Shown: positions 1-64,000, numbered from the stretch's first letter. The stretch is DNA of 64,000 nucleotides from a virus (IMGVR_UViG_3300037963_002171:1986-65985); one strand, 5' to 3'. Translations and numbers: made by a program. The notes: generated from the letters alone by a model not told the origin.

Positions 1-3000
1 TTCTATTAGTTTCTTTAAGTTTCTAGACACAAGACTTTCTTTAACGTCTATGTAATTAAGCAAAACTTCTGGACCTTTGTTAAACATTTCAGTGTATAAG
101 TCTGCTGCTTTAAATTTCTTTTTTACAGATATTAACCCAGAAACATTTACAAGACCTTGATTGGCTAAGCCTACTATATTATTTAGCATATCTTGTGCTT
201 CAATATATGTTTGTGGTATACTATTGTCAAAGTTTACAAGCTTTCTTAACACCTCTTTTGCTGAGTTTATAGATTCATTATTAAAAGCATTAACAATGTT
301 TCTCATCTCATCATATTTCTTTCCTACCTTAACATCTTTAGATTTTTTTACATCAACATCATACTTTTCTTTAGCAATTCTTTTTAATATATCTGAATCA
401 GAATCACCAGGAAATCTTTCTTTCATTTCTGCATAAAGAACAAAGTCATCGCCAGTCATTATTTCAGCGGTCTTTTCAAAACTTAATCCCCTAGAAACAA
501 GCTCAGACCAAATAGGGAATGTTGCCATATTCATATTTAACCTTGTAGCAAACCCTTTATTTAAATTGTCTAAGAAAGCATTTAACATAAGGGCTAAACT
601 TTCTGTTGCCTTTCCGTTTTTGTCAGTATAACTTTCGCTTAAACCTAAATACTTTATATTAGTTAGGCTTATATAAGGAGTGCTAACATTATATGCACTT
701 AATATTTTTTGTAAATTATTAAAAGTTGCAGACACACCTATTAACTGTCCCACTTCTTTTGTATTTCTATACACCTTATGTCCACCCATTATAGTTCTAT
801 CGTCTACTATTTTTTGTGGACGTATAAAACCTTTGTCTTCTAGTTTTTTAATTGTATCTGAAAAACTATTGATATTAAATTCAGCAAAACTTTTAAACCT
901 TTCATCTTTAAGAAACTTTGTTAAGTCTTCAAACATTTGATTATATTCAAGTTCTATTGAATTCTTTTTTGGTTTTTTATAAATACCAAACATATGACCA
1001 TTATCACCATCCATATCAGAACCAAGAATATCAGAAACCTCAGAAGGTATTGTAACCATACTACCCTGTCCTTTATTAAAGCCTGCAATAGTAGTTACTA
1101 CGGCATCTCCAATAGAATATGGGGTTCTTTGAAAAATTAAAGTGTCTCCTACCTCATAACCATGTTGTTTAGCAAAACTCTCACTCACTTCTATTTGAAC
1201 ATCTCCTTCTTCTCCAACCAAATATCCACCAGATAATCCTGATGACTCTGACAGCTTTTCAATTTGAGAACCATTGTGTATAGCAAAATCTGTAGACTGA
1301 TGACCTATTCCCCCTGGAGCACGCATTTTTAATCCCTTCTTTCTTATTTGAGACAAGAATATATCTCTAACTGCACCATAAGTACCACTGTCCATACTTC
1401 CACTCTCTACCATGTCTTTCATAAATGGACCATAAGCCTCTGTGCTTATGTTTTCAGAAACCACATCTACTATTGATTCTAGTTTTTTACTTATATCGCT
1501 TTTACTTCCAACCACTACTTTATTAAAAAAGTTTTGGTATTTTTTACCAAAAAAATCTACCATCTTAGTTATAAGAGCTTCTGCATCTTCTTTCATATTT
1601 ACGTTAGAAAATAAAGCAAGAACTAATTGTTTGTTTATTGTAGACTCTCTAGACTTTTTGTCAAGCTCTGTTTGAACACCAAAGTAAGAACCATCTAAAC
1701 CATATTGCGTGACACCTTCAGAATCATTGTATTTAAATAAATTATCTTGGTTTTCATTTAACTTATCTACATTAACAACCCAATCGCCATCTTTGTTTTT
1801 GTTTACAACATCATCTAAATTTAAATATTTTTTATCCAAACCTTTAGACGCTCTTACACCATTAACTTTACTAGCTGATTTAAATGATATAACATTTACA
1901 ACACCATCTCCTGTTATTCTATCTCTTTCTTCTAGCATTTCTTTAAGAGGCTTGAAGTTAGGGTGTCTGTCTGCATACTCATCAGTTATAATAAAAACAT
2001 TTGTTTTTAAATAAAAAGGATGTCTTACACCCACAGATTTTTCAAAAGTAGAGTTGTCTAAGTTTTGCCCATAATAAACAAACTTATAATGCTGTCCCAC
2101 TTTTCTTAAACCACCATATTTTTTAGCTATTTTTTTTGCAGTAGACAAAAGTATAAAGCTAGAAGCATCTGTTCTATTTAATTTTTTTCTTTCTATATCG
2201 TTAAGTAAGATGGGCTCAACTCTTATATCTTTATTATATGTTACGTGGCTAGCTATTGGACCTGTTCCCCTTTTGTTATAGTCTGTGAAAATATCTTGAT
2301 TTGTTTTTCCAAAGTATTGCATTGGCCCTATGTATAAATCTTTGGCATAATGTTTGTTTATAAAATTATTTACGCTTATTTGTTCTAACACCTCAGCTAA
2401 ACGAGATAATCTATTAAAAGTATCTACAGGTATATCTTTTTTAGAAACCTTACCTTCTCTAAGATTTTTTATAATTTCTAAATTCTTTTCTGTTAAACCA
2501 ATTTCTGATAACACAGAAGGTATTCCTGATTTATAACCACGTTGTCTTTGAACACTTAAAAGCAGGTCAGACATTTCTTGAATATCTTTATTCCTAGACT
2601 TTTTATCAAATCCAAGTTTTTCAGCTTCTAACCTTCCCTCCTCTAAACTTAAAAGTTCAGCGTTAAGAATATGTAGTTCTGTATTTTTTTCTCCAAAGTC
2701 TGAAATATTTTGACTATATGTTTTTTCATTGTTGTTAATTGCATTAGCAATTAGACTTAATCTAAATACAGTTATTTGGTCAGGTGGTGTTTTACCTGGA
2801 TTAAAACCTTTTCTTTTTCCATTTTTATATATAGTGCTACCAATAATAGGAACAACTCTCGGCCTTTGAGACTTACCATCTAACCATCTCTCAATAATTC
2901 TATTGCCTTTAAATAATCTTTTAAGTTCTCTTTTGTTTTTTAATGAATCAGGGTTGGATTCATTTATCATTTCATCTAATTTATTTTGAAGTATATCTAT

Positions 3001-6000
3001 TTGATTATGTTTAATCAATAAAGCAGCAGACTCCCCATTAGGATATTCTATCTGAGTATCAAATTGTTGTTCTGAATACTTTTCAAATATACTACGAGAT
3101 ATTTCTCTTATAGTTTTATTTAACTTAGGTTTTGTTAAAAAGTTTCCTTTTTCTATACCCCACTTAAATATATTGCCACCTACAGTAACTTTGTTTACCT
3201 TAATAGCTATATGGGCAAAATCAGCAGAACCGCTTTCATTAGGTGTTGGATTAGCCATAGAAAAACGAATTAACTTTTCAATATTACTAACCTCTTCTTG
3301 ACTAAACACTTTATAACCAGATTCTCTGTGGTATTTTTTAAATTGATTTATATTAAAATCAATAACAGATTTTGCATATCTTTTTTTGTTTTCGTTTTCT
3401 TTAGAAGAAAAAGGAATAACAGAAGAAGTCTTACCTTTGCTTTCTCTAAAGTTAAACATAGATGTTTCTTTTAATAACTCAAAAGCATTGTCTGAAACTA
3501 TTTTTTCTACAGCTTGAGTATTGTATAAGCTTAAAACACTTACATCTTCTTTCATGTCTTCTGGTATTATATTGTCATATATAAACGCAGATACAATATT
3601 TTTTTTCTTTTGAACAGACTCTGCCTGAGAAAGACCTTGCTTATCTATAGACATCATCTTTGAACGCAATCCATAGAATTGAGAGATTAATTTTAATCTA
3701 CCAATTTTTTTAGGACTATCTAATTGTTTTAAATCTTCTTTTGCTAAAACTAATTTTTTTCCTATTTCTTTTTCTATTTGTTGGTCTTGACTTTTTACAC
3801 CCTTGCCTCTTATTTTTTTAGCAAGACTCATGCTTATATAGGTTTTCCCTTTGTTTTTACCAGAACCCTCAGTGTAAGTATAACCATAAAAGTTTTGTCT
3901 TTTTATTGATGAAAACTCATGATGTATATCTTGCACAGCATTAAATGAACCATAACCATCTAAAGTGTTATAAGATGCATTTAAAAACCTCATAAACCTT
4001 GCTAGTATCTCTTGTTGAGGTGTTAAAGAAAAATCTTTTTTATCTAAAGAAGATATAAGATTGTTAATATCTTGTTCAAAATTTTCTAAACTTTTTACTT
4101 GTCCATTAGCAAGTCTTACAGATTGATGTATAGCTTTTGTTAAATCTTTTTCCTGAACATTTCTTCCCTGTATATTTCCCTGTAAAGAAATAAACTCTTT
4201 TCTAAAAGCAGAAATAACTTTGCTTTCTTTATTTTTAGATTCTAAAACACCTTCTATAAAAGAACCATCAACATCATCATCATGCTGTTCTTTTACAAAA
4301 TCTACACCAGACCCCTTTAGTGAATCACTTAAATATTTATTAGACCTTTCTTTATATGACTCGTATTCTTCGTTAGACCACCCATACTCTGTAGAACTAC
4401 TAGGTCCAACCTTTGCAAGACGCCTAGCTTCTTTATCCATTTTACTTTTCATAGAAAGTTTATGGTCTCTTAATAGTTTTTTACCTGTAGCGTCTAATAT
4501 GCCACCAGTTCTATATTTTTCTAAATCTAAATTCTCGTCTTTTTCTAAAGCTTCATAGTATTCAGAAGTGTAATCTTTTACATCTGCATATTCTTCTGTA
4601 GTAAACAATTGATTTATATTGCTTTTTTCAGCCATACCTTCTCTGTTAATCCTAAAATCAAACTTACCTTTTTTACCTTGTAGTTGATTATTGTAATCTT
4701 TCATTACCTCTGCAAGAACATCTTTCATAGTTAAAAACTCAGAGTTACCTGTATTTTCAAATATGTCTAAAGCTTCTTTCTTTGTTTTCTTTCCCTTAGC
4801 ACTACTAAATAATTTTTTCATGCTACTTAAAACTCTACCTTTTAACTTTAAGTCAACAAGGTTTTCTATGTTTTGTTCGTCTTTAGATTTTGCTATTAAA
4901 TCTACAACAGCCTCTTCTACAATATACCTTTGCTCTTCATCAGGTAGAATTTCATAACCTAATGCTTTTGCCTTGTCTATGGTATAAACAGAATAACCTT
5001 TAGGACCACCTTCTCCTTTCTCTCTCCATTTTTCATATGTTAGTATATCCTTACTGTCTCTAACTATATTTTGTAAGTAATATGTTTTATCTCCCTTTTT
5101 AAACTTAAGAGCAGGTGAGTATTTATATTTAGCGTTTGTAAAAACTTTTTGGCCAATAACCATATTTCTTAAAGCTTTAACCCAAGGCTTACTCCACTGA
5201 CCCATAAGATACACGTGTGCTAACTCATGAAAAAGTGTTTCTTGTGTTGCTGTTCTTGAATTTAAAAACACAGACAATCCCTCTGCCATACCAGCATACC
5301 TTCTTCCACCTTCTGATTTTGCAAAATGGTCAAACACAATTAAGTTAGCTCCCATTTTTTTTAATCTTTGTCTAAAAACTTCTTCTACACCAAAATGCCT
5401 TTGAGGTATTTTTTTACCATACCTATCTTCTACTTTATATAAGTTTTTAACTTCAGATGTTGCTCCAAAAATAATTGTAGGTATAACACCCTCCTCTTTT
5501 GGAGGTTTCATTTTTTTAGTAGGCTTCTTTGTTGGTTTAGGGATTGTTCTTTTTTTTACCTTAATCTTATTTTTAATTTTATTTAATTTAGATGTAGGCG
5601 TAGAATCTTCTTTCCAAGCTTCATATTCTTGAATAGTTTGAGCAATTTTATTTGCAATACCAGGGTCCTTTCCCGAAAAAAATCCTTCAACCGTTTGTAC
5701 TGGTTGAAACTTATCTGTATATAATAAACTATATGCAGAAACTAATTCAGCTTTTGATTTTCCTTCTGGATTTGCTAACGCATCTTCTGCTTTATATTTT
5801 TGTAATAACTGATTTCCGCTTGCCGTATTTTTAGCAGAATCTTTTATTTTCTGATTAATAAGTTTCTCACTCTTACCCTTCTTTCTCATAAGGTCAATAA
5901 AGGCTCTGTCTGTTTTTGATAAAGTTTTATCTAGGGCCGTAATTCTATCCGACTCAGGAGTTACTTTTTTATCTTGTTTAGGTTCAGTTTTTTCAGCTTT

Positions 6001-8247
6001 TTTTATCTCCTCTTCAGTTACTTCTTCTCTTAACTTTTTAAGTTTTATTTCTTCAGATTTTTTTTTATTCTTTTTATCCAACTCAGCTACAGCATCTTCT
6101 GCTTCTTGTAGATTATCTTTCTTAACCTGAATCATAGCATCTTCATATCCTGCAATATCTTGATTTAATCCTTCTTTAGTTTTAGCTATTTCTTTATTAA
6201 GTATTTCTAACTCTTCTTTCTTTTGAGCTTCAGCATTTTTTGATGTAGTTTCTCTACTCTCAATTTTAGCTTTTTGTTCTTCAAACTTTTCTAACTGACT
6301 AGATAATTGTTCTTTTGTTTTAGCAACATAAAAAGCCAATCTACCATACTCTCTTAAATGACCAGGAGACATACCTGCTAAAGATGAGTTTGCATATGGT
6401 TCAAAAGCTTCTTGCATTTCTGTTGCAAGATTTTTTATTTCTTTAGCCTGAGCTTCAGTTATTCTTTTTTCTGAAACTTCTCTTGCTAAATGCTGGTCCA
6501 TTTGAGCAAAGTCTCCTTCTGTAACTACAGACAAAACAAAAGACTCTATTGCTTTTGCTTTCTTTACAACTAGTTGCTCGTCTGCTGTAAATTCACCACC
6601 TTCTTGACCCTCCATTTCTGCTATCTTTTGTGAAGCTTGAGCAAATAAAAGTTGGCTATCAGTATCTTTACTAAAACCTGAAGCCTCTATTTGTCTATCT
6701 AATATTCTTTGACCATCAGCTAAACTATTTATTACAACTGCACCAGCACCCATACCAAATCCAGCACCAAAAGAAATTACTCTAGTTTCAGCCATTTCAG
6801 GACTATTAAAATAATCCCAATAACCCATAAACTCTTCTCCTTTTATTTCAGCTAGTCTTGTTCTAACTCTCCAGTCTTGATACACTTCTTGAAACTCTTC
6901 TAGTTTACCTTCTGAATAAACAGTAGTACCACCACCTATTAAAAACTTAGCCACCTTATTTGCAAAACCTCCTCCCGCAACAAGCTTAACCCCCTTACCC
7001 ATAAGAGCAGGCATACCTCTAGTAAGTATACCGTATTGTAAAGCATTAATAAACCAATAGTTTTGATTATCTCTCCACACTTGAGAAGCAACAAAAGCTG
7101 ATTGTTCAGGAGTTAATCCCTCCATTGTTTTTGCCTCATGAAAAGCATCTGCAGCAATCATTACACCCTCTGAAGCTGATGATAACTGACCAGCACCAAC
7201 AAAAGAACCAACACCTTTTAATGTTGGATTAAACCTGCTTCCATAAAACATTTGACCCACTTGCTTTGTTCTTTGCCCAAATTGACTTTTAACTACAGGG
7301 TCAACTAGCTTCTTGCCAACACCCATCACTCTTCCAGCACCTGGAACTCCTTTTACTAATTTAACAGCACCAGGCAAAGCTCTGGCTCCCATTGCTGCAC
7401 CAGCAACACCTGTTCCTATAAACATAAATATATTAGGTATTTGTTCAGCAACATCTGTAAGCCAAAAATCCCAAGATGCCATTTGAGAATAGTCAATAGT
7501 TAATTCTCCATTTTCATCTTTTTTAACAAAGTCTCCGTGTTTTAATCTTTTTTGTTTTTTTATTGTTTCATTCCAACTTCGCATTTCTGTTCCTGTTTCT
7601 CTCCAAATATTTGCTATACTAGAAGATAAGTCTATACCAGTTATGCTTTTATATGCATTTGAAACCTTTGCAACATCACCCACTACAGGAATCTTTCCAG
7701 CCACTGAAGATGCAACTGCTTCTTCTTCTTTTCCCATTTCTGTGTATCCTGTTAATTCTTTCATCCAATCTATAGCATTTGCTCCACTTACTAACATGTT
7801 ACCTACACCAGAAGCTATAGCTCCTCCAAACTTTTCTAAAGCATTATAGTTTTTATAAGGAAGATAAGAATCTCTTGCTGCAATTAAAACTGCATTGCTA
7901 ATAGGTTTGTTTAAACCTAAAGCATCTAAGTTTTTATTTGTCTTGTCCATAAAGGCACTATAGTCATCTTCTGGAGATGTAAAGATATTCTGTTTATCAT
8001 ATCCTTCCATTATATCAATCTTGTCAAAAACATCTTGGTCTACAAAGCCATATTGTTTGTCGTCTCCTGGACTTACAGAAGGTTGAACAGGGGTGTCCAT
8101 TGAGGGTGTAGAAATAACTTCTTGTGAAGGTATGTTAGATACATTAATATTTTGTTCAGGTATTTCCTGAGTTAAACCCTCGTCGTACAAATTTATATCT
8201 GTTTTTAAGTCGCTTTTGACTTTATTTATATTTGTTGATATTGGCAT
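1..8247 (-). CDS. Giant virion protein, partial (>=2749 aa, runs off the window start): N-terminal membrane/ejection region, zincin protease and crAss-like two-barrel RNA polymerase
   Basis: ATG at 8245-8247, just after the stop of the 666-aa gene; absent from the ORF track, consistent with no in-window stop. In-frame motifs read by hand: GSDMDGDNGHM (991-1023; catalytic DxDGD), QRTP (~1120-1135), FKSASKV (~1865-1885), TDASSF (~2155-2175), TLFHELAHVY (5209-5238) with downstream VEEAVV, and Gly-rich hydrophobic segments such as IPNIFMFIGTGVAGAAMG (~7385-7440). Confidence 0.88.
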   Translation of the reverse strand, partial: MPISTNINKVKSDLKTDINLYDEGLTQEIPEQNINVSNIPSQEVISTPSMDTPVQPSVSPGDDKQYGFVDQDVFDKIDIMEGYDKQNIFTSPEDDYSAFMDKTNKNLDALGLNKPISNAVLIAARDSYLPYKNYNALEKFGGAIASGVGNMLVSGANAIDWMKELTGYTEMGKEEEAVASSVAGKIPVVGDVAKVSNAYKSITGIDLSSSIANIWRETGTEMRSWNETIKKQKRLKHGDFVKKDENGELTIDYSQMASWDFWLTDVAEQIPNIFMFIGTGVAGAAMGARALPGAVKLVKGVPGAGRVMGVGKKLVDPVVKSQFGQRTKQVGQMFYGSRFNPTLKGVGSFVGAGQLSSASEGVMIAADAFHEAKTMEGLTPEQSAFVASQVWRDNQNYWFINALQYGILTRGMPALMGKGVKLVAGGGFANKVAKFLIGGGTTVYSEGKLEEFQEVYQDWRVRTRLAEIKGEEFMGYWDYFNSPEMAETRVISFGAGFGMGAGAVVINSLADGQRILDRQIEASGFSKDTDSQLLFAQASQKIAEMEGQEGGEFTADEQLVVKKAKAIESFVLSVVTEGDFAQMDQHLAREVSEKRITEAQAKEIKNLATEMQEAFEPYANSSLAGMSPGHLREYGRLAFYVAKTKEQLSSQLEKFEEQKAKIESRETTSKNAEAQKKEELEILNKEIAKTKEGLNQDIAGYEDAMIQVKKDNLQEAEDAVAELDKKNKKKSEEIKLKKLREEVTEEEIKKAEKTEPKQDKKVTPESDRITALDKTLSKTDRAFIDLMRKKGKSEKLINQKIKDSAKNTASGNQLLQKYKAEDALANPEGKSKAELVSAYSLLYTDKFQPVQTVEGFFSGKDPGIANKIAQTIQEYEAWKEDSTPTSKLNKIKNKIKVKKRTIPKPTKKPTKKMKPPKEEGVIPTIIFGATSEVKNLYKVEDRYGKKIPQRHFGVEEVFRQRLKKMGANLIVFDHFAKSEGGRRYAGMAEGLSVFLNSRTATQETLFHELAHVYLMGQWSKPWVKALRNMVIGQKVFTNAKYKYSPALKFKKGDKTYYLQNIVRDSKDILTYEKWREKGEGGPKGYSVYTIDKAKALGYEILPDEEQRYIVEEAVVDLIAKSKDEQNIENLVDLKLKGRVLSSMKKLFSSAKGKKTKKEALDIFENTGNSEFLTMKDVLAEVMKDYNNQLQGKKGKFDFRINREGMAEKSNINQLFTTEEYADVKDYTSEYYEALEKDENLDLEKYRTGGILDATGKKLLRDHKLSMKSKMDKEARRLAKVGPSSSTEYGWSNEEYESYKERSNKYLSDSLKGSGVDFVKEQHDDDVDGSFIEGVLESKNKESKVISAFRKEFISLQGNIQGRNVQEKDLTKAIHQSVRLANGQVKSLENFEQDINNLISSLDKKDFSLTPQQEILARFMRFLNASYNTLDGYGSFNAVQDIHHEFSSIKRQNFYGYTYTEGSGKNKGKTYISMSLAKKIRGKGVKSQDQQIEKEIGKKLVLAKEDLKQLDSPKKIGRLKLISQFYGLRSKMMSIDKQGLSQAESVQKKKNIVSAFIYDNIIPEDMKEDVSVLSLYNTQAVEKIVSDNAFELLKETSMFNFRESKGKTSSVIPFSSKENENKKRYAKSVIDFNINQFKKYHRESGYKVFSQEEVSNIEKLIRFSMANPTPNESGSADFAHIAIKVNKVTVGGNIFKWGIEKGNFLTKPKLNKTIREISRSIFEKYSEQQFDTQIEYPNGESAALLIKHNQIDILQNKLDEMINESNPDSLKNKRELKRLFKGNRIIERWLDGKSQRPRVVPIIGSTIYKNGKRKGFNPGKTPPDQITVFRLSLIANAINNNEKTYSQNISDFGEKNTELHILNAELLSLEEGRLEAEKLGFDKKSRNKDIQEMSDLLLSVQRQRGYKSGIPSVLSEIGLTEKNLEIIKNLREGKVSKKDIPVDTFNRLSRLAEVLEQISVNNFINKHYAKDLYIGPMQYFGKTNQDIFTDYNKRGTGPIASHVTYNKDIRVEPILLNDIERKKLNRTDASSFILLSTAKKIAKKYGGLRKVGQHYKFVYYGQNLDNSTFEKSVGVRHPFYLKTNVFIITDEYADRHPNFKPLKEMLEERDRITGDGVVNVISFKSASKVNGVRASKGLDKKYLNLDDVVNKNKDGDWVVNVDKLNENQDNLFKYNDSEGVTQYGLDGSYFGVQTELDKKSRESTINKQLVLALFSNVNMKEDAEALITKMVDFFGKKYQNFFNKVVVGSKSDISKKLESIVDVVSENISTEAYGPFMKDMVESGSMDSGTYGAVRDIFLSQIRKKGLKMRAPGGIGHQSTDFAIHNGSQIEKLSESSGLSGGYLVGEEGDVQIEVSESFAKQHGYEVGDTLIFQRTPYSIGDAVVTTIAGFNKGQGSMVTIPSEVSDILGSDMDGDNGHMFGIYKKPKKNSIELEYNQMFEDLTKFLKDERFKSFAEFNINSFSDTIKKLEDKGFIRPQKIVDDRTIMGGHKVYRNTKEVGQLIGVSATFNNLQKILSAYNVSTPYISLTNIKYLGLSESYTDKNGKATESLALMLNAFLDNLNKGFATRLNMNMATFPIWSELVSRGLSFEKTAEIMTGDDFVLYAEMKERFPGDSDSDILKRIAKEKYDVDVKKSKDVKVGKKYDEMRNIVNAFNNESINSAKEVLRKLVNFDNSIPQTYIEAQDMLNNIVGLANQGLVNVSGLISVKKKFKAADLYTEMFNKGPEVLLNYIDVKESLVSRNLKKLIE

Positions 8248-8252
8248 ATTAG

Positions 8253-10253
8253 TTAAAATTTATCATAAAAAGAATCGTAATCATATTGAGTTTCTCCTTT
8301 TTCATTTTTGCCAGCCTCTGAATATTGAGAGCCTACCATGTTATATATTCCTAGAATTTTTCTATAATTTTTTATCAAATCTACTGCTTCTTTGTCAGAC
8401 ATCCAAGCATTACCTTGTTCATCTGGAGCTTCTCTAAAAGCATTTATATATCCTTGTATGTCTCCTTCTTTTAATTTGTTAATAGCTTTTGTGACAACAG
8501 GGTCTTTTGACATACCAAGCTCTCTTATTGTTACTGATGGAGCCTTATACTCAGCCTCTTGTAGTGCATGAGCTAATATAACAGAATCAAAAACAACATT
8601 AGTGTCTTCTACTCCAACATCTTTTCTAAGCATATATAAAGGTTTCTGAAGCGTTTTAACAGCGTTATCAGTGTTAGCTATATCCCAGCTAAACTTTTCA
8701 TTAGGTTTGTAAACATAAGTTCCTGGAGAACTTTGTTGTGCTGATTTAGATGTGTAATTTATGTCTCCTACCATTTTATCTAAAGCTGTTCCAATCAAAG
8801 GATTGTTTTCTGGGTCCACTTTAACATAAACATATTTGTCTCTTTTTGTAAATCCAGTTCTAGACTCTCTTCTAAAACTTACTGCTTCAGCATCTCTTAA
8901 AACAAAATACATTACACCCCTTTTAGTTTTATTTTTTAATAATGCAGAACTATCTCCCTCTTGACTTACATCATCTAGTGTTAATATTTTAGGTCTAACA
9001 TTTCCATTTTCATCTATATCGTCCACTTCAAAACCATACTCTATAGACATTACATCAAAATTTCTATTAAAAGGTTCTCCTCCTGGCAATGTTTTCCCAT
9101 CTATAGAATAGTTACCTTCATTATCAAAAACTTGAACAGAACCAGTAGAAATCATTCTTCTTATTTCCGACAAATTTACACTATTTTTATTTGCATCTTT
9201 TTCTGTATCTCCTTCAAATACTAAAGCAGCCATTCTTCCTTTTATAGGTTCAAAAACAGTTCTTCCAAAACTTTTCTTTCCTGGTATAGTCATTGCGCTT
9301 CTTACAGGTTGGGCACCCCCTATTGCTGATAAATTATCAAAGGCATTAAAGTTTTCTGGGTCTTTCCAAAAGTTTTCTCCAAATTCTCCAAAGTCTCCAG
9401 TAAAATGTCTATTCCATTGATTATTAATCATTTCTAAATGATTTGTAATACTTTTAGTATCTCTTGGATAACCTCTTAAAATTTCTTGTTGTTTTGCACC
9501 TATAGGTTTGTCTCTAAAATAATTAGTGTGTAGGTAGTTAATCATCTCTCCTCTACTTGGAGCATTTTCTCCTACAATGTTATAAGGTAAACCATGGTCA
9601 ATTCTCATATTGTGAATAATAGCCGCCATGTTACTTTCCTCACCCATACCCATATCTTTATCTAACAGTGCATTTTCTCTAGCATATATATTTCCTTTAT
9701 ATCTTTTTAAATCATCTTCCTCTATTTCTTTATATGGCATATATGCACCTTGATAAATAAAAGCATCCACCTTTCCGCTTCTCCAATTTTCCCAACCTTG
9801 TCTATCTGCTCTAGAAACTAATTGAGGATTTGATTTCATTTGTTCTAAAAACTGAGCTATATTTTTATGGTTAGCTTTTATAATTTTAGCTTCATCACTT
9901 CCCAATATAGACTCTTTATATTCGTTTATAAGATTTCTACCCCCAGCATTCATAAACTTAACAACATCATCTCCAGAAGACTCTAAAGCTAGTTTTATTT
10001 TATTCAAAGAATTTTGTTCTAAGTCTTGCATTCTTTTCTTATCCTTAGGCCTATAATGTCTAGATACCTCTCTTGCTTGAGCAAGGGTATAATTAAACTC
10101 TTGTTCTATATCATTTGCTATTTTTCTTTCATACGCATTTATTTGAAGTTCGTTGTTTAGAACTTGCATTTGATTTTGCTTTTCACGATTAGCTCTATTT
10201 CTTCCTTCCGTAGCTTGAGAAGACCAATTCATATTTTGCCAAAATTCTGCCAT
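8253..10253 (-). CDS. Putative internal virion/ejection protein (666 aa)
   Basis: Long ORF between the transglycosylase gene and the RNAP gene, the position of crAss-like cargo genes; helical N-terminus. Confidence 0.55.
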   Translation of the reverse strand: MAEFWQNMNWSSQATEGRNRANREKQNQMQVLNNELQINAYERKIANDIEQEFNYTLAQAREVSRHYRPKDKKRMQDLEQNSLNKIKLALESSGDDVVKFMNAGGRNLINEYKESILGSDEAKIIKANHKNIAQFLEQMKSNPQLVSRADRQGWENWRSGKVDAFIYQGAYMPYKEIEEDDLKRYKGNIYARENALLDKDMGMGEESNMAAIIHNMRIDHGLPYNIVGENAPSRGEMINYLHTNYFRDKPIGAKQQEILRGYPRDTKSITNHLEMINNQWNRHFTGDFGEFGENFWKDPENFNAFDNLSAIGGAQPVRSAMTIPGKKSFGRTVFEPIKGRMAALVFEGDTEKDANKNSVNLSEIRRMISTGSVQVFDNEGNYSIDGKTLPGGEPFNRNFDVMSIEYGFEVDDIDENGNVRPKILTLDDVSQEGDSSALLKNKTKRGVMYFVLRDAEAVSFRRESRTGFTKRDKYVYVKVDPENNPLIGTALDKMVGDINYTSKSAQQSSPGTYVYKPNEKFSWDIANTDNAVKTLQKPLYMLRKDVGVEDTNVVFDSVILAHALQEAEYKAPSVTIRELGMSKDPVVTKAINKLKEGDIQGYINAFREAPDEQGNAWMSDKEAVDLIKNYRKILGIYNMVGSQYSEAGKNEKGETQYDYDSFYDKF

Positions 10254-10275
10254 TTTATTTTTTTTAATTAAGTTA

Positions 10276-12966
10276 TTAGTTAGGTTTGTTTACGTTTTCC
10301 AAAAAATTACTAGATAAACCTTCAAAACCAGATTTTTCTTTGCTTAACTCATATTTATTTTCATCATCTATATTTTTAAGATTTGCAAGTCTAGTAAAAG
10401 AACTATCTAAATTATTATTTGCAATTTTTTGCATATAGTAATTTACATCATTTATAGCCGAACCAATAAGCTGACTACCTATAGCGCCTTCTATATTAGC
10501 AGTTCTTCTTGCTTCTTCATAATCCATTTTAGCATCTATTATACCTTTATCCATTCTAGCCTTTTCTTGAAACTTTAACATACCGCCATACATTTCCATA
10601 TTTTTTCTTCTTGTTGCAGCATCCATTGCTCCTAACTTTAATAAACCCCCAACTCTATTTGCATTAAGAACACCAGCATTAGCTAAAAAAGTAGCTCTAC
10701 TACCACCAGAAGCTCTCATAGAGTTTCTTATACCCATATTATAGGCTTTTGACAAATCTGTTTTCATAGAAAACTTTTCTTGTGCAGTTAAACCTGATTG
10801 AGAAATTTCTTTCATCTTTTGCATATGGGATTCCCAAGCTCGACTTAAACCAGGTATATCTTTAGTTGGTATAGTTTCTCTTGCTCTTTCTAAACTTTCT
10901 AAACCTAATGCCGCTTTAGTTCCTGTAATAGCTGCTTGAGCTAAAAGACCCAAACCCTTTTCACCCATAAATTTTTTAAATTTATCAAAACCTGATGGTG
11001 GTGGTTTCTTTATACCCAACTCTTCATCAGTTTCAGTTTCTTCTTCTATATCATCTTCTATATCTAATTCCATATCATCTGTAAAAACAAAAGGAATATC
11101 ATCACTTGCAGATTCATTAATTACAGGTGGTGGTGTGTTTGGCTGTATTCCTATACGAGCTCTAGGTATTGATGAATCTATAGCATCTAATACAGTAGGC
11201 TCTACAGGAGTTCGTTGTAAATTTATTTCTTCTTCTTGTTCAGGTGTAGCATCCACATCCATTTCATCTTGTGGGTCTAAAACAAAATCTTGTTCTATTG
11301 GATTTATAATGTTTAAGTTTGTTGAACCAGTACGCTCTTGATATCTTTGTAAAGCTCTTCTTTGTTCTTCAGTAAGGTTTTGTTGATTTATATCATCACC
11401 ACCTCCTTGTTCAGTTGGAGAGTCACCACCTGGTCTTGAAACTAAATTAACATTTTCTGGTCTATCACCTTCTAAGTTTTCTGAAGTATCCATAGTTTGC
11501 CTAGACAAAACTGGACTGCTTGGTACATCTGGATTTCTTGGAACAAAACCTTTATAACCTGGTCTTTTCCACTCCATACTTCTATGCTCTAATGAACCAA
11601 CTGGAGGTTTATCAACATAAACCTTATTGCCGTCTTCGTCGTATGTTTTATTCCAAACCTTACCAACTTTTAAATATTCTTGCAATTTCTTTTGCCATTG
11701 TGGTTTATTTTGAATTTTTTCTATATATTCTGGTGTAGGAGCATATTCATCTTGCTTTAAATTATTTCTTTGTTCTTGAGTAAGTTGATTATAATCTCTA
11801 CCATATTGTCTTTGAGCTAACCAATTTGCATCACTAGATATTTGAAAATCTGCACGATTTTTATCTCCCTTTATTCCACCTTTGTAATCTTCTTCTAATA
11901 CTACAATTTCTTCAGGTTGAAAAAGCTGGTCTTTTACTTCCCAATATTTAGAGTTTTCACCATTTAAAATAACATCATTTTGTAGCTTAAGACGCATTCC
12001 TTCACCTGTTCTAAAATTACCATCCTCAATACCTTTTTTCATAGCATCTATTCCATCTTGAGCATTTCCTTCAACAAAGCTTTGTTCATAAATTTCTGGA
12101 AGTTGGTTTTCTGTAGCTCCAGGCATTTGGGTTTCGTAGCCAGTTATTTCTCCAAGAGGTCCATAAATAGGAACACGTTTACCTTGGTCAATCTCATCAC
12201 CCATCTTAGATTCTACAGCCTTAGTAATTTCAGTATTAAATTCATCATCATTATTTATGGTAAATTCTAAATTTGACACATCTTCAATTTCATTTAAACG
12301 ACTACGAAATTCTTCTTTTGTAAGTTCTTCTCCATTTAAAATATAAGATTGAGGTTGTTGATTGTTTTGCTGTTGATTGTTTTGTTCTTGATTACCTGGA
12401 GGATTGTTGTCTCCAAATTGTCTATAGTAATTAGATATTCCATCTTGAGTTAATTCGTTTCCACCAGCAGCCCAAGTTTCTTTATTTGCATTTAAAGCGT
12501 TTTGATATTGTGTAGGATTATTAGTTTTCCATTTATCAAAATCCTCTTTAGATTTTAAAGCTACAGGCAAACCTACAGCTTTAGCAAAATCACCAGGCTC
12601 TACACTAGACCCCTCAGGCTTTATTTTAAACATTGAACTAACATGTTTTTCTACAAGGTCAAGTTGTTGTAGTTCGTTCATTTCAGAAATGTCAGATATC
12701 TTATATCTCTTACCAGCTATAGTCTTGTAGTTTTTTCCTTTATCTGGCATAAATTGTATTAAACCAGTAGCTCCACTACCAGCAAGATTTGTCTGTTTAG
12801 TAGAAAAACTACCCGCTGTCTCACCTTGTATAACAGATAATATTTCTTGTACAGAAACACCTAAGTTAGTAGACATTTTATTTAATCTGTCTTTAACACC
12901 AGGTAATGCCAAAAAAGCTTCTCTGTTGTTTACATATTTGTCTAATGTGGATACTTCTAAAGCCAT
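10276..12966 (-). CDS. Ejection protein with N-terminal lytic transglycosylase (lysozyme-like/SLT) domain
   Basis: VIQGETAGSF...GATGLIQFMP SLT signature, Q/N-rich linker, acidic middle and helical C-terminus. Confidence 0.75.
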   Translation of the reverse strand: MALEVSTLDKYVNNREAFLALPGVKDRLNKMSTNLGVSVQEILSVIQGETAGSFSTKQTNLAGSGATGLIQFMPDKGKNYKTIAGKRYKISDISEMNELQQLDLVEKHVSSMFKIKPEGSSVEPGDFAKAVGLPVALKSKEDFDKWKTNNPTQYQNALNANKETWAAGGNELTQDGISNYYRQFGDNNPPGNQEQNNQQQNNQQPQSYILNGEELTKEEFRSRLNEIEDVSNLEFTINNDDEFNTEITKAVESKMGDEIDQGKRVPIYGPLGEITGYETQMPGATENQLPEIYEQSFVEGNAQDGIDAMKKGIEDGNFRTGEGMRLKLQNDVILNGENSKYWEVKDQLFQPEEIVVLEEDYKGGIKGDKNRADFQISSDANWLAQRQYGRDYNQLTQEQRNNLKQDEYAPTPEYIEKIQNKPQWQKKLQEYLKVGKVWNKTYDEDGNKVYVDKPPVGSLEHRSMEWKRPGYKGFVPRNPDVPSSPVLSRQTMDTSENLEGDRPENVNLVSRPGGDSPTEQGGGDDINQQNLTEEQRRALQRYQERTGSTNLNIINPIEQDFVLDPQDEMDVDATPEQEEEINLQRTPVEPTVLDAIDSSIPRARIGIQPNTPPPVINESASDDIPFVFTDDMELDIEDDIEEETETDEELGIKKPPPSGFDKFKKFMGEKGLGLLAQAAITGTKAALGLESLERARETIPTKDIPGLSRAWESHMQKMKEISQSGLTAQEKFSMKTDLSKAYNMGIRNSMRASGGSRATFLANAGVLNANRVGGLLKLGAMDAATRRKNMEMYGGMLKFQEKARMDKGIIDAKMDYEEARRTANIEGAIGSQLIGSAINDVNYYMQKIANNNLDSSFTRLANLKNIDDENKYELSKEKSGFEGLSSNFLENVNKPN

Positions 12967-12997
12967 GCTATTTGTATTTTTATTGTTTTTTAATTTT

Positions 12998-13477
12998 TTA
13001 CCGACCTCTACTTCTTAATTCCTGAAAAGCGTTTTTAACTTTATTTTTAAAATCTACAGATGGTAAAGAAAAATTTTCAGCTTCAGTAGAATCTAAAATA
13101 TCATAGGTTGGATTAAGCATGTCATCAGAAGCAATTTCTGTTTCTTCTGCTGTCTCTACTTCAGGTATATCACCCCCCATTTCTGCTGTTCCTGCTTTTA
13201 CCCATGAATCCATTTCTTGAAAAACTAATTTACCTGCTGCTGCAAAGTTACCATCTTTTTTATATTGTTCCAATCTAGTCATAGCTTTTTTATCAAATAC
13301 ACCTTCACCACCAGTGAGTTCCATTCCAGTGTCTTCACCCTTTTTATCTACAACAGTCAAAGGATTTTCTTTATGTGAAAATTTACCTTTAGTCATACCA
13401 CCTGTTTCAAATTTTTTATATTCATCTGACATAAAATCAGAAGCAGTCATATTTTTTAATTTCATTAAATCTTTCAT
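12998..13477 (-). CDS. Putative cargo/internal virion protein
   Basis: GGMTKGKFSHKENP...ELTGGEGVF resembles motifs of crAss-like cargo proteins; position after the muzzle gene. Confidence 0.5.
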   Translation of the reverse strand: MKDLMKLKNMTASDFMSDEYKKFETGGMTKGKFSHKENPLTVVDKKGEDTGMELTGGEGVFDKKAMTRLEQYKKDGNFAAAGKLVFQEMDSWVKAGTAEMGGDIPEVETAEETEIASDDMLNPTYDILDSTEAENFSLPSVDFKNKVKNAFQELRSRGR

Positions 13478-14571
13478 TTTTTCATATATTTTAGTTCTTG
13501 TGGTCTTGTTTCTGTCATTTCTTTACCTAAATGACCCATAGGTTTCATTATACTAACTCTTCCCCCATATGGCATTGAAGATTCTCTAAAAGCTAAATAA
13601 TCATCAGATAAGTAATTGTTTTTAATTTTACCACCACTTTCCATTTTTATGTCATATTTTTCATAAGTAGAAGCTAAAGCTGCTGCATTATTAATAGCGT
13701 CCTGTTGTTTTATAAAAGCTTCTTGTGAAGACATTTCTCTTCCTTTAGCCATTTTAACTGCACTTAAAAAAGACTTTTTATATTTTTCATTTTCTTCTTT
13801 TCTTTTTTCTTCAGCTTTTTTTGCTCTTCTTCTAGAGCCTATAGAACCTATTATATCACCAAGATTTGAAATAGCCTGTATTCCCCCTCCTATAAAATCT
13901 CCTAATAATATTCTACCAACTCCCATTCCTAATTCAGCAGTATCTGTTGCAACTTCTTTTGCAGTATATGTAGTAGGGTCAGAATCATCTACTACTTTAT
14001 CAAGAACAGAACCAACTATAGCTCCAGCACCTAAAGCTCCAGCTGTAGAAATTCCTGTTCCTAAAAAGTTTTTCCCAACTTCTGCTCCAGCGATAGGAGA
14101 CATTGTAGATGGGTCTAATGGAATATCAGGAACATTACCTACAACTTCAGCATTTATTGCAGGAGCGGTAGCAGAATATGCATCAAGAGCTTGTGTTGCT
14201 GATAGTTCTTGGGATATTGTGTCATATGCTTGTTTACCACCTTTAATTGTTTTTGGGTTAATTAATGCTGATGTTAATTTTTCGCCTACAGAAGGTTTGT
14301 ATACCTCATAAGGATTTACCCCTGACTTTACTGCTCTTTTATAATCTTCTATATTAAAAGACATTTGTTCTCTAACATTGGTAGAACCAGATAATTCAGA
14401 CAAATAATTTTTAAGCCCACTTAAAGGGCTTGTATTTCTATCTTGAGGTGTTACAAAAGAAGAGGTTGGTGTTATATTTAAATCTGAAAAATCATATAAA
14501 GGAGATTCATAACCCCCCTCTACTTTAGAGTCTCCATAAATATTTTGCATATATTGTTGTACTTTACTCAT
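13474..14571 (-). CDS. Putative cargo/ejection protein with Gly-rich membrane segments
   Basis: GISTAGALGAGAIVGSVL and GMGVGRILLGDFIGGGIQA segments followed by a basic coiled coil; directly after the muzzle gene. Confidence 0.55.
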   Translation of the reverse strand: MSKVQQYMQNIYGDSKVEGGYESPLYDFSDLNITPTSSFVTPQDRNTSPLSGLKNYLSELSGSTNVREQMSFNIEDYKRAVKSGVNPYEVYKPSVGEKLTSALINPKTIKGGKQAYDTISQELSATQALDAYSATAPAINAEVVGNVPDIPLDPSTMSPIAGAEVGKNFLGTGISTAGALGAGAIVGSVLDKVVDDSDPTTYTAKEVATDTAELGMGVGRILLGDFIGGGIQAISNLGDIIGSIGSRRRAKKAEEKRKEENEKYKKSFLSAVKMAKGREMSSQEAFIKQQDAINNAAALASTYEKYDIKMESGGKIKNNYLSDDYLAFRESSMPYGGRVSIMKPMGHLGKEMTETRPQELKYMKK

Positions 14572-17500
14572 CGTTTTGAATATCTATAATTTGGTATAAC
14601 AGAAAATATGTTATACGTGTAATTTTTTCTAAAATCATTGTCTGGTACTTCAAAAGTTGCATCTAAAGTAGATTCGTTAAATCCCATAACCATAGAATAA
14701 ATAGCATAAAACCCCCTCACTCTATTTTCTCGCATTTGCCCTATCCCATTTACGTTAATAAATTGATTTTCTGCACTATTATCTGAAGTTAAACCATTCT
14801 CCATTCTTCTCATAGGAACATTATGAACACCATCTCTATATGTATACCAGGGTGTTATATTTACATAATCAGATGAACTACTTACTGTATCATTAATATA
14901 AGGTCCTGAAAAAGAAGGCAAAGGTAAAGTTGGGTTTAATTCTACACCTTCATTTGATACCCATACATTTTGAGCTGGATATAGAGGACTACTATTACTA
15001 AATCCTTCTAGTATAATATAAGGAAATTCTGGAACACCATCTGAATCTTGCCAATCCTCTACATGTGTCATATCAAACTCATGTATTCCATTAGGATTTG
15101 CAGAACCCTGGAATCCAAATTTTCTAAAATATAAATGACCATAAGCATCTTGTTCAGGATTAATAAGAACATCAAAACTATCAAAAACCTTTGGTTGCAC
15201 AACTTCATCGTTTATTACACCCACTATATGAACTGGTTCTTTGTATGGCATTATATTAGTTTTTAATACAAAATTATTTAAGTTAGCTATATTATCACTT
15301 GGGTATTTGTAACTTTTTTGTGATATATTTATATTATTATTAGCTAACAATTCTTCTGAAGTGGGATTAGCAAAAATATAAAAATCTTCTGCTCCAAAAT
15401 TTAAATATTTAGTGGCAGTAGATTCTTGTGTTCCTTGTAGAGAAAACAAATTTAAACCTGTCATATCAGTAGCTGAAAAATCTGTATACCCATTAGATAA
15501 ATACAATGAATTCAAAGACTCATCTTCTGGATTGTCATATAATGTATACATTCTATTTCTATAAGTTATATATTCAGCTCCTCTCTTTGAAATAAAACTA
15601 GTAAAAGCATCTAGTTTTTCATTATAAACTATAGTCTTAGGCACCTCTAAATGAGGGTAAAGTGTTAATAAAACTTCATCATATTGAATGTCATAACCAA
15701 TAGCTATACCTCCAGGTATTTCAGCACCATCTGAACTTCCATAATTTGAGTGCCAAGTTTTTACATTATTATCGTATGATAAACTTGCATCATGTCTAAC
15801 TACTGTATTAGATAAAGGATTATCTCCAATAGTTTTATTGTTGTAACTTTGGAAATAAGATTGCATACCAAGAGAGTCTCCTAATGAAACTACTGACCAT
15901 CCTCCACTTTTTGATTTACCTAACTTTAAAAACTTACAAGCATTGTCATCATAATAATATGCACTATTAGGAGTGATAGCTCTTCCGTGTATATGTTGAC
16001 TTCCAAAAGAATCACTTACATAATCATACCTTTCTAAAACTGCATCAGTTCCTGTAATTGTAGTTATAGCTTTTCCTTCTCCTGAAGGTATCATAATCCT
16101 AGGGTTAACAGATAAATGACAAGTTCCTGAACTTTGTAAAGCAAATAATTCATTTTGCAATAAAAAAAGTTGAGTTATAGGTCCTTTAGAATAATCTAAA
16201 TCCTTAAATTGTCCTGCAGTAAATACTGCAAAAGAATCTCTATAATCTCCTGGAAACTTAGGTTCAGACCAAGAAACAGTATATGGCCACTCAAATACTT
16301 CTACAAAATCTAATGGTTTAGCAATAAAAGATAGTATGCTATTTTCTGTGTTAAAAGATGAATTATAAGTAATGCTACCAAAATCGTCTTCAAAATATCT
16401 TGATATATCAGCAGTTGAAGAACCCAAAAAAGTTCCATATCTTAAATCTAAATTTACCTCTGTTTCTATTGGAGCAGTATATCCTGTAAAAGTAGTTCTA
16501 TCAAAAAAGTTTTCTGAATCATCAGATGGATTATGAACTTTTTTTACTGAATAGTTGCAAACAAAAGTATCTCCACCAAAAACATGATGACCATTTTTTC
16601 CTGTTCTTGTAAAAGCTCCTATACCTGGCACATACCCTACAGACTCTTCATTTACTGGTGTAAAATGACCACAAGATTGAAAAGTGTTATTGTTAAAAGC
16701 ATTTACAGAATTACCTCCATACAAAGTATTAGCAGTTGCACCTGTTGTTAAAGAAGCAACTGTTACTTCAGGTGAAAACTGACTCCAGTTTGGGTCTGGA
16801 TAATTGCTACCAATAGCTGCATTTCCAAAAGTTAAATAAACCCTTTCTTTCCAATTATCTTTTGCTATACAATGTCTTGTTATTGGCATAGCTCCATGAT
16901 GTTTTAGGGATAAAACTATTTTTCTATTTCCTAAAGCATAATCTGCATTTTCTTCTGAATAATTACCCACTTGGTCTGTTGCGGTGTCTGTATTAGCCCC
17001 TAGAGTCCATTTATAATAATTTGCGTCTGTTGGATTATTATGAGCTCTAGGATTATCAGAATTATTATTTTGTTTATGAAAGTCATGCCACATAGTAGCA
17101 TTTTTATATGGTCTATCTGAAAATAAAGTTCCAGAATCAACTTCTTCTCCAGGAGAAACTATTTGCATATGTTGTATATTAGACTCATACCAATATCCAT
17201 TAAGAGGCCATGTTGAATCGCTTCTACGAATATCTTCTCCTCTATAAAAATCTCCATCATCAGAATTTAAACCATTTTGTGGTCTTAAAACATCTGGTAA
17301 AATATTACAGGCTCTTACACCTTGTTCGTAAGTTCCTAAATAAGTTTCTGCACTTGTTACATCTGAAGGATAACTGGTTGCATCAAAACTTGAACCATAT
17401 CCATTGTTTGATATAAAAGCATATGGATATTCAAAAGCACCAGCAAGACCAAACTGTTTAATATCCATACCTTGCCCTGTTCCTGATATATTTCTTTTTA

Positions 17501-20500
17501 TCCAATCAGGTCTTGCCATACCGTACATAGGATAAGCTCCTATTCTTTTTGAATAAAATTTAGTATAAATACCATAACCATATTCCACACTGTCTGCTGG
17601 GTCAAAATCTATAGCGTAATCTTTATCAGAATCTCCAAAAAAATCTCCAGCATATTGAGACATTTCAGAATCCCAATTTGTTGAACCAGAGCTTACTCTA
17701 GAAAAGTAATGTTTCCAAGAACCTATATCTAAAAATTCCACTTCTTCACCAGTGTTAACTTGCACACCTTCACCCATCAATAATGATGGTTGCAAATGAC
17801 AAGCAAAAAGGTCTATACTCCAAGGACCTTGAGTGTAGTCTGGATAAGACCCACTAGGCAAATATCTAGTACTAGCAGAACTGTTCCAATTTCCTCCTGA
17901 TAAGAATTTATTAAAGAAACCTATCCATGGTTCGTGATTGTTTGGTATATTTCCTGATGGGTCAGCTAACCTTGTGTTTCTTACATTTTGTTTTATGCAA
18001 TACCTAGATTCTACAATTTTTAATCTACCACCAGAAGTGCCTGGTAAAAAGAAATTATCATCACATGTTGTTTCTGGTGAATCTATTGTATAAACATTAG
18101 AAGCGTGCCATGTAGCATCTAAATTAATAGGAGATTGAGAGTTGTCGTATTGTGTAGTCATAAGATTAGGTGAAAAAACAAATGCTGGGTCTCCAGCACT
18201 AGTCTGAGGTGATGTAGCCCACGGCTGACCATAAGAAGTAGAGTTATAAGCTTGCTGTGTTCTTGTCCAAAAGGGAATAGGGTCATCACCAAATCTGTCA
18301 GCCATTCCAGTTCTATTAGCTCCATTCCACTCGTATTCTGTATTATTAAACTCATATATTGTATCTTCATTTACACTTGCATAGCTTACAGCCCTATTTA
18401 AAATACCAGATGTAATAATAGTTCTGTCATCTGAAGTTCTAGGAACTCTTACAATAGAGTATCCCCCCACTTTAGAAGTTGTATCACTAGATAGTTTTAC
18501 TTCAAAATATGGGTAAACTACACCAGCATATTGACCTTCTCCTGGTGACTGAGGATGCCATCCATAAGGTCCATTTCCATTCATGTCATCATAATCGTCA
18601 CTGTCTCCAGACGGATTTGGCCAATTACTAAAACCATTGTCAACAGAATGTCTACTTGTTTGGTAATACCAAGGCCAAGCTGCTTTAGCTGAAGAAATTG
18701 CGCTAGACGAATATTCAGGTTTAATATATTCTGTGCTATGTTCAGGCATTCTTATATCTCCTATTCTTTTAACAAACATAGGTTGCCCTTTTTTATCATA
18801 AAACAAAATACCAAATCTATATATTTCTCCTCTTCTATAACCTACATGGTTAGAATTATAAACTGGGTTAGCATAACTTGCATAATACCCTGTGCTATTT
18901 TTGTCTAAATTATAAAAAGGAGGTTTACATCCCGCAAAATCTCCAGAATTAATTAAATTCTCTTTATTGTCTAATTGAATAGGAGCTGCAGGGGATTCTG
19001 GTGTGGTATCTAACATTCTAAATGTTACCCTTACACCTTCAAATTGACCATTATCTAATGGTGTATTAAAATTATCACTTTCTGCTCCAAAAATACCTCT
19101 TTTAGCTGACCATTGCATATTTATATCTCCTTCTGAATTTACAGGTTGAACAGGTGCTCCATGAAAAGAGTCATAAAGACCAGCACTAGCCTCTCCAGCC
19201 ACTCCAGGACCCTTTATATATCTATAATAATCTATAGACCAATTTGGTCCTTCGGGATAATAGTATTTGCCATTATTTTGATTTTTTGGACTAGCTATAC
19301 CCACATTATCTCCATTAAAGGTTACTCCAGCATGAGAATATAAAAGGTCTTTAAATAAATGAGGATTGGCAACAGTGGAGTGTTTTTGGTTTTTACTATT
19401 ATATGACCTCACTTTAAAATTATCAGCAATTTCAACATTAGTACCTGTTAAATTTCCACAAAATAATCTATTATCTTTAATTCCCAATGCCTTACAAGAA
19501 TCCCAAGAAATATTATCAGTTCCAAATTCTGCACTTATTATTTCTATTCTAGAATCTTCACCACCACTATGAGTCCATTGTATTGTTCCTGTAGCTGGTA
19601 TAGGATATGTTGCAAAAACTTCAGCTGTACCAGGCGCTCCATTCACATAAGGAATGAATATCATTTCTACAGAATCAAATCCTAAATCTAGGTTTTCTAT
19701 TTTTCCAAAAATTGATTTATTGGTGTTGGTTCCAGGCGCACCTCCTTTTGTAAATGCAGCTTCTGTACCCTTTGAACTAACTGGAACACAAGCTGGGTTT
19801 GTAATAGGTGACATTCTAGAATATCTACCATCAGCTGTTTTATATCTAAAACAATATGAATAAGCTATAGAGTCTAATGCTCCGCCATCACCAAAACCAG
19901 TTACTTCTGGAATAGAAAGTTTAGATTTAACAAAAATATTAAAACTATCAGGGTCATTCTGTACGGAATAATATATAGATTGATTAGCCGCTACATTCAT
20001 GGTTCTTAAAGGTATATCACCATCTGTAAAATATATTCTTCTTACTTTTTCATTTTCTTCAGTACCTACTACCTTTACTCTTTTTTTATCAGAAAAACCC
20101 AAGTTTCCTTGATAAAATAATTCATAACCAACATCACCAGGATAAGACAGTGTTCCATCTTTTTTTTGAGCTGTTTTTATTACAAAGTCTGTTGGATAAC
20201 CATTAGCATCTGCTTGGTCATTCCACTTGCCTAAAAGAACCAAATAGTCTGAAAAACCATAATGGCCTAATATTTGCATTTTTTTTGCTTCAGTGAAACC
20301 CTGAGCATATGTTTCTTCCCAAGTTGTATTAACCTGAACTGCATAAGTGGAAGGTTGACCAGAAGCAATTAAAACTTCAGGTATAGTTATTTCTTCTGAA
20401 TCTGGAAGTTCTAACTCATTAAAATACTGTTCAGCAAGCTGACCAAAACCAGCAGCTGTCCAATAAAGAGCATCTGTCATCATATTGGTATTATGTATAG

Positions 20501-21821
20501 CACCCATAGTGGTCCAATTAATTGAATTAGTTGGCATACTAGAACTATATGTAAGTTCTAAAAAATCTATTGTAGCGTATTCATATGGTGAATAAGTGTC
20601 AACTAAATTAGCACCAAAAATATCTTCTCCAAATGGTCCTAAATCACCTTGACCATCTATTATATCATTTAACGTTTCAGATTCTATCGTTTTAAAAAAA
20701 ATATTTCCAAATGTGTAATCTATTTGTTCATTTAGTACATAATTTTCTGGATTATTTAAATTACCACCTTGAAACTCATAGTTCATGTTCATTTGATTAA
20801 GATACAGTCTTTCTTTAATGTACTCTACCCAATGTAAAAACAGTCCTTTACCATAAGTGGTTAACACAGTTCCTCCACCTGAAGAAGAATCTATAGAAGC
20901 AAGTAAAGTACCTGAAGCTAAAATTTCAAAACTAGAAACATATTCACTAGGTTCATTTACATTTGTAAAATTCCAATTAACTAAATTATTGGCTCCATTT
21001 GATGTTGCAATTTCAAAAATGTTAGTCACTTCTTCAACTAACTCTCCGTTAGAGTTTAATAAAGATATAGTTGATAATTCATTAAAAGCAGTAGAAATAT
21101 AACCACTCAACCAACTAGTGTTACTAGATTGCGATTGCCATACTTGTATATCTTCTGAGCTCATATTCACAACACCCCTATAAACACCTGAAACGCCACT
21201 TACAGATAAATCTACTTTAAAGGTCATTGAACCATAACCATTAATTTCATTAGGAAGAGTTGTTGTAAGAGTACTTACGTATGTCTCAAATTCAGATATT
21301 ATTTCTTCTGACGGAACCCAAGAGTTTACTGATGGGTTGCTTACTCCCAGTTGCGCTTGAATAAATTTAGGAAGATAAATAAATGTATTACCGAAATCAA
21401 CAGTACCTCCATTGCCATCATCTCCCCAATCATCTAACCATGCGTAGTTATAATAATACGCGCTTATATCCTCACCAGTACCAGCTTGTATGTTAAACAA
21501 ATTATTTGTAATACCATAGTTTATAATATCTTCACCTCCAAAAACATAATCATCTACTTCAAAGTATCCAGAAATGTCTGTAGCCCAATTAGAAATATTT
21601 GAAAGAATAGGTGTTGTAGTAACACTTTGAGTTCCTTGTGTTAAACCTAAAGCTTTTTTGTCGCTGTCATATGGTTGTGCAGATACATTACCACCCTCAT
21701 GAGAAACTAATCTAATATTCTTAGCATCTCTATAAGTATGGGGAGGCTGTAAAGAAGGGTCCATGTCCACCTTCATTCCCTTTAAAAAAGTATTTGGTTT
21801 TCCTTTTTTTCTTAAACTCAT
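14568..21821 (-). CDS. Tail muzzle / tail stabilization protein (P22 gp10-like), 2417 aa
   Basis: N-terminal FLKGMKVDMDP...YRDAKNIR, IYFTDG, KDNRLFCGN, YRRGEIYRFGILFYDKKG and GGDTF motifs typical of crAss-like muzzle proteins; follows the ring gene. Confidence 0.8.
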   Translation of the reverse strand: MSLRKKGKPNTFLKGMKVDMDPSLQPPHTYRDAKNIRLVSHEGGNVSAQPYDSDKKALGLTQGTQSVTTTPILSNISNWATDISGYFEVDDYVFGGEDIINYGITNNLFNIQAGTGEDISAYYYNYAWLDDWGDDGNGGTVDFGNTFIYLPKFIQAQLGVSNPSVNSWVPSEEIISEFETYVSTLTTTLPNEINGYGSMTFKVDLSVSGVSGVYRGVVNMSSEDIQVWQSQSSNTSWLSGYISTAFNELSTISLLNSNGELVEEVTNIFEIATSNGANNLVNWNFTNVNEPSEYVSSFEILASGTLLASIDSSSGGGTVLTTYGKGLFLHWVEYIKERLYLNQMNMNYEFQGGNLNNPENYVLNEQIDYTFGNIFFKTIESETLNDIIDGQGDLGPFGEDIFGANLVDTYSPYEYATIDFLELTYSSSMPTNSINWTTMGAIHNTNMMTDALYWTAAGFGQLAEQYFNELELPDSEEITIPEVLIASGQPSTYAVQVNTTWEETYAQGFTEAKKMQILGHYGFSDYLVLLGKWNDQADANGYPTDFVIKTAQKKDGTLSYPGDVGYELFYQGNLGFSDKKRVKVVGTEENEKVRRIYFTDGDIPLRTMNVAANQSIYYSVQNDPDSFNIFVKSKLSIPEVTGFGDGGALDSIAYSYCFRYKTADGRYSRMSPITNPACVPVSSKGTEAAFTKGGAPGTNTNKSIFGKIENLDLGFDSVEMIFIPYVNGAPGTAEVFATYPIPATGTIQWTHSGGEDSRIEIISAEFGTDNISWDSCKALGIKDNRLFCGNLTGTNVEIADNFKVRSYNSKNQKHSTVANPHLFKDLLYSHAGVTFNGDNVGIASPKNQNNGKYYYPEGPNWSIDYYRYIKGPGVAGEASAGLYDSFHGAPVQPVNSEGDINMQWSAKRGIFGAESDNFNTPLDNGQFEGVRVTFRMLDTTPESPAAPIQLDNKENLINSGDFAGCKPPFYNLDKNSTGYYASYANPVYNSNHVGYRRGEIYRFGILFYDKKGQPMFVKRIGDIRMPEHSTEYIKPEYSSSAISSAKAAWPWYYQTSRHSVDNGFSNWPNPSGDSDDYDDMNGNGPYGWHPQSPGEGQYAGVVYPYFEVKLSSDTTSKVGGYSIVRVPRTSDDRTIITSGILNRAVSYASVNEDTIYEFNNTEYEWNGANRTGMADRFGDDPIPFWTRTQQAYNSTSYGQPWATSPQTSAGDPAFVFSPNLMTTQYDNSQSPINLDATWHASNVYTIDSPETTCDDNFFLPGTSGGRLKIVESRYCIKQNVRNTRLADPSGNIPNNHEPWIGFFNKFLSGGNWNSSASTRYLPSGSYPDYTQGPWSIDLFACHLQPSLLMGEGVQVNTGEEVEFLDIGSWKHYFSRVSSGSTNWDSEMSQYAGDFFGDSDKDYAIDFDPADSVEYGYGIYTKFYSKRIGAYPMYGMARPDWIKRNISGTGQGMDIKQFGLAGAFEYPYAFISNNGYGSSFDATSYPSDVTSAETYLGTYEQGVRACNILPDVLRPQNGLNSDDGDFYRGEDIRRSDSTWPLNGYWYESNIQHMQIVSPGEEVDSGTLFSDRPYKNATMWHDFHKQNNNSDNPRAHNNPTDANYYKWTLGANTDTATDQVGNYSEENADYALGNRKIVLSLKHHGAMPITRHCIAKDNWKERVYLTFGNAAIGSNYPDPNWSQFSPEVTVASLTTGATANTLYGGNSVNAFNNNTFQSCGHFTPVNEESVGYVPGIGAFTRTGKNGHHVFGGDTFVCNYSVKKVHNPSDDSENFFDRTTFTGYTAPIETEVNLDLRYGTFLGSSTADISRYFEDDFGSITYNSSFNTENSILSFIAKPLDFVEVFEWPYTVSWSEPKFPGDYRDSFAVFTAGQFKDLDYSKGPITQLFLLQNELFALQSSGTCHLSVNPRIMIPSGEGKAITTITGTDAVLERYDYVSDSFGSQHIHGRAITPNSAYYYDDNACKFLKLGKSKSGGWSVVSLGDSLGMQSYFQSYNNKTIGDNPLSNTVVRHDASLSYDNNVKTWHSNYGSSDGAEIPGGIAIGYDIQYDEVLLTLYPHLEVPKTIVYNEKLDAFTSFISKRGAEYITYRNRMYTLYDNPEDESLNSLYLSNGYTDFSATDMTGLNLFSLQGTQESTATKYLNFGAEDFYIFANPTSEELLANNNINISQKSYKYPSDNIANLNNFVLKTNIMPYKEPVHIVGVINDEVVQPKVFDSFDVLINPEQDAYGHLYFRKFGFQGSANPNGIHEFDMTHVEDWQDSDGVPEFPYIILEGFSNSSPLYPAQNVWVSNEGVELNPTLPLPSFSGPYINDTVSSSSDYVNITPWYTYRDGVHNVPMRRMENGLTSDNSAENQFINVNGIGQMRENRVRGFYAIYSMVMGFNESTLDATFEVPDNDFRKNYTYNIFSVIPNYRYSKR

Positions 21822-21824
21822 TTG

Positions 21825-22484
21825 TTAAACATTAAGTAATCCATTTAAACTTTTAACTGGAACTAAAGTATTCCAGATTGCAGCTGCTTTTTTCATTTCT
21901 ATAGGAGAAGGCATATTGTCGTTTCCTCTAGCTTGAGCACAAAGTTGTGACCAATTTTGCTTTAAGTCCATATATATATATCTAGGAAGTTCTCCGTTAA
22001 AATAATCTCTTGATTTATATTTAAACATAATATAAGCAGATACAGCATCTTCATGATTATCTGCAATAGTAGGAAAACCTTCATCATCTGTATCTATAGC
22101 GTAATAAGCTATGTCTATAGATGAAATATCACTAGTAGAAATATTTATAGTATCTTCTGTTAAATAAAAAGTATTTTGTTTATCTACATCAGAAGGAAAA
22201 GATGCTGAACTTTGTGAAAAATAAGTGGAGCTAGAAGCATCACCTGTTTTCTTTATATCTATTAATTTTAAAAAATCAAAAGGTAATGAAGCTTGCTTGT
22301 TTACTATGTTTAGTGTTACACTTTTTTTTACAAAAGTTTTGTAAGAACCTATTTTTCTTTCAGCTTCAAAAGCCCATTCTACAAAATCATATAGGCTTCT
22401 AGAAGCATCAGTAACGTCTAAGTTTCTTATAACATTACCAACAACTCTTTTTACACTAACTCTTTTGCCAGACTGTCCATTCAT
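21825..22484 (-). CDS. Tail ring / tail tubular protein (P22 gp4-like)
   Basis: EWAFEAERKIG, LPFDF and IAYYAIDTDDEGFPTI motifs; crAss-like synteny. Confidence 0.75.
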   Translation of the reverse strand: MNGQSGKRVSVKRVVGNVIRNLDVTDASRSLYDFVEWAFEAERKIGSYKTFVKKSVTLNIVNKQASLPFDFLKLIDIKKTGDASSSTYFSQSSASFPSDVDKQNTFYLTEDTINISTSDISSIDIAYYAIDTDDEGFPTIADNHEDAVSAYIMFKYKSRDYFNGELPRYIYMDLKQNWSQLCAQARGNDNMPSPIEMKKAAAIWNTLVPVKSLNGLLNV

Positions 22485-22485
22485 A

Positions 22486-22911
22486 TTAATATTCTTTTAC
22501 TTCTTTAATAACTTTTTTAAATTTAGACAAAGGCAAAACTTTACATTTTTTAAATTTAGATGGTCTTAACCAAACTAATTTATTATAGTAGTTTTCTAAA
22601 ATAGGAACTTTATATTTTACAACTTCTCCAGTTCTTTCACTTTCTGCAATATCTAACCTTATGTGAAAAGGTCTTTTGTTTTTGCATTTCTTTACATATA
22701 TAGTTCCAAATCTATGAGGCAATCTAGCCTTTTCTCTATTGCTAGCCACCTCATCTATCATAACATCAAAAAACTTACTTACAATACTTCTGTATTCTGT
22801 GTAAGAAAGTTGCCTATCTCTAATAGTTCCCTTTACTTTTATATTTTTTTTTATTTTACTAAATACATCTTTTAAAAAAACATATTTATCTTTAAATTTT
22901 CTTATATCCAC
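22486..22911 (-). CDS. IHF/HU-like DNA-binding protein of the crAss-like structural module
   Basis: RLPHRFGTIYVKK, basic; position between ring genes; GTG start. Confidence 0.65.
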   Translation of the reverse strand: MDIRKFKDKYVFLKDVFSKIKKNIKVKGTIRDRQLSYTEYRSIVSKFFDVMIDEVASNREKARLPHRFGTIYVKKCKNKRPFHIRLDIAESERTGEVVKYKVPILENYYNKLVWLRPSKFKKCKVLPLSKFKKVIKEVKEY

Positions 22912-23624
22912 TATGCTTTACTTTTACTGCTTTGTTGTTTTTGTTTTGGAGCAACTGCTACTTTTTTAGCATCATTTCTTGAGTTATTCATATTATCTGA
23001 ATCAGTTTTCAAATAAATAGAAAATTCTATAGCTAAAATATTTTTAATTAATATTGATACTAATTCATCTGGTATAGGATATTGTGCTCCAGCATTAAAT
23101 CCTTTTACCTTTTCTGGATTAGCAGCTATAAATGATACAAATACTGTTTTACCTGTTACTAACTCACCAGGATTGTTATATATATACATGATATTATCTC
23201 TACCATCTGTTCCCCCAATAGTAGATGGATTATAACTTATAGTTGCATAATATCTGTTATCTGCTGGAGCAAATCTTGACATTTCAAAAAATTCTTTTTC
23301 AGACTCATTTACTATAGGTAAATTAAATTGTTCTGAGGAAGGAATAGTAGAATCGTTTCTTAAAACCACATCTACTATACCTCTGTTTTTTGAAAAACCT
23401 ACTAAATTAGGTATTTGAATTGTTCCATCAGTTAAGTCTTTTGAAATAGTTTGAGTCATTTCTCTAGCAATTCGTTTGCCACCTTTACTATATTCAAATA
23501 TTAACTTAGACCTATGGTAATGTACCATAGCTTTTATTTGGCGAATAGATAATGTAGAATCTTCACCAGATATACCTCCCTCTACTATGTTTTTAATATT
23601 ATATGCTATTTCGTTTAATGTCAT
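22911..23624 (-). CDS. Tail ring protein (crAss gene 73-like)
   Basis: MTLNEIAYNI...SIRQIK, YPIP motif and C-terminal DNMNNSRND; synteny. Confidence 0.65.
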   Translation of the reverse strand: MTLNEIAYNIKNIVEGGISGEDSTLSIRQIKAMVHYHRSKLIFEYSKGGKRIAREMTQTISKDLTDGTIQIPNLVGFSKNRGIVDVVLRNDSTIPSSEQFNLPIVNESEKEFFEMSRFAPADNRYYATISYNPSTIGGTDGRDNIMYIYNNPGELVTGKTVFVSFIAANPEKVKGFNAGAQYPIPDELVSILIKNILAIEFSIYLKTDSDNMNNSRNDAKKVAVAPKQKQQSSKSKA

Positions 23625-23636
23625 ATTTATAATTTT

Positions 23637-23673
23637 AAAAAGACAAGGGGCAGGGCGTACCTAACCCCTCATC
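23637..23673 (-). terminator. Intrinsic terminator-like hairpin at the end of the capsid operon
   Basis: Minus strand GATGAGGGGT/GCCCCTTGTC stem followed by TTTTT. Confidence 0.6.
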
Positions 23674-23691
23674 ACAAAGCAGGGAGCAAAA

Positions 23692-24723
23692 TTATTTTCC
23701 CTTTAATTGTTGTACTTCGTTAACTCCAAACTTATAGGTTTCATCACCTATGTTTGCTAATATCTTTCTTGCAGCAATCATACAAACTTCTTCCCTTCCA
23801 TGTGAAGGTAAAAACATTATATCATCAACTGATGTTGGGTTGGCTATATAAACCATAATTACCCTTTTTGCGGTCCCTGAAGGTATGTAGGTTATATTGT
23901 AATTTGATAATTCTTCTCCTTCTTGATAAGCATAAGTGTCTGTTTCTGTTAAAGGAACATAATTACCTTGATTAGTTGGGCCAAAAAAAGGTGACACTTC
24001 TGTTTCATTTACAGGTGCTGGTCTTATCCAATATACATCATCTGTTTTTACAGCTTTATAGTTTTTTTCATCCGCAGAGTTAAAAGGGTCATCTTCTGAT
24101 TTTACAAAATTATCTACACTTAATATATCCACTTCTTGACCAGCTTTTACTGTAAAATTAGGAATACCGTCTCCAGTAAATGTATTTATAGTTCCATCTA
24201 AAGTTCCTGGATAACTACCATCTGCATCTAATTCTGCAGTACTTAATTCACCTCCTGCATAAGCACCTTCTACAACTCTTAAACTTAAAAGAGTTCCTAC
24301 ATTTAAATCTACCCTATCTGCTTCTTCTATTAAAGTTGGTTCATCTGTTGGTTTATATGGCCTAAATGAAACACCTAAAACACTATAGTCTATACTATTG
24401 TTTTGAAAAGAAACATCCATTCCAAAAGTATTTTTTTCAACCTCTATATTAATCCCAGAAACATCTTCTGAATTTGCAGCATTACTTAACGTTGTATCTC
24501 CTGTTGTAAGCGTGGGCATAGAAAAGGTTACAGAACGAACAAAACCTCCTAAATCGTCTCTAAACTCTTGACTAGTGGAATATACGGAAACTCTTTCTCT
24601 AATGTACTCGTTTAGAGCCAATTCAAGAAAGCCGTTTATTTCACCATTTGTTAACCAAGGAGAGTCAGACCTATCTACAATAAGCCTAACTCTACTCCTT
24701 GCTGTCAATGCATTGTTTATCAT
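23692..24723 (-). CDS. Tail ring protein (crAss gene 74-like)
   Basis: DRSDSPWLTNGEINGFLELA N-terminus and LPSHGREEVCMIAA C-terminus; synteny. Confidence 0.65.
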   Translation of the reverse strand: MINNALTARSRVRLIVDRSDSPWLTNGEINGFLELALNEYIRERVSVYSTSQEFRDDLGGFVRSVTFSMPTLTTGDTTLSNAANSEDVSGINIEVEKNTFGMDVSFQNNSIDYSVLGVSFRPYKPTDEPTLIEEADRVDLNVGTLLSLRVVEGAYAGGELSTAELDADGSYPGTLDGTINTFTGDGIPNFTVKAGQEVDILSVDNFVKSEDDPFNSADEKNYKAVKTDDVYWIRPAPVNETEVSPFFGPTNQGNYVPLTETDTYAYQEGEELSNYNITYIPSGTAKRVIMVYIANPTSVDDIMFLPSHGREEVCMIAARKILANIGDETYKFGVNEVQQLKGK

Positions 24724-25436
24724 TTGCTACTTTTTTTATTTTTTTTAGTAGTAGCTTCCTGCTTTTGTTCAACCAAATCCATTTCCACCTTACCATTACC
24801 ATTTAATTGGTTTTTAAGTAATGCAAAAATATCTTTATTATCTTTTAACCATTTTATTACTTGGTCTTCTGAAATACCAATTACTTGACTTCCATACTTA
24901 AATGTATCTTTATCCCAAACAATTACATTAGATTGTTGTGCTTCTAATATAAATGTTCTGTAATGTTTATCTTCATCAAACCAAACAGACATAAAATAGT
25001 CTGGATTTTCTGCAGCAATTTTTAAAACATGTGCTTTAAGAATATCATCTCTAGAATCTAAATTTAATCCCAACAATCTTCCTAACTCTCTTACTTCAGC
25101 CATGTTTAATTTAGCTGCTTCCATAACTGCATTAGCTGATGTCATAATTGCATTAGCTTCTGCCTCTTGTCTTACAATAGAATCATCTCTTAACCAAGAA
25201 CCATTAGTAACTAAAGGATGTCCTTTTAAGAATTCATCTACTAATAAGTGGTGTTCTTCCATAATGTTTAAAGTTATTACAGGTTGAGTGCTTGGAAAGC
25301 CTCTGTGAGCTACACCATTTATGTCTGTATATGTGTGCATCTTACCTGTCTTATCTTTATAATTACCAAAGAATACATAACTCATCTTTGTAGGTGCTTT
25401 ACTTCTGTAGTGCACCATATGTTTATTTTTGCTCAT
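24720..25436 (-). CDS. Conserved capsid-module protein (crAss gene 75-like)
   Basis: AAENPDYF...IGISEDQVIKWLKD; position downstream of the major capsid gene. Confidence 0.55.
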   Translation of the reverse strand: MSKNKHMVHYRSKAPTKMSYVFFGNYKDKTGKMHTYTDINGVAHRGFPSTQPVITLNIMEEHHLLVDEFLKGHPLVTNGSWLRDDSIVRQEAEANAIMTSANAVMEAAKLNMAEVRELGRLLGLNLDSRDDILKAHVLKIAAENPDYFMSVWFDEDKHYRTFILEAQQSNVIVWDKDTFKYGSQVIGISEDQVIKWLKDNKDIFALLKNQLNGNGKVEMDLVEQKQEATTKKNKKSSK

Positions 25437-25442
25437 AATTTG

Positions 25443-25592
25443 TTATTTTAATTTTTGTCCATGTTTGCTAGTCCACTTCAAACCTGGCCCGCTTTGTTTA
25501 ATTAATAGACCACACCCGCTCTTTCGAGTAGACTTCGAGTGTTCTTCCACTTTCCCAGTATCTGGGTTATATTTTAATATTGTCCTTGCCAT
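25443..25592 (-). CDS. Small basic protein (49 aa, MARTILKYNPDTGKVEE...)
   Basis: Hand-translated ATG..TAA ORF filling an intergenic gap, with an A-rich leader. Confidence 0.55.
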   Translation of the reverse strand: MARTILKYNPDTGKVEEHSKSTRKSGCGLLIKQSGPGLKWTSKHGQKLK

Positions 25593-25600
25593 AATAAAAA

Positions 25601-25669
25601 ATACTTTACCCCCTCTGAATATTCATAGACCTTTAAGACTTTATAAAAATCTAAGAGGGGGATAAGTAT
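25601..25669 (-). other. Long imperfect intergenic hairpin (terminator or RNase III-type stem)
   Basis: ATACTT-TACCCCCTCT ... AGAGGGGG-AT-AAGTAT inverted repeat. Confidence 0.5.
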
Positions 25670-25679
25670 AAATTATATA

Positions 25680-26141
25680 CTAGTTATCAAATGTGATAGC
25701 AGCATAATTTTGTGCAAAAGCTTTTACATACCAGCTTGTTCCATCACAAACCAATTCTACTCTATCTCCTTTTAAAGAAGCAGAAGCAAATTGAATTTTA
25801 GTATTAGAAGAAGCGGCAACATCACCATCAGTAGCAGCATTTTCACCCTGAGTAGAACCATATATAGCTCCAACAAAATCTTCAGCGGCATCACCTTGAA
25901 CTATAGTTGACGCAGCTGTATCATAGTCAGCAGTCAATATAACAACAAAATTTAAACCCTCTGCAGCTCTTGGCAGGGTAACATCTACACCATTAGCGCC
26001 TAGTAAAATAACTTTACCAGAATCCGTGTCTTCCAAAGTAGTATCAGCCGAAACTGTTTTAGTTTGGATAAACGAACCATTTAAGCTTTTTAAGACATCA
26101 TCTGAATCAGCTGAACGTCTTACTGTAAATACATCTTTCAT
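25680..26141 (-). CDS. Putative head fibre/decoration protein
   Basis: DSGKVILL...VTLP...GLNF...GDRVELVCDGTSWYV is a common virion fibre domain pattern; lies in the capsid operon. Confidence 0.55.
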   Translation of the reverse strand: MKDVFTVRRSADSDDVLKSLNGSFIQTKTVSADTTLEDTDSGKVILLGANGVDVTLPRAAEGLNFVVILTADYDTAASTIVQGDAAEDFVGAIYGSTQGENAATDGDVAASSNTKIQFASASLKGDRVELVCDGTSWYVKAFAQNYAAITFDN

Positions 26142-26185
26142 TTTTTAATAATTTTTAAAGTTAACACTTAGTTTCCTATTTTTAA

Positions 26186-26220
26186 ATGATTAGAGGAGGG
26201 CTAAGTTCCCCCCTCGTCAC
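26186..26220 (-). other. Intergenic GC-rich hairpin
   Basis: Minus strand GAGGGGGG-AACTTAG-CCCTCCTC with outer GTGA/TCAT pairing. Confidence 0.5.
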
Positions 26221-26230
26221 ATTGATTTTA

Positions 26231-26545
26231 TTATGCTACGTATGAAATTTCACATTGAGTTACTTTATCTAAAGCAGCTACAACGTCTATAACGCCAGCT
26301 CTAGAATTAGCAATTAATTTGCAAATTTGTTCTAGCACAATTTCTTCGTTTGTAGCATTTGTTGTTAAAGTTGCTACCGCTACCGCATCACCATCTTCAG
26401 TTGTTGCTGTTTGGCTAGCTGCTTTAAAAGTTAAAGCAACCGCTTGGTCAGCTACATCTACAGATAATAATCCACTTGCTGGAAACAAACTACTTTCTGT
26501 AGTGCTTGCTGTATCTTCGAAGAATAAATATTTTTCTTTTGCCAT
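26231..26545 (-). CDS. Small capsid-operon protein, paralog family A
   Basis: KYLFF...FPAS...LTF...D...VLEQI pattern shared with neighbours. Confidence 0.7.
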   Translation of the reverse strand: MAKEKYLFFEDTASTTESSLFPASGLLSVDVADQAVALTFKAASQTATTEDGDAVAVATLTTNATNEEIVLEQICKLIANSRAGVIDVVAALDKVTQCEISYVA

Positions 26546-26567
26546 TTTATTTAAATTTTAAGGATTA

Positions 26568-26885
26568 TTAATTAGCTGCTGGTGTAATTGAAGTCACGCC
26601 AGTGATTTCAGAAGTAGCATATTTATTATCAACTGCATCAGCTAATTTTAAAAATGCACCAGCATTATAATTAGCAAACACTTCGCCTATAGCAATCATA
26701 GCTTTTTTACCATTATCGCCAGCTCCATATGTTAATTTTACAACATCAACACCGTCTGTACCAACAGCACCTCTAAAGTGCAAATCAATTTCATCAGGGT
26801 CGTTATATCTAGCTTCTACAAATGATTCTACTGGCCAAGCATTGGCATCATCATCTGAAGCTCTTACATATACAAATTTTTTCAT
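26568..26885 (-). CDS. Small capsid-operon protein, paralog family A
   Basis: KFVYVR...AWPV...LHF...DVVKL...AMIAI...LKLAD. Confidence 0.7.
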   Translation of the reverse strand: MKKFVYVRASDDDANAWPVESFVEARYNDPDEIDLHFRGAVGTDGVDVVKLTYGAGDNGKKAMIAIGEVFANYNAGAFLKLADAVDNKYATSEITGVTSITPAAN

Positions 26886-26951
26886 TTTTTATAATTTTAA
26901 AGTTAAGGGTAAGAGGAAATTTTTTCCTGTCACACATATTAAGTTTAATTA

Positions 26952-26984
26952 CGTGATGTTTAAAACCGCCATCACATTACGGTT
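26952..26984 (-). other. Compact H-type RNA pseudoknot (intergenic)
   Basis: mRNA AACCGU-AA-UGUGAUG-GCGGUU-UUAAA-CAUCACG; stem 1 is 6 bp and stem 2 is 7 bp. Confidence 0.6.
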
Positions 26985-27006
26985 GTATTTATTAAGCACC
27001 ATTATA

Positions 27007-27312
27007 TTAATCGTGCGTCAATGAGTTAACGTTAACTAAATCTGGATGCATAAATCTTCCTATAGTAACATCTGCTAGCTCAATAAAAGAACTAGAATGT
27101 CTTTGAGCATCAACAATAGCTTTCATAACTTCTTTATGTTTTCCTGTATTAATAGTAAATCTAGCAAGAGCTAATCCTCCATCATCACCTATAAATTGAA
27201 TTCTTAAACTAGTAGCACTAAATAAATGTATAGAACGAATAGAATGATATGGTATAGCTAAAGCTGTATCTGTATCATCTGCAGCACTTCTTGCATATAT
27301 AAATTTTTTCAT
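27007..27312 (-). CDS. Small capsid-operon protein, paralog family A
   Basis: KFIYAR...AIP...IQF...TGKHKEVMKAI...IELAD. Confidence 0.7.
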   Translation of the reverse strand: MKKFIYARSAADDTDTALAIPYHSIRSIHLFSATSLRIQFIGDDGGLALARFTINTGKHKEVMKAIVDAQRHSSSFIELADVTIGRFMHPDLVNVNSLTHD

Positions 27313-27337
27313 TTTTTAAGTTTTAAATATTAATACC

Positions 27338-27673
27338 CTATTCAGTTGTAGATGTAACAGATTGAATTCCACTATGAACATAATCCTGTGCATCATCATC
27401 AGCTATTGGAATAAATAAAGCTCTACTAGTACGACCTGCTTCTACTATAGCTCTTATTACATCTTTAGATGTTCCTGTAGTTATTTCTAAATCTACATTA
27501 GCTACGTCGTCACCAGTCTCATCTTCTACAGATTCTGCCTCTTTAGGCTCTATACTAATTAAGAGAGAAGTTGCATCTGTTAAAATAAAAGAACGTATTT
27601 TGTCTACAGGAAATGCCATTGTATTAGTAGCATTTTTTCTTACATAAAAAAATTTTATAGGTTTTGCACTCAT
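27338..27673 (-). CDS. Small capsid-operon protein, paralog family A
   Basis: KFFYVR...AFPV...TGTSKDVIRAI...IPIAD. Confidence 0.7.
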   Translation of the reverse strand: MSAKPIKFFYVRKNATNTMAFPVDKIRSFILTDATSLLISIEPKEAESVEDETGDDVANVDLEITTGTSKDVIRAIVEAGRTSRALFIPIADDDAQDYVHSGIQSVTSTTE

Positions 27674-27693
27674 TTTATTGTTTTTAAAGTTAA

Positions 27694-27729
27694 GATGGGG
27701 GAGGGGAGATTGAACTCCCCCGCGCCATC
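27694..27729 (-). other. GC-rich hairpin downstream of the major capsid gene
   Basis: Minus strand GATGG-CGC-GGGGGAG-TTCAAT-CTCCCCT-CCC-CCATC; no long U-tract. Confidence 0.55.
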
Positions 27730-27737
27730 AATTAAAT

Positions 27738-29183
27738 TTACGAATTAGATAATATACCACAAGATAATGGATTTCTAAGAATAATACCAGATTCTGAAAG
27801 AATTTGACATTCAAAGAAGTCATCACCATTAGCAGCCATCATTGAGTTATAGTCGTAAGGATTAACCATACCAGGTACGTATTTTTTAACAAAACTTCTG
27901 TTAAAACCTTCAGCACCTTTAGCTATTAACTCTACATTACTAACTCCATTTTGCATACCCATGTCTACAAATACCATTTTACCTGATTCATTTGAAGTAT
28001 CAAATGTAGATGAAATAGAGTTGTGTAGATTGTCATCATCAAACACTGGGCAATATGCTAATATCATTTTGTTACCAAGAATATTATACTCAGTAAAGTT
28101 AGCACCTAACGCAACATCAGCTCCGCCTTTACCAGCAAATACTGGAGTACCAGAACCTAAAGTAACTAATAAGTCTTTCATAGCTCTGTGGAAGTCAATT
28201 CTTCCTTGTGTTCCTGTAAATACTGTCCAAACATTTCCTTCAGCATTTAATGCATTTTTAGAAAGTGTACCGATAAAGTTAACGATATCCTCTTCTGTTA
28301 ATGCACCAGCAGTATAAGTAGCTTGGTTAGCACCATCAATCTGAGCTAATAGACCATCACCCATAATTGGAAGACCTGAAGTAGCAGTACCTCGGTCACC
28401 TGGGAAGTCAGCAGCTCCTGTAGTAGCTGTAGTAAGAGTAGTTAAAGAATGCTTACCATACCATCTTTGACACTCTAGCTCATACATAAACTGGTCAGTC
28501 ATTTGTTGCTCTTTTGTAAAATACCATAATCGGTGTCCATTAGACTCAATCCAAGTAACATCAGTTAAGTCAGAACCCATAATTTTTGTTTTTTTACGAG
28601 ATAGAGTTAACCAGTTCTTGTAAGTATCTGGGTAAGCATAGTTTTGTCCTACCTCAGAAGCTAACGAACCTTGATTAAACGCACTACCAATACAACCTAC
28701 AACATCTCCAGCAACTGAATTAGTTGCAGTATCTGTCATTGCATCAATAGCTCTTAATGTAATAGTATTAGTTGCATCAGAAGATGTTACTGTTGGAACA
28801 CTTGTTACCATTGCAGTTGCACCATCTTTGAATCGCACTATGTCATTTACGTTTAGATTATCACCATAAAAAGCGCTTCCTGTTCCTTGGTGTTTTACAA
28901 CCATTGATACAGTATCTCCCGCATTATAAGTTGCGTTAGTGATAGATGCGTTCAATACAGCTGGTTTTCTGTATCGTCCCATCATTTTCCATTCAAAAGC
29001 GTAGTCGCCTATAATTTTTTCTGCAGCATTACGACCTGCAGCTTCTAACAAATATGTTAGAGAGAAACGTGGATATTGTGAGATAATTTTTTTTCCTATC
29101 TCTGGATACTTTAATAAATTGGTTACCAACGCCGTTTCATCCGTTGTGTCTTTTCCATATGTACCCGTATATACATTTGCCAT
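27738..29183 (-). CDS. Major capsid protein (crAss-like)
   Basis: 481 aa; YAFEWKMMG, NWLTLSRK, GDGLLAQI and VFTGTQG motifs; follows portal and scaffold-like genes. Confidence 0.85.
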   Translation of the reverse strand: MANVYTGTYGKDTTDETALVTNLLKYPEIGKKIISQYPRFSLTYLLEAAGRNAAEKIIGDYAFEWKMMGRYRKPAVLNASITNATYNAGDTVSMVVKHQGTGSAFYGDNLNVNDIVRFKDGATAMVTSVPTVTSSDATNTITLRAIDAMTDTATNSVAGDVVGCIGSAFNQGSLASEVGQNYAYPDTYKNWLTLSRKKTKIMGSDLTDVTWIESNGHRLWYFTKEQQMTDQFMYELECQRWYGKHSLTTLTTATTGAADFPGDRGTATSGLPIMGDGLLAQIDGANQATYTAGALTEEDIVNFIGTLSKNALNAEGNVWTVFTGTQGRIDFHRAMKDLLVTLGSGTPVFAGKGGADVALGANFTEYNILGNKMILAYCPVFDDDNLHNSISSTFDTSNESGKMVFVDMGMQNGVSNVELIAKGAEGFNRSFVKKYVPGMVNPYDYNSMMAANGDDFFECQILSESGIILRNPLSCGILSNS

Positions 29184-29256
29184 TTTTAAATAATTTTAAT
29201 TGTTATAAATAAATTAATACACAATAACAAATAAAATAGCGTTGCCTTTTTATTTA

Positions 29257-30279
29257 TTACTTCATAAATTCGACAGGGTCAAAACCATTTTTCATTTTAG
29301 TTTCAACATGTCTACTTTTTCGGCTTAAGTTAGGATTTGTAATTTTATCAATCACGGAGGCTTTGCCTCTTTCCACACCTTGGCCAGATAACATCTTAAA
29401 GATTTTGTCTTTATATTTCCATAAGAAAGCAGCATCTGCTACATTGGCAGCGCTTCCATATAGTTCTTTAGAAAAATCACCAGATGTTATATAATTATAT
29501 AGTTCCCTTTTTTCTGTTTTTCCAACTTTACCACCAAAAAAATCTTCTTTAGTTTTTATATATGTTTGTAAAGCTTTTCTGTTTTCTATATTTTGTTTTT
29601 CAGTTTCTTTCTGTAACCTTTCCTCTTCTTGCTTTATTGTTTTTCTTTCGTTAGCAATATAGTTTTGAAGATTCTTTCTAATTAGTAAAGCTTCTTTTTT
29701 CAAAAGACCTGAATCATGCATTCTATCTACAGTATCTTTTATTTCTTCTTTTTCTAAACCTGAAGCTTCTAAGTCAGAAGCAACTAATTGTGCGTCATTC
29801 ATTTTAAGAAATGCCTGTAAATTTTGTATAGTATCATTAACAGGAGATGGTTCACTTATAGCCTTTTTAACAGCTTCTTTAAAAGTTTTTTCATCTTTAG
29901 CCTCTACACCTATTTCAGATGCTAGAGTTTGCCAATCATACACTTCCTCTTTTACATTTTCACTCTTTTTAGTTTCTTCTTTAGAAACAGGTGTTGAGTC
30001 CCAATCTTCATCCTCTTCAATTTTAGATTCTTGTTTTTCTTCTGAATCTAATTCTACCTTATCCCAAGAGAATGAATCATCATCAGATTCTTCTTCATTG
30101 GTAGTTTCTTCTTGTTCCTCAACCTCTTCTTTTTGAGGCTCTTCTTTACTATTAGTTTCTTCTCCAACAAAAGCCTTAGGGTCAAATGCTGGAGTAGTTT
30201 CTGTTTGTTCTTTAGTTTCTACAGTTTCCTGCTCAACTTTGTCTATTAGGTCTTCACCTGATGTTTGTTCTTTGCTCAT
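29257..30279 (-). CDS. Acidic scaffold-like protein (crAss gene 77-like)
   Basis: Very Glu/Asp-rich N-terminus and coiled coil; between portal and major capsid genes. Confidence 0.65.
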   Translation of the reverse strand: MSKEQTSGEDLIDKVEQETVETKEQTETTPAFDPKAFVGEETNSKEEPQKEEVEEQEETTNEEESDDDSFSWDKVELDSEEKQESKIEEDEDWDSTPVSKEETKKSENVKEEVYDWQTLASEIGVEAKDEKTFKEAVKKAISEPSPVNDTIQNLQAFLKMNDAQLVASDLEASGLEKEEIKDTVDRMHDSGLLKKEALLIRKNLQNYIANERKTIKQEEERLQKETEKQNIENRKALQTYIKTKEDFFGGKVGKTEKRELYNYITSGDFSKELYGSAANVADAAFLWKYKDKIFKMLSGQGVERGKASVIDKITNPNLSRKSRHVETKMKNGFDPVEFMK

Positions 30280-30307
30280 AATTTAAAATTTTGCTCTTTG
30301 CTTTGTA

Positions 30308-30315
30308 CAAAGATA
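30308..30315 (-). promoter_or_regulatory. Bacteroidota -7 promoter element (TATCTTTG)
   Basis: Matches TAnnTTTG; intergenic, upstream of the scaffold/capsid operon. Confidence 0.65.
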
Positions 30316-30319
30316 GTTA

Positions 30320-32605
30320 TTATTTTTTACTTACTTTTTTAACCTCTTTTTCGCTTTTATTTTTCTTTTCTGTTTCTTTAGAATGTTTTAATTTTTCAGT
30401 TTCTATTTTATCTTTTAAACCAGATTGCATAGCTTCTTTTTGCAATGTAGCTTTTATTTTATCACTACTAACATTAGCTTCCAAGTCTGCTTGTAAGTTA
30501 GCAATTTCTACTTTAGCTTTTCCAGCTTCTATAGCTGCATTTACTTTTCCTTGGTTTTCTAATTCTTTAAGATTAAGCTCATGTTGTCTTTGTGCATCAG
30601 CCTGTTGAGCTTGCGCTTGTAATTGTTGCTGTTGCATTTCTTGTGCTTGTTGAGATTGTTCTTGTATTTCTTTAATACCATGTTCTAAAATATGTTCAGC
30701 TTCTGTAAGAGTTTCTGCTTTTAATATTTTAATTACACTTAGAAGGTCTATACTACCACTTTGAAGAGCTGCTTGTGATAATTGCGTTACAGCTTGTTTT
30801 ACTGCATCTTCTTTACCACCCTCACTAATATATATACCATAATCATTTAAAGATACATCAGGAAATACTGTTAACATTTTATATCCACCATCTCCCAATA
30901 TATATCCAGCTTTTTTTCCTCCTGCCCAAGATATTTTCATAAGATTGCAAACTTTTTCTATTGCTCTTTTCTTTACTTCTGAATGTTGGAAAAACCAATT
31001 TTCTGTTACAAGGTTAGATTGTACAACTGTTCTTTGCACATTACCAACTGCTTCATATTGAGAAACAGCACCTTCTCTTTGTGGGGATATACCACACACT
31101 TGTCCAGCTGTTTGTTCCAACATTAATTTTAAATTAATTAATTGTTGTACAGAATTAGATAATGTAAAGTCCACTTGTTGAAATTGATTAAATCTAGCAG
31201 TATCAGCTCCTTCATCTCTAGAATTAATAGGTATTATACCATCATTCTTAATGTGATAAAGAACTGTTTGCATATCCATACCTATATTTGACGGCATTTG
31301 TGAAACGTCATAAACAACAGCTTTTCCTCCAGCTCTAGATAATGTTAACTCTATATGATACATAACCACATTGTATAACATTTGAATATGTTTAAGAACA
31401 TCCACTATACTTGTCACTCTACCTGAAGATAGATTATGAACACATCCTGTGTAAGATAAATCAGTTTTTCCAGCATCATCTACAGAACGAACCTGATTAG
31501 GTCTTCTTCTGCAGTTTACTAATATTTGACCACCTATTTTTGTACCCTCCCAAATATCATCTACATATTTAGTTTCTACAATTTCACCTTTTCTTGGTTT
31601 GTAGTTGTCTGCTACTATTTTTCTAAAAGGGTTGCTTTCATCATATTTATTAGGAGAAACTTTTACTTTTATTGCTCTAATAGATTTCCATTCTCCATGA
31701 ATTAATCTAACCTTTATACCTGTAGAAGTATCGTATTGAACCCAATCTAAATTAGAATTATAATGAGCTAATTCGTCACCAGACGACACATGTCTCATCT
31801 TTTCTAACTCCATAACATCCTCTTTTGTTAGCTCATCTCCATACTCATCTAATATCTCATTAATACCTAACCATCTTTGTTCTACCACCCATTGAGCATT
31901 GTCTAAGTAATCACTTTCTATAGACATATCAAAAGCTATATTTCTTGGGTCTATTCTTCTTATTTGTGGGTCTCCATTTAATATATCTACTTTATAAAAA
32001 ACTTTACCTGTTACAAGAAAATCTCTAAAACCCCCTCTAAATAAATCTTTCCAACTATATCTTTCTTTTAAATAATGCAATCCATCCTCTACAGCTTCTT
32101 CTACAGCCTCTTTATAAGTGTATCGCATAAACTCTTCTATATTATCTGGTATTTCCATTCCTGTTAAGTTTTCTGCAACATCCATACCCATACTTTGATT
32201 TATTTCTTTTTTTACATCAGAAAGTATAGATTCAGCTATAAGTGATATTTTAACATCTTCTTTTCTTTGGACAGCATCTTTATTTACAGAACTCACTTTG
32301 GTTTCTAGTGGTCTACGTAATTCTTCGCTAGTAAGAAGGTCTATTTTAGGAGCTATTATATTAAAGTTAGTCATACGAGCAGGAAATGGTGTTCCGTACT
32401 GGTCAGTAACGTGCTCATAATCTTTTGGGTCAAAATGACCATGATATGCTTGATAATTTCTTATATCTTTATATCTATCATTAATATAAAGACTATTGTT
32501 GTGTTGTGCAATGTATGGAGCCATAGCGTCCAAATTTTGTTCACACCAATTTTTATCTTTCTCCTTATCTGTAAGAAGTTGTCTAGGAAAACTAGTATAC
32601 GGCAT
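30320..32605 (-). CDS. Portal protein (crAss-like)
   Basis: 761 aa; FPRQ...KDKNW, NFNIIAPKIDLL, WEGTKIG, GISPQREG and Q-rich C-terminal barrel. Confidence 0.88.
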   Translation of the reverse strand: MPYTSFPRQLLTDKEKDKNWCEQNLDAMAPYIAQHNNSLYINDRYKDIRNYQAYHGHFDPKDYEHVTDQYGTPFPARMTNFNIIAPKIDLLTSEELRRPLETKVSSVNKDAVQRKEDVKISLIAESILSDVKKEINQSMGMDVAENLTGMEIPDNIEEFMRYTYKEAVEEAVEDGLHYLKERYSWKDLFRGGFRDFLVTGKVFYKVDILNGDPQIRRIDPRNIAFDMSIESDYLDNAQWVVEQRWLGINEILDEYGDELTKEDVMELEKMRHVSSGDELAHYNSNLDWVQYDTSTGIKVRLIHGEWKSIRAIKVKVSPNKYDESNPFRKIVADNYKPRKGEIVETKYVDDIWEGTKIGGQILVNCRRRPNQVRSVDDAGKTDLSYTGCVHNLSSGRVTSIVDVLKHIQMLYNVVMYHIELTLSRAGGKAVVYDVSQMPSNIGMDMQTVLYHIKNDGIIPINSRDEGADTARFNQFQQVDFTLSNSVQQLINLKLMLEQTAGQVCGISPQREGAVSQYEAVGNVQRTVVQSNLVTENWFFQHSEVKKRAIEKVCNLMKISWAGGKKAGYILGDGGYKMLTVFPDVSLNDYGIYISEGGKEDAVKQAVTQLSQAALQSGSIDLLSVIKILKAETLTEAEHILEHGIKEIQEQSQQAQEMQQQQLQAQAQQADAQRQHELNLKELENQGKVNAAIEAGKAKVEIANLQADLEANVSSDKIKATLQKEAMQSGLKDKIETEKLKHSKETEKKNKSEKEVKKVSKK

Positions 32606-32607
32606 AA

Positions 32608-34428
32608 TTAATCATCTTTATAAGGAACTAATCTATTTCCATCTTTTTTGAAATAAACAAATCCTAACTTTTTACCCTGTTCACTTTTTTCTCTTGCTTG
32701 TATTTGAAATATATCAATATTATGTATAAGACATAGTCCAAATGATATAGCCCTATCGGTATTTCTAGTTCCATAATCAGCAAGTTCGTTTAATAAATCT
32801 ATGAACCATATATCATCAACATTAGTTTTAATATAATCGTCCATGTACTGCTCCATTACAGATTTTGTTTGTTTATTCATCTGTAACCCATATCTGTTCC
32901 TAGTTAATGTACCAGGAGCATGTGCAGTTTTTGGTTTTTCTTTAAGATATTTTAAAGCATTTTTTCTTTTAAAATAATCTATAATACCAATTTTAGTATA
33001 CTCTACAAGCATCTTTGCATTGTAGTATATTGCTAATTTTAAACATCCGTCCCAAAACTCTTCTGCTGTTTTAGGTCTTTCTGTGTAATCTGCTACTATA
33101 TAATCGCTAGGTATGTCTGGTGAAACAAATCTTCTATATATAAGAGCACTTCCTAAAGACGTAGAAGCTTCAGCTCTATCTTGGTCATAAGAGTCAATAC
33201 CTCCTATATCTAAACCATCATATTCTTCATTTGGATGTTCTAAGATTAAATAAGGCCCATTTATATCAGCCACCCATTCTACCGCATCTGTAAATCCATC
33301 TTCATCATCAAACACCCATTCTATTCTACCTCTTTGAATTTGATTCTGCAATCTACTTTTAGCCATTATCCTACCCCTTTGTGCATTAATTAAAGATAAG
33401 TCAAATCTACTTCCTTTAGTCTTTAAGAAAGCCTCTTCTACTGTAAGGGGGTAGTTTTGTATGTGTAGATTGTAAGCCTTACTACTATCTCTTCCTTCTA
33501 GTTTTGTTCTTTCTTCTATTAAAGCTTTTCTTGCACCTTTTTCATCACTCACTCCTGTTTTTAAATCAAAAAAACCATGATAACAAACAGAAGCTGGAAT
33601 AAACATAGGTATAAGGTTAAATGAATCAGCATTGTAATACATTTCCATAAAATCCTTAGAAGATGTTTCTATGTCACCACCCGTTCCTCCAATAACAGGA
33701 ACACCAAATTGAATGTTACCATCCATAAAACAGGCTTTAGAAGACATATAAGCATTAAGTAATTCTTTAAACTCACCAGCCTCTTCAAAAATCATCACAC
33801 TTAAACGTTCACCTTTAAACACTTCGGGATTGGACATTGTTCTGCAATGTATAGCAGATTGATATCCACTTATTTGCCATTTACCATCTTTAGTTTTTTG
33901 TTTATATCCACTTCTAATAATATCAGACGTGTCTTTTAAAACAGAATGCCTAAGATTAATGTGTTGGCCATTTAATCCTTTTTTCACTTTGTCAAAGAAC
34001 GAATCAGCAGTCACTTGTAATCCTGCTGCTATTCCCACTTCATTATATGGATAAAATGTATATTCATGTCCACATAATGCTGAATTCATATAACTAAAGC
34101 CTTTATCTCTGGCTTTAATAACAATCATTCCCTTTTCCTCTTTTTTACATTCTTCAAATAAATCAAAATATAATTTATCTAAATCCCTGTACCAGGGTGA
34201 TATAAGAGTTTTTCTATTTCCATCTTCACCACTATTACCTAATATCTTATAAAAATTAAGGTAATAATAATGTTTCCCAGTAATACGGTTCATGCCCTTT
34301 GGCTTGTATCCGTATTTGCATCTATGTATCTGCTCTTCCCAAAACTCTTGGTAAGATACAGATTCATGGTCTAATTCAGGTATACCTTCGTAGACTATGG
34401 GTGCGTATTTTTCAATCTTTTTGCTCAT
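32608..34428 (-). CDS. Terminase large subunit
   Basis: ITGKHYYYLNF, KARDKGFS (Walker A-like), MIFEEAG (Walker B), GGTGG and GIDSYD nuclease motif. Confidence 0.92.
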   Translation of the reverse strand: MSKKIEKYAPIVYEGIPELDHESVSYQEFWEEQIHRCKYGYKPKGMNRITGKHYYYLNFYKILGNSGEDGNRKTLISPWYRDLDKLYFDLFEECKKEEKGMIVIKARDKGFSYMNSALCGHEYTFYPYNEVGIAAGLQVTADSFFDKVKKGLNGQHINLRHSVLKDTSDIIRSGYKQKTKDGKWQISGYQSAIHCRTMSNPEVFKGERLSVMIFEEAGEFKELLNAYMSSKACFMDGNIQFGVPVIGGTGGDIETSSKDFMEMYYNADSFNLIPMFIPASVCYHGFFDLKTGVSDEKGARKALIEERTKLEGRDSSKAYNLHIQNYPLTVEEAFLKTKGSRFDLSLINAQRGRIMAKSRLQNQIQRGRIEWVFDDEDGFTDAVEWVADINGPYLILEHPNEEYDGLDIGGIDSYDQDRAEASTSLGSALIYRRFVSPDIPSDYIVADYTERPKTAEEFWDGCLKLAIYYNAKMLVEYTKIGIIDYFKRKNALKYLKEKPKTAHAPGTLTRNRYGLQMNKQTKSVMEQYMDDYIKTNVDDIWFIDLLNELADYGTRNTDRAISFGLCLIHNIDIFQIQAREKSEQGKKLGFVYFKKDGNRLVPYKDD

Positions 34429-34591
34429 GCTTTTTAAATGGACTTTCAGCTACTCTCACATCTGACAATTTACCACCCACTTTAAAAACCGTTTTTAACC
34501 TCTCTTGGTATTTATTATAAGCAGATTGTTCCATAAAAGTGTCACCATCTACTACAAATTTTTTGTCCCCTATTTGTATTTTTTTTGTCAT
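34412..34591 (-). CDS. Small protein (59 aa, MTKKIQIGDKK...FKVGGKL...EQKD)
   Basis: Hand-translated; ATGA overlap with the upstream gene and overlap with the terminase start. Confidence 0.5.
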   Translation of the reverse strand: MTKKIQIGDKKFVVDGDTFMEQSAYNKYQERLKTVFKVGGKLSDVRVAESPFKKHEQKD

Positions 34592-35115
34592 ATTTTATCT
34601 TTAATGCTCATTTGCTCTTCTAAATAACTCATCTTGGCCTCACCTTTTATTTTTTGCCTACTACCCCTTCTTTCTATTGCGTCTAAAAGTTTTTGCCTAG
34701 TGTTAAGAACTTTTTCAATACCTATCATTATCTTTTGCATACTTTCGGCATTGTCCTCGTTTATTCTTGTATCTCTCATTAAACGAGTGTATTCATCAAT
34801 CTTTTCATTGAACGCTACTAATTGAGCATCTAATGGGTCAAATTGAAGTTCTTTATACTTTTTAATTGCTACAGCAATTTTTTCATTCTTTATACCCTTC
34901 CATTCATACTTCCCAAATATAGCCTTGCTTACAGACTTAACTCTTTCTCTTTCTACAAAATGCCTGTAAGGGCTATCGTAATCACAAACTAAAGCCACCC
35001 ACATCATTGCTTTAATTCCTAAATCTTCTACAAGTTCTCTAAACTCATCAATGGCATATAAACCATCGTCTTCTTGTATTATTTCCCCCTTTTTGCTTAA
35101 CCCCAATAAATACAT
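34588..35115 (-). CDS. Putative terminase small subunit
   Basis: Helical 175-aa protein with DYDSPY motif just upstream of the terminase large subunit. Confidence 0.5.
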   Translation of the reverse strand: MYLLGLSKKGEIIQEDDGLYAIDEFRELVEDLGIKAMMWVALVCDYDSPYRHFVERERVKSVSKAIFGKYEWKGIKNEKIAVAIKKYKELQFDPLDAQLVAFNEKIDEYTRLMRDTRINEDNAESMQKIMIGIEKVLNTRQKLLDAIERRGSRQKIKGEAKMSYLEEQMSIKDKI

Positions 35116-35118
35116 ACA

Positions 35119-35628
35119 CTAATCACTAGTTGCATCAAGTGCTATAAATATTTCTATATCGCAAGCTGCGGTGTCTGAAGATGCTGATATATGTGTGGCA
35201 TTTACAAAACTTTCACTTGCTTCTTCATAACTATGTCCAGCGTCATCTGCAAAAAAACCAATATGGTCAAAATCTGCATCATTATTATCATCAGGAACAC
35301 CAAAAATATAACTTCTTCCAGCATCTATTTTTACATAGTAAGCATTGTTACCACTACTATCTTCTAATCCAAGTGTAATAAAATTAGTGGTATCTAAATT
35401 AGTTATTCTTAAATATCTAAGCTGGTCTCTATCTATTGTAGTATACCCAGAGCCAGAATCCCCAAAACTTATAATAGTTGCTAAATCTGACGAAGTTCCT
35501 ATAGTGGTAACAGAAAATTGTGACTTTATAATTTGAGTTATGTTGTCAATACTTTTAGCGTGCGAACAATTATATGATTGACCGTTTAAAACTATACTTT
35601 CAGTTACCCTTGTTGTTAATGTAGCCAT
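35119..35628 (-). CDS. Virion structural protein, paralog family B
   Basis: Start moved to MATLTTRVTESIVLNG; YLRITNLD and IEIFIA motifs. Confidence 0.65.
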   Translation of the reverse strand: MATLTTRVTESIVLNGQSYNCSHAKSIDNITQIIKSQFSVTTIGTSSDLATIISFGDSGSGYTTIDRDQLRYLRITNLDTTNFITLGLEDSSGNNAYYVKIDAGRSYIFGVPDDNNDADFDHIGFFADDAGHSYEEASESFVNATHISASSDTAACDIEIFIALDATSD

Positions 35629-35638
35629 ATTGTTTTTT

Positions 35639-36124
35639 TTATGCTGTAGCTTCAGTGCTTGCAATAAACACCTCCACCTTAGCAGGTGAGCGTTGTGAAT
35701 AAGCTTTTATTTCTTCTATTGTATTTAATCCTGCAGCAGTTCCCGTGTGAGCCATTTCTGCTGTAGTTATATCGTCTGAATCATCAGCAAAAATAGCTTC
35801 ATAATGCGAATATAAATAAAATGATTTTCTACCTTCTAATTCTATAGCTTGATGTGTTTCATTAGTTTCGTTAATTATGTTTAAAACTATAGGGTCTGCT
35901 CCTAAATTACTTATTCTAACATACTTTATACTTCCATTATCAAAAACACCACCAGAAATAGTGTCTGCATGAGTGGTGTATAAACTAGTTAAAGTTCCCT
36001 GTTTAAACTTATAAACTCTTGAATAAACATCAACGATATCATTAAATATCATAGTCTTAGAACTACCTTGTTGTCTTCCTTCTAAAACTATATTTTCCGT
36101 GTGAGTTACTGTTAATGTAGCCAT
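35639..36124 (-). CDS. Virion structural protein, paralog family B
   Basis: MATLTVTHTENIVLEG, YVRISNLG and VEVFIA motifs. Confidence 0.65.
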   Translation of the reverse strand: MATLTVTHTENIVLEGRQQGSSKTMIFNDIVDVYSRVYKFKQGTLTSLYTTHADTISGGVFDNGSIKYVRISNLGADPIVLNIINETNETHQAIELEGRKSFYLYSHYEAIFADDSDDITTAEMAHTGTAAGLNTIEEIKAYSQRSPAKVEVFIASTEATA

Positions 36125-36426
36125 TATTTTCTTTTTTTAATTTTAAATTTTAATTTCCATACCCCATGCTCTACATATTCATATGAATGTAAAGAGTAGT
36201 CTCCTGATTCTAAATTTACATAAGTGTCAACACCTTCTTGTATTCCACCACCTACATAATATATTTTTTTATCTAATATATCATAACCATTATTTATAAG
36301 TGTCATGGCTATGTCATCTTCCTTTTCTACTAAAGATTTAAAATCTTTAGAAAAACTACTATGAGCGTAGCAATTACCTATTGATAATTTATTAATAACA
36401 CCATAAGCAGTTTTTTCACGTATCAT
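36124..36426 (-). CDS. Hypothetical protein
   Basis: ORF in a tightly packed operon with its own TAnnTTTG element. Confidence 0.55.
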   Translation of the reverse strand: MIREKTAYGVINKLSIGNCYAHSSFSKDFKSLVEKEDDIAMTLINNGYDILDKKIYYVGGGIQEGVDTYVNLESGDYSLHSYEYVEHGVWKLKFKIKKRK

Positions 36427-36430
36427 TTGT

Positions 36431-36438
36431 CAAAGATA
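36431..36438 (-). promoter_or_regulatory. Bacteroidota -7 promoter element (TATCTTTG)
   Basis: 4 nt upstream of the ATG at 36426. Confidence 0.55.
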
Positions 36439-36461
36439 TGAAAAATTAAGGACATAATATA

Positions 36462-37109
36462 TTAACACGATATTATAGATGATAACACATTATTAACACG
36501 CAATAATCCAGAACTAATTGGATTCATTATACCATTAACAAATACCAAATCTTTTTCTGTTGGTTTTTTAATAGCTTGGTTAATATCTCTTATAACAGTA
36601 TATGCATGTTGCGATTTAACATCTAGTCTTACTTCATCTAAATATCCTGGAGTTCTTTCAAAAAATAAAGAAACCATATCTTCATTATAATTATCACTAG
36701 AACTTTTGTTTTTAGAGCTAAAAGAACTGCCACCCCTATATAAATTAGCAGGATAAGAAACCATTCCTTTTACTCTAATTATTTCAGCTCTAAAAAAACC
36801 AAATGCTTTAGTGGCATCAAAAGCTTGCACAGGTGTTGCTGCAGCCATAGTAATTCTAGTAGATATAGTTCCTGATGTTAATGTCCCTAATACAGATTTA
36901 TCATCATAATTATAATCATAAGTTTGATTTCCTTCATATGGATTTTTCCAATAAACTTTATCACCAGGCGAAACTTTTAATGTAGTAAGGTCTTTGAATC
37001 TTTCATCATCAGTGCCATAATATTGATTTACAGTGGTAGAACCCGAAGAAGTAACTTTAAGTTTTCCTAGGTTTATGGTTTCTGAAAATTTAAATATTAA
37101 GTTTTTCAT
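36462..37109 (-). CDS. Structural protein with C-terminal family-A-like domain
   Basis: SYPA...SLFFE...DEVRLDV...VIRDINQAI. Confidence 0.55.
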   Translation of the reverse strand: MKNLIFKFSETINLGKLKVTSSGSTTVNQYYGTDDERFKDLTTLKVSPGDKVYWKNPYEGNQTYDYNYDDKSVLGTLTSGTISTRITMAAATPVQAFDATKAFGFFRAEIIRVKGMVSYPANLYRGGSSFSSKNKSSSDNYNEDMVSLFFERTPGYLDEVRLDVKSQHAYTVIRDINQAIKKPTEKDLVFVNGIMNPISSGLLRVNNVLSSIISC

Positions 37110-37408
37110 TTTATTACCACTTTAGTTCCAGTAGACAGGGCAGTTACATAGTCTGACGCAAACTTTCCTGTTATATTGTTAAATTCAATCACGTTTTCTG
37201 GAGACATATTAAAAAGCTCTCCTATTGCTCTTACAGCTTTTGGTCCTTTACTTGATTCTACAGTAAAATCAAACTTATATGAGAATGGTGCTTTTTCAAA
37301 ATACACAGATATAGATGTAGAGGATACATATTTAGCCCCAACAAAAGAACTTACTGGGAATAAATAAAACTCAGACTCAGAATAAACTATCAAAACAAAC
37401 CTTTCCAT
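37106..37408 (-). CDS. Paralog family A protein
   Basis: RFVLI...FPVSSFVGAKY...VYF...AVRAIGELF, very similar to 26568-26885. Confidence 0.65.
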   Translation of the reverse strand: MERFVLIVYSESEFYLFPVSSFVGAKYVSSTSISVYFEKAPFSYKFDFTVESSKGPKAVRAIGELFNMSPENVIEFNNITGKFASDYVTALSTGTKVVIK

Positions 37409-37412
37409 TGTG

Positions 37413-37420
37413 CAAATATA
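37413..37420 (-). promoter_or_regulatory. Bacteroidota -7 promoter element (TATATTTG)
   Basis: 4 nt upstream of the ATG at 37408. Confidence 0.55.
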
Positions 37421-37456
37421 ATAAATTAAACGCGAAGCGTTTCGAAATTAGCAATA

Positions 37457-37834
37457 CTACCGCTTTCCACCAAAATAAGCTTTAGCGTGTCCTTCACTTA
37501 CTAATGCTTCATTAATATTGGTATGTATTAAACCTAATTCAGAATCTTTTTCTGTGAATAGCTCTCCAAGAATTCTTCCGTATTTTCCTTTGCCCCAGCT
37601 TTTCATTACTATTTTATTTTCTTCAACATACTCCTTTAACCTTTTTTTAGCAGCTAAACCCTTTGCTTTCTCTTCTAAGTCCCTAGTTCTGCTTTCTGGT
37701 GCATTTATACCATACATTCTTATTCTTCTTTTTATATATGTATTAAAGCCAAGGTCTATAATAACATCTACCGTGTCACCATCAACCACTCTTTTCACTT
37801 CTACGTCGTATGTATATTTTTGTAATTTTTCCAT
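37457..37834 (-). CDS. Thermonuclease (SNase/micrococcal nuclease family)
   Basis: VVDGDTVDV.IDLGF, RIRMYGINAPESR, GKYGRILG and LVSEGHA motifs; start moved to MEKLQ. Confidence 0.88.
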   Translation of the reverse strand: MEKLQKYTYDVEVKRVVDGDTVDVIIDLGFNTYIKRRIRMYGINAPESRTRDLEEKAKGLAAKKRLKEYVEENKIVMKSWGKGKYGRILGELFTEKDSELGLIHTNINEALVSEGHAKAYFGGKR

Positions 37835-37838
37835 AATA

Positions 37839-38591
37839 TTATCTTGGTGTTTGTGTCCAGGTAACTCTACCTCCAAATATAGTATTAGTTGAACCAACGG
37901 CAATTCTTACCCACATAAATTCTCCAGCTTGACTTGCAAAAGTGCTAGCTAAAGTAACATTATTATTAGAAGTTGTTGTTCCTAAAGAAGTTAAATCCCC
38001 ATCTTGTTCTCCTTTGTAAAACTCTACAGCTAAAGAGTTGTCAGAAGCGTCCACCCTTCCCCCATTAGCAGTAAATCCTTGTGGAACTCTCACACAAGCA
38101 TATAGATTTGTGCTACCTGTAGCCCTAACACCTAATTTCCCAGTCACTCCTGTTTCTATAACAAGAGCATCAGTGGTTCCTTCTTCTGCTATCCAATCAT
38201 TAGGATGTATATACGTGGAACCAAAATACCCTGCGTATCCAACTATATTAAAACCTGCAGATTGACTCACTGATATACTAACATCACTCATATTAGAATC
38301 TAAGTATACACCATTTATATTGTCAGCTATAAGAATAACTGGGTCTTCTCCAAAGTTAATTTCTTTATATATTGCTTCCATAACCTCTTTGTGCTTATTG
38401 GAAGTTATAGTAATGTTAATATAAATATTATCAGTGTCTGGTTGACTAGCTGCTACATGGTCACCTGTAACATGTATTCTTAAATTTGTGTCAGAAGTGG
38501 GATACATTCCCTTTATGTCATTAGCCCAATATCCATAAAAAGTATCGCTACCAGAAGAATCTGTACCAAAAGTTATAAATTTGTTTTTCAT
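37839..38591 (-). CDS. Family-A domain fused to a beta-rich C-terminal domain (putative fibre/decoration protein)
   Basis: KFITF...SNKHKEVMEAI...ILIAD followed by a beta-rich domain. Confidence 0.6.
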   Translation of the reverse strand: MKNKFITFGTDSSGSDTFYGYWANDIKGMYPTSDTNLRIHVTGDHVAASQPDTDNIYINITITSNKHKEVMEAIYKEINFGEDPVILIADNINGVYLDSNMSDVSISVSQSAGFNIVGYAGYFGSTYIHPNDWIAEEGTTDALVIETGVTGKLGVRATGSTNLYACVRVPQGFTANGGRVDASDNSLAVEFYKGEQDGDLTSLGTTTSNNNVTLASTFASQAGEFMWVRIAVGSTNTIFGGRVTWTQTPR

Positions 38592-38592
38592 A

Positions 38593-38961
38593 TTACGCTA
38601 CATTTATAGATAAACTCACAATTGAACTTATGTAATTAGAATTTATTTCTCCTGTAGAAGTATCATCCACCTCGTCATAAATAACCACAAGGTCATCTTC
38701 ACCTAAAATAATTTCTTTCATAATTTGATTAAACACATCAACAGCTCTAGGAGCAGTAGTACATATTATGTTTATACTGTCTCCATCACTACCTTCATCA
38801 AGAATAACATTTGCTATAGGTTTAAGTTTAATTTGAACCACTGTCCCAGCAGTTACTATTTCAGAAATATTTTTTGCAGGAACACACATAGAATCTAATC
38901 TACTGTCGTCATCAGCCAATACTCCAATTTTTCTTACATAAATTAACTTGTTGTTATTCAT
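38593..38961 (-). CDS. Paralog family A protein
   Basis: KLIYVRK...VPA...DSINI...VFNQI...VVIYD. Confidence 0.6.
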   Translation of the reverse strand: MNNNKLIYVRKIGVLADDDSRLDSMCVPAKNISEIVTAGTVVQIKLKPIANVILDEGSDGDSINIICTTAPRAVDVFNQIMKEIILGEDDLVVIYDEVDDTSTGEINSNYISSIVSLSINVA

Positions 38962-39100
38962 CCTCTATAGACTTATTCATTACTGTAATACAAATTGGAC
39001 CTAAAAAGAATTGAGCCTCCATATATGGCTCTTGGTCAGTGGGCTCATAGTGTCGTATACCCAACACAAATCCCCAGTGAAAACTAAATACTACCTGCAT
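38954..39100 (-). CDS. Small protein (48 aa, MQVVFSFHWGFVLGIRH...), first gene of the late arm
   Basis: Hand-translated; preceded by TAAGTTTG and overlapping the next start. Confidence 0.55.
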   Translation of the reverse strand: MQVVFSFHWGFVLGIRHYEPTDQEPYMEAQFFLGPICITVMNKSIEDE

Positions 39101-39106
39101 AGTATG

Positions 39107-39114
39107 CAAACTTA
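39107..39114 (-). promoter_or_regulatory. Bacteroidota -7 promoter element (TAAGTTTG)
   Basis: At the head of the late arm, 6 nt upstream of the ATG. Confidence 0.55.
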
Positions 39115-39651
39115 CAAAAAATTTTTTTTATATTTTTTTGAGAGTGCGAACCTTATTCCTATATACGCACCACCCACTCGTATTTTTAAATCCCTACCCC
39201 CTCTTTTTTATATTACAGGATTAAAATTGCAAAAGAATGCTTATGTATACACTATATGTACCACCTCAGGTCTCTCTTCGTTCGTCTTGAGTGTGGTTTC
39301 AGTAAATTTCTTCGTGTGTATGTACGAGTGATACACATTATACTGCCTTATTCACTATCACCACTACAGCAGGTTATTGTTGAGTATTGCAGTGTGTTAC
39401 TCTTTAAGTGATTTGCTCATCTACTGTACAGTCATTGTCCCACTCCCGCCCAAGTTACAAAAAAAAAACGACATTGTCAAGTCAACTTCGTATCAAATTT
39501 CGTTGAGTTATATTATTTGAGTGTTTTGTTCTAACTGCTGTTCTTTCCTGTACTGTATAATTTTTTATTACAAGTACAAAATGTCCTTGGGAAATTATAC
39601 TTAATAAAAGTCCTGCCCAAAAGCGTTTGACTATAAGCAGGCATTACAGAT
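39115..39651. other. Divergent non-coding region (candidate genome terminus / control region)
   Basis: Largest gap, separating the oppositely transcribed late and early arms; homopolymer tracts. Confidence 0.5.
39538..39563 (+). repeat. Early-region motif, copy 1 (TGTTCTTTCyTnTACTG)
   Basis: CTGTTCTTTCCTGTACTGTATAATTT; related copies at 40425 and 41293. Confidence 0.6.
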
Positions 39652-40272
39652 ATGGCAACTAAATTGTCTAAACTCCGCAAAGCAGTGAGCGGATTAACAA
39701 ATATCACTACAAACAGAGCTGACTTCTCTATTGGAGTTAAAACAGGCTCTATGGCTGATATGGTTCCACAAAAAATAGGTGGATTAAACTATTCAGTTAT
39801 ACAAGACGGCGGAGAACTTGTCGCTTCGTCAAAGTGCAAACCATTCTGCATTGAAGATGTTATGCTTCACGACAGAAAAAAAGATGATAACGGCAACTGG
39901 GTAACTAAAGACCTTCCTTCTGCAGTTATAAACTTCAAACTTGACAGTTCAACTGAACAAGAAATGGTTTACACTTCAATGGTATTCAGAGGAACAACTT
40001 GGGAAGAAATAGTCCAAGACTTTGAACTTAACCATAAAGGTAAAGGCAAGTTGGGTAGTGGAGCAACAGCTTTATACTATATCTTCAGTAAAGGTAATGG
40101 TATGAGTTCTATTGAACACTTCCTTGAGGAACTTGAAAACGGCACGCCGATTAAGTTTGCTCAATACAAGCGTGAGTATACTAAAGGTTTAAACTTTACA
40201 TCTCACCAATATTATCTTAGTGACAAATCTAAAAAGGATTCCGATGATTCTTCTAACGATACTGATTATTAA
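39652..40272 (+). CDS. First early gene, hypothetical protein (206 aa)
   Basis: Isolated ORF with its own terminator; acidic C-terminal tail DSDDSSNDTDY. Confidence 0.8.
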   Translation: MATKLSKLRKAVSGLTNITTNRADFSIGVKTGSMADMVPQKIGGLNYSVIQDGGELVASSKCKPFCIEDVMLHDRKKDDNGNWVTKDLPSAVINFKLDSSTEQEMVYTSMVFRGTTWEEIVQDFELNHKGKGKLGSGATALYYIFSKGNGMSSIEHFLEELENGTPIKFAQYKREYTKGLNFTSHQYYLSDKSKKDSDDSSNDTDY

Positions 40273-40289
40273 GGTAATACAGGAATTGC

Positions 40290-40318
40290 AGGGGTAGCTC
40301 AGGCTATCCCTCTTTTTT
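40290..40318 (+). terminator. Intrinsic terminator
   Basis: AGGGGTAGC-TCAG-GCTATCCCT followed by CTTTTTT. Confidence 0.75.
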
Positions 40319-40424
40319 CTAACAAAAAGAAATGGAGTCGCTACGCGACATCTTATACAAAAAGGAGTCTCGTGGTGGTGCTCAGTTCACTATCATCATG
40401 GCTTCTAACTATATATGCGTAGTT

Positions 40425-40450
40425 CTGTTCTTTCTTCTACTGTATTGTTT
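40425..40450 (+). repeat. Early-region motif, copy 2
   Basis: CTGTTCTTTCTTCTACTGTATTGTTT. Confidence 0.6.
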
Positions 40451-40458
40451 ACTTATAT

Positions 40459-40639
40459 GTGAATGAGTAAGACTGTTTTATGGAGTTTAATAGGCAGGTA
40501 TTAATAGTCCTGAACGGTAGTTTCATAGTGTGTAATTAAATTATTGGTTGTAATAGTACCGTTAACTAATTTCCTACCCATAAAGCAAACTCAAGAGACT
40601 AGGCACGAACTGAATGTATTGGGGTCTTACTCTATTCAC
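40459..40639 (+). ncRNA. Candidate structured non-coding RNA / leader (~180 nt), family unknown
   Basis: Nested stems found by eye: 16-bp closing stem, 9-bp P2 and further helices with G-U pairs on the + strand, plus possible pseudoknots. Confidence 0.6.
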
Positions 40640-40664
40640 TAACCTTATTAAAATTATTTATGTT

Positions 40665-40814
40665 ATGAATGCAACTTACAAATCCAGGCAGGAACTACGA
40701 CAAGTTAACTGCTCATCTTGCTATAGTATAAACTATGGTAAATTAACTTATTCAAGTCACGACTATGATTTAATTATATGTTCTGATTGTGGATATCAAA
40801 ATGAAGTAAGATAA
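40665..40814 (+). CDS. Small zinc-ribbon protein
   Basis: CSSC...CSDC; start MNATYK preferred because the upstream ATG lies inside the RNA structure. Confidence 0.6.
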   Translation: MNATYKSRQELRQVNCSSCYSINYGKLTYSSHDYDLIICSDCGYQNEVR

Positions 40815-40936
40815 TGAAGTCTGTTAAAAATTTAATACAAGGTATAGTTTACTTTGTATTAGTTAGTTTGTTATGTGTTGTTAAATTATACCTATTATAC
40901 ATTTTAATATGGGTTATATGGGCAATATTAAGTTAA
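40814..40936 (+). CDS. Small membrane protein (40 aa)
   Basis: TAATG coupling; MKSVKNLIQGIVYFVLVSLLCVVKLYLLYILIWVIWAILS. Confidence 0.55.
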   Translation: MKSVKNLIQGIVYFVLVSLLCVVKLYLLYILIWVIWAILS

Positions 40937-40955
40937 ACCTTTTAAAATTTAAATT

Positions 40956-41159
40956 ATGATAAAAGCATTTAAAGATACTTGGGTGTTAATATTATTATTA
41001 ATGTTCATTATATATTTCTGTGTTAAATCACAGACTAAATTAGAAGACAAATTAGATGTCTTAATAGAAAATACTAACGACGAAAGAGTTGCTTTATTGC
41101 AAGATGAAGTTATGGACTTAGGTTCTAAACTTGACTCAATGCATTTGAAGTATGATTAA
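40956..41159 (+). CDS. Small membrane-anchored coiled-coil protein
   Basis: N-terminal transmembrane segment WVLILLLMFIIYFCV. Confidence 0.65.
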   Translation: MIKAFKDTWVLILLLMFIIYFCVKSQTKLEDKLDVLIENTNDERVALLQDEVMDLGSKLDSMHLKYD

Positions 41160-41217
41160 GGTTGATATAGCATTTATTGTAATAATTATTATAATGATAT
41201 TAGTAGTACTTTCTTAA
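41152..41217 (+). CDS. Hydrophobic micropeptide (21 aa)
   Basis: MIKVDIAFIVIIIIMILVVLS, overlapping the upstream stop. Confidence 0.35.
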   Translation: MIKVDIAFIVIIIIMILVVLS

Positions 41218-41263
41218 ACTATTAGCGTATGTATTTATTTATGTACGCTTTTAGTTTTTTTTT
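41216..41263 (+). terminator. Terminator-like hairpin
   Basis: AGCGTATGTA/TATGTACGCT stem followed by a T-run. Confidence 0.55.
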
Positions 41264-41292
41264 AAGAACTAATTACGGTTTTGCCGTAGTTT

Positions 41293-41310
41293 TTGTTCTT
41301 TCTTTTACTG
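41293..41310 (+). repeat. Early-region motif, copy 3
   Basis: TTGTTCTTTCTTTTACTG preceded by CGTAGTT, as in copy 2. Confidence 0.55.
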
Positions 41311-41348
41311 ACAATTCGATTTATTAATAACTTTTTAAAATATAAATT

Positions 41349-41828
41349 ATGCCAAAACATCAAATCAAATACAATATTGTTAAAGAAGCTTTAGCTGAGT
41401 ATATAAAAAACAAACAAGTTATACCTATGTATAACAAAAAACAAATTAAAGAAGAGTTTTATAAACTTGAGGACCTTGAAAATAGTAAGGCATTTTTAGT
41501 TGACTATAATGCAAGAAAAAAAGTAAGGGTTGATATACAAATTACAAAACATATTATAATTGATATGTTATGTGGTTTTATAAAAAGAGACCAAGGATTT
41601 AATTATATAGGTAGTAATACTATGTATTCAAAAGATACTAAACAAAAGTATGAAAATGTAGATACCTATATTAAACTAGGAGATAAAGAAACCAGAGAAA
41701 CAAGAATGGAAAATTTGGTTTGGGTTATAGAAGAACTTTTATGTTCTGGTAATTTTAGAAACTATATAACAAAAGACCAAGTAAAAAGACTTGTAATATC
41801 AACCGAAAACCTACCAAGCAATGAGTAG
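41349..41828 (+). CDS. Hypothetical protein
   Basis: 159-aa ORF heading the GATase/amidoligase operon. Confidence 0.7.
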   Translation: MPKHQIKYNIVKEALAEYIKNKQVIPMYNKKQIKEEFYKLEDLENSKAFLVDYNARKKVRVDIQITKHIIIDMLCGFIKRDQGFNYIGSNTMYSKDTKQKYENVDTYIKLGDKETRETRMENLVWVIEELLCSGNFRNYITKDQVKRLVISTENLPSNE

Positions 41829-41913
41829 GGTTTGGGATGAAGGGGTAAATGGTATACCCTTCGACGCAATAGATGAATACCATGAAATTATTAACACTGA
41901 AAAAAATAAAAAT

Positions 41914-42846
41914 ATGTGTGGATTAGTAGGCTTTTCAGGTAAAGCAGACACAAGTGTGTTGAAAGCTTTACATTTATTAGCGGACAATGATTCCAGAGGT
42001 GGCCACTCTACAGGAATGTTCGTAGACAATAAGATATATAAAACATTAGATGAATCAATGAATATATATCCAATGCTTAAATCAAATGTAACTGGTACTG
42101 TTCTTATAGGGCATACTAGATACGGAACTCATGGTAAAAATACCACTGAGAACGCACACCCATTTCAGCACAAAGGAATTATAGGTGCTCATAATGGTGT
42201 GTTAGATAATTATGAAGAAGTTGGTAAGAAGTTTAATATAAACAAAACTACTGTTGACTCTGAAATGATTATTAAAGTGCTTGGCGAAACAAGAGACGCT
42301 GCAAACTTAGGTTTATTTGGTGGTACTAAAGCAGTATTATATACAGCTGGAGACAATAGACTTTATGCTTATAGGCATAATAATCCATTGTTTTATTTAC
42401 GCACAGATAATGGCACATACTTTAGTTCTTTGAAAGAAGGTCTTGAAAATCTAACTAAAAGAAAGGAAGATATTACAGAGTGTCAAAAAGATAGAGTTTA
42501 TGTTTGGGAAGAAGGTGAGTTAATTAAAACAATTAAAGTTAAACACAAACCAATACCAGCTGCTAAATCTATAAATACAGACTGGCGTTCTTATGGCGGT
42601 TACAATAATGTAACTAGCTCACAGTCAAGCCTTTATAGTCAGGCTAATTTATGGAATGACGATGACCTTAACATTGATAAAGAAGAAGAAGAAAATTATG
42701 AAAGAGCTAATCATTATCACGACATAATGTTAAATCTAAAAGAACTTGATGAACACCTTGATTTAGATATAGAATCAAGAAAAGTTTTAAATGAAGCAAT
42801 AAATGCTTTAGATGATATAGCTACCGAAATTTATTATTCATATTAA
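41914..42846 (+). CDS. Class II (Ntn) glutamine amidotransferase
   Basis: MCGLVGF N-terminal Cys, RGGHSTG, GHTRYGT, NAHPF, HNG and VDSE motifs; an in-frame upstream ATG exists at 41821. Confidence 0.9.
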   Translation: MCGLVGFSGKADTSVLKALHLLADNDSRGGHSTGMFVDNKIYKTLDESMNIYPMLKSNVTGTVLIGHTRYGTHGKNTTENAHPFQHKGIIGAHNGVLDNYEEVGKKFNINKTTVDSEMIIKVLGETRDAANLGLFGGTKAVLYTAGDNRLYAYRHNNPLFYLRTDNGTYFSSLKEGLENLTKRKEDITECQKDRVYVWEEGELIKTIKVKHKPIPAAKSINTDWRSYGGYNNVTSSQSSLYSQANLWNDDDLNIDKEEEENYERANHYHDIMLNLKELDEHLDLDIESRKVLNEAINALDDIATEIYYSY

Positions 42847-42857
42847 AACTTTAGATT

Positions 42858-44105
42858 ATGGGAAAAGAATTAGAAAAAGGTTATGTTATTGATATGAATG
42901 GAGATGAACAACATGAAAATGATTGTGTTACATTAGCTAATGGAGATATTTGTCATATAGATGAAGCAAGATATTGTGAGTCAGATTCCGAGTATTACCA
43001 TGAAGGTGATGATGGGTTAAAATGGTGTGAAACAGGCGAATGTTGGTATTTTGAAGATGAGATGGTATACTGTGACCTTTATAATGGAGGCGAAGGTTGG
43101 GTGCATCAAGATACTGATTATGCATATTCAGAATATAATGATACATATTTTCAAAACAGTGAAACAGCAACTGACTGTGGTTATGCATGGTGTGAAAGAC
43201 GAGATGATTGGGTCCCAGAAGAACAAGTTGACGAAGGCGAAGAATGGGATAATACATACAAAATAGTAGACACTATGTTTACTAAAACATTTGGAATGCC
43301 TTACACATTTGGTGTTGAAATGGAAACATGTGAAGGTTATTATGAATACAATAGCGACTTTAGTCTTAAAGCTGTATATGATGGTAGTATTGATGGCAAA
43401 GAATATGTTACAGGTGTGTTACAGGGTAATAAAGGAATAGAGCATTTGGAAAAAATATGTAAAGCTATTAGTTCTGAATGTTATGTTGATAGAACTTGTG
43501 GAATCCATGTACATATAGGTGGAGCTAACTTTAATAGAAGGTTTGCTATACTATCTATAATGCTTGGTCATTTAATGCAACATCAATTGTTTAGAGTTCA
43601 ACCTAAATCAAGAAGGGCTAATACTTATTGTAAAAGAATACCTGAAGAGTTTGAGGAGTTAAGAACTGTAAATAAAAGAGAGTTTCCTTTTACACATAAA
43701 AGAATGTTAAGATTATTATCTAAATATGTAGAGGGAGGTCTTCAAGGGTTTGGTAAGACTAATTGTAAAAAATCTAGAAACCCACATGGACATTACTCAG
43801 GAACAAGATACTACTGGCTTAATCTAAATAACTTTAGTTATAAGGATGGGCCAGAAACTATTGAGTTCAGGCAACATAGTGGCTCACTTGATTATCATAA
43901 GATAAAAAAGTGGGTGTTATTTTGTATGTGTTATGTTAACTTCATAGAAAATCATTCAAGAACCATAATAGAAACCTATAATAGATTCCAAGAAGACAAA
44001 GCAATCTGTATATCAATGCGTGAAGTATTGCGTGCAGGTTTAGGAGATAAAGAGGGAGATATTATAGCAGACTATTATGATAACCGTGAACAACGATTCA
44101 TTTAA
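42858..44105 (+). CDS. Amidoligase (COOH-NH2 ligase) with Cys/Asp-rich N-terminal repeats
   Basis: FGVEMET, DGS, EYVT, TCGIHVHIG, RYYWLNL and TIEFRQHSGSLD motifs. Confidence 0.88.
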   Translation: MGKELEKGYVIDMNGDEQHENDCVTLANGDICHIDEARYCESDSEYYHEGDDGLKWCETGECWYFEDEMVYCDLYNGGEGWVHQDTDYAYSEYNDTYFQNSETATDCGYAWCERRDDWVPEEQVDEGEEWDNTYKIVDTMFTKTFGMPYTFGVEMETCEGYYEYNSDFSLKAVYDGSIDGKEYVTGVLQGNKGIEHLEKICKAISSECYVDRTCGIHVHIGGANFNRRFAILSIMLGHLMQHQLFRVQPKSRRANTYCKRIPEEFEELRTVNKREFPFTHKRMLRLLSKYVEGGLQGFGKTNCKKSRNPHGHYSGTRYYWLNLNNFSYKDGPETIEFRQHSGSLDYHKIKKWVLFCMCYVNFIENHSRTIIETYNRFQEDKAICISMREVLRAGLGDKEGDIIADYYDNREQRFI

Positions 44106-44127
44106 TCGCTGCTCATTCACACATTAC

Positions 44128-44285
44128 TACAAGGGGGGAGTTGTAATCAATTTAATATTAATTCACCTGTTATACTTTGGAACGATTACCGTTTCTCCCC
44201 CTATGTAATCAACTAATTAGGCGGGGTATCATTAACTTTAAATATTAATGGGTTATATAAATTCACGAGCCTCGCCTAAATAGTT
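44128..44285 (+). other. Two tandem long stem-loops with large AT-rich loops
   Basis: GGGGGGAG/CTCCCCCT with GTAATC/GATTAC; AACTA-TTAGGCGGGG/CCTCGCCTAA-TAGTT. Confidence 0.6.
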
Positions 44286-44323
44286 TGTTAAACTAATTAT
44301 TAATTATTAAAATTGTAAAAATT

Positions 44324-44548
44324 ATGGCAGAATATAGTATAGAAATAGGAAACAACGATTTACTTGTCGAGTATACATACATACCAGAACAAAAAGAAAG
44401 ATATCCAGACACAGAACCTCTTAGGGCTCATGTAGAAATAGATAGAATTTTTTATAATGATACAGAAGTAACAGAATTAATGTATGAAGTAGCTGATGAC
44501 TGGTTAATTCATTTAGAAACAGAAATAATAGAAAAATTAGAAAATTAA
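44324..44548 (+). CDS. Hypothetical acidic protein
   Basis: ORF with an A-rich leader. Confidence 0.65.
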   Translation: MAEYSIEIGNNDLLVEYTYIPEQKERYPDTEPLRAHVEIDRIFYNDTEVTELMYEVADDWLIHLETEIIEKLEN

Positions 44549-44550
44549 TT

Positions 44551-44700
44551 ATGGATAAACATTTAATAAAAAAGGTCGCAGATAAGTTTACTGACACCTT
44601 TTATGAACAAATATCAGACTATTTAACAGCTTATGGTTTAGAAATAAACGATAATAATGTTGACGAAGTAATTAAAGAAATTGTAAAAATTTATAAATAA
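44551..44700 (+). CDS. Hypothetical protein (49 aa, MDKHLIKKVAD...)
   Basis: Hand-translated; fills the gap between neighbouring genes. Confidence 0.55.
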   Translation: MDKHLIKKVADKFTDTFYEQISDYLTAYGLEINDNNVDEVIKEIVKIYK

Positions 44701-44704
44701 AATT

Positions 44705-45028
44705 ATGAAAAAACTATTTGATACCTTCTGGAAAGAGTACCCTCGCAAGGTGGGTAAAAAACAATCCCTTGATGCGTGGTTGAGATTAAAACCGTCACCT
44801 GAATTATATACAGTAATAATGAAAGCATTAACTAAACAAAAACTGTACAAAAAAATGTGTGATGATAATAATATTTGGCACCCAGACTTTCCACATCCAA
44901 TTAGATGGATTAAACATGAAAGATGGGAAGATGAGGTGCCTGATTTATTAAACACCTTAAACAACCACTTAAAGAGTAATTCACAAGTATATATTAACCC
45001 AAATAAAAATGGAAGAGATGAAAGATAA
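44705..45028 (+). CDS. Replication initiator C-terminal-like domain protein
   Basis: FDTFWKEYPRKVGKKQSLDAW...HPIRWI...RWEDE, typical of phage initiator C-termini; upstream of DnaB. Confidence 0.65.
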   Translation: MKKLFDTFWKEYPRKVGKKQSLDAWLRLKPSPELYTVIMKALTKQKLYKKMCDDNNIWHPDFPHPIRWIKHERWEDEVPDLLNTLNNHLKSNSQVYINPNKNGRDER

Positions 45029-46313
45029 TAGAGACTATTTAGAAAAAGTTCTTTTAGGTAAACTAATGAACGATAAAAAATTATATTATGACAATCATTC
45101 TCTTTTAAGTGTTGACATTTTTCAAAACACTAAACACAAAAACCTATACAAAATTCTTGATAAAAGTCTACAAACTATGGGTCAATGTGATATGTCTGAA
45201 TTTTATAAACAATCTACTGACAAATACGAGGCAATAAGTTTGGCTCAGGAATGCAACGATAAAGCATACGACCCATACATTGCAGAAAGATTAATACTAA
45301 TGTTATTAGAGGACAATAAAATGTCAGAACTTCAGAACCTTATGAACTCTGTTAATAAAAAGATAACTGAAGGGGAGGAGTTGTTCACTATCATTGACTT
45401 TGCGGACAGTGCGTTACAAAAAATTGGTAATGTTTCTAACGACAAGCTCACTCATATTAGTGAACAAATGCCCGATATGATTAAAGGTATTGAAGATAAT
45501 ATCCATAATCAAGGTATGACAGGTATTCCTAGTGGATTTGAATCAATTGATAAATTCACAAGTGGTTGGCAAAAACAAGACTTAGTTATCATAGGTGGTG
45601 CTTCCTCTATGGGTAAGACTAGTTTTGCTCTTAATTTAGCTGTAAATGCCTGTAGACACGATGTTAAGTGTGTTATATTCTCTTATGAGATGTCTGTTAA
45701 TCAAATGCTTATGCGTATGGTTAGTGGAGACGCTGGTATAGATAATAAACATATGCTTAAGGGTATTATCTATAAAGATGAGTGGGGTAAGATACACAAT
45801 AGTGTTGCAAGGTTTGAAAAGCTTAATCTATATATAGATGAATGTAGAAATACTTCTTTAAAGTATCTATTAAATAGAATAAGGCAATATGTTATAACTA
45901 AAAAGGTTGATATGGTTGTTGTAGATTACCTTCAGCTTATTAGTTATAATTTAAATGGCCGTAGTCGTGAGCAAGAAGTTTCTCATGTTACAAGAGCTTT
46001 AAAGAACTTAGCTAAAGAATTGAATATAACAGTATTAGCACTTTCTCAATTATCTAGGAATGTAAGTAAACGCGATGGGGGTCGCCCTACACTTGCCGAC
46101 CTTAGAGAATCGGGGGAGATTGAGCAAGCTGCTGATACGGTTATATTTGTTTATAGACCTGAATACTACAATATTAAAGTAGATGAACGAGGCAATAGCG
46201 TTGAAGGATTAGCAGAAATTATATTTGCTAAAGGTAGAAATATTGGTATTGGTAGTAAGCATTTAAGGTTTATAGACTACTTAACTAAGTTTGAAAATTT
46301 ACCAACAATGTGA
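45009..46313 (+). CDS. dnaB: Replicative DnaB-like helicase
   Basis: GIPSGF, GASSMGKTSF, FSYEM, VVDYLQL, LSQLSR, DLRESGEIEQAAD and KGRN motifs. Confidence 0.95.
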   Translation: MEEMKDNRDYLEKVLLGKLMNDKKLYYDNHSLLSVDIFQNTKHKNLYKILDKSLQTMGQCDMSEFYKQSTDKYEAISLAQECNDKAYDPYIAERLILMLLEDNKMSELQNLMNSVNKKITEGEELFTIIDFADSALQKIGNVSNDKLTHISEQMPDMIKGIEDNIHNQGMTGIPSGFESIDKFTSGWQKQDLVIIGGASSMGKTSFALNLAVNACRHDVKCVIFSYEMSVNQMLMRMVSGDAGIDNKHMLKGIIYKDEWGKIHNSVARFEKLNLYIDECRNTSLKYLLNRIRQYVITKKVDMVVVDYLQLISYNLNGRSREQEVSHVTRALKNLAKELNITVLALSQLSRNVSKRDGGRPTLADLRESGEIEQAADTVIFVYRPEYYNIKVDERGNSVEGLAEIIFAKGRNIGIGSKHLRFIDYLTKFENLPTM

Positions 46314-46347
46314 TGTTAATTACTATTAAAAAACTGCTCTTTCTTTT

Positions 46348-46378
46348 TTTGTAAAGTGCGTTTTATTTAGTAGATTTG
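46348..46378 (+). promoter_or_regulatory. Bacteroidota sigma promoter (TTTG-19 nt-TAGATTTG)
   Basis: Both -33 and -7 elements present with canonical spacing. Confidence 0.65.
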
Positions 46379-46385
46379 CACTGTT

Positions 46386-46610
46386 ATGATTAGACTTGAA
46401 CAAGCTGTATCTAAAGTGTCTGAAGACCTAGGTGTTAGTAAGTCACTTGTTAAAAAAGTGTTAAGCTTAACTTTTAAAGAAATCGAATCCAACTTAAAGG
46501 ATGGAGATAATTTTATGTTCAAAGGATATGTTAAGTTTGTTCAGTCTAAGAATAACAAAAAACCGATTAGTAAAACCGAATTATTTAATTTAAAAACAAA
46601 AGATAAATGA
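46386..46610 (+). CDS. HU/IHF-like DNA-binding protein
   Basis: VSEDLGVSKSLVKKVL...L..GDNF.FKGYVKF. Confidence 0.75.
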   Translation: MIRLEQAVSKVSEDLGVSKSLVKKVLSLTFKEIESNLKDGDNFMFKGYVKFVQSKNNKKPISKTELFNLKTKDK

Positions 46611-47242
46611 AACCGAATATTATTATTGCTGGACCATCAGGTTCAGGTAAGTCTAGCTCAATGAGAAACTTACAACCAACAAGAACAGCTGTTTTAAATA
46701 CAGAAAGAAAGCAGCTACCATTCAAAAATGCTAATGAGTTTATGAATGTTCCAATTAAATCTGTATCAGAGTTCCACTCAGCTTTAGACAAGGCTATGTC
46801 AAGTGACAAAATAGATACAATAATCGTAGAATCTTTTACATCTCTTATAGAAATTATATTCAGAGAAGCCGACATAAGATACAAAGGCTTTGATGTGTGG
46901 AGTTACTATAATAAAGAAATAGATAAGATTTTAGATAAGTCTAAAAACTCTGATAAGTATGTTGTATTTACTGCTATTGATGGCGTGTATGATGGCGACA
47001 ATGGTGTTGAAGAACGCTATGTTGCAGTAGATGGTAACAGATGGAAGAAAAGAGTTGAGAAAGAATTTGTATTAGCTTTATTTACAGATGTGAGAGCAAC
47101 TGACGAAGGAGTTACATATAGATTTAGAACAAATACTACTGGTAGAGATTCTGCAAAGAGTCCTATGGGTATGTTTGATAGTTTACATATTAACAACTGT
47201 ATTAAAACAGTTATTGATAAATGTGAAGAGTATTATAAATAA
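46607..47242 (+). CDS. AAA ATPase, Sak4-like recombination protein
   Basis: GPSGSGKSSS, NTERKQLPF, IVESFT and AKSPMGMF motifs. Confidence 0.8.
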   Translation: MKPNIIIAGPSGSGKSSSMRNLQPTRTAVLNTERKQLPFKNANEFMNVPIKSVSEFHSALDKAMSSDKIDTIIVESFTSLIEIIFREADIRYKGFDVWSYYNKEIDKILDKSKNSDKYVVFTAIDGVYDGDNGVEERYVAVDGNRWKKRVEKEFVLALFTDVRATDEGVTYRFRTNTTGRDSAKSPMGMFDSLHINNCIKTVIDKCEEYYK

Positions 47243-47268
47243 AATTGTTAATTTAAAAAAACCGAATT

Positions 47269-47823
47269 ATGTTTCCAAAATTAGAAGAAACCGATGTAAC
47301 ATCGAATAACAACACGCAGTCAAGCTATTTAAAAGCAGGAGCTCATACTGTAAAGATTAAAAGTTTTAAAACTAGTGATGAAAATCCAGGGTATCAAGGT
47401 ACCCCATACTTTGAGTTCATTGTAGAAAATGAATTTGGAGCTGCATTTTTAAAGTTTAACGGCATTGATTCACATACAAGTGAAGCAGCAGCCAAAGTTA
47501 GAACTAGTATATTTAAAAGCTTTTTAGTTTCAGCAGGAGCAACGACATATACAGACCCACAAATGGCCGCTAATAGCGTGCTAGGTAAAAGCTTGGAGGT
47601 TTGTTTAGCGTCAAGGGAATATTGGACTACAGACAAAGACACCAATAAGCCAGTAATAAAGTCAAGAATAGAGTATAAATTTGCAAATCCTTTTGGACAA
47701 AAGATTACTTTCAAAGAAAGTTTTAACAAAACTTTGTCTCCAGAGGATAGAGCAGCTTATGAAGCGGCATTGAGATTAGAATCAACTACAGTGTCTAATT
47801 CAGAAGTACAAACACCATTTTAA
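47269..47823 (+). CDS. Putative single-stranded DNA-binding protein
   Basis: YLKAGAHTVKI start, C-terminal PF, and position after the Sak4-like gene. Confidence 0.6.
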   Translation: MFPKLEETDVTSNNNTQSSYLKAGAHTVKIKSFKTSDENPGYQGTPYFEFIVENEFGAAFLKFNGIDSHTSEAAAKVRTSIFKSFLVSAGATTYTDPQMAANSVLGKSLEVCLASREYWTTDKDTNKPVIKSRIEYKFANPFGQKITFKESFNKTLSPEDRAAYEAALRLESTTVSNSEVQTPF

Positions 47824-47825
47824 TT

Positions 47826-47996
47826 ATGAGATTAATAAATCATTTTGGTTCAAACCTTAGACAGAAAGATAAGTTTAGATTAGAAGCTAGAATATTAGGC
47901 ATAACTTTATTTGAGTTAAAGTTTGATATATCTAGAAGATGTTTTAAATTAGTTATCCTAAATGTAGGGTTTGGAACAGAGAATTGCATGTGCTAA
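47826..47996 (+). CDS. Hypothetical protein (56 aa, MRLINHFG...)
   Basis: Hand-translated; TAATG coupling to the next gene. Confidence 0.55.
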   Translation: MRLINHFGSNLRQKDKFRLEARILGITLFELKFDISRRCFKLVILNVGFGTENCMC

Positions 47997-48400
47997 TGAT
48001 ATACAAGCATAAAGCATTTGTAAAAAACGGAAAGGTAACTTTCCAAAACAGAGAACAGTTTGACAACGACGTGTCTGGTAATGAGGGTAAGAATGTATAC
48101 ATTACTATTCGGGAGCAAAAGAACAGGCGTAGCCTGAACCTTAACTCTTATTATTGGGCAGTCGTTGTTAAACTGGTTTCAGTTGAAACAGGATATGACA
48201 AAGAAGAAGCACATGAGATATTAAAATCAATGTTTCTTCGTACTAAATATCAAATAAAAGGAATTTGGGTAGACGGAATGAAATCAACTACTAAGTTGAG
48301 CAACCAAGAAATGATAGATTATATTGATGAAGTGAAACGGTTTGCATCATCGTCCTTAGGACTATACATACCAGACCCCAATGAAGTAGAGTATGAATGA
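47996..48400 (+). CDS. NinB/Orf-like recombination protein
   Basis: RRSLNLNSYYWAVV, HEILK, STTKLS.QEM..YI and IPDP motifs. Confidence 0.75.
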   Translation: MIYKHKAFVKNGKVTFQNREQFDNDVSGNEGKNVYITIREQKNRRSLNLNSYYWAVVVKLVSVETGYDKEEAHEILKSMFLRTKYQIKGIWVDGMKSTTKLSNQEMIDYIDEVKRFASSSLGLYIPDPNEVEYE

Positions 48401-48881
48401 TTTAGAAATATTTATTAACGGCAACGTACCTTCAAGTAAGAATGGAAAGAGATGGACAGGCAAGTACCTGATTCATAGTAAAACTACAATGCGTTATATA
48501 AAAGAATCTAAAGGCGAATATTTAGAACACACATATCCTTTTAAAGAATTTATAAAAAGGTTTAATACCCCTTATGTAATTCATTTTAAATTTTATAGGA
48601 AGTCTAGGAGGAAATTTGATTACGTTAACCCATTACAAACCGTGCAGGATTTAATGGTTAAGTATGATTGGTTGGAAGATGATAGCTCTGACCACCTCCT
48701 ACCTATATTTGATACATATGAATACAACAAGGATAAACCTGGAGTATTAATAACAATAAAAGGAAAGGAAAATGACAAAAAGAAGAAAAGGGGGAACCCA
48801 CTACACAAGACTGTTAGATTATCTAAAAGAAAACAAAACAATAACAAGTCTTCAAGCAATAAGAGACCTAGGAAACACTAG
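48393..48881 (+). CDS. RusA-like Holliday junction resolvase
   Basis: VPSSKN, RRKFDYVN...QDLM...LEDD and KPGVLI motifs. Confidence 0.7.
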   Translation: MNDLEIFINGNVPSSKNGKRWTGKYLIHSKTTMRYIKESKGEYLEHTYPFKEFIKRFNTPYVIHFKFYRKSRRKFDYVNPLQTVQDLMVKYDWLEDDSSDHLLPIFDTYEYNKDKPGVLITIKGKENDKKKKRGNPLHKTVRLSKRKQNNNKSSSNKRPRKH

Positions 48882-49116
48882 GCTATCAGCAACTATATTT
48901 GAATTAAGAAAAGATGGATACAATATATCTAGTGACGATATACCTGTATCTAATAGATGGGGAGGTAAAACTATGGTAGCTGAATATAAATTAAAAACAC
49001 ACACATCTGTTCCTACACAACAAGAAGATGGAACAACAAAGTGGGTAGATTACTATAGCTCAGACGAAGTAAACAGTGGTATTAAAGGAGTGTTAAATAA
49101 AATTTTAGGTAAATAG
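48772..49116 (+). CDS. Helix-turn-helix DNA-binding protein
   Basis: LDYLK...ITSLQAIRDLGNTRLSATIFELRKDGYNI. Confidence 0.75.
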   Translation: MTKRRKGGTHYTRLLDYLKENKTITSLQAIRDLGNTRLSATIFELRKDGYNISSDDIPVSNRWGGKTMVAEYKLKTHTSVPTQQEDGTTKWVDYYSSDEVNSGIKGVLNKILGK

Positions 49117-49118
49117 TT

Positions 49119-49934
49119 ATGGCAAAGAAAAAAATAAAAATTACACCTATTGTAGACAATGAGGTTACAGACTTAAATTATTATGATGACCACATGTATA
49201 TAACAAACTCTAAACTTAAATTATATTTAGAAAATCCGCCTAGAAAGTTTCAACACTTGATAGATTGTCCACCAAAACCTTCAGCAGCAATGAAGTTTGG
49301 AACGGCATTTCATATGTTGGTATTAGAGGATAAAGAGTTTAGTAAGCATTATGCAGTAGAGCCTGACAGTATAGACAAAAGAACTACCTTGGGTAAAGCA
49401 ACTTTATTAAAATTTAACGAAAGTTTAAATGGAAGAGAAGCTGTACCCTATAAAGATTTTTCATTAATGCAGAGTATGAATGCTAATTTAAAAGTAAGCA
49501 AAAATTATTCTTTATTAGAAAATTGTAATCAGTTTGAAAAAATATATTTATGGAAAAATGAAACCTTAGATATATTGTGTAAAGGAAAGTTAGACGCTGT
49601 CAATACTAGAGATAAGTATATAGTTGATTTAAAAACAACAAGAGACGCAAGTCCAAAAGCTTTTAAAGAAACTATTATTAATCAAAAATATCATATGCAA
49701 GCAGCGTTTTATTGTGACGCATTAGGTTATAAAGATTATTATATATATGCAATAGAAAAATCAAAACCTCATTGCATATGTGTATATAAAATATCTGAAG
49801 ACTTAATAAAGATGGGTAGAGATATGTATATAGCGTTGATTAAACACTACAAAAAATACGTGGAAGGTGGAGAAGTTCCTACAGATTATTTTGATAACAA
49901 AATATTTGAACTTGGAAAAGATGATGTGATATGA
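49119..49934 (+). CDS. PD-(D/E)XK exonuclease, RecE/ExoVIII-like
   Basis: FGTAFH, CKGKLD, VDLKTT and YHMQAAFY motifs. Confidence 0.85.
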   Translation: MAKKKIKITPIVDNEVTDLNYYDDHMYITNSKLKLYLENPPRKFQHLIDCPPKPSAAMKFGTAFHMLVLEDKEFSKHYAVEPDSIDKRTTLGKATLLKFNESLNGREAVPYKDFSLMQSMNANLKVSKNYSLLENCNQFEKIYLWKNETLDILCKGKLDAVNTRDKYIVDLKTTRDASPKAFKETIINQKYHMQAAFYCDALGYKDYYIYAIEKSKPHCICVYKISEDLIKMGRDMYIALIKHYKKYVEGGEVPTDYFDNKIFELGKDDVI

Positions 49935-50014
49935 ATGACAAACAAGATTTTTTTATAATTTTTATGTTAGTGTGTTGGTTAGTTTTAATGCTAATGGCTT
50001 TTGCCGTAAAATAA
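49931..50014 (+). CDS. Hydrophobic micropeptide (27 aa)
   Basis: MNDKQDFFIIFMLVCWLVLMLMAFAVK; ATGA coupling. Confidence 0.4.
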   Translation: MNDKQDFFIIFMLVCWLVLMLMAFAVK

Positions 50015-50020
50015 TTTAGT

Positions 50021-50377
50021 ATGGAAATAGTTTTTGTATATGGAACCCTTAGGCAGGGTTATAGTAATCATAGATTAATTATGAATTCTAAAATTATTGA
50101 CATAGGAAGGACGGTAAACAACTATGCAATGTACGCAAATGGAATTCCCTATGTGTCTGAAAATGAGGAAGTTTCACAGATATATGGGGAATTATATTTG
50201 GTCAGCCCAAAAATTCTTCTTACCTTAGATATGTTGGAAGGACATCCATCGTGGTATAAAAGGAAGAAGGTTCCTATTGAAACTATAAATGGTAAAATAT
50301 ATAATGCGTGGTTGTATTTCAATGAAACTAAAACAGAAAATTTAATTACCTCTGGTGATTATACAGATAATAGATAG
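50021..50377 (+). CDS. Gamma-glutamylcyclotransferase (AIG2-like)
   Basis: VFVYGTLRQG, GELY and LDMLEG.P..YKR motifs. Confidence 0.9.
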   Translation: MEIVFVYGTLRQGYSNHRLIMNSKIIDIGRTVNNYAMYANGIPYVSENEEVSQIYGELYLVSPKILLTLDMLEGHPSWYKRKKVPIETINGKIYNAWLYFNETKTENLITSGDYTDNR

Positions 50378-50623
50378 TTGAAAAAACATACAAAAATATA
50401 TCTAAACCATTTTGGTTATGGTATAGAAGATTTTATACCATGCACGGTATGTAATTCCCAGGCCGTTGACATCCATCATATTGATGCAAGAAAAATGGGC
50501 GGCAGCAATTCTAAAGATTTTATTGAAAACCTTGCAGCATTGTGCAGATTGTGTCACGATAAAGCTGAATCCAACAAAAAATTTAATCAACAAGTAAAAC
50601 AAAAACATCTTAAATTATTATAA
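50378..50623 (+). CDS. Small HNH endonuclease-like protein
   Basis: CTVC...DIHHI...ENLAALCRLCH. Confidence 0.75.
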   Translation: MKKHTKIYLNHFGYGIEDFIPCTVCNSQAVDIHHIDARKMGGSNSKDFIENLAALCRLCHDKAESNKKFNQQVKQKHLKLL

Positions 50624-50624
50624 T

Positions 50625-50876
50625 ATGGTAGTAAAAATAAGTCCAGAAATTTTAGCAATGAGATTAACTCATAATAAAATAGAAAAAAAATATAAAGCCT
50701 TAGGCTGGTCGCCCTGGGAAGAAGTGTATGAAAATTATGTAGGAAGAAAATTAACCAAAGAAGCACAGGTTGATTATGAAAAACACTATGAATATTTTTT
50801 TAATCAAATAGTAAGTTTAGCCTCTTCCGTTGAAGAAGAGGAAGTTATTAAATTAAATAATAAAACAAATGAATAA
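50625..50876 (+). CDS. Hypothetical protein
   Basis: ORF within a tightly packed operon. Confidence 0.6.
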   Translation: MVVKISPEILAMRLTHNKIEKKYKALGWSPWEEVYENYVGRKLTKEAQVDYEKHYEYFFNQIVSLASSVEEEEVIKLNNKTNE

Positions 50877-51360
50877 AACAGAAATTAGTCCATACTTAGA
50901 AAACAACACTGCTGTTGTTAGAGAGGACATAGATAAAGTTATTAATTTAGCTTGTAAACTTGGAGACATAACAAGAGAGGAACTAGAGAGCAGTTCTAGA
51001 AAAAGACTAATAGGAGATGTAAGAATGTGTGTAGGTAATTTATTAAGAAGAGTGTTTGGTATAACACTAGATGAAGCAGGTGTTTATTTAAATAGAGACC
51101 ACGCATCAATAATACACTATGAAAAACAACATGGGTATTTAATGACACTTAATTATTATAAGAAAATTTACAACGCTTGTGTTGAATTGGCTTGCGACAA
51201 GACATTTAATTCAGAACAAGTTTTGGAAACTCACTATGAATCTCTTAATAAATTAAAAAAAGAAAACTCTATTTTAACAAGAAGAGTTAAAGAGTTATCA
51301 AAAGAATTAAAACAATATACCGCAATAAAAGAAAATATTCTTAAATTGCAGTCTATTTAG
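50869..51360 (+). CDS. DnaA C-terminal (domain IV) HTH protein with coiled coil
   Basis: SSRKR.I...R......LR...G.TL...G..LNRDHASIIH. Confidence 0.75.
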   Translation: MNKTEISPYLENNTAVVREDIDKVINLACKLGDITREELESSSRKRLIGDVRMCVGNLLRRVFGITLDEAGVYLNRDHASIIHYEKQHGYLMTLNYYKKIYNACVELACDKTFNSEQVLETHYESLNKLKKENSILTRRVKELSKELKQYTAIKENILKLQSI

Positions 51361-51393
51361 AACATCTTTTTGATGTTTTCCATATCTGTTTTG

Positions 51394-51422
51394 AAAGGGG
51401 GCTTAATTGCCTCCTTTTTTTT
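51394..51422 (+). terminator. Terminator at the early/late convergence point (possibly bidirectional)
   Basis: AAAGGGGGC-TTAATT-GCCTCCTTT followed by a T-run. Confidence 0.75.
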
Positions 51423-52704
51423 ATACAGGAACGTTATAGAATAGTTCGGCTTGAAGACCATTGTGTTTAGACCATATGAATCCGTGTGCTCTTTTAACAT
51501 TACCAATGTATCCTTTATCATCGTGCCATTGGTCAGTAGCCGCCATACTTCCAAGATTTCTAACAGTAATACCAGAAAGTTCATTAGTGGCTCCAATTTT
51601 TTTGTGATGTACGCCGTGCAAGTGCCCCCTATGCAACTCAACATAACGCACATCACTCCATATATCTCTAAACCTTTGTGGTAATATTTGAACAGCTTTA
51701 TCAGCTTTCATCTTATGTCCGTGGTCAAAGGCTATTAGATTATTTCCGTATTTAAAACCTTTCATAAGCGGTCTAGTGTTATCTATCACCACATTCTCGT
51801 TATGCTCGTAGAACAGCTCTAATGCGTCCCCTAGATACATTATACACTCTTCATCATGATTTCCAGGCATAACTACCACGTGAACAGGACATATACTAGA
51901 TAGTTCATCAATTACCATAGTAATTAATTTTCTACCTCGTTTATACATTTCAATATGATGGTCACTATTAAATTGAGGAGTGCCTTTAGTAGTCCTTGGA
52001 ATAGGCTTATCACCATCAGTATTTAAGAAATCATTACCCACTACAAATAGTATTTGGTCAATAGTAAAACCAGATGCTCTCTTCAATAAATGCTCAATCG
52101 CCGCAATCAATCTTTCTTGAGCAATATCCATAGAATATTCATCACCTATTATACCTATCTTTCCAAGATGTAGGTCGTAAGCTCCAATCTCTAGGCAATG
52201 CGCGGTAGTGTCTTGACCATTCAATTTAGTTTTTACTTTAGGCTTATATGTAGCCATCTCCTTTAAGTCTTCTATTAAATTTTGCCTTGTTATCTCAAGG
52301 TTCTTAAAGGGATTGGCTCTCTTAAGTTTAGCCTTGCAACGATACATCGTTGTAGTAACAGGCTTTCTATCATTGTCAAAACCTGTTTGCTCATAAGTTC
52401 CTATATCATACCAATCAACTTCCCATTCACTATCATCTACACTAAATGCCTCTAACAAGTCATCTAATGATTGTATTCTAGTTGAGTCTTCAGATACTAT
52501 AAATTTACCTTCAGGACCCTCTTCCATGTGTAATCGTTCTTTTTTAGCAGTTCTATTATTTGTGTGACTACCTCGTATTTGTCTAGCAAGACTTCTAACT
52601 TGCTCATAATTTGTACCAAACATTTTAGCAGTATCTGCATATTTTGAATTTAGTCTATCGGGATTATCCAATAGAAATTTTTTCATTTCATCTACTTTTT
52701 TCAT
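51421..52704 (-). CDS. Calcineurin-like metallophosphoesterase with N-terminal HTH-like region
   Basis: DLHLG, GND, GNHD, HGH and GHLH motifs. Confidence 0.85.
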   Translation of the reverse strand: MKKVDEMKKFLLDNPDRLNSKYADTAKMFGTNYEQVRSLARQIRGSHTNNRTAKKERLHMEEGPEGKFIVSEDSTRIQSLDDLLEAFSVDDSEWEVDWYDIGTYEQTGFDNDRKPVTTTMYRCKAKLKRANPFKNLEITRQNLIEDLKEMATYKPKVKTKLNGQDTTAHCLEIGAYDLHLGKIGIIGDEYSMDIAQERLIAAIEHLLKRASGFTIDQILFVVGNDFLNTDGDKPIPRTTKGTPQFNSDHHIEMYKRGRKLITMVIDELSSICPVHVVVMPGNHDEECIMYLGDALELFYEHNENVVIDNTRPLMKGFKYGNNLIAFDHGHKMKADKAVQILPQRFRDIWSDVRYVELHRGHLHGVHHKKIGATNELSGITVRNLGSMAATDQWHDDKGYIGNVKRAHGFIWSKHNGLQAELFYNVPV

Positions 52705-53105
52705 ATTGTTATTCTATATAGTATATTTTTTTTAGGAACACCAAGTTCTTCTACTATATTCTGAATATCAAACCCCATTTCCATATTTGAAAAGTTATTT
52801 GCATCAGAAATATATATACTAGGCTTTTTTAGAATGTGGTATTTTATATATGTTTCCATAGAATCCACTTGAAGATAAGTTCTATTATCTCTTTCTGAAT
52901 CTTTTACAGTTTTAATATAAGCTAGTTTTGTGAAATGTTTTTTACAAATCTCTTCGTCATTAGATTTGTTATTTACAGTGGTCAGTGTTCCGTCTGGATT
53001 AATTATATCCCATTTTCCTGGCAAAGATTTGATTTTTTCACCCACCTCCAGCTTGTTCTTAGTTGCTTGTATTGAGGCTACTATGAGAAATTCCATATTT
53101 AACAT
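52701..53105 (-). CDS. Hypothetical protein
   Basis: ORF coupled to the phosphoesterase gene. Confidence 0.6.
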   Translation of the reverse strand: MLNMEFLIVASIQATKNKLEVGEKIKSLPGKWDIINPDGTLTTVNNKSNDEEICKKHFTKLAYIKTVKDSERDNRTYLQVDSMETYIKYHILKKPSIYISDANNFSNMEMGFDIQNIVEELGVPKKNILYRITI

Positions 53106-53178
53106 GCCTAAATTTCAGTATTTTTTTATAAAAATCATAAGAAAATTAGGTATTTTATTAACAAACAGGTGTTGAAAT

Positions 53179-53457
53179 CTACTTTTTACCCCTATTTCTT
53201 GCTCTATTTCGCCTTTGAAGCTCTAAAACCAATGAACCTGTTTGAGTGTGAGAAGCATCTTTACCATCACCCTTTTTACTGTTAGGGTTATTTTTATTAA
53301 ACTTATTAAGAGATGCGCGGTACTTTTTTCTGCCTGTAGAACTATGATACTTTGTATCATACTTTTTCTTTTTAGTTCTAGCTTTTGGATTAGAAGCATA
53401 ATACTTTGCAGTTTTAGATTTACCTGTACGTTTACCTGCTAATGAATTTCTTGCCAT
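53179..53457 (-). CDS. Small basic protein
   Basis: K/R-rich; GDGKDASH...NRARN (degenerate HNH-like). Confidence 0.65.
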   Translation of the reverse strand: MARNSLAGKRTGKSKTAKYYASNPKARTKKKKYDTKYHSSTGRKKYRASLNKFNKNNPNSKKGDGKDASHTQTGSLVLELQRRNRARNRGKK

Positions 53458-53458
53458 T

Positions 53459-53725
53459 TTAATCGTATTGAATTATACCTCCATGTTCTTTTTTTCTTTT
53501 CTTGTATCTACTAACTCTACCTTTTCTTTTCTTTTCTTTTTTTGCAGCAGCTTTTTCAGCTGGAGTTAGTTGCGACCAAGTTGTTGGAGTTTTTTTAGAA
53601 ACACGTTTTGTTGGACGAAAAGTGCTTTCTCCTCCACTATAATCTTTTTTGCCAGAAGGAGTTCTCCAATCTTCTTTAAACCATCGTTTAAGAGCCAAAC
53701 CTTTTTTTGTTTTACGTACAGCCAT
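53459..53725 (-). CDS. Small basic protein ending HGGIIQYD
   Basis: Start MAVRKTKK (TAATG coupling); LKRWFKEDW...FRPTKRVSKKTP. Confidence 0.7.
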   Translation of the reverse strand: MAVRKTKKGLALKRWFKEDWRTPSGKKDYSGGESTFRPTKRVSKKTPTTWSQLTPAEKAAAKKEKKRKGRVSRYKKRKKEHGGIIQYD

Positions 53726-53913
53726 TAGTCTTTCTGATACTTCATTAAACAACAAATTTTACCACCATGTGCCATCTTTTTCTTTTTACCACCAGTTCCC
53801 CAATTTTTAGCACCAACTTTACGGCATTTAGCTAATGCACCACTTGCATAAGCAGAAGGCCAAACTTTATATCTAGCTTTTACTTTATGATAACATGCAT
53901 CTTTCTTTGCCAT
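53725..53913 (-). CDS. Small basic protein
   Basis: DACYHKVKARYKVWPSAYASGALAKCRK; MAHGGKI. Confidence 0.7.
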   Translation of the reverse strand: MAKKDACYHKVKARYKVWPSAYASGALAKCRKVGAKNWGTGGKKKKMAHGGKICCLMKYQKD

Positions 53914-54086
53914 TATTTTTTCTTTTTAGTTGCCGTTCTATGTACTTTTTGTATATCAAAACTAGCTGTTAAACTTCCTCCAGGATGAGCTTTAAATTTA
54001 CCTTTATGCTTCATTAACTTATAATTGTTGTTTCCTTTTTTCATCCAGTGAAATCCAGCTGGAGCTTTTACTGTTTTTTTTACCAT
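53913..54086 (-). CDS. Small basic protein (57 aa, MVKKTVKAPAGFHWMKKG...)
   Basis: Hand-translated; TAATG coupling. Confidence 0.65.
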   Translation of the reverse strand: MVKKTVKAPAGFHWMKKGNNNYKLMKHKGKFKAHPGGSLTASFDIQKVHRTATKKKK

Positions 54087-54088
54087 AA

Positions 54089-54418
54089 TTAATCATATTG
54101 TTCTCCTGCCATTCTCATAGGAACTCTGCAACCTGTGTTACAATTCCATTTACGGAGAGATTTATTTATTCTTGAATTTGGGTCTCTTGCCGTTTTAGCA
54201 CTAGTTAATCTTTTTTTCATACCTTTCATTCTAGCACAAAAAGATTTTCTACGTTTTGCAGCCTTACTTCCTTTCTTTAATTTAGAAGGTTTTGTAGTAA
54301 CAGCAGTTTTAAGTTTAGAACCAGGATTTGCTCTTCTATAAGAAGCAACTCCTTTTTTGTTCAAACCTCCACTGGGATTCTTTCCTTCTTTTCTTTGCCA
54401 TGCTGGTGTTTTAGCCAT
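54089..54418 (-). CDS. Small basic protein ending GEQYD
   Basis: AWQRKEGKNPSGGLN...RRKSFCARM. Confidence 0.7.
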   Translation of the reverse strand: MAKTPAWQRKEGKNPSGGLNKKGVASYRRANPGSKLKTAVTTKPSKLKKGSKAAKRRKSFCARMKGMKKRLTSAKTARDPNSRINKSLRKWNCNTGCRVPMRMAGEQYD

Positions 54419-54421
54419 AAT

Positions 54422-54547
54422 TTATCGTCCTTGTCCTCTATAGGGTTTTTTATAATTATTTTGAGACTTACTAGCATTTTTGCTATGTATGCCTTTTCTC
54501 TTTTTACCCCCACTGCTTCTATAAACGAAACTATTTTGCTTTGCCAT
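54422..54547 (-). CDS. Small basic protein (41 aa, ...KKPYRGQGR)
   Basis: Hand-translated; fills the gap. Confidence 0.6.
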   Translation of the reverse strand: MAKQNSFVYRSSGGKKRKGIHSKNASKSQNNYKKPYRGQGR

Positions 54548-54917
54548 TTCTAACTTTTTCTAACGAGCGTCCCCCAAAATAGGAACCCACGATTGTTATT
54601 AGTACCATAGTTAATAAATCTGTCCACTTTTCTTCAACTTCAAACGCTATAAATCCAGCGTCTATAAATATCAAAAGCATAGTGCACACCATTACAAATA
54701 TAAGCATTAATGGTCTAACGTTTTTTGAAAGCCATGAATCGCTATTCATATCAGCCTTCCACCTATCTGTAATGTTCTGTTCCATTTGAGCTTCATGACT
54801 GAGTATCAGTTCTTTAAGCTTTCTTTTTGCTTCCAGTCTTTCTTCATCTGTAGTTATTACAGTATCTAGTATTTCACTAGCATTTCCAATAAGACCTTTT
54901 ATTACTCCTTTTAACAT
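54531..54917 (-). CDS. Holin (3TM/GTA-holin-like)
   Basis: RWKADMNSDSWLSKNVRP, two transmembrane segments and YFGGRSLEK; next to the lysin gene. Confidence 0.8.
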   Translation of the reverse strand: MLKGVIKGLIGNASEILDTVITTDEERLEAKRKLKELILSHEAQMEQNITDRWKADMNSDSWLSKNVRPLMLIFVMVCTMLLIFIDAGFIAFEVEEKWTDLLTMVLITIVGSYFGGRSLEKVRNGKAK

Positions 54918-55381
54918 AAACTAAAATCTTTATATTCTATTGTTACACACTCTCCGCTTTCTATAGCTTTTGCTATACGAGGGTATATTCTTTTATAAGC
55001 TTGTGTAGACTTGCCTATAAAACCGTTCTTCGTGATTTGGTTGTTTTCTTGGGAGTCGCCAACCAAGAGACACCCAGCTGTATGCTCGTCAGTATTACCA
55101 CAATGTATAAGTATATACTCAAAATTAGGCACATTAGTAACGTGAAGCATACCAATATGAATGTCAGAAAAGCGTTTCTTATATTTTTCATTATATCCAC
55201 CCACTCTTCTAAGTTCCAAATCATAAATGCCTTCAGGTATTCTAGTTTCTCCATAAACTTTATTTTCTCTATATTCATCTTCTAAAGTGTAGGCTAAAAA
55301 TTTTCTTTTATCTCCAACCTCAAACAACATACCATTTGTACAATCTTCTCCATTTGAAAATCTAATAACCTCTAATTTCAT
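54911..55381 (-). CDS. Putative endolysin (DUF5675-like cysteine peptidase)
   Basis: YTLED, TRIPEG.Y and ILIHCGNT..HTAGCLLVG motifs. Confidence 0.75.
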   Translation of the reverse strand: MKLEVIRFSNGEDCTNGMLFEVGDKRKFLAYTLEDEYRENKVYGETRIPEGIYDLELRRVGGYNEKYKKRFSDIHIGMLHVTNVPNFEYILIHCGNTDEHTAGCLLVGDSQENNQITKNGFIGKSTQAYKRIYPRIAKAIESGECVTIEYKDFSLC

Positions 55382-55655
55382 TGTATTTAGTATTTGCGTT
55401 TATTGTTATTTCTGCACCTGATGTTACAGAAATTGTTCTTATTTGATTTAAAACAGTAGAGTCTTGGCTATTTATATTACATAAAGGTGGATTAGGATTA
55501 GCCTTACCACTTTCAGAATACACACCACTAATATATGATGTTTTTTGAAATGTAACCTTTGGTTTAGATGGTTGCAAATCAATAGTTATTTCACCCAACC
55601 CACCAGTAGAGTTACAATGTATTTGTATAGCATTATTTGCAACTTTGTATTTCAT
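55362..55655 (-). CDS. Small beta-rich protein
   Basis: ORF in the late operon. Confidence 0.5.
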   Translation of the reverse strand: MKYKVANNAIQIHCNSTGGLGEITIDLQPSKPKVTFQKTSYISGVYSESGKANPNPPLCNINSQDSTVLNQIRTISVTSGAEITINANTKYNEIRGY

Positions 55656-55664
55656 AAAAAAAAA

Positions 55665-56258
55665 TTAACCTTCCGTTGTTAAACCAGTTAAAGTACTAGT
55701 CTGGTCTTCACCAGTATCAGATGTATTCCAAGGATTAGTAACCTCAGTAACAGCTCCAGTTGTGTCACCAGTAGGAAGTCCACCAAAAGCAGAATATGGG
55801 TTTTCGTCTACTACAATAAAATCTCCATACAACCAATATGTCATTTGAGCATCTGCTTCCCCTTGAGGAGGAGTTCCGTCTTGGTCATTTAATTGAGTGA
55901 ATAAAACATATTTATAAGTTCCTCTGCCAGGCCAAAATCCACTTGGACCAAAAGCCTCTATAGTTATTTTCCCATCTTCTACAGTAGACCTAAAAGTTAT
56001 AGTTTCAGTAGTAGCCTCTTCAGACTCAGGGTTAGCATAATAAAAATTTCTTATAACAGCTCCAGTTTTACCAAATACAGTAAAATAAGCTTTATCTGTT
56101 AAAGTTTGTATACCAGAACCAGAAGCTCCACCACCTGTAGTAAAGTCATAATCACTTCCGTCGCTATCTTTTATATTAACGACTAATTTAAAATAATTAC
56201 CCCTTAAAGCTTTTATATTAAGCCTTTGTGCTGGATATGTTATTGCAGTATTTGCCAT
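55665..56258 (-). CDS. Putative Ig-like virion structural protein
   Basis: RGNYFKLVVNIKD...YDFT...GTYKY...WLYGDFIV. Confidence 0.55.
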   Translation of the reverse strand: MANTAITYPAQRLNIKALRGNYFKLVVNIKDSDGSDYDFTTGGGASGSGIQTLTDKAYFTVFGKTGAVIRNFYYANPESEEATTETITFRSTVEDGKITIEAFGPSGFWPGRGTYKYVLFTQLNDQDGTPPQGEADAQMTYWLYGDFIVVDENPYSAFGGLPTGDTTGAVTEVTNPWNTSDTGEDQTSTLTGLTTEG

Positions 56259-56653
56259 TATTGAAACTTATTTAAAATAATTGTATCAACAGAATGCTGT
56301 ATAGTTTTTTTATCAGCATCTAACTGAAACATTATATTAGGATTAAATCTTTCTTTTTCCTCTCCGTTATCAAAAACTAAAACTGTAGGTACAGCAGATA
56401 TATTATATTCTTTTTGCACCTTGTTGCATTTGCCAATATCCACTCTATATTTTTCACACTCTTTTAATTTATTAAGCTCTGCAAATTGGTTAGAAGAATT
56501 CCAAGCCACCCAAAACTCTACCACAACAACGTCTTTAGCTATTGTTTTATTAAAGTTTTCAAAACTAACAAAGTCTTGCCCAACAGCAGTACCAACTATA
56601 AAGAAAAATATAGATAATAAAATATAGGCAATATTTGTTATATTAATGCTCAT
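56258..56653 (-). CDS. Exported thioredoxin-fold protein lacking CxxC
   Basis: N-terminal signal/transmembrane segment; VVVEFWVAWNSSN, YNISAVPTVLVFDNGEE. Confidence 0.75.
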   Translation of the reverse strand: MSINITNIAYILLSIFFFIVGTAVGQDFVSFENFNKTIAKDVVVVEFWVAWNSSNQFAELNKLKECEKYRVDIGKCNKVQKEYNISAVPTVLVFDNGEEKERFNPNIMFQLDADKKTIQHSVDTIILNKFQ

Positions 56654-56931
56654 TGCATGTTATCTATTTTGTTTCTGAGATATTTCATATCCTCTTTAAT
56701 CTCTGAAACATCTTCTTGAGTTGTTAAAATTGTTTGACGTATCATTTTGTCCTTCATGTCAAATTCCATTTTTGTAACCTCTGGTGGAGGAGCTATTGGA
56801 AGTTCTTTTGCTTCAGCTATATCAGCTTGTAGTGTAAACCACATACCTACAAAAGCAAAAATTAAAACTGATATTCCACCTAATGTTTTTAAGCTTACCT
56901 CAAACTTAGAATCTTCTGATATTTCTTTCAT
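56650..56931 (-). CDS. Single-TM coiled-coil membrane protein
   Basis: LGGISVLIFAFVGMWF followed by a heptad region. Confidence 0.65.
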   Translation of the reverse strand: MKEISEDSKFEVSLKTLGGISVLIFAFVGMWFTLQADIAEAKELPIAPPPEVTKMEFDMKDKMIRQTILTTQEDVSEIKEDMKYLRNKIDNMQ

Positions 56932-57140
56932 TTTTTTGCGAATTTTTCAACTCCGCTTATTCCAAAACACCCCAACACCACCCAAACGAAGCTGTCGTAT
57001 ACAAACTTATTAATAACCAAGTCTTTGCCCACCCAGCCTGTTACCAAATCTGCTACCATAATCAAGACCATAATAGCAAAAGCGACAAAACCAACTATCG
57101 CTTTTTCATTCCAATTATTATCGTCTTTAAATATGTTCAT
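56928..57140 (-). CDS. Two-TM membrane protein (holin-like)
   Basis: Two hydrophobic segments ending GISGVEKF. Confidence 0.65.
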   Translation of the reverse strand: MNIFKDDNNWNEKAIVGFVAFAIMVLIMVADLVTGWVGKDLVINKFVYDSFVWVVLGCFGISGVEKFAKK

Positions 57141-57442
57141 TAGTCGTATTGTCTCATTATATTACCACCATGTCCATACTTATACATCTTTCCGCCACCC
57201 ATCATTTTTTTCTTTTTCTTAACCTTACCGCCATACTTCATTTTTCTACCTGGAGTATTTGTTTTCATTTTAGCTCTTCTAGCTTTTTCATTATTTAAAA
57301 ACTCTTGCATAAACTCTTGAAGAGTCCTTCTAGTTTTTCCTCCATCTTTATATTCCATTTTACCACCTTTTTTCATATATCCCATTTTGTTTCTAACTTC
57401 TTTTGGTAGTTTTTTTAATCCAGGGTTGTTGGGTTTTTTCAT
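57140..57442 (-). CDS. Basic protein with five GG repeats, ending QYD
   Basis: MKKGGKM, YKDGGK, MKYGGKV, MMGGGKM and YGHGGNI. Confidence 0.7.
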   Translation of the reverse strand: MKKPNNPGLKKLPKEVRNKMGYMKKGGKMEYKDGGKTRRTLQEFMQEFLNNEKARRAKMKTNTPGRKMKYGGKVKKKKKMMGGGKMYKYGHGGNIMRQYD

Positions 57443-57444
57443 TT

Positions 57445-58035
57445 TTAATTTGTTTTATATTTTACTTTACCTCCTTCGATATAAATACCTTCTGGCTTCC
57501 TTATTGCTTGTCCCCACAAATTATACATTAAACCTGTGTTTATTGATTTGTCTATAACTTCTTCCATACCAACTCCGCAAGGAAGACCAGTATTGCAATC
57601 AACAAACTCCATTATATATTCAGTAATATATTCATATTCTATTTCTACTATAGTATCAGTTATATAAACGTATTCTGTTTCATACACAAACTCCACCTCT
57701 ACAATAGTATCATATATCCATTCTATAAATGGTATTTCAATAAATACAGTATCACATTCTTCTATATTAGGAAGGCAATCGGAAGGTAACGTTGGCTCTG
57801 CTCCATTTTCATCGTCTCCATTGACACAATCGGCCCACCCATCGTTAAGATAAAACAATCCTCCTTCTCCATTAGGAACACATCCATTTGGTGAATACTG
57901 AGTCCAATTAGCTGGGTCATCCCCACAAAAAAATCCATTTTGTGCTGCGCAATCTAAACATAGTTGCTGAAAATCATAGCCTTGAGAAAAGGCATAAGAA
58001 GAGAAAAGGATGAATATATATATTAGTTTCTTCAT
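57445..58035 (-). CDS. Secreted protein with LDL-receptor class A-like motif and T9SS-type C-terminal signal
   Basis: Sec signal MKKLIYIFILFSSYAFSQ; NDGWADCVNGDDE; DTIVE repeats; YNLWGQ...GIYIEGGK. Confidence 0.65.
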   Translation of the reverse strand: MKKLIYIFILFSSYAFSQGYDFQQLCLDCAAQNGFFCGDDPANWTQYSPNGCVPNGEGGLFYLNDGWADCVNGDDENGAEPTLPSDCLPNIEECDTVFIEIPFIEWIYDTIVEVEFVYETEYVYITDTIVEIEYEYITEYIMEFVDCNTGLPCGVGMEEVIDKSINTGLMYNLWGQAIRKPEGIYIEGGKVKYKTN

Positions 58036-58036
58036 A

Positions 58037-59107
58037 TTACAAAAATAAATAATTTATTCCAATCTTAAATTCATGCACAGGCTTCATCCAATATCTTTGG
58101 TGTGAACCCTCTACAAATAAACCTAGGCTTTTGGTTAGCCTTACACCTAATACGAGACCTGCGTCCCATTCAATTACGGCTGGTATAGGGTCCTCATCCC
58201 ACTGGGGGAGGTCATAGTCAAAACTATAGTCATCTAGACCAATGTGGTATGGAAGAATATTCATCCAGCCGTGACACCACCACTTGGGAGTCCACTTGTA
58301 ATAAGCCACACCAAGAGTTGCAGAAAATTCTTTTTGCAGTCCTAGTTTTTCTAATTCACTATCATTGAATTCATCAATGGCATTTCCAAAATGATATGTC
58401 ATAAATTCTTCTGTTGTATGTGCTATCATGACGGAATCTCCGCTTGACACATCAAACCAGTCGTAGTTTACATAGTTTCCTTGTCTCCACTGTTCACTTA
58501 CATATCCAAAGTCTTCAGCTATGGCAGTAAATGGTGTAACAGAGGGGTCCCAAAACTCGTATATTGGTAAAAACCCATATGCAGGGTGTATTCTAAATGC
58601 AGCACCTAATGTAAAATCCCAATTTCCAATGTTTTTACGCCATTTAAGCTCAGATAATACATATTTAAGGTCTACCCTTTGGTTGTCTACAAATTGTCCC
58701 TTTAAAACGAACCAATCACCTAAATAACGTAAAAAGAAATCCTGATTTACATACTCTTCTCCCCTATCTCTTATAAAAGAAAGGTTTGCAAGGTATTCCC
58801 AGCCTTTAGCATTACCTATAGGCGCTTTATTAGCCATTGTAGATTCTGTTCCATCATAAAAAGACTTCACCTTGTGTTCATAATCAAAACGAGCCACCTT
58901 GCGAAGGCCTAATGTAAAATTATAATCTACGGGGTTAATTTCTGTAATATCTATAAGTTGTTTATCTTCTATTTTAAACATGCCGTCTTCTAGAGTAGAA
59001 GAACCCATAGTAGAAGACGCATAAAAAGTTGAATACTTAAAGAAATCTTTTATTTGTGCATTTGCGAAAGAGCACAAAACTAATAGTAAAAATACAAAAT
59101 TTTTCAT
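58037..59107 (-). CDS. Putative outer-membrane beta-barrel protein
   Basis: Signal peptide ending ANA-Q, amphipathic aromatic strands and C-terminal FKIGINYLFL. Confidence 0.65.
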   Translation of the reverse strand: MKNFVFLLLVLCSFANAQIKDFFKYSTFYASSTMGSSTLEDGMFKIEDKQLIDITEINPVDYNFTLGLRKVARFDYEHKVKSFYDGTESTMANKAPIGNAKGWEYLANLSFIRDRGEEYVNQDFFLRYLGDWFVLKGQFVDNQRVDLKYVLSELKWRKNIGNWDFTLGAAFRIHPAYGFLPIYEFWDPSVTPFTAIAEDFGYVSEQWRQGNYVNYDWFDVSSGDSVMIAHTTEEFMTYHFGNAIDEFNDSELEKLGLQKEFSATLGVAYYKWTPKWWCHGWMNILPYHIGLDDYSFDYDLPQWDEDPIPAVIEWDAGLVLGVRLTKSLGLFVEGSHQRYWMKPVHEFKIGINYLFL

Positions 59108-59108
59108 A

Positions 59109-59798
59109 TTATGCTAAACTTAATCCATAAATTGGATATTTATCTTTATTTGGAGTTCTTGATGGAGTTGCTTTTACATAACAAAAAGCAGTATCACCAC
59201 TACTTATTGTAACATGTTTCCACCTTCCCTCTATAATAACACCTGTATCTAAATTACCTGCAGCAGAATAACTTGTACCACCAGCATCAGTTGGAGTTCC
59301 ATAAAATGTTTCTGACCAGTTACCATTCCAGTCAGTTAAACCATCAGACAACTTGGTGCCAGGAAAATGATTTAAAGAAGGATGAAGATTAGTTAATGTA
59401 CCTGACTTTGTTATTTGTATTGCTACTATTTCGTATTTTGGTAAATTACATAGCTTTTCGTCATCTAAAACAGCAAGTCTAGCACCTTCTTCTAATGTTA
59501 TTGTTCCACTTGTTGAGCCTGCACCTGTAAAAGACTTAACAGTTCCTAAATATATATAGTCACCATCACCTTGTCTATTACCAGAAGTACTGTCTTTTCC
59601 ACTGTGAGTAACAAATAAATCTTGTCCAACAAATAAATTGCCAGAATCAGCAACATAATTATCAAAGGCTATAGTTGTAGCACCCATTGCTATATTTGAA
59701 CCATTGTTTACTTTGCAAACCATACCCGACAAATCACAACTTCCTCCGTTTTCTATGTTTATAATTCCATCATATAAACTAACTTTATTACTTGGCAT
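59109..59798 (-). CDS. Structural protein, paralog family C
   Basis: YDGII...DLSG, YEIVAIQI and IEGRWKHV motifs. Confidence 0.6.
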   Translation of the reverse strand: MPSNKVSLYDGIINIENGGSCDLSGMVCKVNNGSNIAMGATTIAFDNYVADSGNLFVGQDLFVTHSGKDSTSGNRQGDGDYIYLGTVKSFTGAGSTSGTITLEEGARLAVLDDEKLCNLPKYEIVAIQITKSGTLTNLHPSLNHFPGTKLSDGLTDWNGNWSETFYGTPTDAGGTSYSAAGNLDTGVIIEGRWKHVTISSGDTAFCYVKATPSRTPNKDKYPIYGLSLA

Positions 59799-59824
59799 TT
59801 TATTTTAATTTTATTATTAATACT

Positions 59825-60472
59825 TTACACTCCAAATCTATGTTTTCTTTTGGGAGCCCAGCTTTTTGGTGTTTGATACCTGCTTGGAACCGCAATTAAA
59901 TAACACAAACATTCTTCATTATTATTACCATCAGTACCATCAATAACCACACGTTTAAATCTACCTGGTATCTCTGCTCCTTGAGGATAACCACCAGCTA
60001 AAGAATATGCTGTTCCATTATCACTAGCACCAGCAAACTTTTCAGAAGCAGACCAAGTTTGCAAATCTGTGTCTGTACTTCCTGGCCATTCTCTAGCCGC
60101 TGGAGTAAGTACTGCTAGATAAGTTGTGTCATTCAAAATTTGTATTTTTGCTATCTCAAACTTTGTTTCTTTATGAACAAAATCATTATTTGATATATCC
60201 ATAGATAAGTTTTCTAAAAAATAAACATCCTCATCATCAACTTTAGATATTTTCCCTATAATTTCATTTGTTAAACTATGAATTAACACATCTCCTGGAA
60301 AAAGTTTATCAGAATGGTCTGCATTTAATCTAATAGAATGAGAACCCACTACAGCGGGAAAACTACTAGTTACAGAAACTTGCATATTAAAATCACCAGT
60401 AAGGTCTAAACTGTCCCTAGCTGCGTTTAAATATACAAGTCCATCATAAGCAAATCCTGCAGATGCTGTCAT
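59825..60472 (-). CDS. Structural protein, paralog family C
   Basis: YDGLV...DLTG, FEIAKIQI and IPGRFKRV motifs. Confidence 0.6.
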   Translation of the reverse strand: MTASAGFAYDGLVYLNAARDSLDLTGDFNMQVSVTSSFPAVVGSHSIRLNADHSDKLFPGDVLIHSLTNEIIGKISKVDDEDVYFLENLSMDISNNDFVHKETKFEIAKIQILNDTTYLAVLTPAAREWPGSTDTDLQTWSASEKFAGASDNGTAYSLAGGYPQGAEIPGRFKRVVIDGTDGNNNEECLCYLIAVPSRYQTPKSWAPKRKHRFGV

Positions 60473-60478
60473 AAATTA

Positions 60479-60640
60479 TTACCTTGGGCTTTTTACAATT
60501 TTTCCTCTAGTTATAGCTCTTGGCTTAGCGTAAGAGTGTCTACTCTTTCTAAACTGATGTTTTGCACTTTTAACTTTTCTACTAGAGGTTTTAGCTAACC
60601 CTGTTCTTGTGCTTTTAATTTGGTCTAATAAACTTCCCAT
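60479..60640 (-). CDS. Small basic protein (53 aa, MGSLLDQIKSTR...)
   Basis: Hand-translated; fills the gap. Confidence 0.55.
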   Translation of the reverse strand: MGSLLDQIKSTRTGLAKTSSRKVKSAKHQFRKSRHSYAKPRAITRGKIVKSPR

Positions 60641-60667
60641 TATATTATTTTTTTAATTATTATTAAT

Positions 60668-61102
60668 TTATTCTGAAAATAAAGCAATCTCATATTCCAT
60701 AGCAGAAGCTGATTGAGCTACAAAGACATCTAAATGTCCTGCATAAGGGATAAGAAAGGCAGTACCTTCATATACTCTACCTAATAAGTTATCTGCATCT
60801 GTTGGAGTGTTTCCATCTTTTACAAAAATTTCTAAATACTCTCCAGCTGTAGTTGATAGGTTTTTTATATACAGCACATGATTTAAGTCGTCTCCAAAGT
60901 CAGCTTCATCTATTACTCTTAATTTAGTAGTAGAACCGTGACTTCTTCTTGATACTCCTGTAAAATTATCTAAACCTTCTGTTCTTGTGCCAGCTTTTTT
61001 TAACTGAAAAGTGCAACTTATACTTAAAGGGTTAGATGTTATATTGCCAGAGCTTATACTTATTGAAGCCGTAGTTGTTGGTGATACTAGTTTTGTTGCC
61101 AT
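60668..61102 (-). CDS. Structural protein, family B-like
   Basis: LYIKNLSTT and YEIALF motifs; paralog of 61114-61590. Confidence 0.6.
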   Translation of the reverse strand: MATKLVSPTTTASISISSGNITSNPLSISCTFQLKKAGTRTEGLDNFTGVSRRSHGSTTKLRVIDEADFGDDLNHVLYIKNLSTTAGEYLEIFVKDGNTPTDADNLLGRVYEGTAFLIPYAGHLDVFVAQSASAMEYEIALFSE

Positions 61103-61113
61103 ATTATATTATT

Positions 61114-61590
61114 TTAAGCTTTTCCTAACTCAAAAACTGCAGAGTCTGCATCTATGCTTTCTGCAAAAACGCAATATTCTACAAAATCAGCAGCGTTAGG
61201 TGTTGTTACTGTTATATCTGAAGCACCAGTATGACCCTGTAAAGGTATTAAAGTGCTTTGACCTTCCCATAATTTACCAATAACACAATTTTGAGCAGAA
61301 GCATTAGTTGCTGTTATTGTAATATAAACAGTACCAGTGGTTGTAGTGTTTGGATTGTGTAACCACAGCCAAGCTGTAGCATCAGCAGCACCATGTTGGT
61401 CTGCATCAAAAATAACTACACCACCATTGGCACCTTCTATTCTTCTAACTCCTGTTGAGTTTTTTAGATTTGTTGAATTGTCAATAGCCGTTAAAGTAAA
61501 GGTTTGACTAATATTGATACTGTCAGAAGTCATACCAGTACTAGTTAAAGTAATGGTTGCTTTTGTTACTGGATTTGTTGAATAAGCCAT
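61114..61590 (-). CDS. Structural protein, family B-like
   Basis: LWLHNPNTT, GKLWEGQSTLIP and VEYCVF motifs. Confidence 0.6.
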   Translation of the reverse strand: MAYSTNPVTKATITLTSTGMTSDSINISQTFTLTAIDNSTNLKNSTGVRRIEGANGGVVIFDADQHGAADATAWLWLHNPNTTTTGTVYITITATNASAQNCVIGKLWEGQSTLIPLQGHTGASDITVTTPNAADFVEYCVFAESIDADSAVFELGKA

Positions 61591-61611
61591 TTTAAATCTA
61601 TTTTAATTATA

Positions 61612-61619
61612 CAAATATA
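61612..61619 (-). promoter_or_regulatory. Bacteroidota -7 promoter element (TATATTTG)
   Basis: Intergenic, upstream of the gene starting at 61590. Confidence 0.55.
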
Positions 61620-61630
61620 CTAAATTATTA

Positions 61631-64000
61631 TTAATCTTCTTTTCTTATAAGAGCTCTTCTAGCAAACATAGGCATTCCTTTAATAAAAGAACCTTTTGCT
61701 TTGCTGTCGCCCTTTTTAAAATATTTTGTATCTCTCTCATATTCAGCACCTTTTGCAAAGAAATATAAACCTGAAGTTATATTATCTGCAGTACGTAATA
61801 CAGGAGGAACAACCATGTGTCTTAACTTAGATATGTTCATTAATAAAAACATATCACCAGTTAAACTCCACATATTATTAATTATAGGATTATCATCACT
61901 TTCATCATCCATTCCACTAGCTAAAGCAATAAGTATAAATAATCCCACAGCACCCTGTGCACCTCTCCACATTCTTTTAACAGCTTCTTGTTTAAAGTCA
62001 GGAAGTTTGTTAAATGTTTCAACAGAAACACCATCTTTAGCAAAGTTTTTTACAAGTTCACTGGTTGCTCTTAATGTTCCAATTTTTTTCTTACCAAACC
62101 TATCTATTCTTTCACTACCCAATCTATCTACAGTATAGGTTGGCAACCATCTTTTGAATTGTAAAAGACCATCAAGTATAAAATAATTTTGTACCAATCT
62201 TTGGTCTGTTGCAGTATAACCTCTACCTTGAACCTCATATACATTTGATTTATATTGTATTGCAGACTCTTTATCTAAATCTGAAAACACCTCTTCATTG
62301 CTTTTAGTTGTTTCATATTTATTCATGCCTGGCTTCACCTCAACTACACCATCTTTAACTGTAAAAGAATCCCATTGTGCATCAGTAAATTGCCCAACAA
62401 AAGCTGCTTTTTGTATATAGTTTTCAGAACCAATCATTGGAGAAAATAAAAACGAACCCATATATCCAGTAAAAGCACCTTCAGTAATTTGGTCAGAAGC
62501 ATCAGCTATTAAATTAAAGTAATTTGAAACAGCTTGTGTTTTTTTCATTGCTTCAAAATTGTTTTTTATACCCCAAAACCTTCTTTCCGCTTTTGCAAAA
62601 TCCCATAAGTTAGACCTTCTATACTCATTGTATTTACCAATAGCAATATTCATAACAGCTATTTGTGGTTTTAAAGCTAACCCCACAAGCATTGTCCAAC
62701 TCATTAACCATTGGAAAACATAATCTATAGCTGTTCTTTTACCATCTCTACTTATTAAAGATTTCTTTTCCTCACTAAACACATACCTGTCTAAGTATAG
62801 TTCTTTAGCCCATTTAGCAACCTTTTCATTTCCTCTAAAACGATTAAGAGCTATAACGCCGTCTATAAGAGGTTTAATAGCAGAAGTTCCTGTATATGTA
62901 AAGTTTTTACCATCTAGGGTTTGAGTTTCCATACCATGAGTAAACATAGTTTCTGCCATATAAGTGTCTAATGACCTTTGAATATCCCAAGAAGCCATAT
63001 ATCCAGATTTAGATGAACGACCAGAAAGGTGTCTACTAAATTTATCTTGTGATGTTAGGCTTTCCATTTCTTCTGCTATTAAAGCTTTTTTTCCTGCAGC
63101 ATCTACACCAGACTTTATATATTCTTCAGCTTGTTTTGTTAATTTTCTTAACTCCGCAGTCATTTTAACGTCTGAAGGTGGTGGTGGTATATTTGGATAC
63201 TTAACAACACCTGCGCCCTCTTCTTTCATTGCTTGTCTATATTCTTCTATAGCTTTAGGCGATTGGGCAATCTGGTAATAATTAATAAAGTCTTTTAGTG
63301 GCAACACCTCTGTTCTTCCTGTTATAGGATTGTAACCTTTTACATTAATATCTCTATGTTTAGAGTCATAGTTAAAAGAAATGTATGTTGCAGGAAGTTT
63401 TCTAGCTAAAGCCATCTCAAGCATACCTGCTCTACGATTTGGAATATAAAGTCTTTGTTTGCCACTTAAAACCTTTTGACCATTCATATCTGTTTTTGTA
63501 GACAAATGATTACTAGCCATTGTTGTCATTCCGTGATACATTACATAATAATCTATTTCAGCATCACTTAATATTCTTTTACCATTTTGGTCTTTTTTAT
63601 AAAGATTGTTTTTATTTATAGTGCCATCTTCATTTATAAAGTCAGCTCTTAATCTTAACTCTCTATAAAAACGACCTTCTTCAGCATTATAACCCTCCAC
63701 CTCTTCTGCTATATTTGAAAATATATGTCTATTAAATGTTTTAAAGTGTCTTATATACGATATACCTTGATAAGCACCAAACATAACCCACCAAAGAGGA
63801 CCTGCAGATTCTTTGAATTTACTTTTTAATAAAGCGTTAAAAGCTTTTGATGTTTTTCTTCTTATAGTATTTAACTCTCTTCTGTAAATCATTTCTGATT
63901 TATCTATATCTCTAAGCATTTTTGCAACCTCCATCATCTCTTCGTTAAATGCATCTGGATTACCCCATAAATCCCCTGAAGTAACGTCTGCAATACTTTT
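61631..64000 (-). CDS. C-terminal part (>=789 aa) of a large virion protein, probably the end of the giant RNAP-containing gene
   Basis: Frame stays open from 63937 to the window end (KSIADVTSGDLWGNPDAFNEEMM); helical with hydrophobic segments, typical of ejection-protein C-termini. Confidence 0.7.
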   Translation of the reverse strand, partial: KSIADVTSGDLWGNPDAFNEEMMEVAKMLRDIDKSEMIYRRELNTIRRKTSKAFNALLKSKFKESAGPLWWVMFGAYQGISYIRHFKTFNRHIFSNIAEEVEGYNAEEGRFYRELRLRADFINEDGTINKNNLYKKDQNGKRILSDAEIDYYVMYHGMTTMASNHLSTKTDMNGQKVLSGKQRLYIPNRRAGMLEMALARKLPATYISFNYDSKHRDINVKGYNPITGRTEVLPLKDFINYYQIAQSPKAIEEYRQAMKEEGAGVVKYPNIPPPPSDVKMTAELRKLTKQAEEYIKSGVDAAGKKALIAEEMESLTSQDKFSRHLSGRSSKSGYMASWDIQRSLDTYMAETMFTHGMETQTLDGKNFTYTGTSAIKPLIDGVIALNRFRGNEKVAKWAKELYLDRYVFSEEKKSLISRDGKRTAIDYVFQWLMSWTMLVGLALKPQIAVMNIAIGKYNEYRRSNLWDFAKAERRFWGIKNNFEAMKKTQAVSNYFNLIADASDQITEGAFTGYMGSFLFSPMIGSENYIQKAAFVGQFTDAQWDSFTVKDGVVEVKPGMNKYETTKSNEEVFSDLDKESAIQYKSNVYEVQGRGYTATDQRLVQNYFILDGLLQFKRWLPTYTVDRLGSERIDRFGKKKIGTLRATSELVKNFAKDGVSVETFNKLPDFKQEAVKRMWRGAQGAVGLFILIALASGMDDESDDNPIINNMWSLTGDMFLLMNISKLRHMVVPPVLRTADNITSGLYFFAKGAEYERDTKYFKKGDSKAKGSFIKGMPMFARRALIRKED

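Follow-up and report, generated by a model that had tools for sequence, protein, structure and literature searches.

A conserved motif and terminator-like hairpin at the end of the capsid unit of a marine crAss-like phage, with complementarity to the leader of the putative scaffold gene

The capsid unit and the repeat that brackets it

The window analyzed here, a 64,000-nt stretch of DNA from a virus (IMGVR_UViG_3300037963_002171:1986-65985), carries portal, capsid, ring, and muzzle genes recognized by Pfam or PHROG (Table 1). The 340-aa gene in the scaffold position had no PHROG or Pfam match, and the 343-aa protein at the other end of the unit had no match in Pfam, PHROG, or the PDB sequences. 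Its look-alikes in a protein atlas were the SU10_adaptor and CrAss_Ring_3_4 clusters (score 0.93), which are a lead only. The first-pass annotation had called this the ring gene; the proteins that Pfam does recognize as rings 2 and 1 are encoded by the next two genes downstream. Genomes with 80-88% identity in their capsid proteins share just 27-34% identity in the 343-aa protein. No match to the 7.3-kb unit was found when its DNA was compared with 50,697 phage records, and a PDB sequence search with a 238-aa protein, whose leader is considered below, gave none either.

Table 1. Features of the capsid unit and its surroundings, in window coordinates
Feature	Position	Strand	Evidence or remark
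Portal	30320-32605		PF16510 and phrog_6547 matches
-7 box TATCTTTG, Bacteroidota sigma-A type	30308..30315	-	sequence read; upstream of scaffold-position gene
Perfect 12-nt palindrome CTTTGTACAAAG	30301..30312	-	spans promoter box and first bases of 5' arm
5' arm, purine-rich leader box	30287..30306	-	ends 7 nt before ATG at 30279
340-aa gene, putative scaffold by position only	29257..30279	-	flanked by the portal and major capsid genes
Major capsid protein, crassvirus type	27738..29183	-	PF23898 Crass_capsid, E 6.9e-33; phrog_11589
343-aa gene, adaptor- or ring-like (lead only)	23692..24723	-	stop codon overlaps 3' arm
3' arm	23674..23693	-	core TTGCTCCCTGCTT of conserved single-stranded motif at 23677-23689
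Terminator-like hairpin and TTTTT	23637..23673 (hairpin 23673-23642, TTTTT 23641-23637)	-	MFE fold, 13 pairs
Tail ring protein 2	22911..23624	-	PF25702, E 5.3e-14; first gene past motif and hairpin
Ring protein 1	21825-22484		PF24228, E 2.7e-31
Muzzle protein	14568-21821		PF25731, E 1.5e-119

The 20-nt inverted repeat that the first-pass annotation had reported at the two ends of the unit is present exactly where it had been placed. On the minus strand, 30306-30287 reads ACAAAGCAAAGAGCAAAATT and 23693-23674 reads AATTTTGCTCCCTGCTTTGT, and the two arms pair at 18 of 20 positions as 8 bp, two A.C mismatches, and 10 bp. At the DNA level a single sequence is thus present twice, in opposite orientations, each copy with two direct TTGCT/TGCTT units, and a search of the window at up to 3 mismatches matched only these two sites. 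The arms lie 6.6 kb and about ten genes apart. Three terminator-like hairpins are found inside the operon, so few transcripts may carry both arms.

As a bare inverted repeat, the pair is not above chance. The window contained 29 pairs matching at 18 or more of 20 positions, compared to 20, 28, 19, and 19 in four first-order Markov sequences, and the shuffle test that had been proposed for intergenic DNA (38 segments, 4262 nt) gave two observed pairs, with at least one pair in 18% of 300 dinucleotide shuffles. The comparison of about 130 related contigs gave a different picture from these bare-repeat statistics.

The 3' motif and its covarying hairpin

The 3' arm overlaps the TAA stop codon of the 343-aa gene (23694-23692) from the codon's second base on. 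It contains the core of a motif, a T-run followed by GCTCCCT(T)GCTT, that lies between the stop codon and a covarying hairpin and whose invariant columns among 32 distinct relatives are TGCTCCCT. Motif and hairpin occur once in every relative covering the site, across a capsid identity span of 51-100%, whereas identity in the flanking genes is just about 30%. In the window and in the G004 and G005 genomes, one copy of the motif with a hairpin was found in each. The first-pass annotation had made its proposal depend on conservation in relatives, and for this arm such conservation reaches down to 51% capsid identity. Because the 3' arm is conserved well outside the clade with the long complement described below, pairing with the scaffold leader cannot, on this pattern of conservation, be the sole reason for its retention.

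The terminator-like hairpin stands directly after the arm, as had been claimed. The minimum free energy of the 50 nt past the motif was -18.4 kcal/mol, and RNAalifold on the 32 sequences returned seven consensus hairpin pairs, four of them with compensatory changes on both sides, with the motif left unpaired. The G.U pairs in the stem suggest selection at the level of the sense RNA. A G+C-rich stem-loop followed by a U-run is what is expected of an intrinsic terminator, although the U-run is weak in several close relatives. A conserved unpaired seed with the terminator of its own mRNA behind it is the arrangement of a 3'-UTR-derived sRNA.

Several other identities for the motif were assessed and rejected. 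The stop codon and the T-run together make up a TAnnTTTG box (TAATTTTG) in just 6 of 27 distinct upstream sequences, so that no conserved internal sigma-A promoter was found there. A mini-ORF was rejected on the grounds that start codons and frames vary from clade to clade, with a frame shift caused by an inserted T. The element resembles nut sites and rrn boxA-boxB in having a conserved linear motif beside a hairpin and before a very long downstream gene block. However, the motif is unlike the flavobacterial rrn leader/spacer box (GTTCATTGAYATATTGAA), which is repeated in a Christiangramia rRNA operon as GTTCATTGA(T/C)ATATTGAA, flavobacteria serving here as a proxy for the phage's host, and the phage hairpin is itself terminator-like with a U-run after it. 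For an attP-like identity to host genes, no coherent host match was found. Rfam gave no match at the gathering score in the whole window and chance-level matches alone (E 4-9) in 23450-23850, and a tRNA/tmRNA search found none.

A scan of viral contigs with a 15-nt pattern returned 116 matches, 28 of them in relatives and all of those in the same context, while the other 88 were unrelated. In genome contigs, for which the pattern is too short, scattered context-free matches in many phyla were treated as chance; none had the hairpin after it, and none was close to rRNA or tRNA genes. G007 has a further match to the core, antisense within a 430-aa ORF and without a hairpin, that was treated in the same way. 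Flavobacterium phage FpV4, the closest cultured relative (capsid identity 22%), has a near-leaderless gene in the scaffold position and a plain terminator without the motif, so the motif-hairpin element is specific to this marine crAss-like phage family.

The scaffold leader and its complementarity to the motif

Upstream of the scaffold-position gene, the box TATCTTTG has the TAnnTTTG form of a Bacteroidota sigma-A promoter, and it is kept in most distinct leaders, with a few near-matches such as TATTACCTTTG. Such boxes are reported at -12 to -5 in Flavobacterium psychrophilum (PMC9723704), from which the start is predicted at 30303. This spacing fits two other boxes in the window, where an ATG exactly 5 nt past the G would give leaderless mRNAs. 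A start downstream of the repeat, which had been named as counting against the first-pass proposal, is thus predicted for a small part of it: the start falls 3 nt inside the 5' arm, leaving ACA (30306-30304) outside the transcript from this promoter and the remaining 17 of 20 nt (30303-30287) within it. The palindrome CTTTGTACAAAG is retained in most close relatives and is broken by an extra A in L015 and L017.

Within the clade of at least 80% capsid identity, 7 of the 14 distinct leader haplotypes shared one and the same 18-nt core of the 5' arm; six others carried 1-2 substitutions and one (L328/L329) was divergent. The arm is far more conserved in this clade than the leader stretch just 3' of it. 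Among the substitutions in the arm, C to T is the most frequent; it occurs in four close-clade haplotypes and in the divergent L328/L329 leader and keeps a G.U pair. One further close-clade substitution lies in the internal loop, and another, a G to A change shared by L012 and L335, disrupts a pair.

The full complement of 15-18 bp in the scaffold leader is limited to the window's clade, and every other clade has a shorter one of 5-11 contiguous bp in a different register. In L329, a 5' helix of 9-10 bp now includes the CC that is mismatched in the window, and the 3' helix is lost; L340 has 10-11 bp (GAGCAAAAAA/TTTTTTGCTC), G004 has 9 + 4 bp extending to the start codon, and L331 has just 5 Watson-Crick bp (7 with G.U). 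Predicted pairing was compared at 20 representative loci, which come from clades of shared ancestry and so amount to far fewer than 20 independent tests. In all 20, the scaffold leader paired better with the motif than its own mononucleotide shuffles did (p <= 0.05), and the true motif beat a reversed-motif decoy of identical composition at that leader. The scaffold leader ranked first to third among the 6-26 leaders of each locus, with only 0-2 of the other 5-25 leaders pairing as well. The signal in the distant clades comes mostly from one inherited AAGCAA box opposite an inherited TTGCTT.

When the whole window was scanned, the scaffold leader was the best gene-strand partner of the motif (-23.2 kcal/mol versus a 0.1% quantile of -19.0). 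The scaffold initiation region was in the top handful in the G004 genome (-25.3 versus -23.0), and in G005 the scaffold leader was outside the ten best partners. Covariation, by which the first-pass annotation had suggested its stem be checked, is present in the hairpin, and the leader-motif complement recurs. However, no clean compensatory double change was found within the predicted transcript among the relatives compared; the single C-G to A-U change (window versus L329) falls at predicted position -2 in the window. Taken at the sequence level, these comparisons support constraint on both arms and some leader-motif complementarity in every clade examined.

Candidate functions and alternative readings

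The reading that we favor, and hold tentatively, is that a regulatory RNA motif at the 3' end may pair with the translation-initiation region of the scaffold gene, in cis or in trans. The 3' arm would then be a piece of a conserved cis-RNA element ending the scaffold-to-adaptor transcription unit, consisting of a single-stranded pyrimidine-rich U-run plus GCUCCCU(U)GCUU with an intrinsic-terminator hairpin directly after it. Its partner would be the purine-rich box in the scaffold leader, which could offer 15-18 complementary nt in the window's clade and 5-11 nt, opposite other parts of the motif, in the other clades. Contact would be made 8-27 nt upstream of the start codon, either in cis on full-length transcripts or, more plausibly, in trans by a hairpin-protected 3' fragment. 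Such pairing would reduce ribosome access or create a substrate for a double-strand RNase, and would exert feedback on scaffold synthesis while late transcripts accumulate. Silencing of scaffold translation, one of the outcomes suggested by the first-pass annotation, agrees with the recurrent complementarity and the constraint on the arms; the transcription of both partners as proposed, their pairing in vivo, and the direction of the effect are what we infer.

Bacteroidota largely do without Shine-Dalgarno sequences, and the motif's proposed target is an A-rich box that precedes the ATG. In the monocistronic icaR mRNA of Staphylococcus aureus, a UCCCCUG motif of the 3' UTR is reported to pair with the initiation region of its own mRNA, at the Shine-Dalgarno sequence (PMC3868564). 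The phage unit is similar in that a short C-rich 3' motif (GCUCCCUG here) is complementary to the 5' initiation region of the same unit (18/20 in the window, with complementarity in 20/20 loci), and the proposed outcome is alike, with blocked initiation and a double-stranded RNase substrate. It differs in that the phage partners are separated by 6.6 kb and about ten genes, and the phage case is known from sequence. In Bacteroides thetaiotaomicron, UTR-derived sRNA candidates have been reported, and the seed of GibS pairs at initiation regions (PMC7366714). The phage element shares with these a conserved unstructured seed with the parental mRNA's terminator hairpin directly after it, complementarity to initiation regions, and the same type of host phylum (sigma-A TAnnTTTG promoters); it differs in being phage-encoded, with its best target in its own operon, and in resting here on genome sequence.

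A real possibility, though one that we are inclined to doubt, is that the two arms have independent functions and that the long complement is a by-product. The motif would work with its hairpin on the spot, perhaps as a site for protein binding or termination control at the boundary to the ring and muzzle genes, and the leader box would serve translation or stability in strongly expressed genes. Because both arms are built from reiterated AAGCA/TGCTT units, an 18/20 match could then arise in one clade. This would account for the conservation of the motif in clades with just 5-9 complementary leader bases, for a bare repeat within chance, and for the lack of a compensatory double change in the predicted transcript. 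AAAGCAA(G)-type boxes also stand ahead of the 238-aa gene in distant clades and of ring protein 2 in some close relatives; since the 238-aa leader has the same box, the box could act as an independent translation signal. A by-product is harder to reconcile with the advantage of the true motif over its decoy in 20/20 loci, with complementarity that persists despite register shifts between clades (L329, L340, G004), and with the scaffold leader being the motif's best same-strand partner in the whole window. Among the local roles considered, none was confirmed, the motif being no sigma-A promoter, flavobacterial boxA, Rfam family, or consistent mini-ORF.

Post-early gene regulation in crAss-like phages is almost unknown, and the titles and abstract openings of the literature surveyed mention no late-operon RNA element or 5'-3' complementarity for these phages. 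Should the pairing with the scaffold leader be real, 3'-UTR-based control, so far a matter of a few bacterial mRNAs, would reach a polycistronic unit of a virus, and the motif plus hairpin would be a simple sequence marker of the neck/tail boundary in this uncultured family. The complementarity may let the phage tune the production of its scaffold protein. If the pairing is not real, a conserved single-copy motif still calls for explanation. A wider proposal, which we consider unlikely as a whole, is that this marine family encodes a regulatory RNA derived from the 3' end, in which a conserved pyrimidine seed is joined to the head/neck unit's terminator hairpin. Its partners would be boxes of the AAAGCAA type, present in the scaffold leader and, for some clades, also in those of the 238-aa and ring-2 genes, and the resulting RNA feedback loop would set the stoichiometry of capsid-assembly proteins. 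Such an RNA, if real, would be the first riboregulator described among crassvirus-like phages, and the phylum concerned is one that lacks Hfq.

In the processing stems around rRNA genes and at phage RNase III sites, the duplex is longer and unbroken, and compensatory changes preserve it. The first-pass annotation had proposed that the full 6.6-kb transcript closes into such a 5'-3' stem, processed by RNase III or stabilizing the mRNA as in rRNA operons, and the likeness is that complementary sequences bracket a long transcript. This now seems improbable: the 15-18 complementary bases that flank the unit in the window's clade (duplex -20.8 to -23.2 kcal/mol, by the stretch folded) shrink to 5-11 contiguous pairs outside it, a modest length for a stable long-range stem that must span 6.6 kb of translated RNA, and the duplex is interrupted by a 2x2 internal loop, would be 3 bp shorter given the predicted start, encloses terminator-like hairpins, and lacks rRNA-like compensatory covariation, even if icaR offers a precedent for a 5'-3' UTR duplex as an RNase III substrate (PMC3868564).

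Very doubtful, too, is a DNA-level site at which a phage or host protein (such as a repressor, roadblock, or looping factor) recognizes about 18 bp with two TTGCT half-sites, in opposite orientations at the start (+1 to +18) and end of the unit: on DNA the arms are indeed one sequence in inverted orientation, with two direct units each, and the 5' copy overlaps the predicted start as an operator typically does, yet distant-clade leaders keep at most one half-site, the frequent C to T change alters the DNA site while keeping an RNA G.U pair, the G.U pairs of the adjoining hairpin point to selection on the sense-strand RNA, and no candidate regulator was identified.

Intrinsic terminators normally have no invariant motif of 13-20 nt upstream. 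The phage element resembles them in its G+C-rich covarying stem followed by a T-run, and differs in carrying such a motif. It was noted that the T-run is poor in L002, L005, L010, and L014, where an outer stem pairs GCTTT of the motif with AAAGC of the next leader.

Gene order, lineage and the inverted repeat

The window takes in positions 1986-65985 of its source viral record, which is 65,985 bp long. The record is classed as linear and without end repeats, unlike that of a relative (G007, the source of locus L015), which carries 113-bp direct terminal repeats. Because the closest cultured phages, of the FpV4 type infecting Flavobacterium, reach only 22% capsid identity, we class the window's phage as an uncultured marine crAss-like lineage. 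All of the sequencing runs listed for it were marine or seawater metagenomes.

Features of the capsid operon and its flanks in the window
Feature	Coordinates	Strand	Assignment
Portal	30320-32605	minus	PF16510; phrog_6547
5' arm, leader of scaffold-position gene	30306-30287	minus	
340-aa scaffold-position gene	29257-30279	minus	by position
Major capsid protein, crassvirus-type	27738-29183	minus	PF23898
Several small genes and 238-aa gene, between major capsid protein and 343-aa gene		minus	
343-aa gene	23692-24723	minus	
3' arm, with motif	23693-23674	minus	
Terminator-like hairpin	23673-23642	minus	
Tail ring protein 2	22911-23624	minus	PF25702
Ring protein 1	21825-22484	minus	PF24228
Muzzle protein, 2417 aa	14568-21821	minus	PF25731

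A giant ORF of >2749 aa (1-8247, minus strand) runs off the window start; together with the muzzle protein it makes the late genes downstream of the 3' arm a very long block read in one direction. The 243-nt "intergenic" stretch at 25437-25679 (minus strand) contains a hairpin with a T-run and then an apparent ORF, about 48 codons long with ATGGCAAGG at its start, which was also found in relatives such as locus L013 and is probably an unannotated small gene.

The first-pass annotation had described a 20-nt inverted repeat bracketing the capsid operon, its arms 6.6 kb apart. Both 20-mers were present as described; 18 of their 20 positions pair, in helices of 8 and 10 bp separated by two A.C mismatches. 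The 3' arm starts within the TAA that ends the 343-aa gene and is followed by a 13-pair hairpin and then TTTTT. Against random and shuffled sequence the bare repeat is unremarkable. The whole window held 29 non-overlapping pairs of at least 18/20 versus 19-28 in four Markov-1 random sequences, and in the suggested shuffle test of intergenic DNA (4262 nt; 2 such pairs) 18% of 300 dinucleotide shuffles yielded at least one; the low expectation of 0.04 is valid only for a 20-mer chosen beforehand. Intergenic segments share only one further 18/20 inverted repeat (50609-50628 and 61099-61118), which is nearly pure A+T.

A motif and terminator hairpin after the 343-aa gene

Relatives were gathered by capsid protein, giving 60 IMG/VR loci and 69 metagenome loci (many contigs common to both) with capsid identities of 51% to 100%. 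In every relative covering the site, down to 51% identity, the stop of the 343-aa homologue was followed by a T-run, the motif GCTCCCT(T)GCTT(T/C) and a stable hairpin. TGCTCCCT was invariant across 32 aligned distinct sequences, and TTTGCTCCCTGCTTT was kept in 11/11 distinct 3' elements of the clade with at least 80% capsid identity. The consensus fold left the motif unpaired and showed compensatory changes at 4/7 hairpin pairs. Motif and hairpin occurred together once each in the window and in two relatives' genomes (G004 and G005), and the exact core was single in 4/5 near-complete relatives; the extra match in G007 was rejected as a second element, being antisense inside a gene and without a hairpin. 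Among 116 exact-pattern matches in IMG/VR contigs, the 28 in relatives all lay in the element's context and 88 were unrelated.

Several identities were rejected for the motif. It matched no Rfam family, was rejected as a conserved sigma-A promoter because it formed a box with the stop codon in only 6/27 variants, gave no consistent small ORF, the reading frames varying between clades, was unlike the flavobacterial rrn boxA-type repeat GTTCATTGAYATATTGAA, had no host homologue pointing to an attachment site, and was absent from FpV4. A search of titles and abstract openings found no description of such an element, which at that level appears previously undescribed.

It was noted that the 343-aa protein is 27-34% and ring 2 36-49% identical where the capsid is 80-88% identical; the 238-aa proteins of these genomes, like the capsid, are 80-88% identical. 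The invariant motif lies exactly where these two hypervariable genes adjoin (window 22911-24723; loci L002-L046), and may for this reason serve as a marker of a recombination boundary as well. In five close relatives (L005, L014, L002, L010 and L108) no T-run follows the hairpin; in its place the ring-2 leader has a sequence of (T)AAAGCA or GCAG type, and this pairs with the motif's CTGCTTT as an outer stem around the hairpin.

Complementarity between the motif and the scaffold leader

The clade with at least 80% capsid identity contained 14 distinct scaffold leaders, far more variable 3' of the arm than within it. An identical 18-nt core was found in 7/14, one or two core substitutions in 6/14 (a C-to-T change that still allows a G.U pair, an A-to-T change in the internal loop and a pair-breaking G-to-A change), and a divergent leader in 1/14 (L328/L329). 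Pairing in further clades is in registers that differ from the window's. At L329 (capsid 80%), AAAAAGTAGG lies opposite CCTGCTTTTT with 9-10 pairs, taking in the CC mismatched in the window, and the 3' helix is gone. At L340 (capsid 67%), GAGCAAAAAA lies opposite TTTTTTGCTC with 10-11 pairs and without the 5' helix, and in G004 AAAGCAAGG plus GCAT is paired, adjoining and entering the start codon. Leaders in distant clades were short, nearly always with an AAGCAA-type box beside the ATG that is complementary to the motif.

The leader-motif duplex exceeded mononucleotide leader shuffles (p <= 0.05) in 20/20 representative loci, which share ancestry and are not 20 independent tests, and just 0-2 of 5-25 other leaders per locus matched or beat the scaffold leader. 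As the main rival, a real possibility, we consider two conserved elements with separate functions, their complementarity incidental to a repetitive AAGCA/TGCTT make-up; the true motif outscored a reversed decoy of identical composition in 20/20 loci. In genome-wide partner scans the scaffold leader ranked first on the gene strand of the window, among the top few in G004, and outside the top ten in G005.

Predicted transcription start and possible modes of action

TATCTTTG at 30315-30308 fits a Bacteroidota sigma-A box, which PMC9723704 places at -12 to -5 in F. psychrophilum; applied here, this placement predicts a scaffold transcript start at 30303. At two other boxes (36427-36461 and 37409-37456) the ATG lies exactly 5 nt past the G, a spacing that fits the placement. 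TAnnTTTG boxes 4-7 nt ahead of an ATG occur at these sites and at 46314-46385, which implies that mRNAs of this phage can be leaderless or nearly so. The first-pass annotation had staked the stem on a start not downstream of the repeat. The predicted start falls inside the 5' arm, so transcripts begun there would lack its first three bases and keep 5 + 10 pairs; no terminator was found between the portal and scaffold-position genes, and read-through RNA could therefore still include the whole arm. Between the arms the sole double change (C-G in the window versus A-U in L329) falls at predicted -2 in the window.

We tentatively favour a model in which the motif pairs with the scaffold leader, since the architecture is that of 3'-UTR regulatory elements: a conserved unpaired seed, a covarying terminator hairpin and complementarity to an initiation region. 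Precedents are icaR and, in Bacteroides, UTR-derived sRNA candidates and seed pairing to initiation regions. Under the favoured pairing, a hairpin-protected 3' fragment carrying the motif would act in trans on the leader; we think a translated mRNA closing over 6.6 kb less probable than this. Because the operon has internal terminator-like hairpins, both arms would be found together on few molecules. The mechanism proposed earlier is partly supported. Its rRNA-like processing stem, taken literally, is improbable, the long complement being absent in distant clades; a DNA-level operator pair is equally so. The RNA behaviour of both arms is our reading of sequence throughout, and the more solid result is the family-wide, single-copy motif-plus-terminator element with recurrent complementarity to the scaffold leader.

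At L340 (11950-12048) the motif takes the variant form TTTTTTTTGCTCTCTGCTCCCTGG, and beyond the terminator the ring-2 ATG is preceded at 5 nt by a TATCTTTG box, so ring 2 there would have its own leaderless promoter. L340 and L341 are two capsid-gene copies on one 98,490-bp metagenome contig, about 1.5x the usual family genome length and possibly a concatemer or assembly wrap-around.
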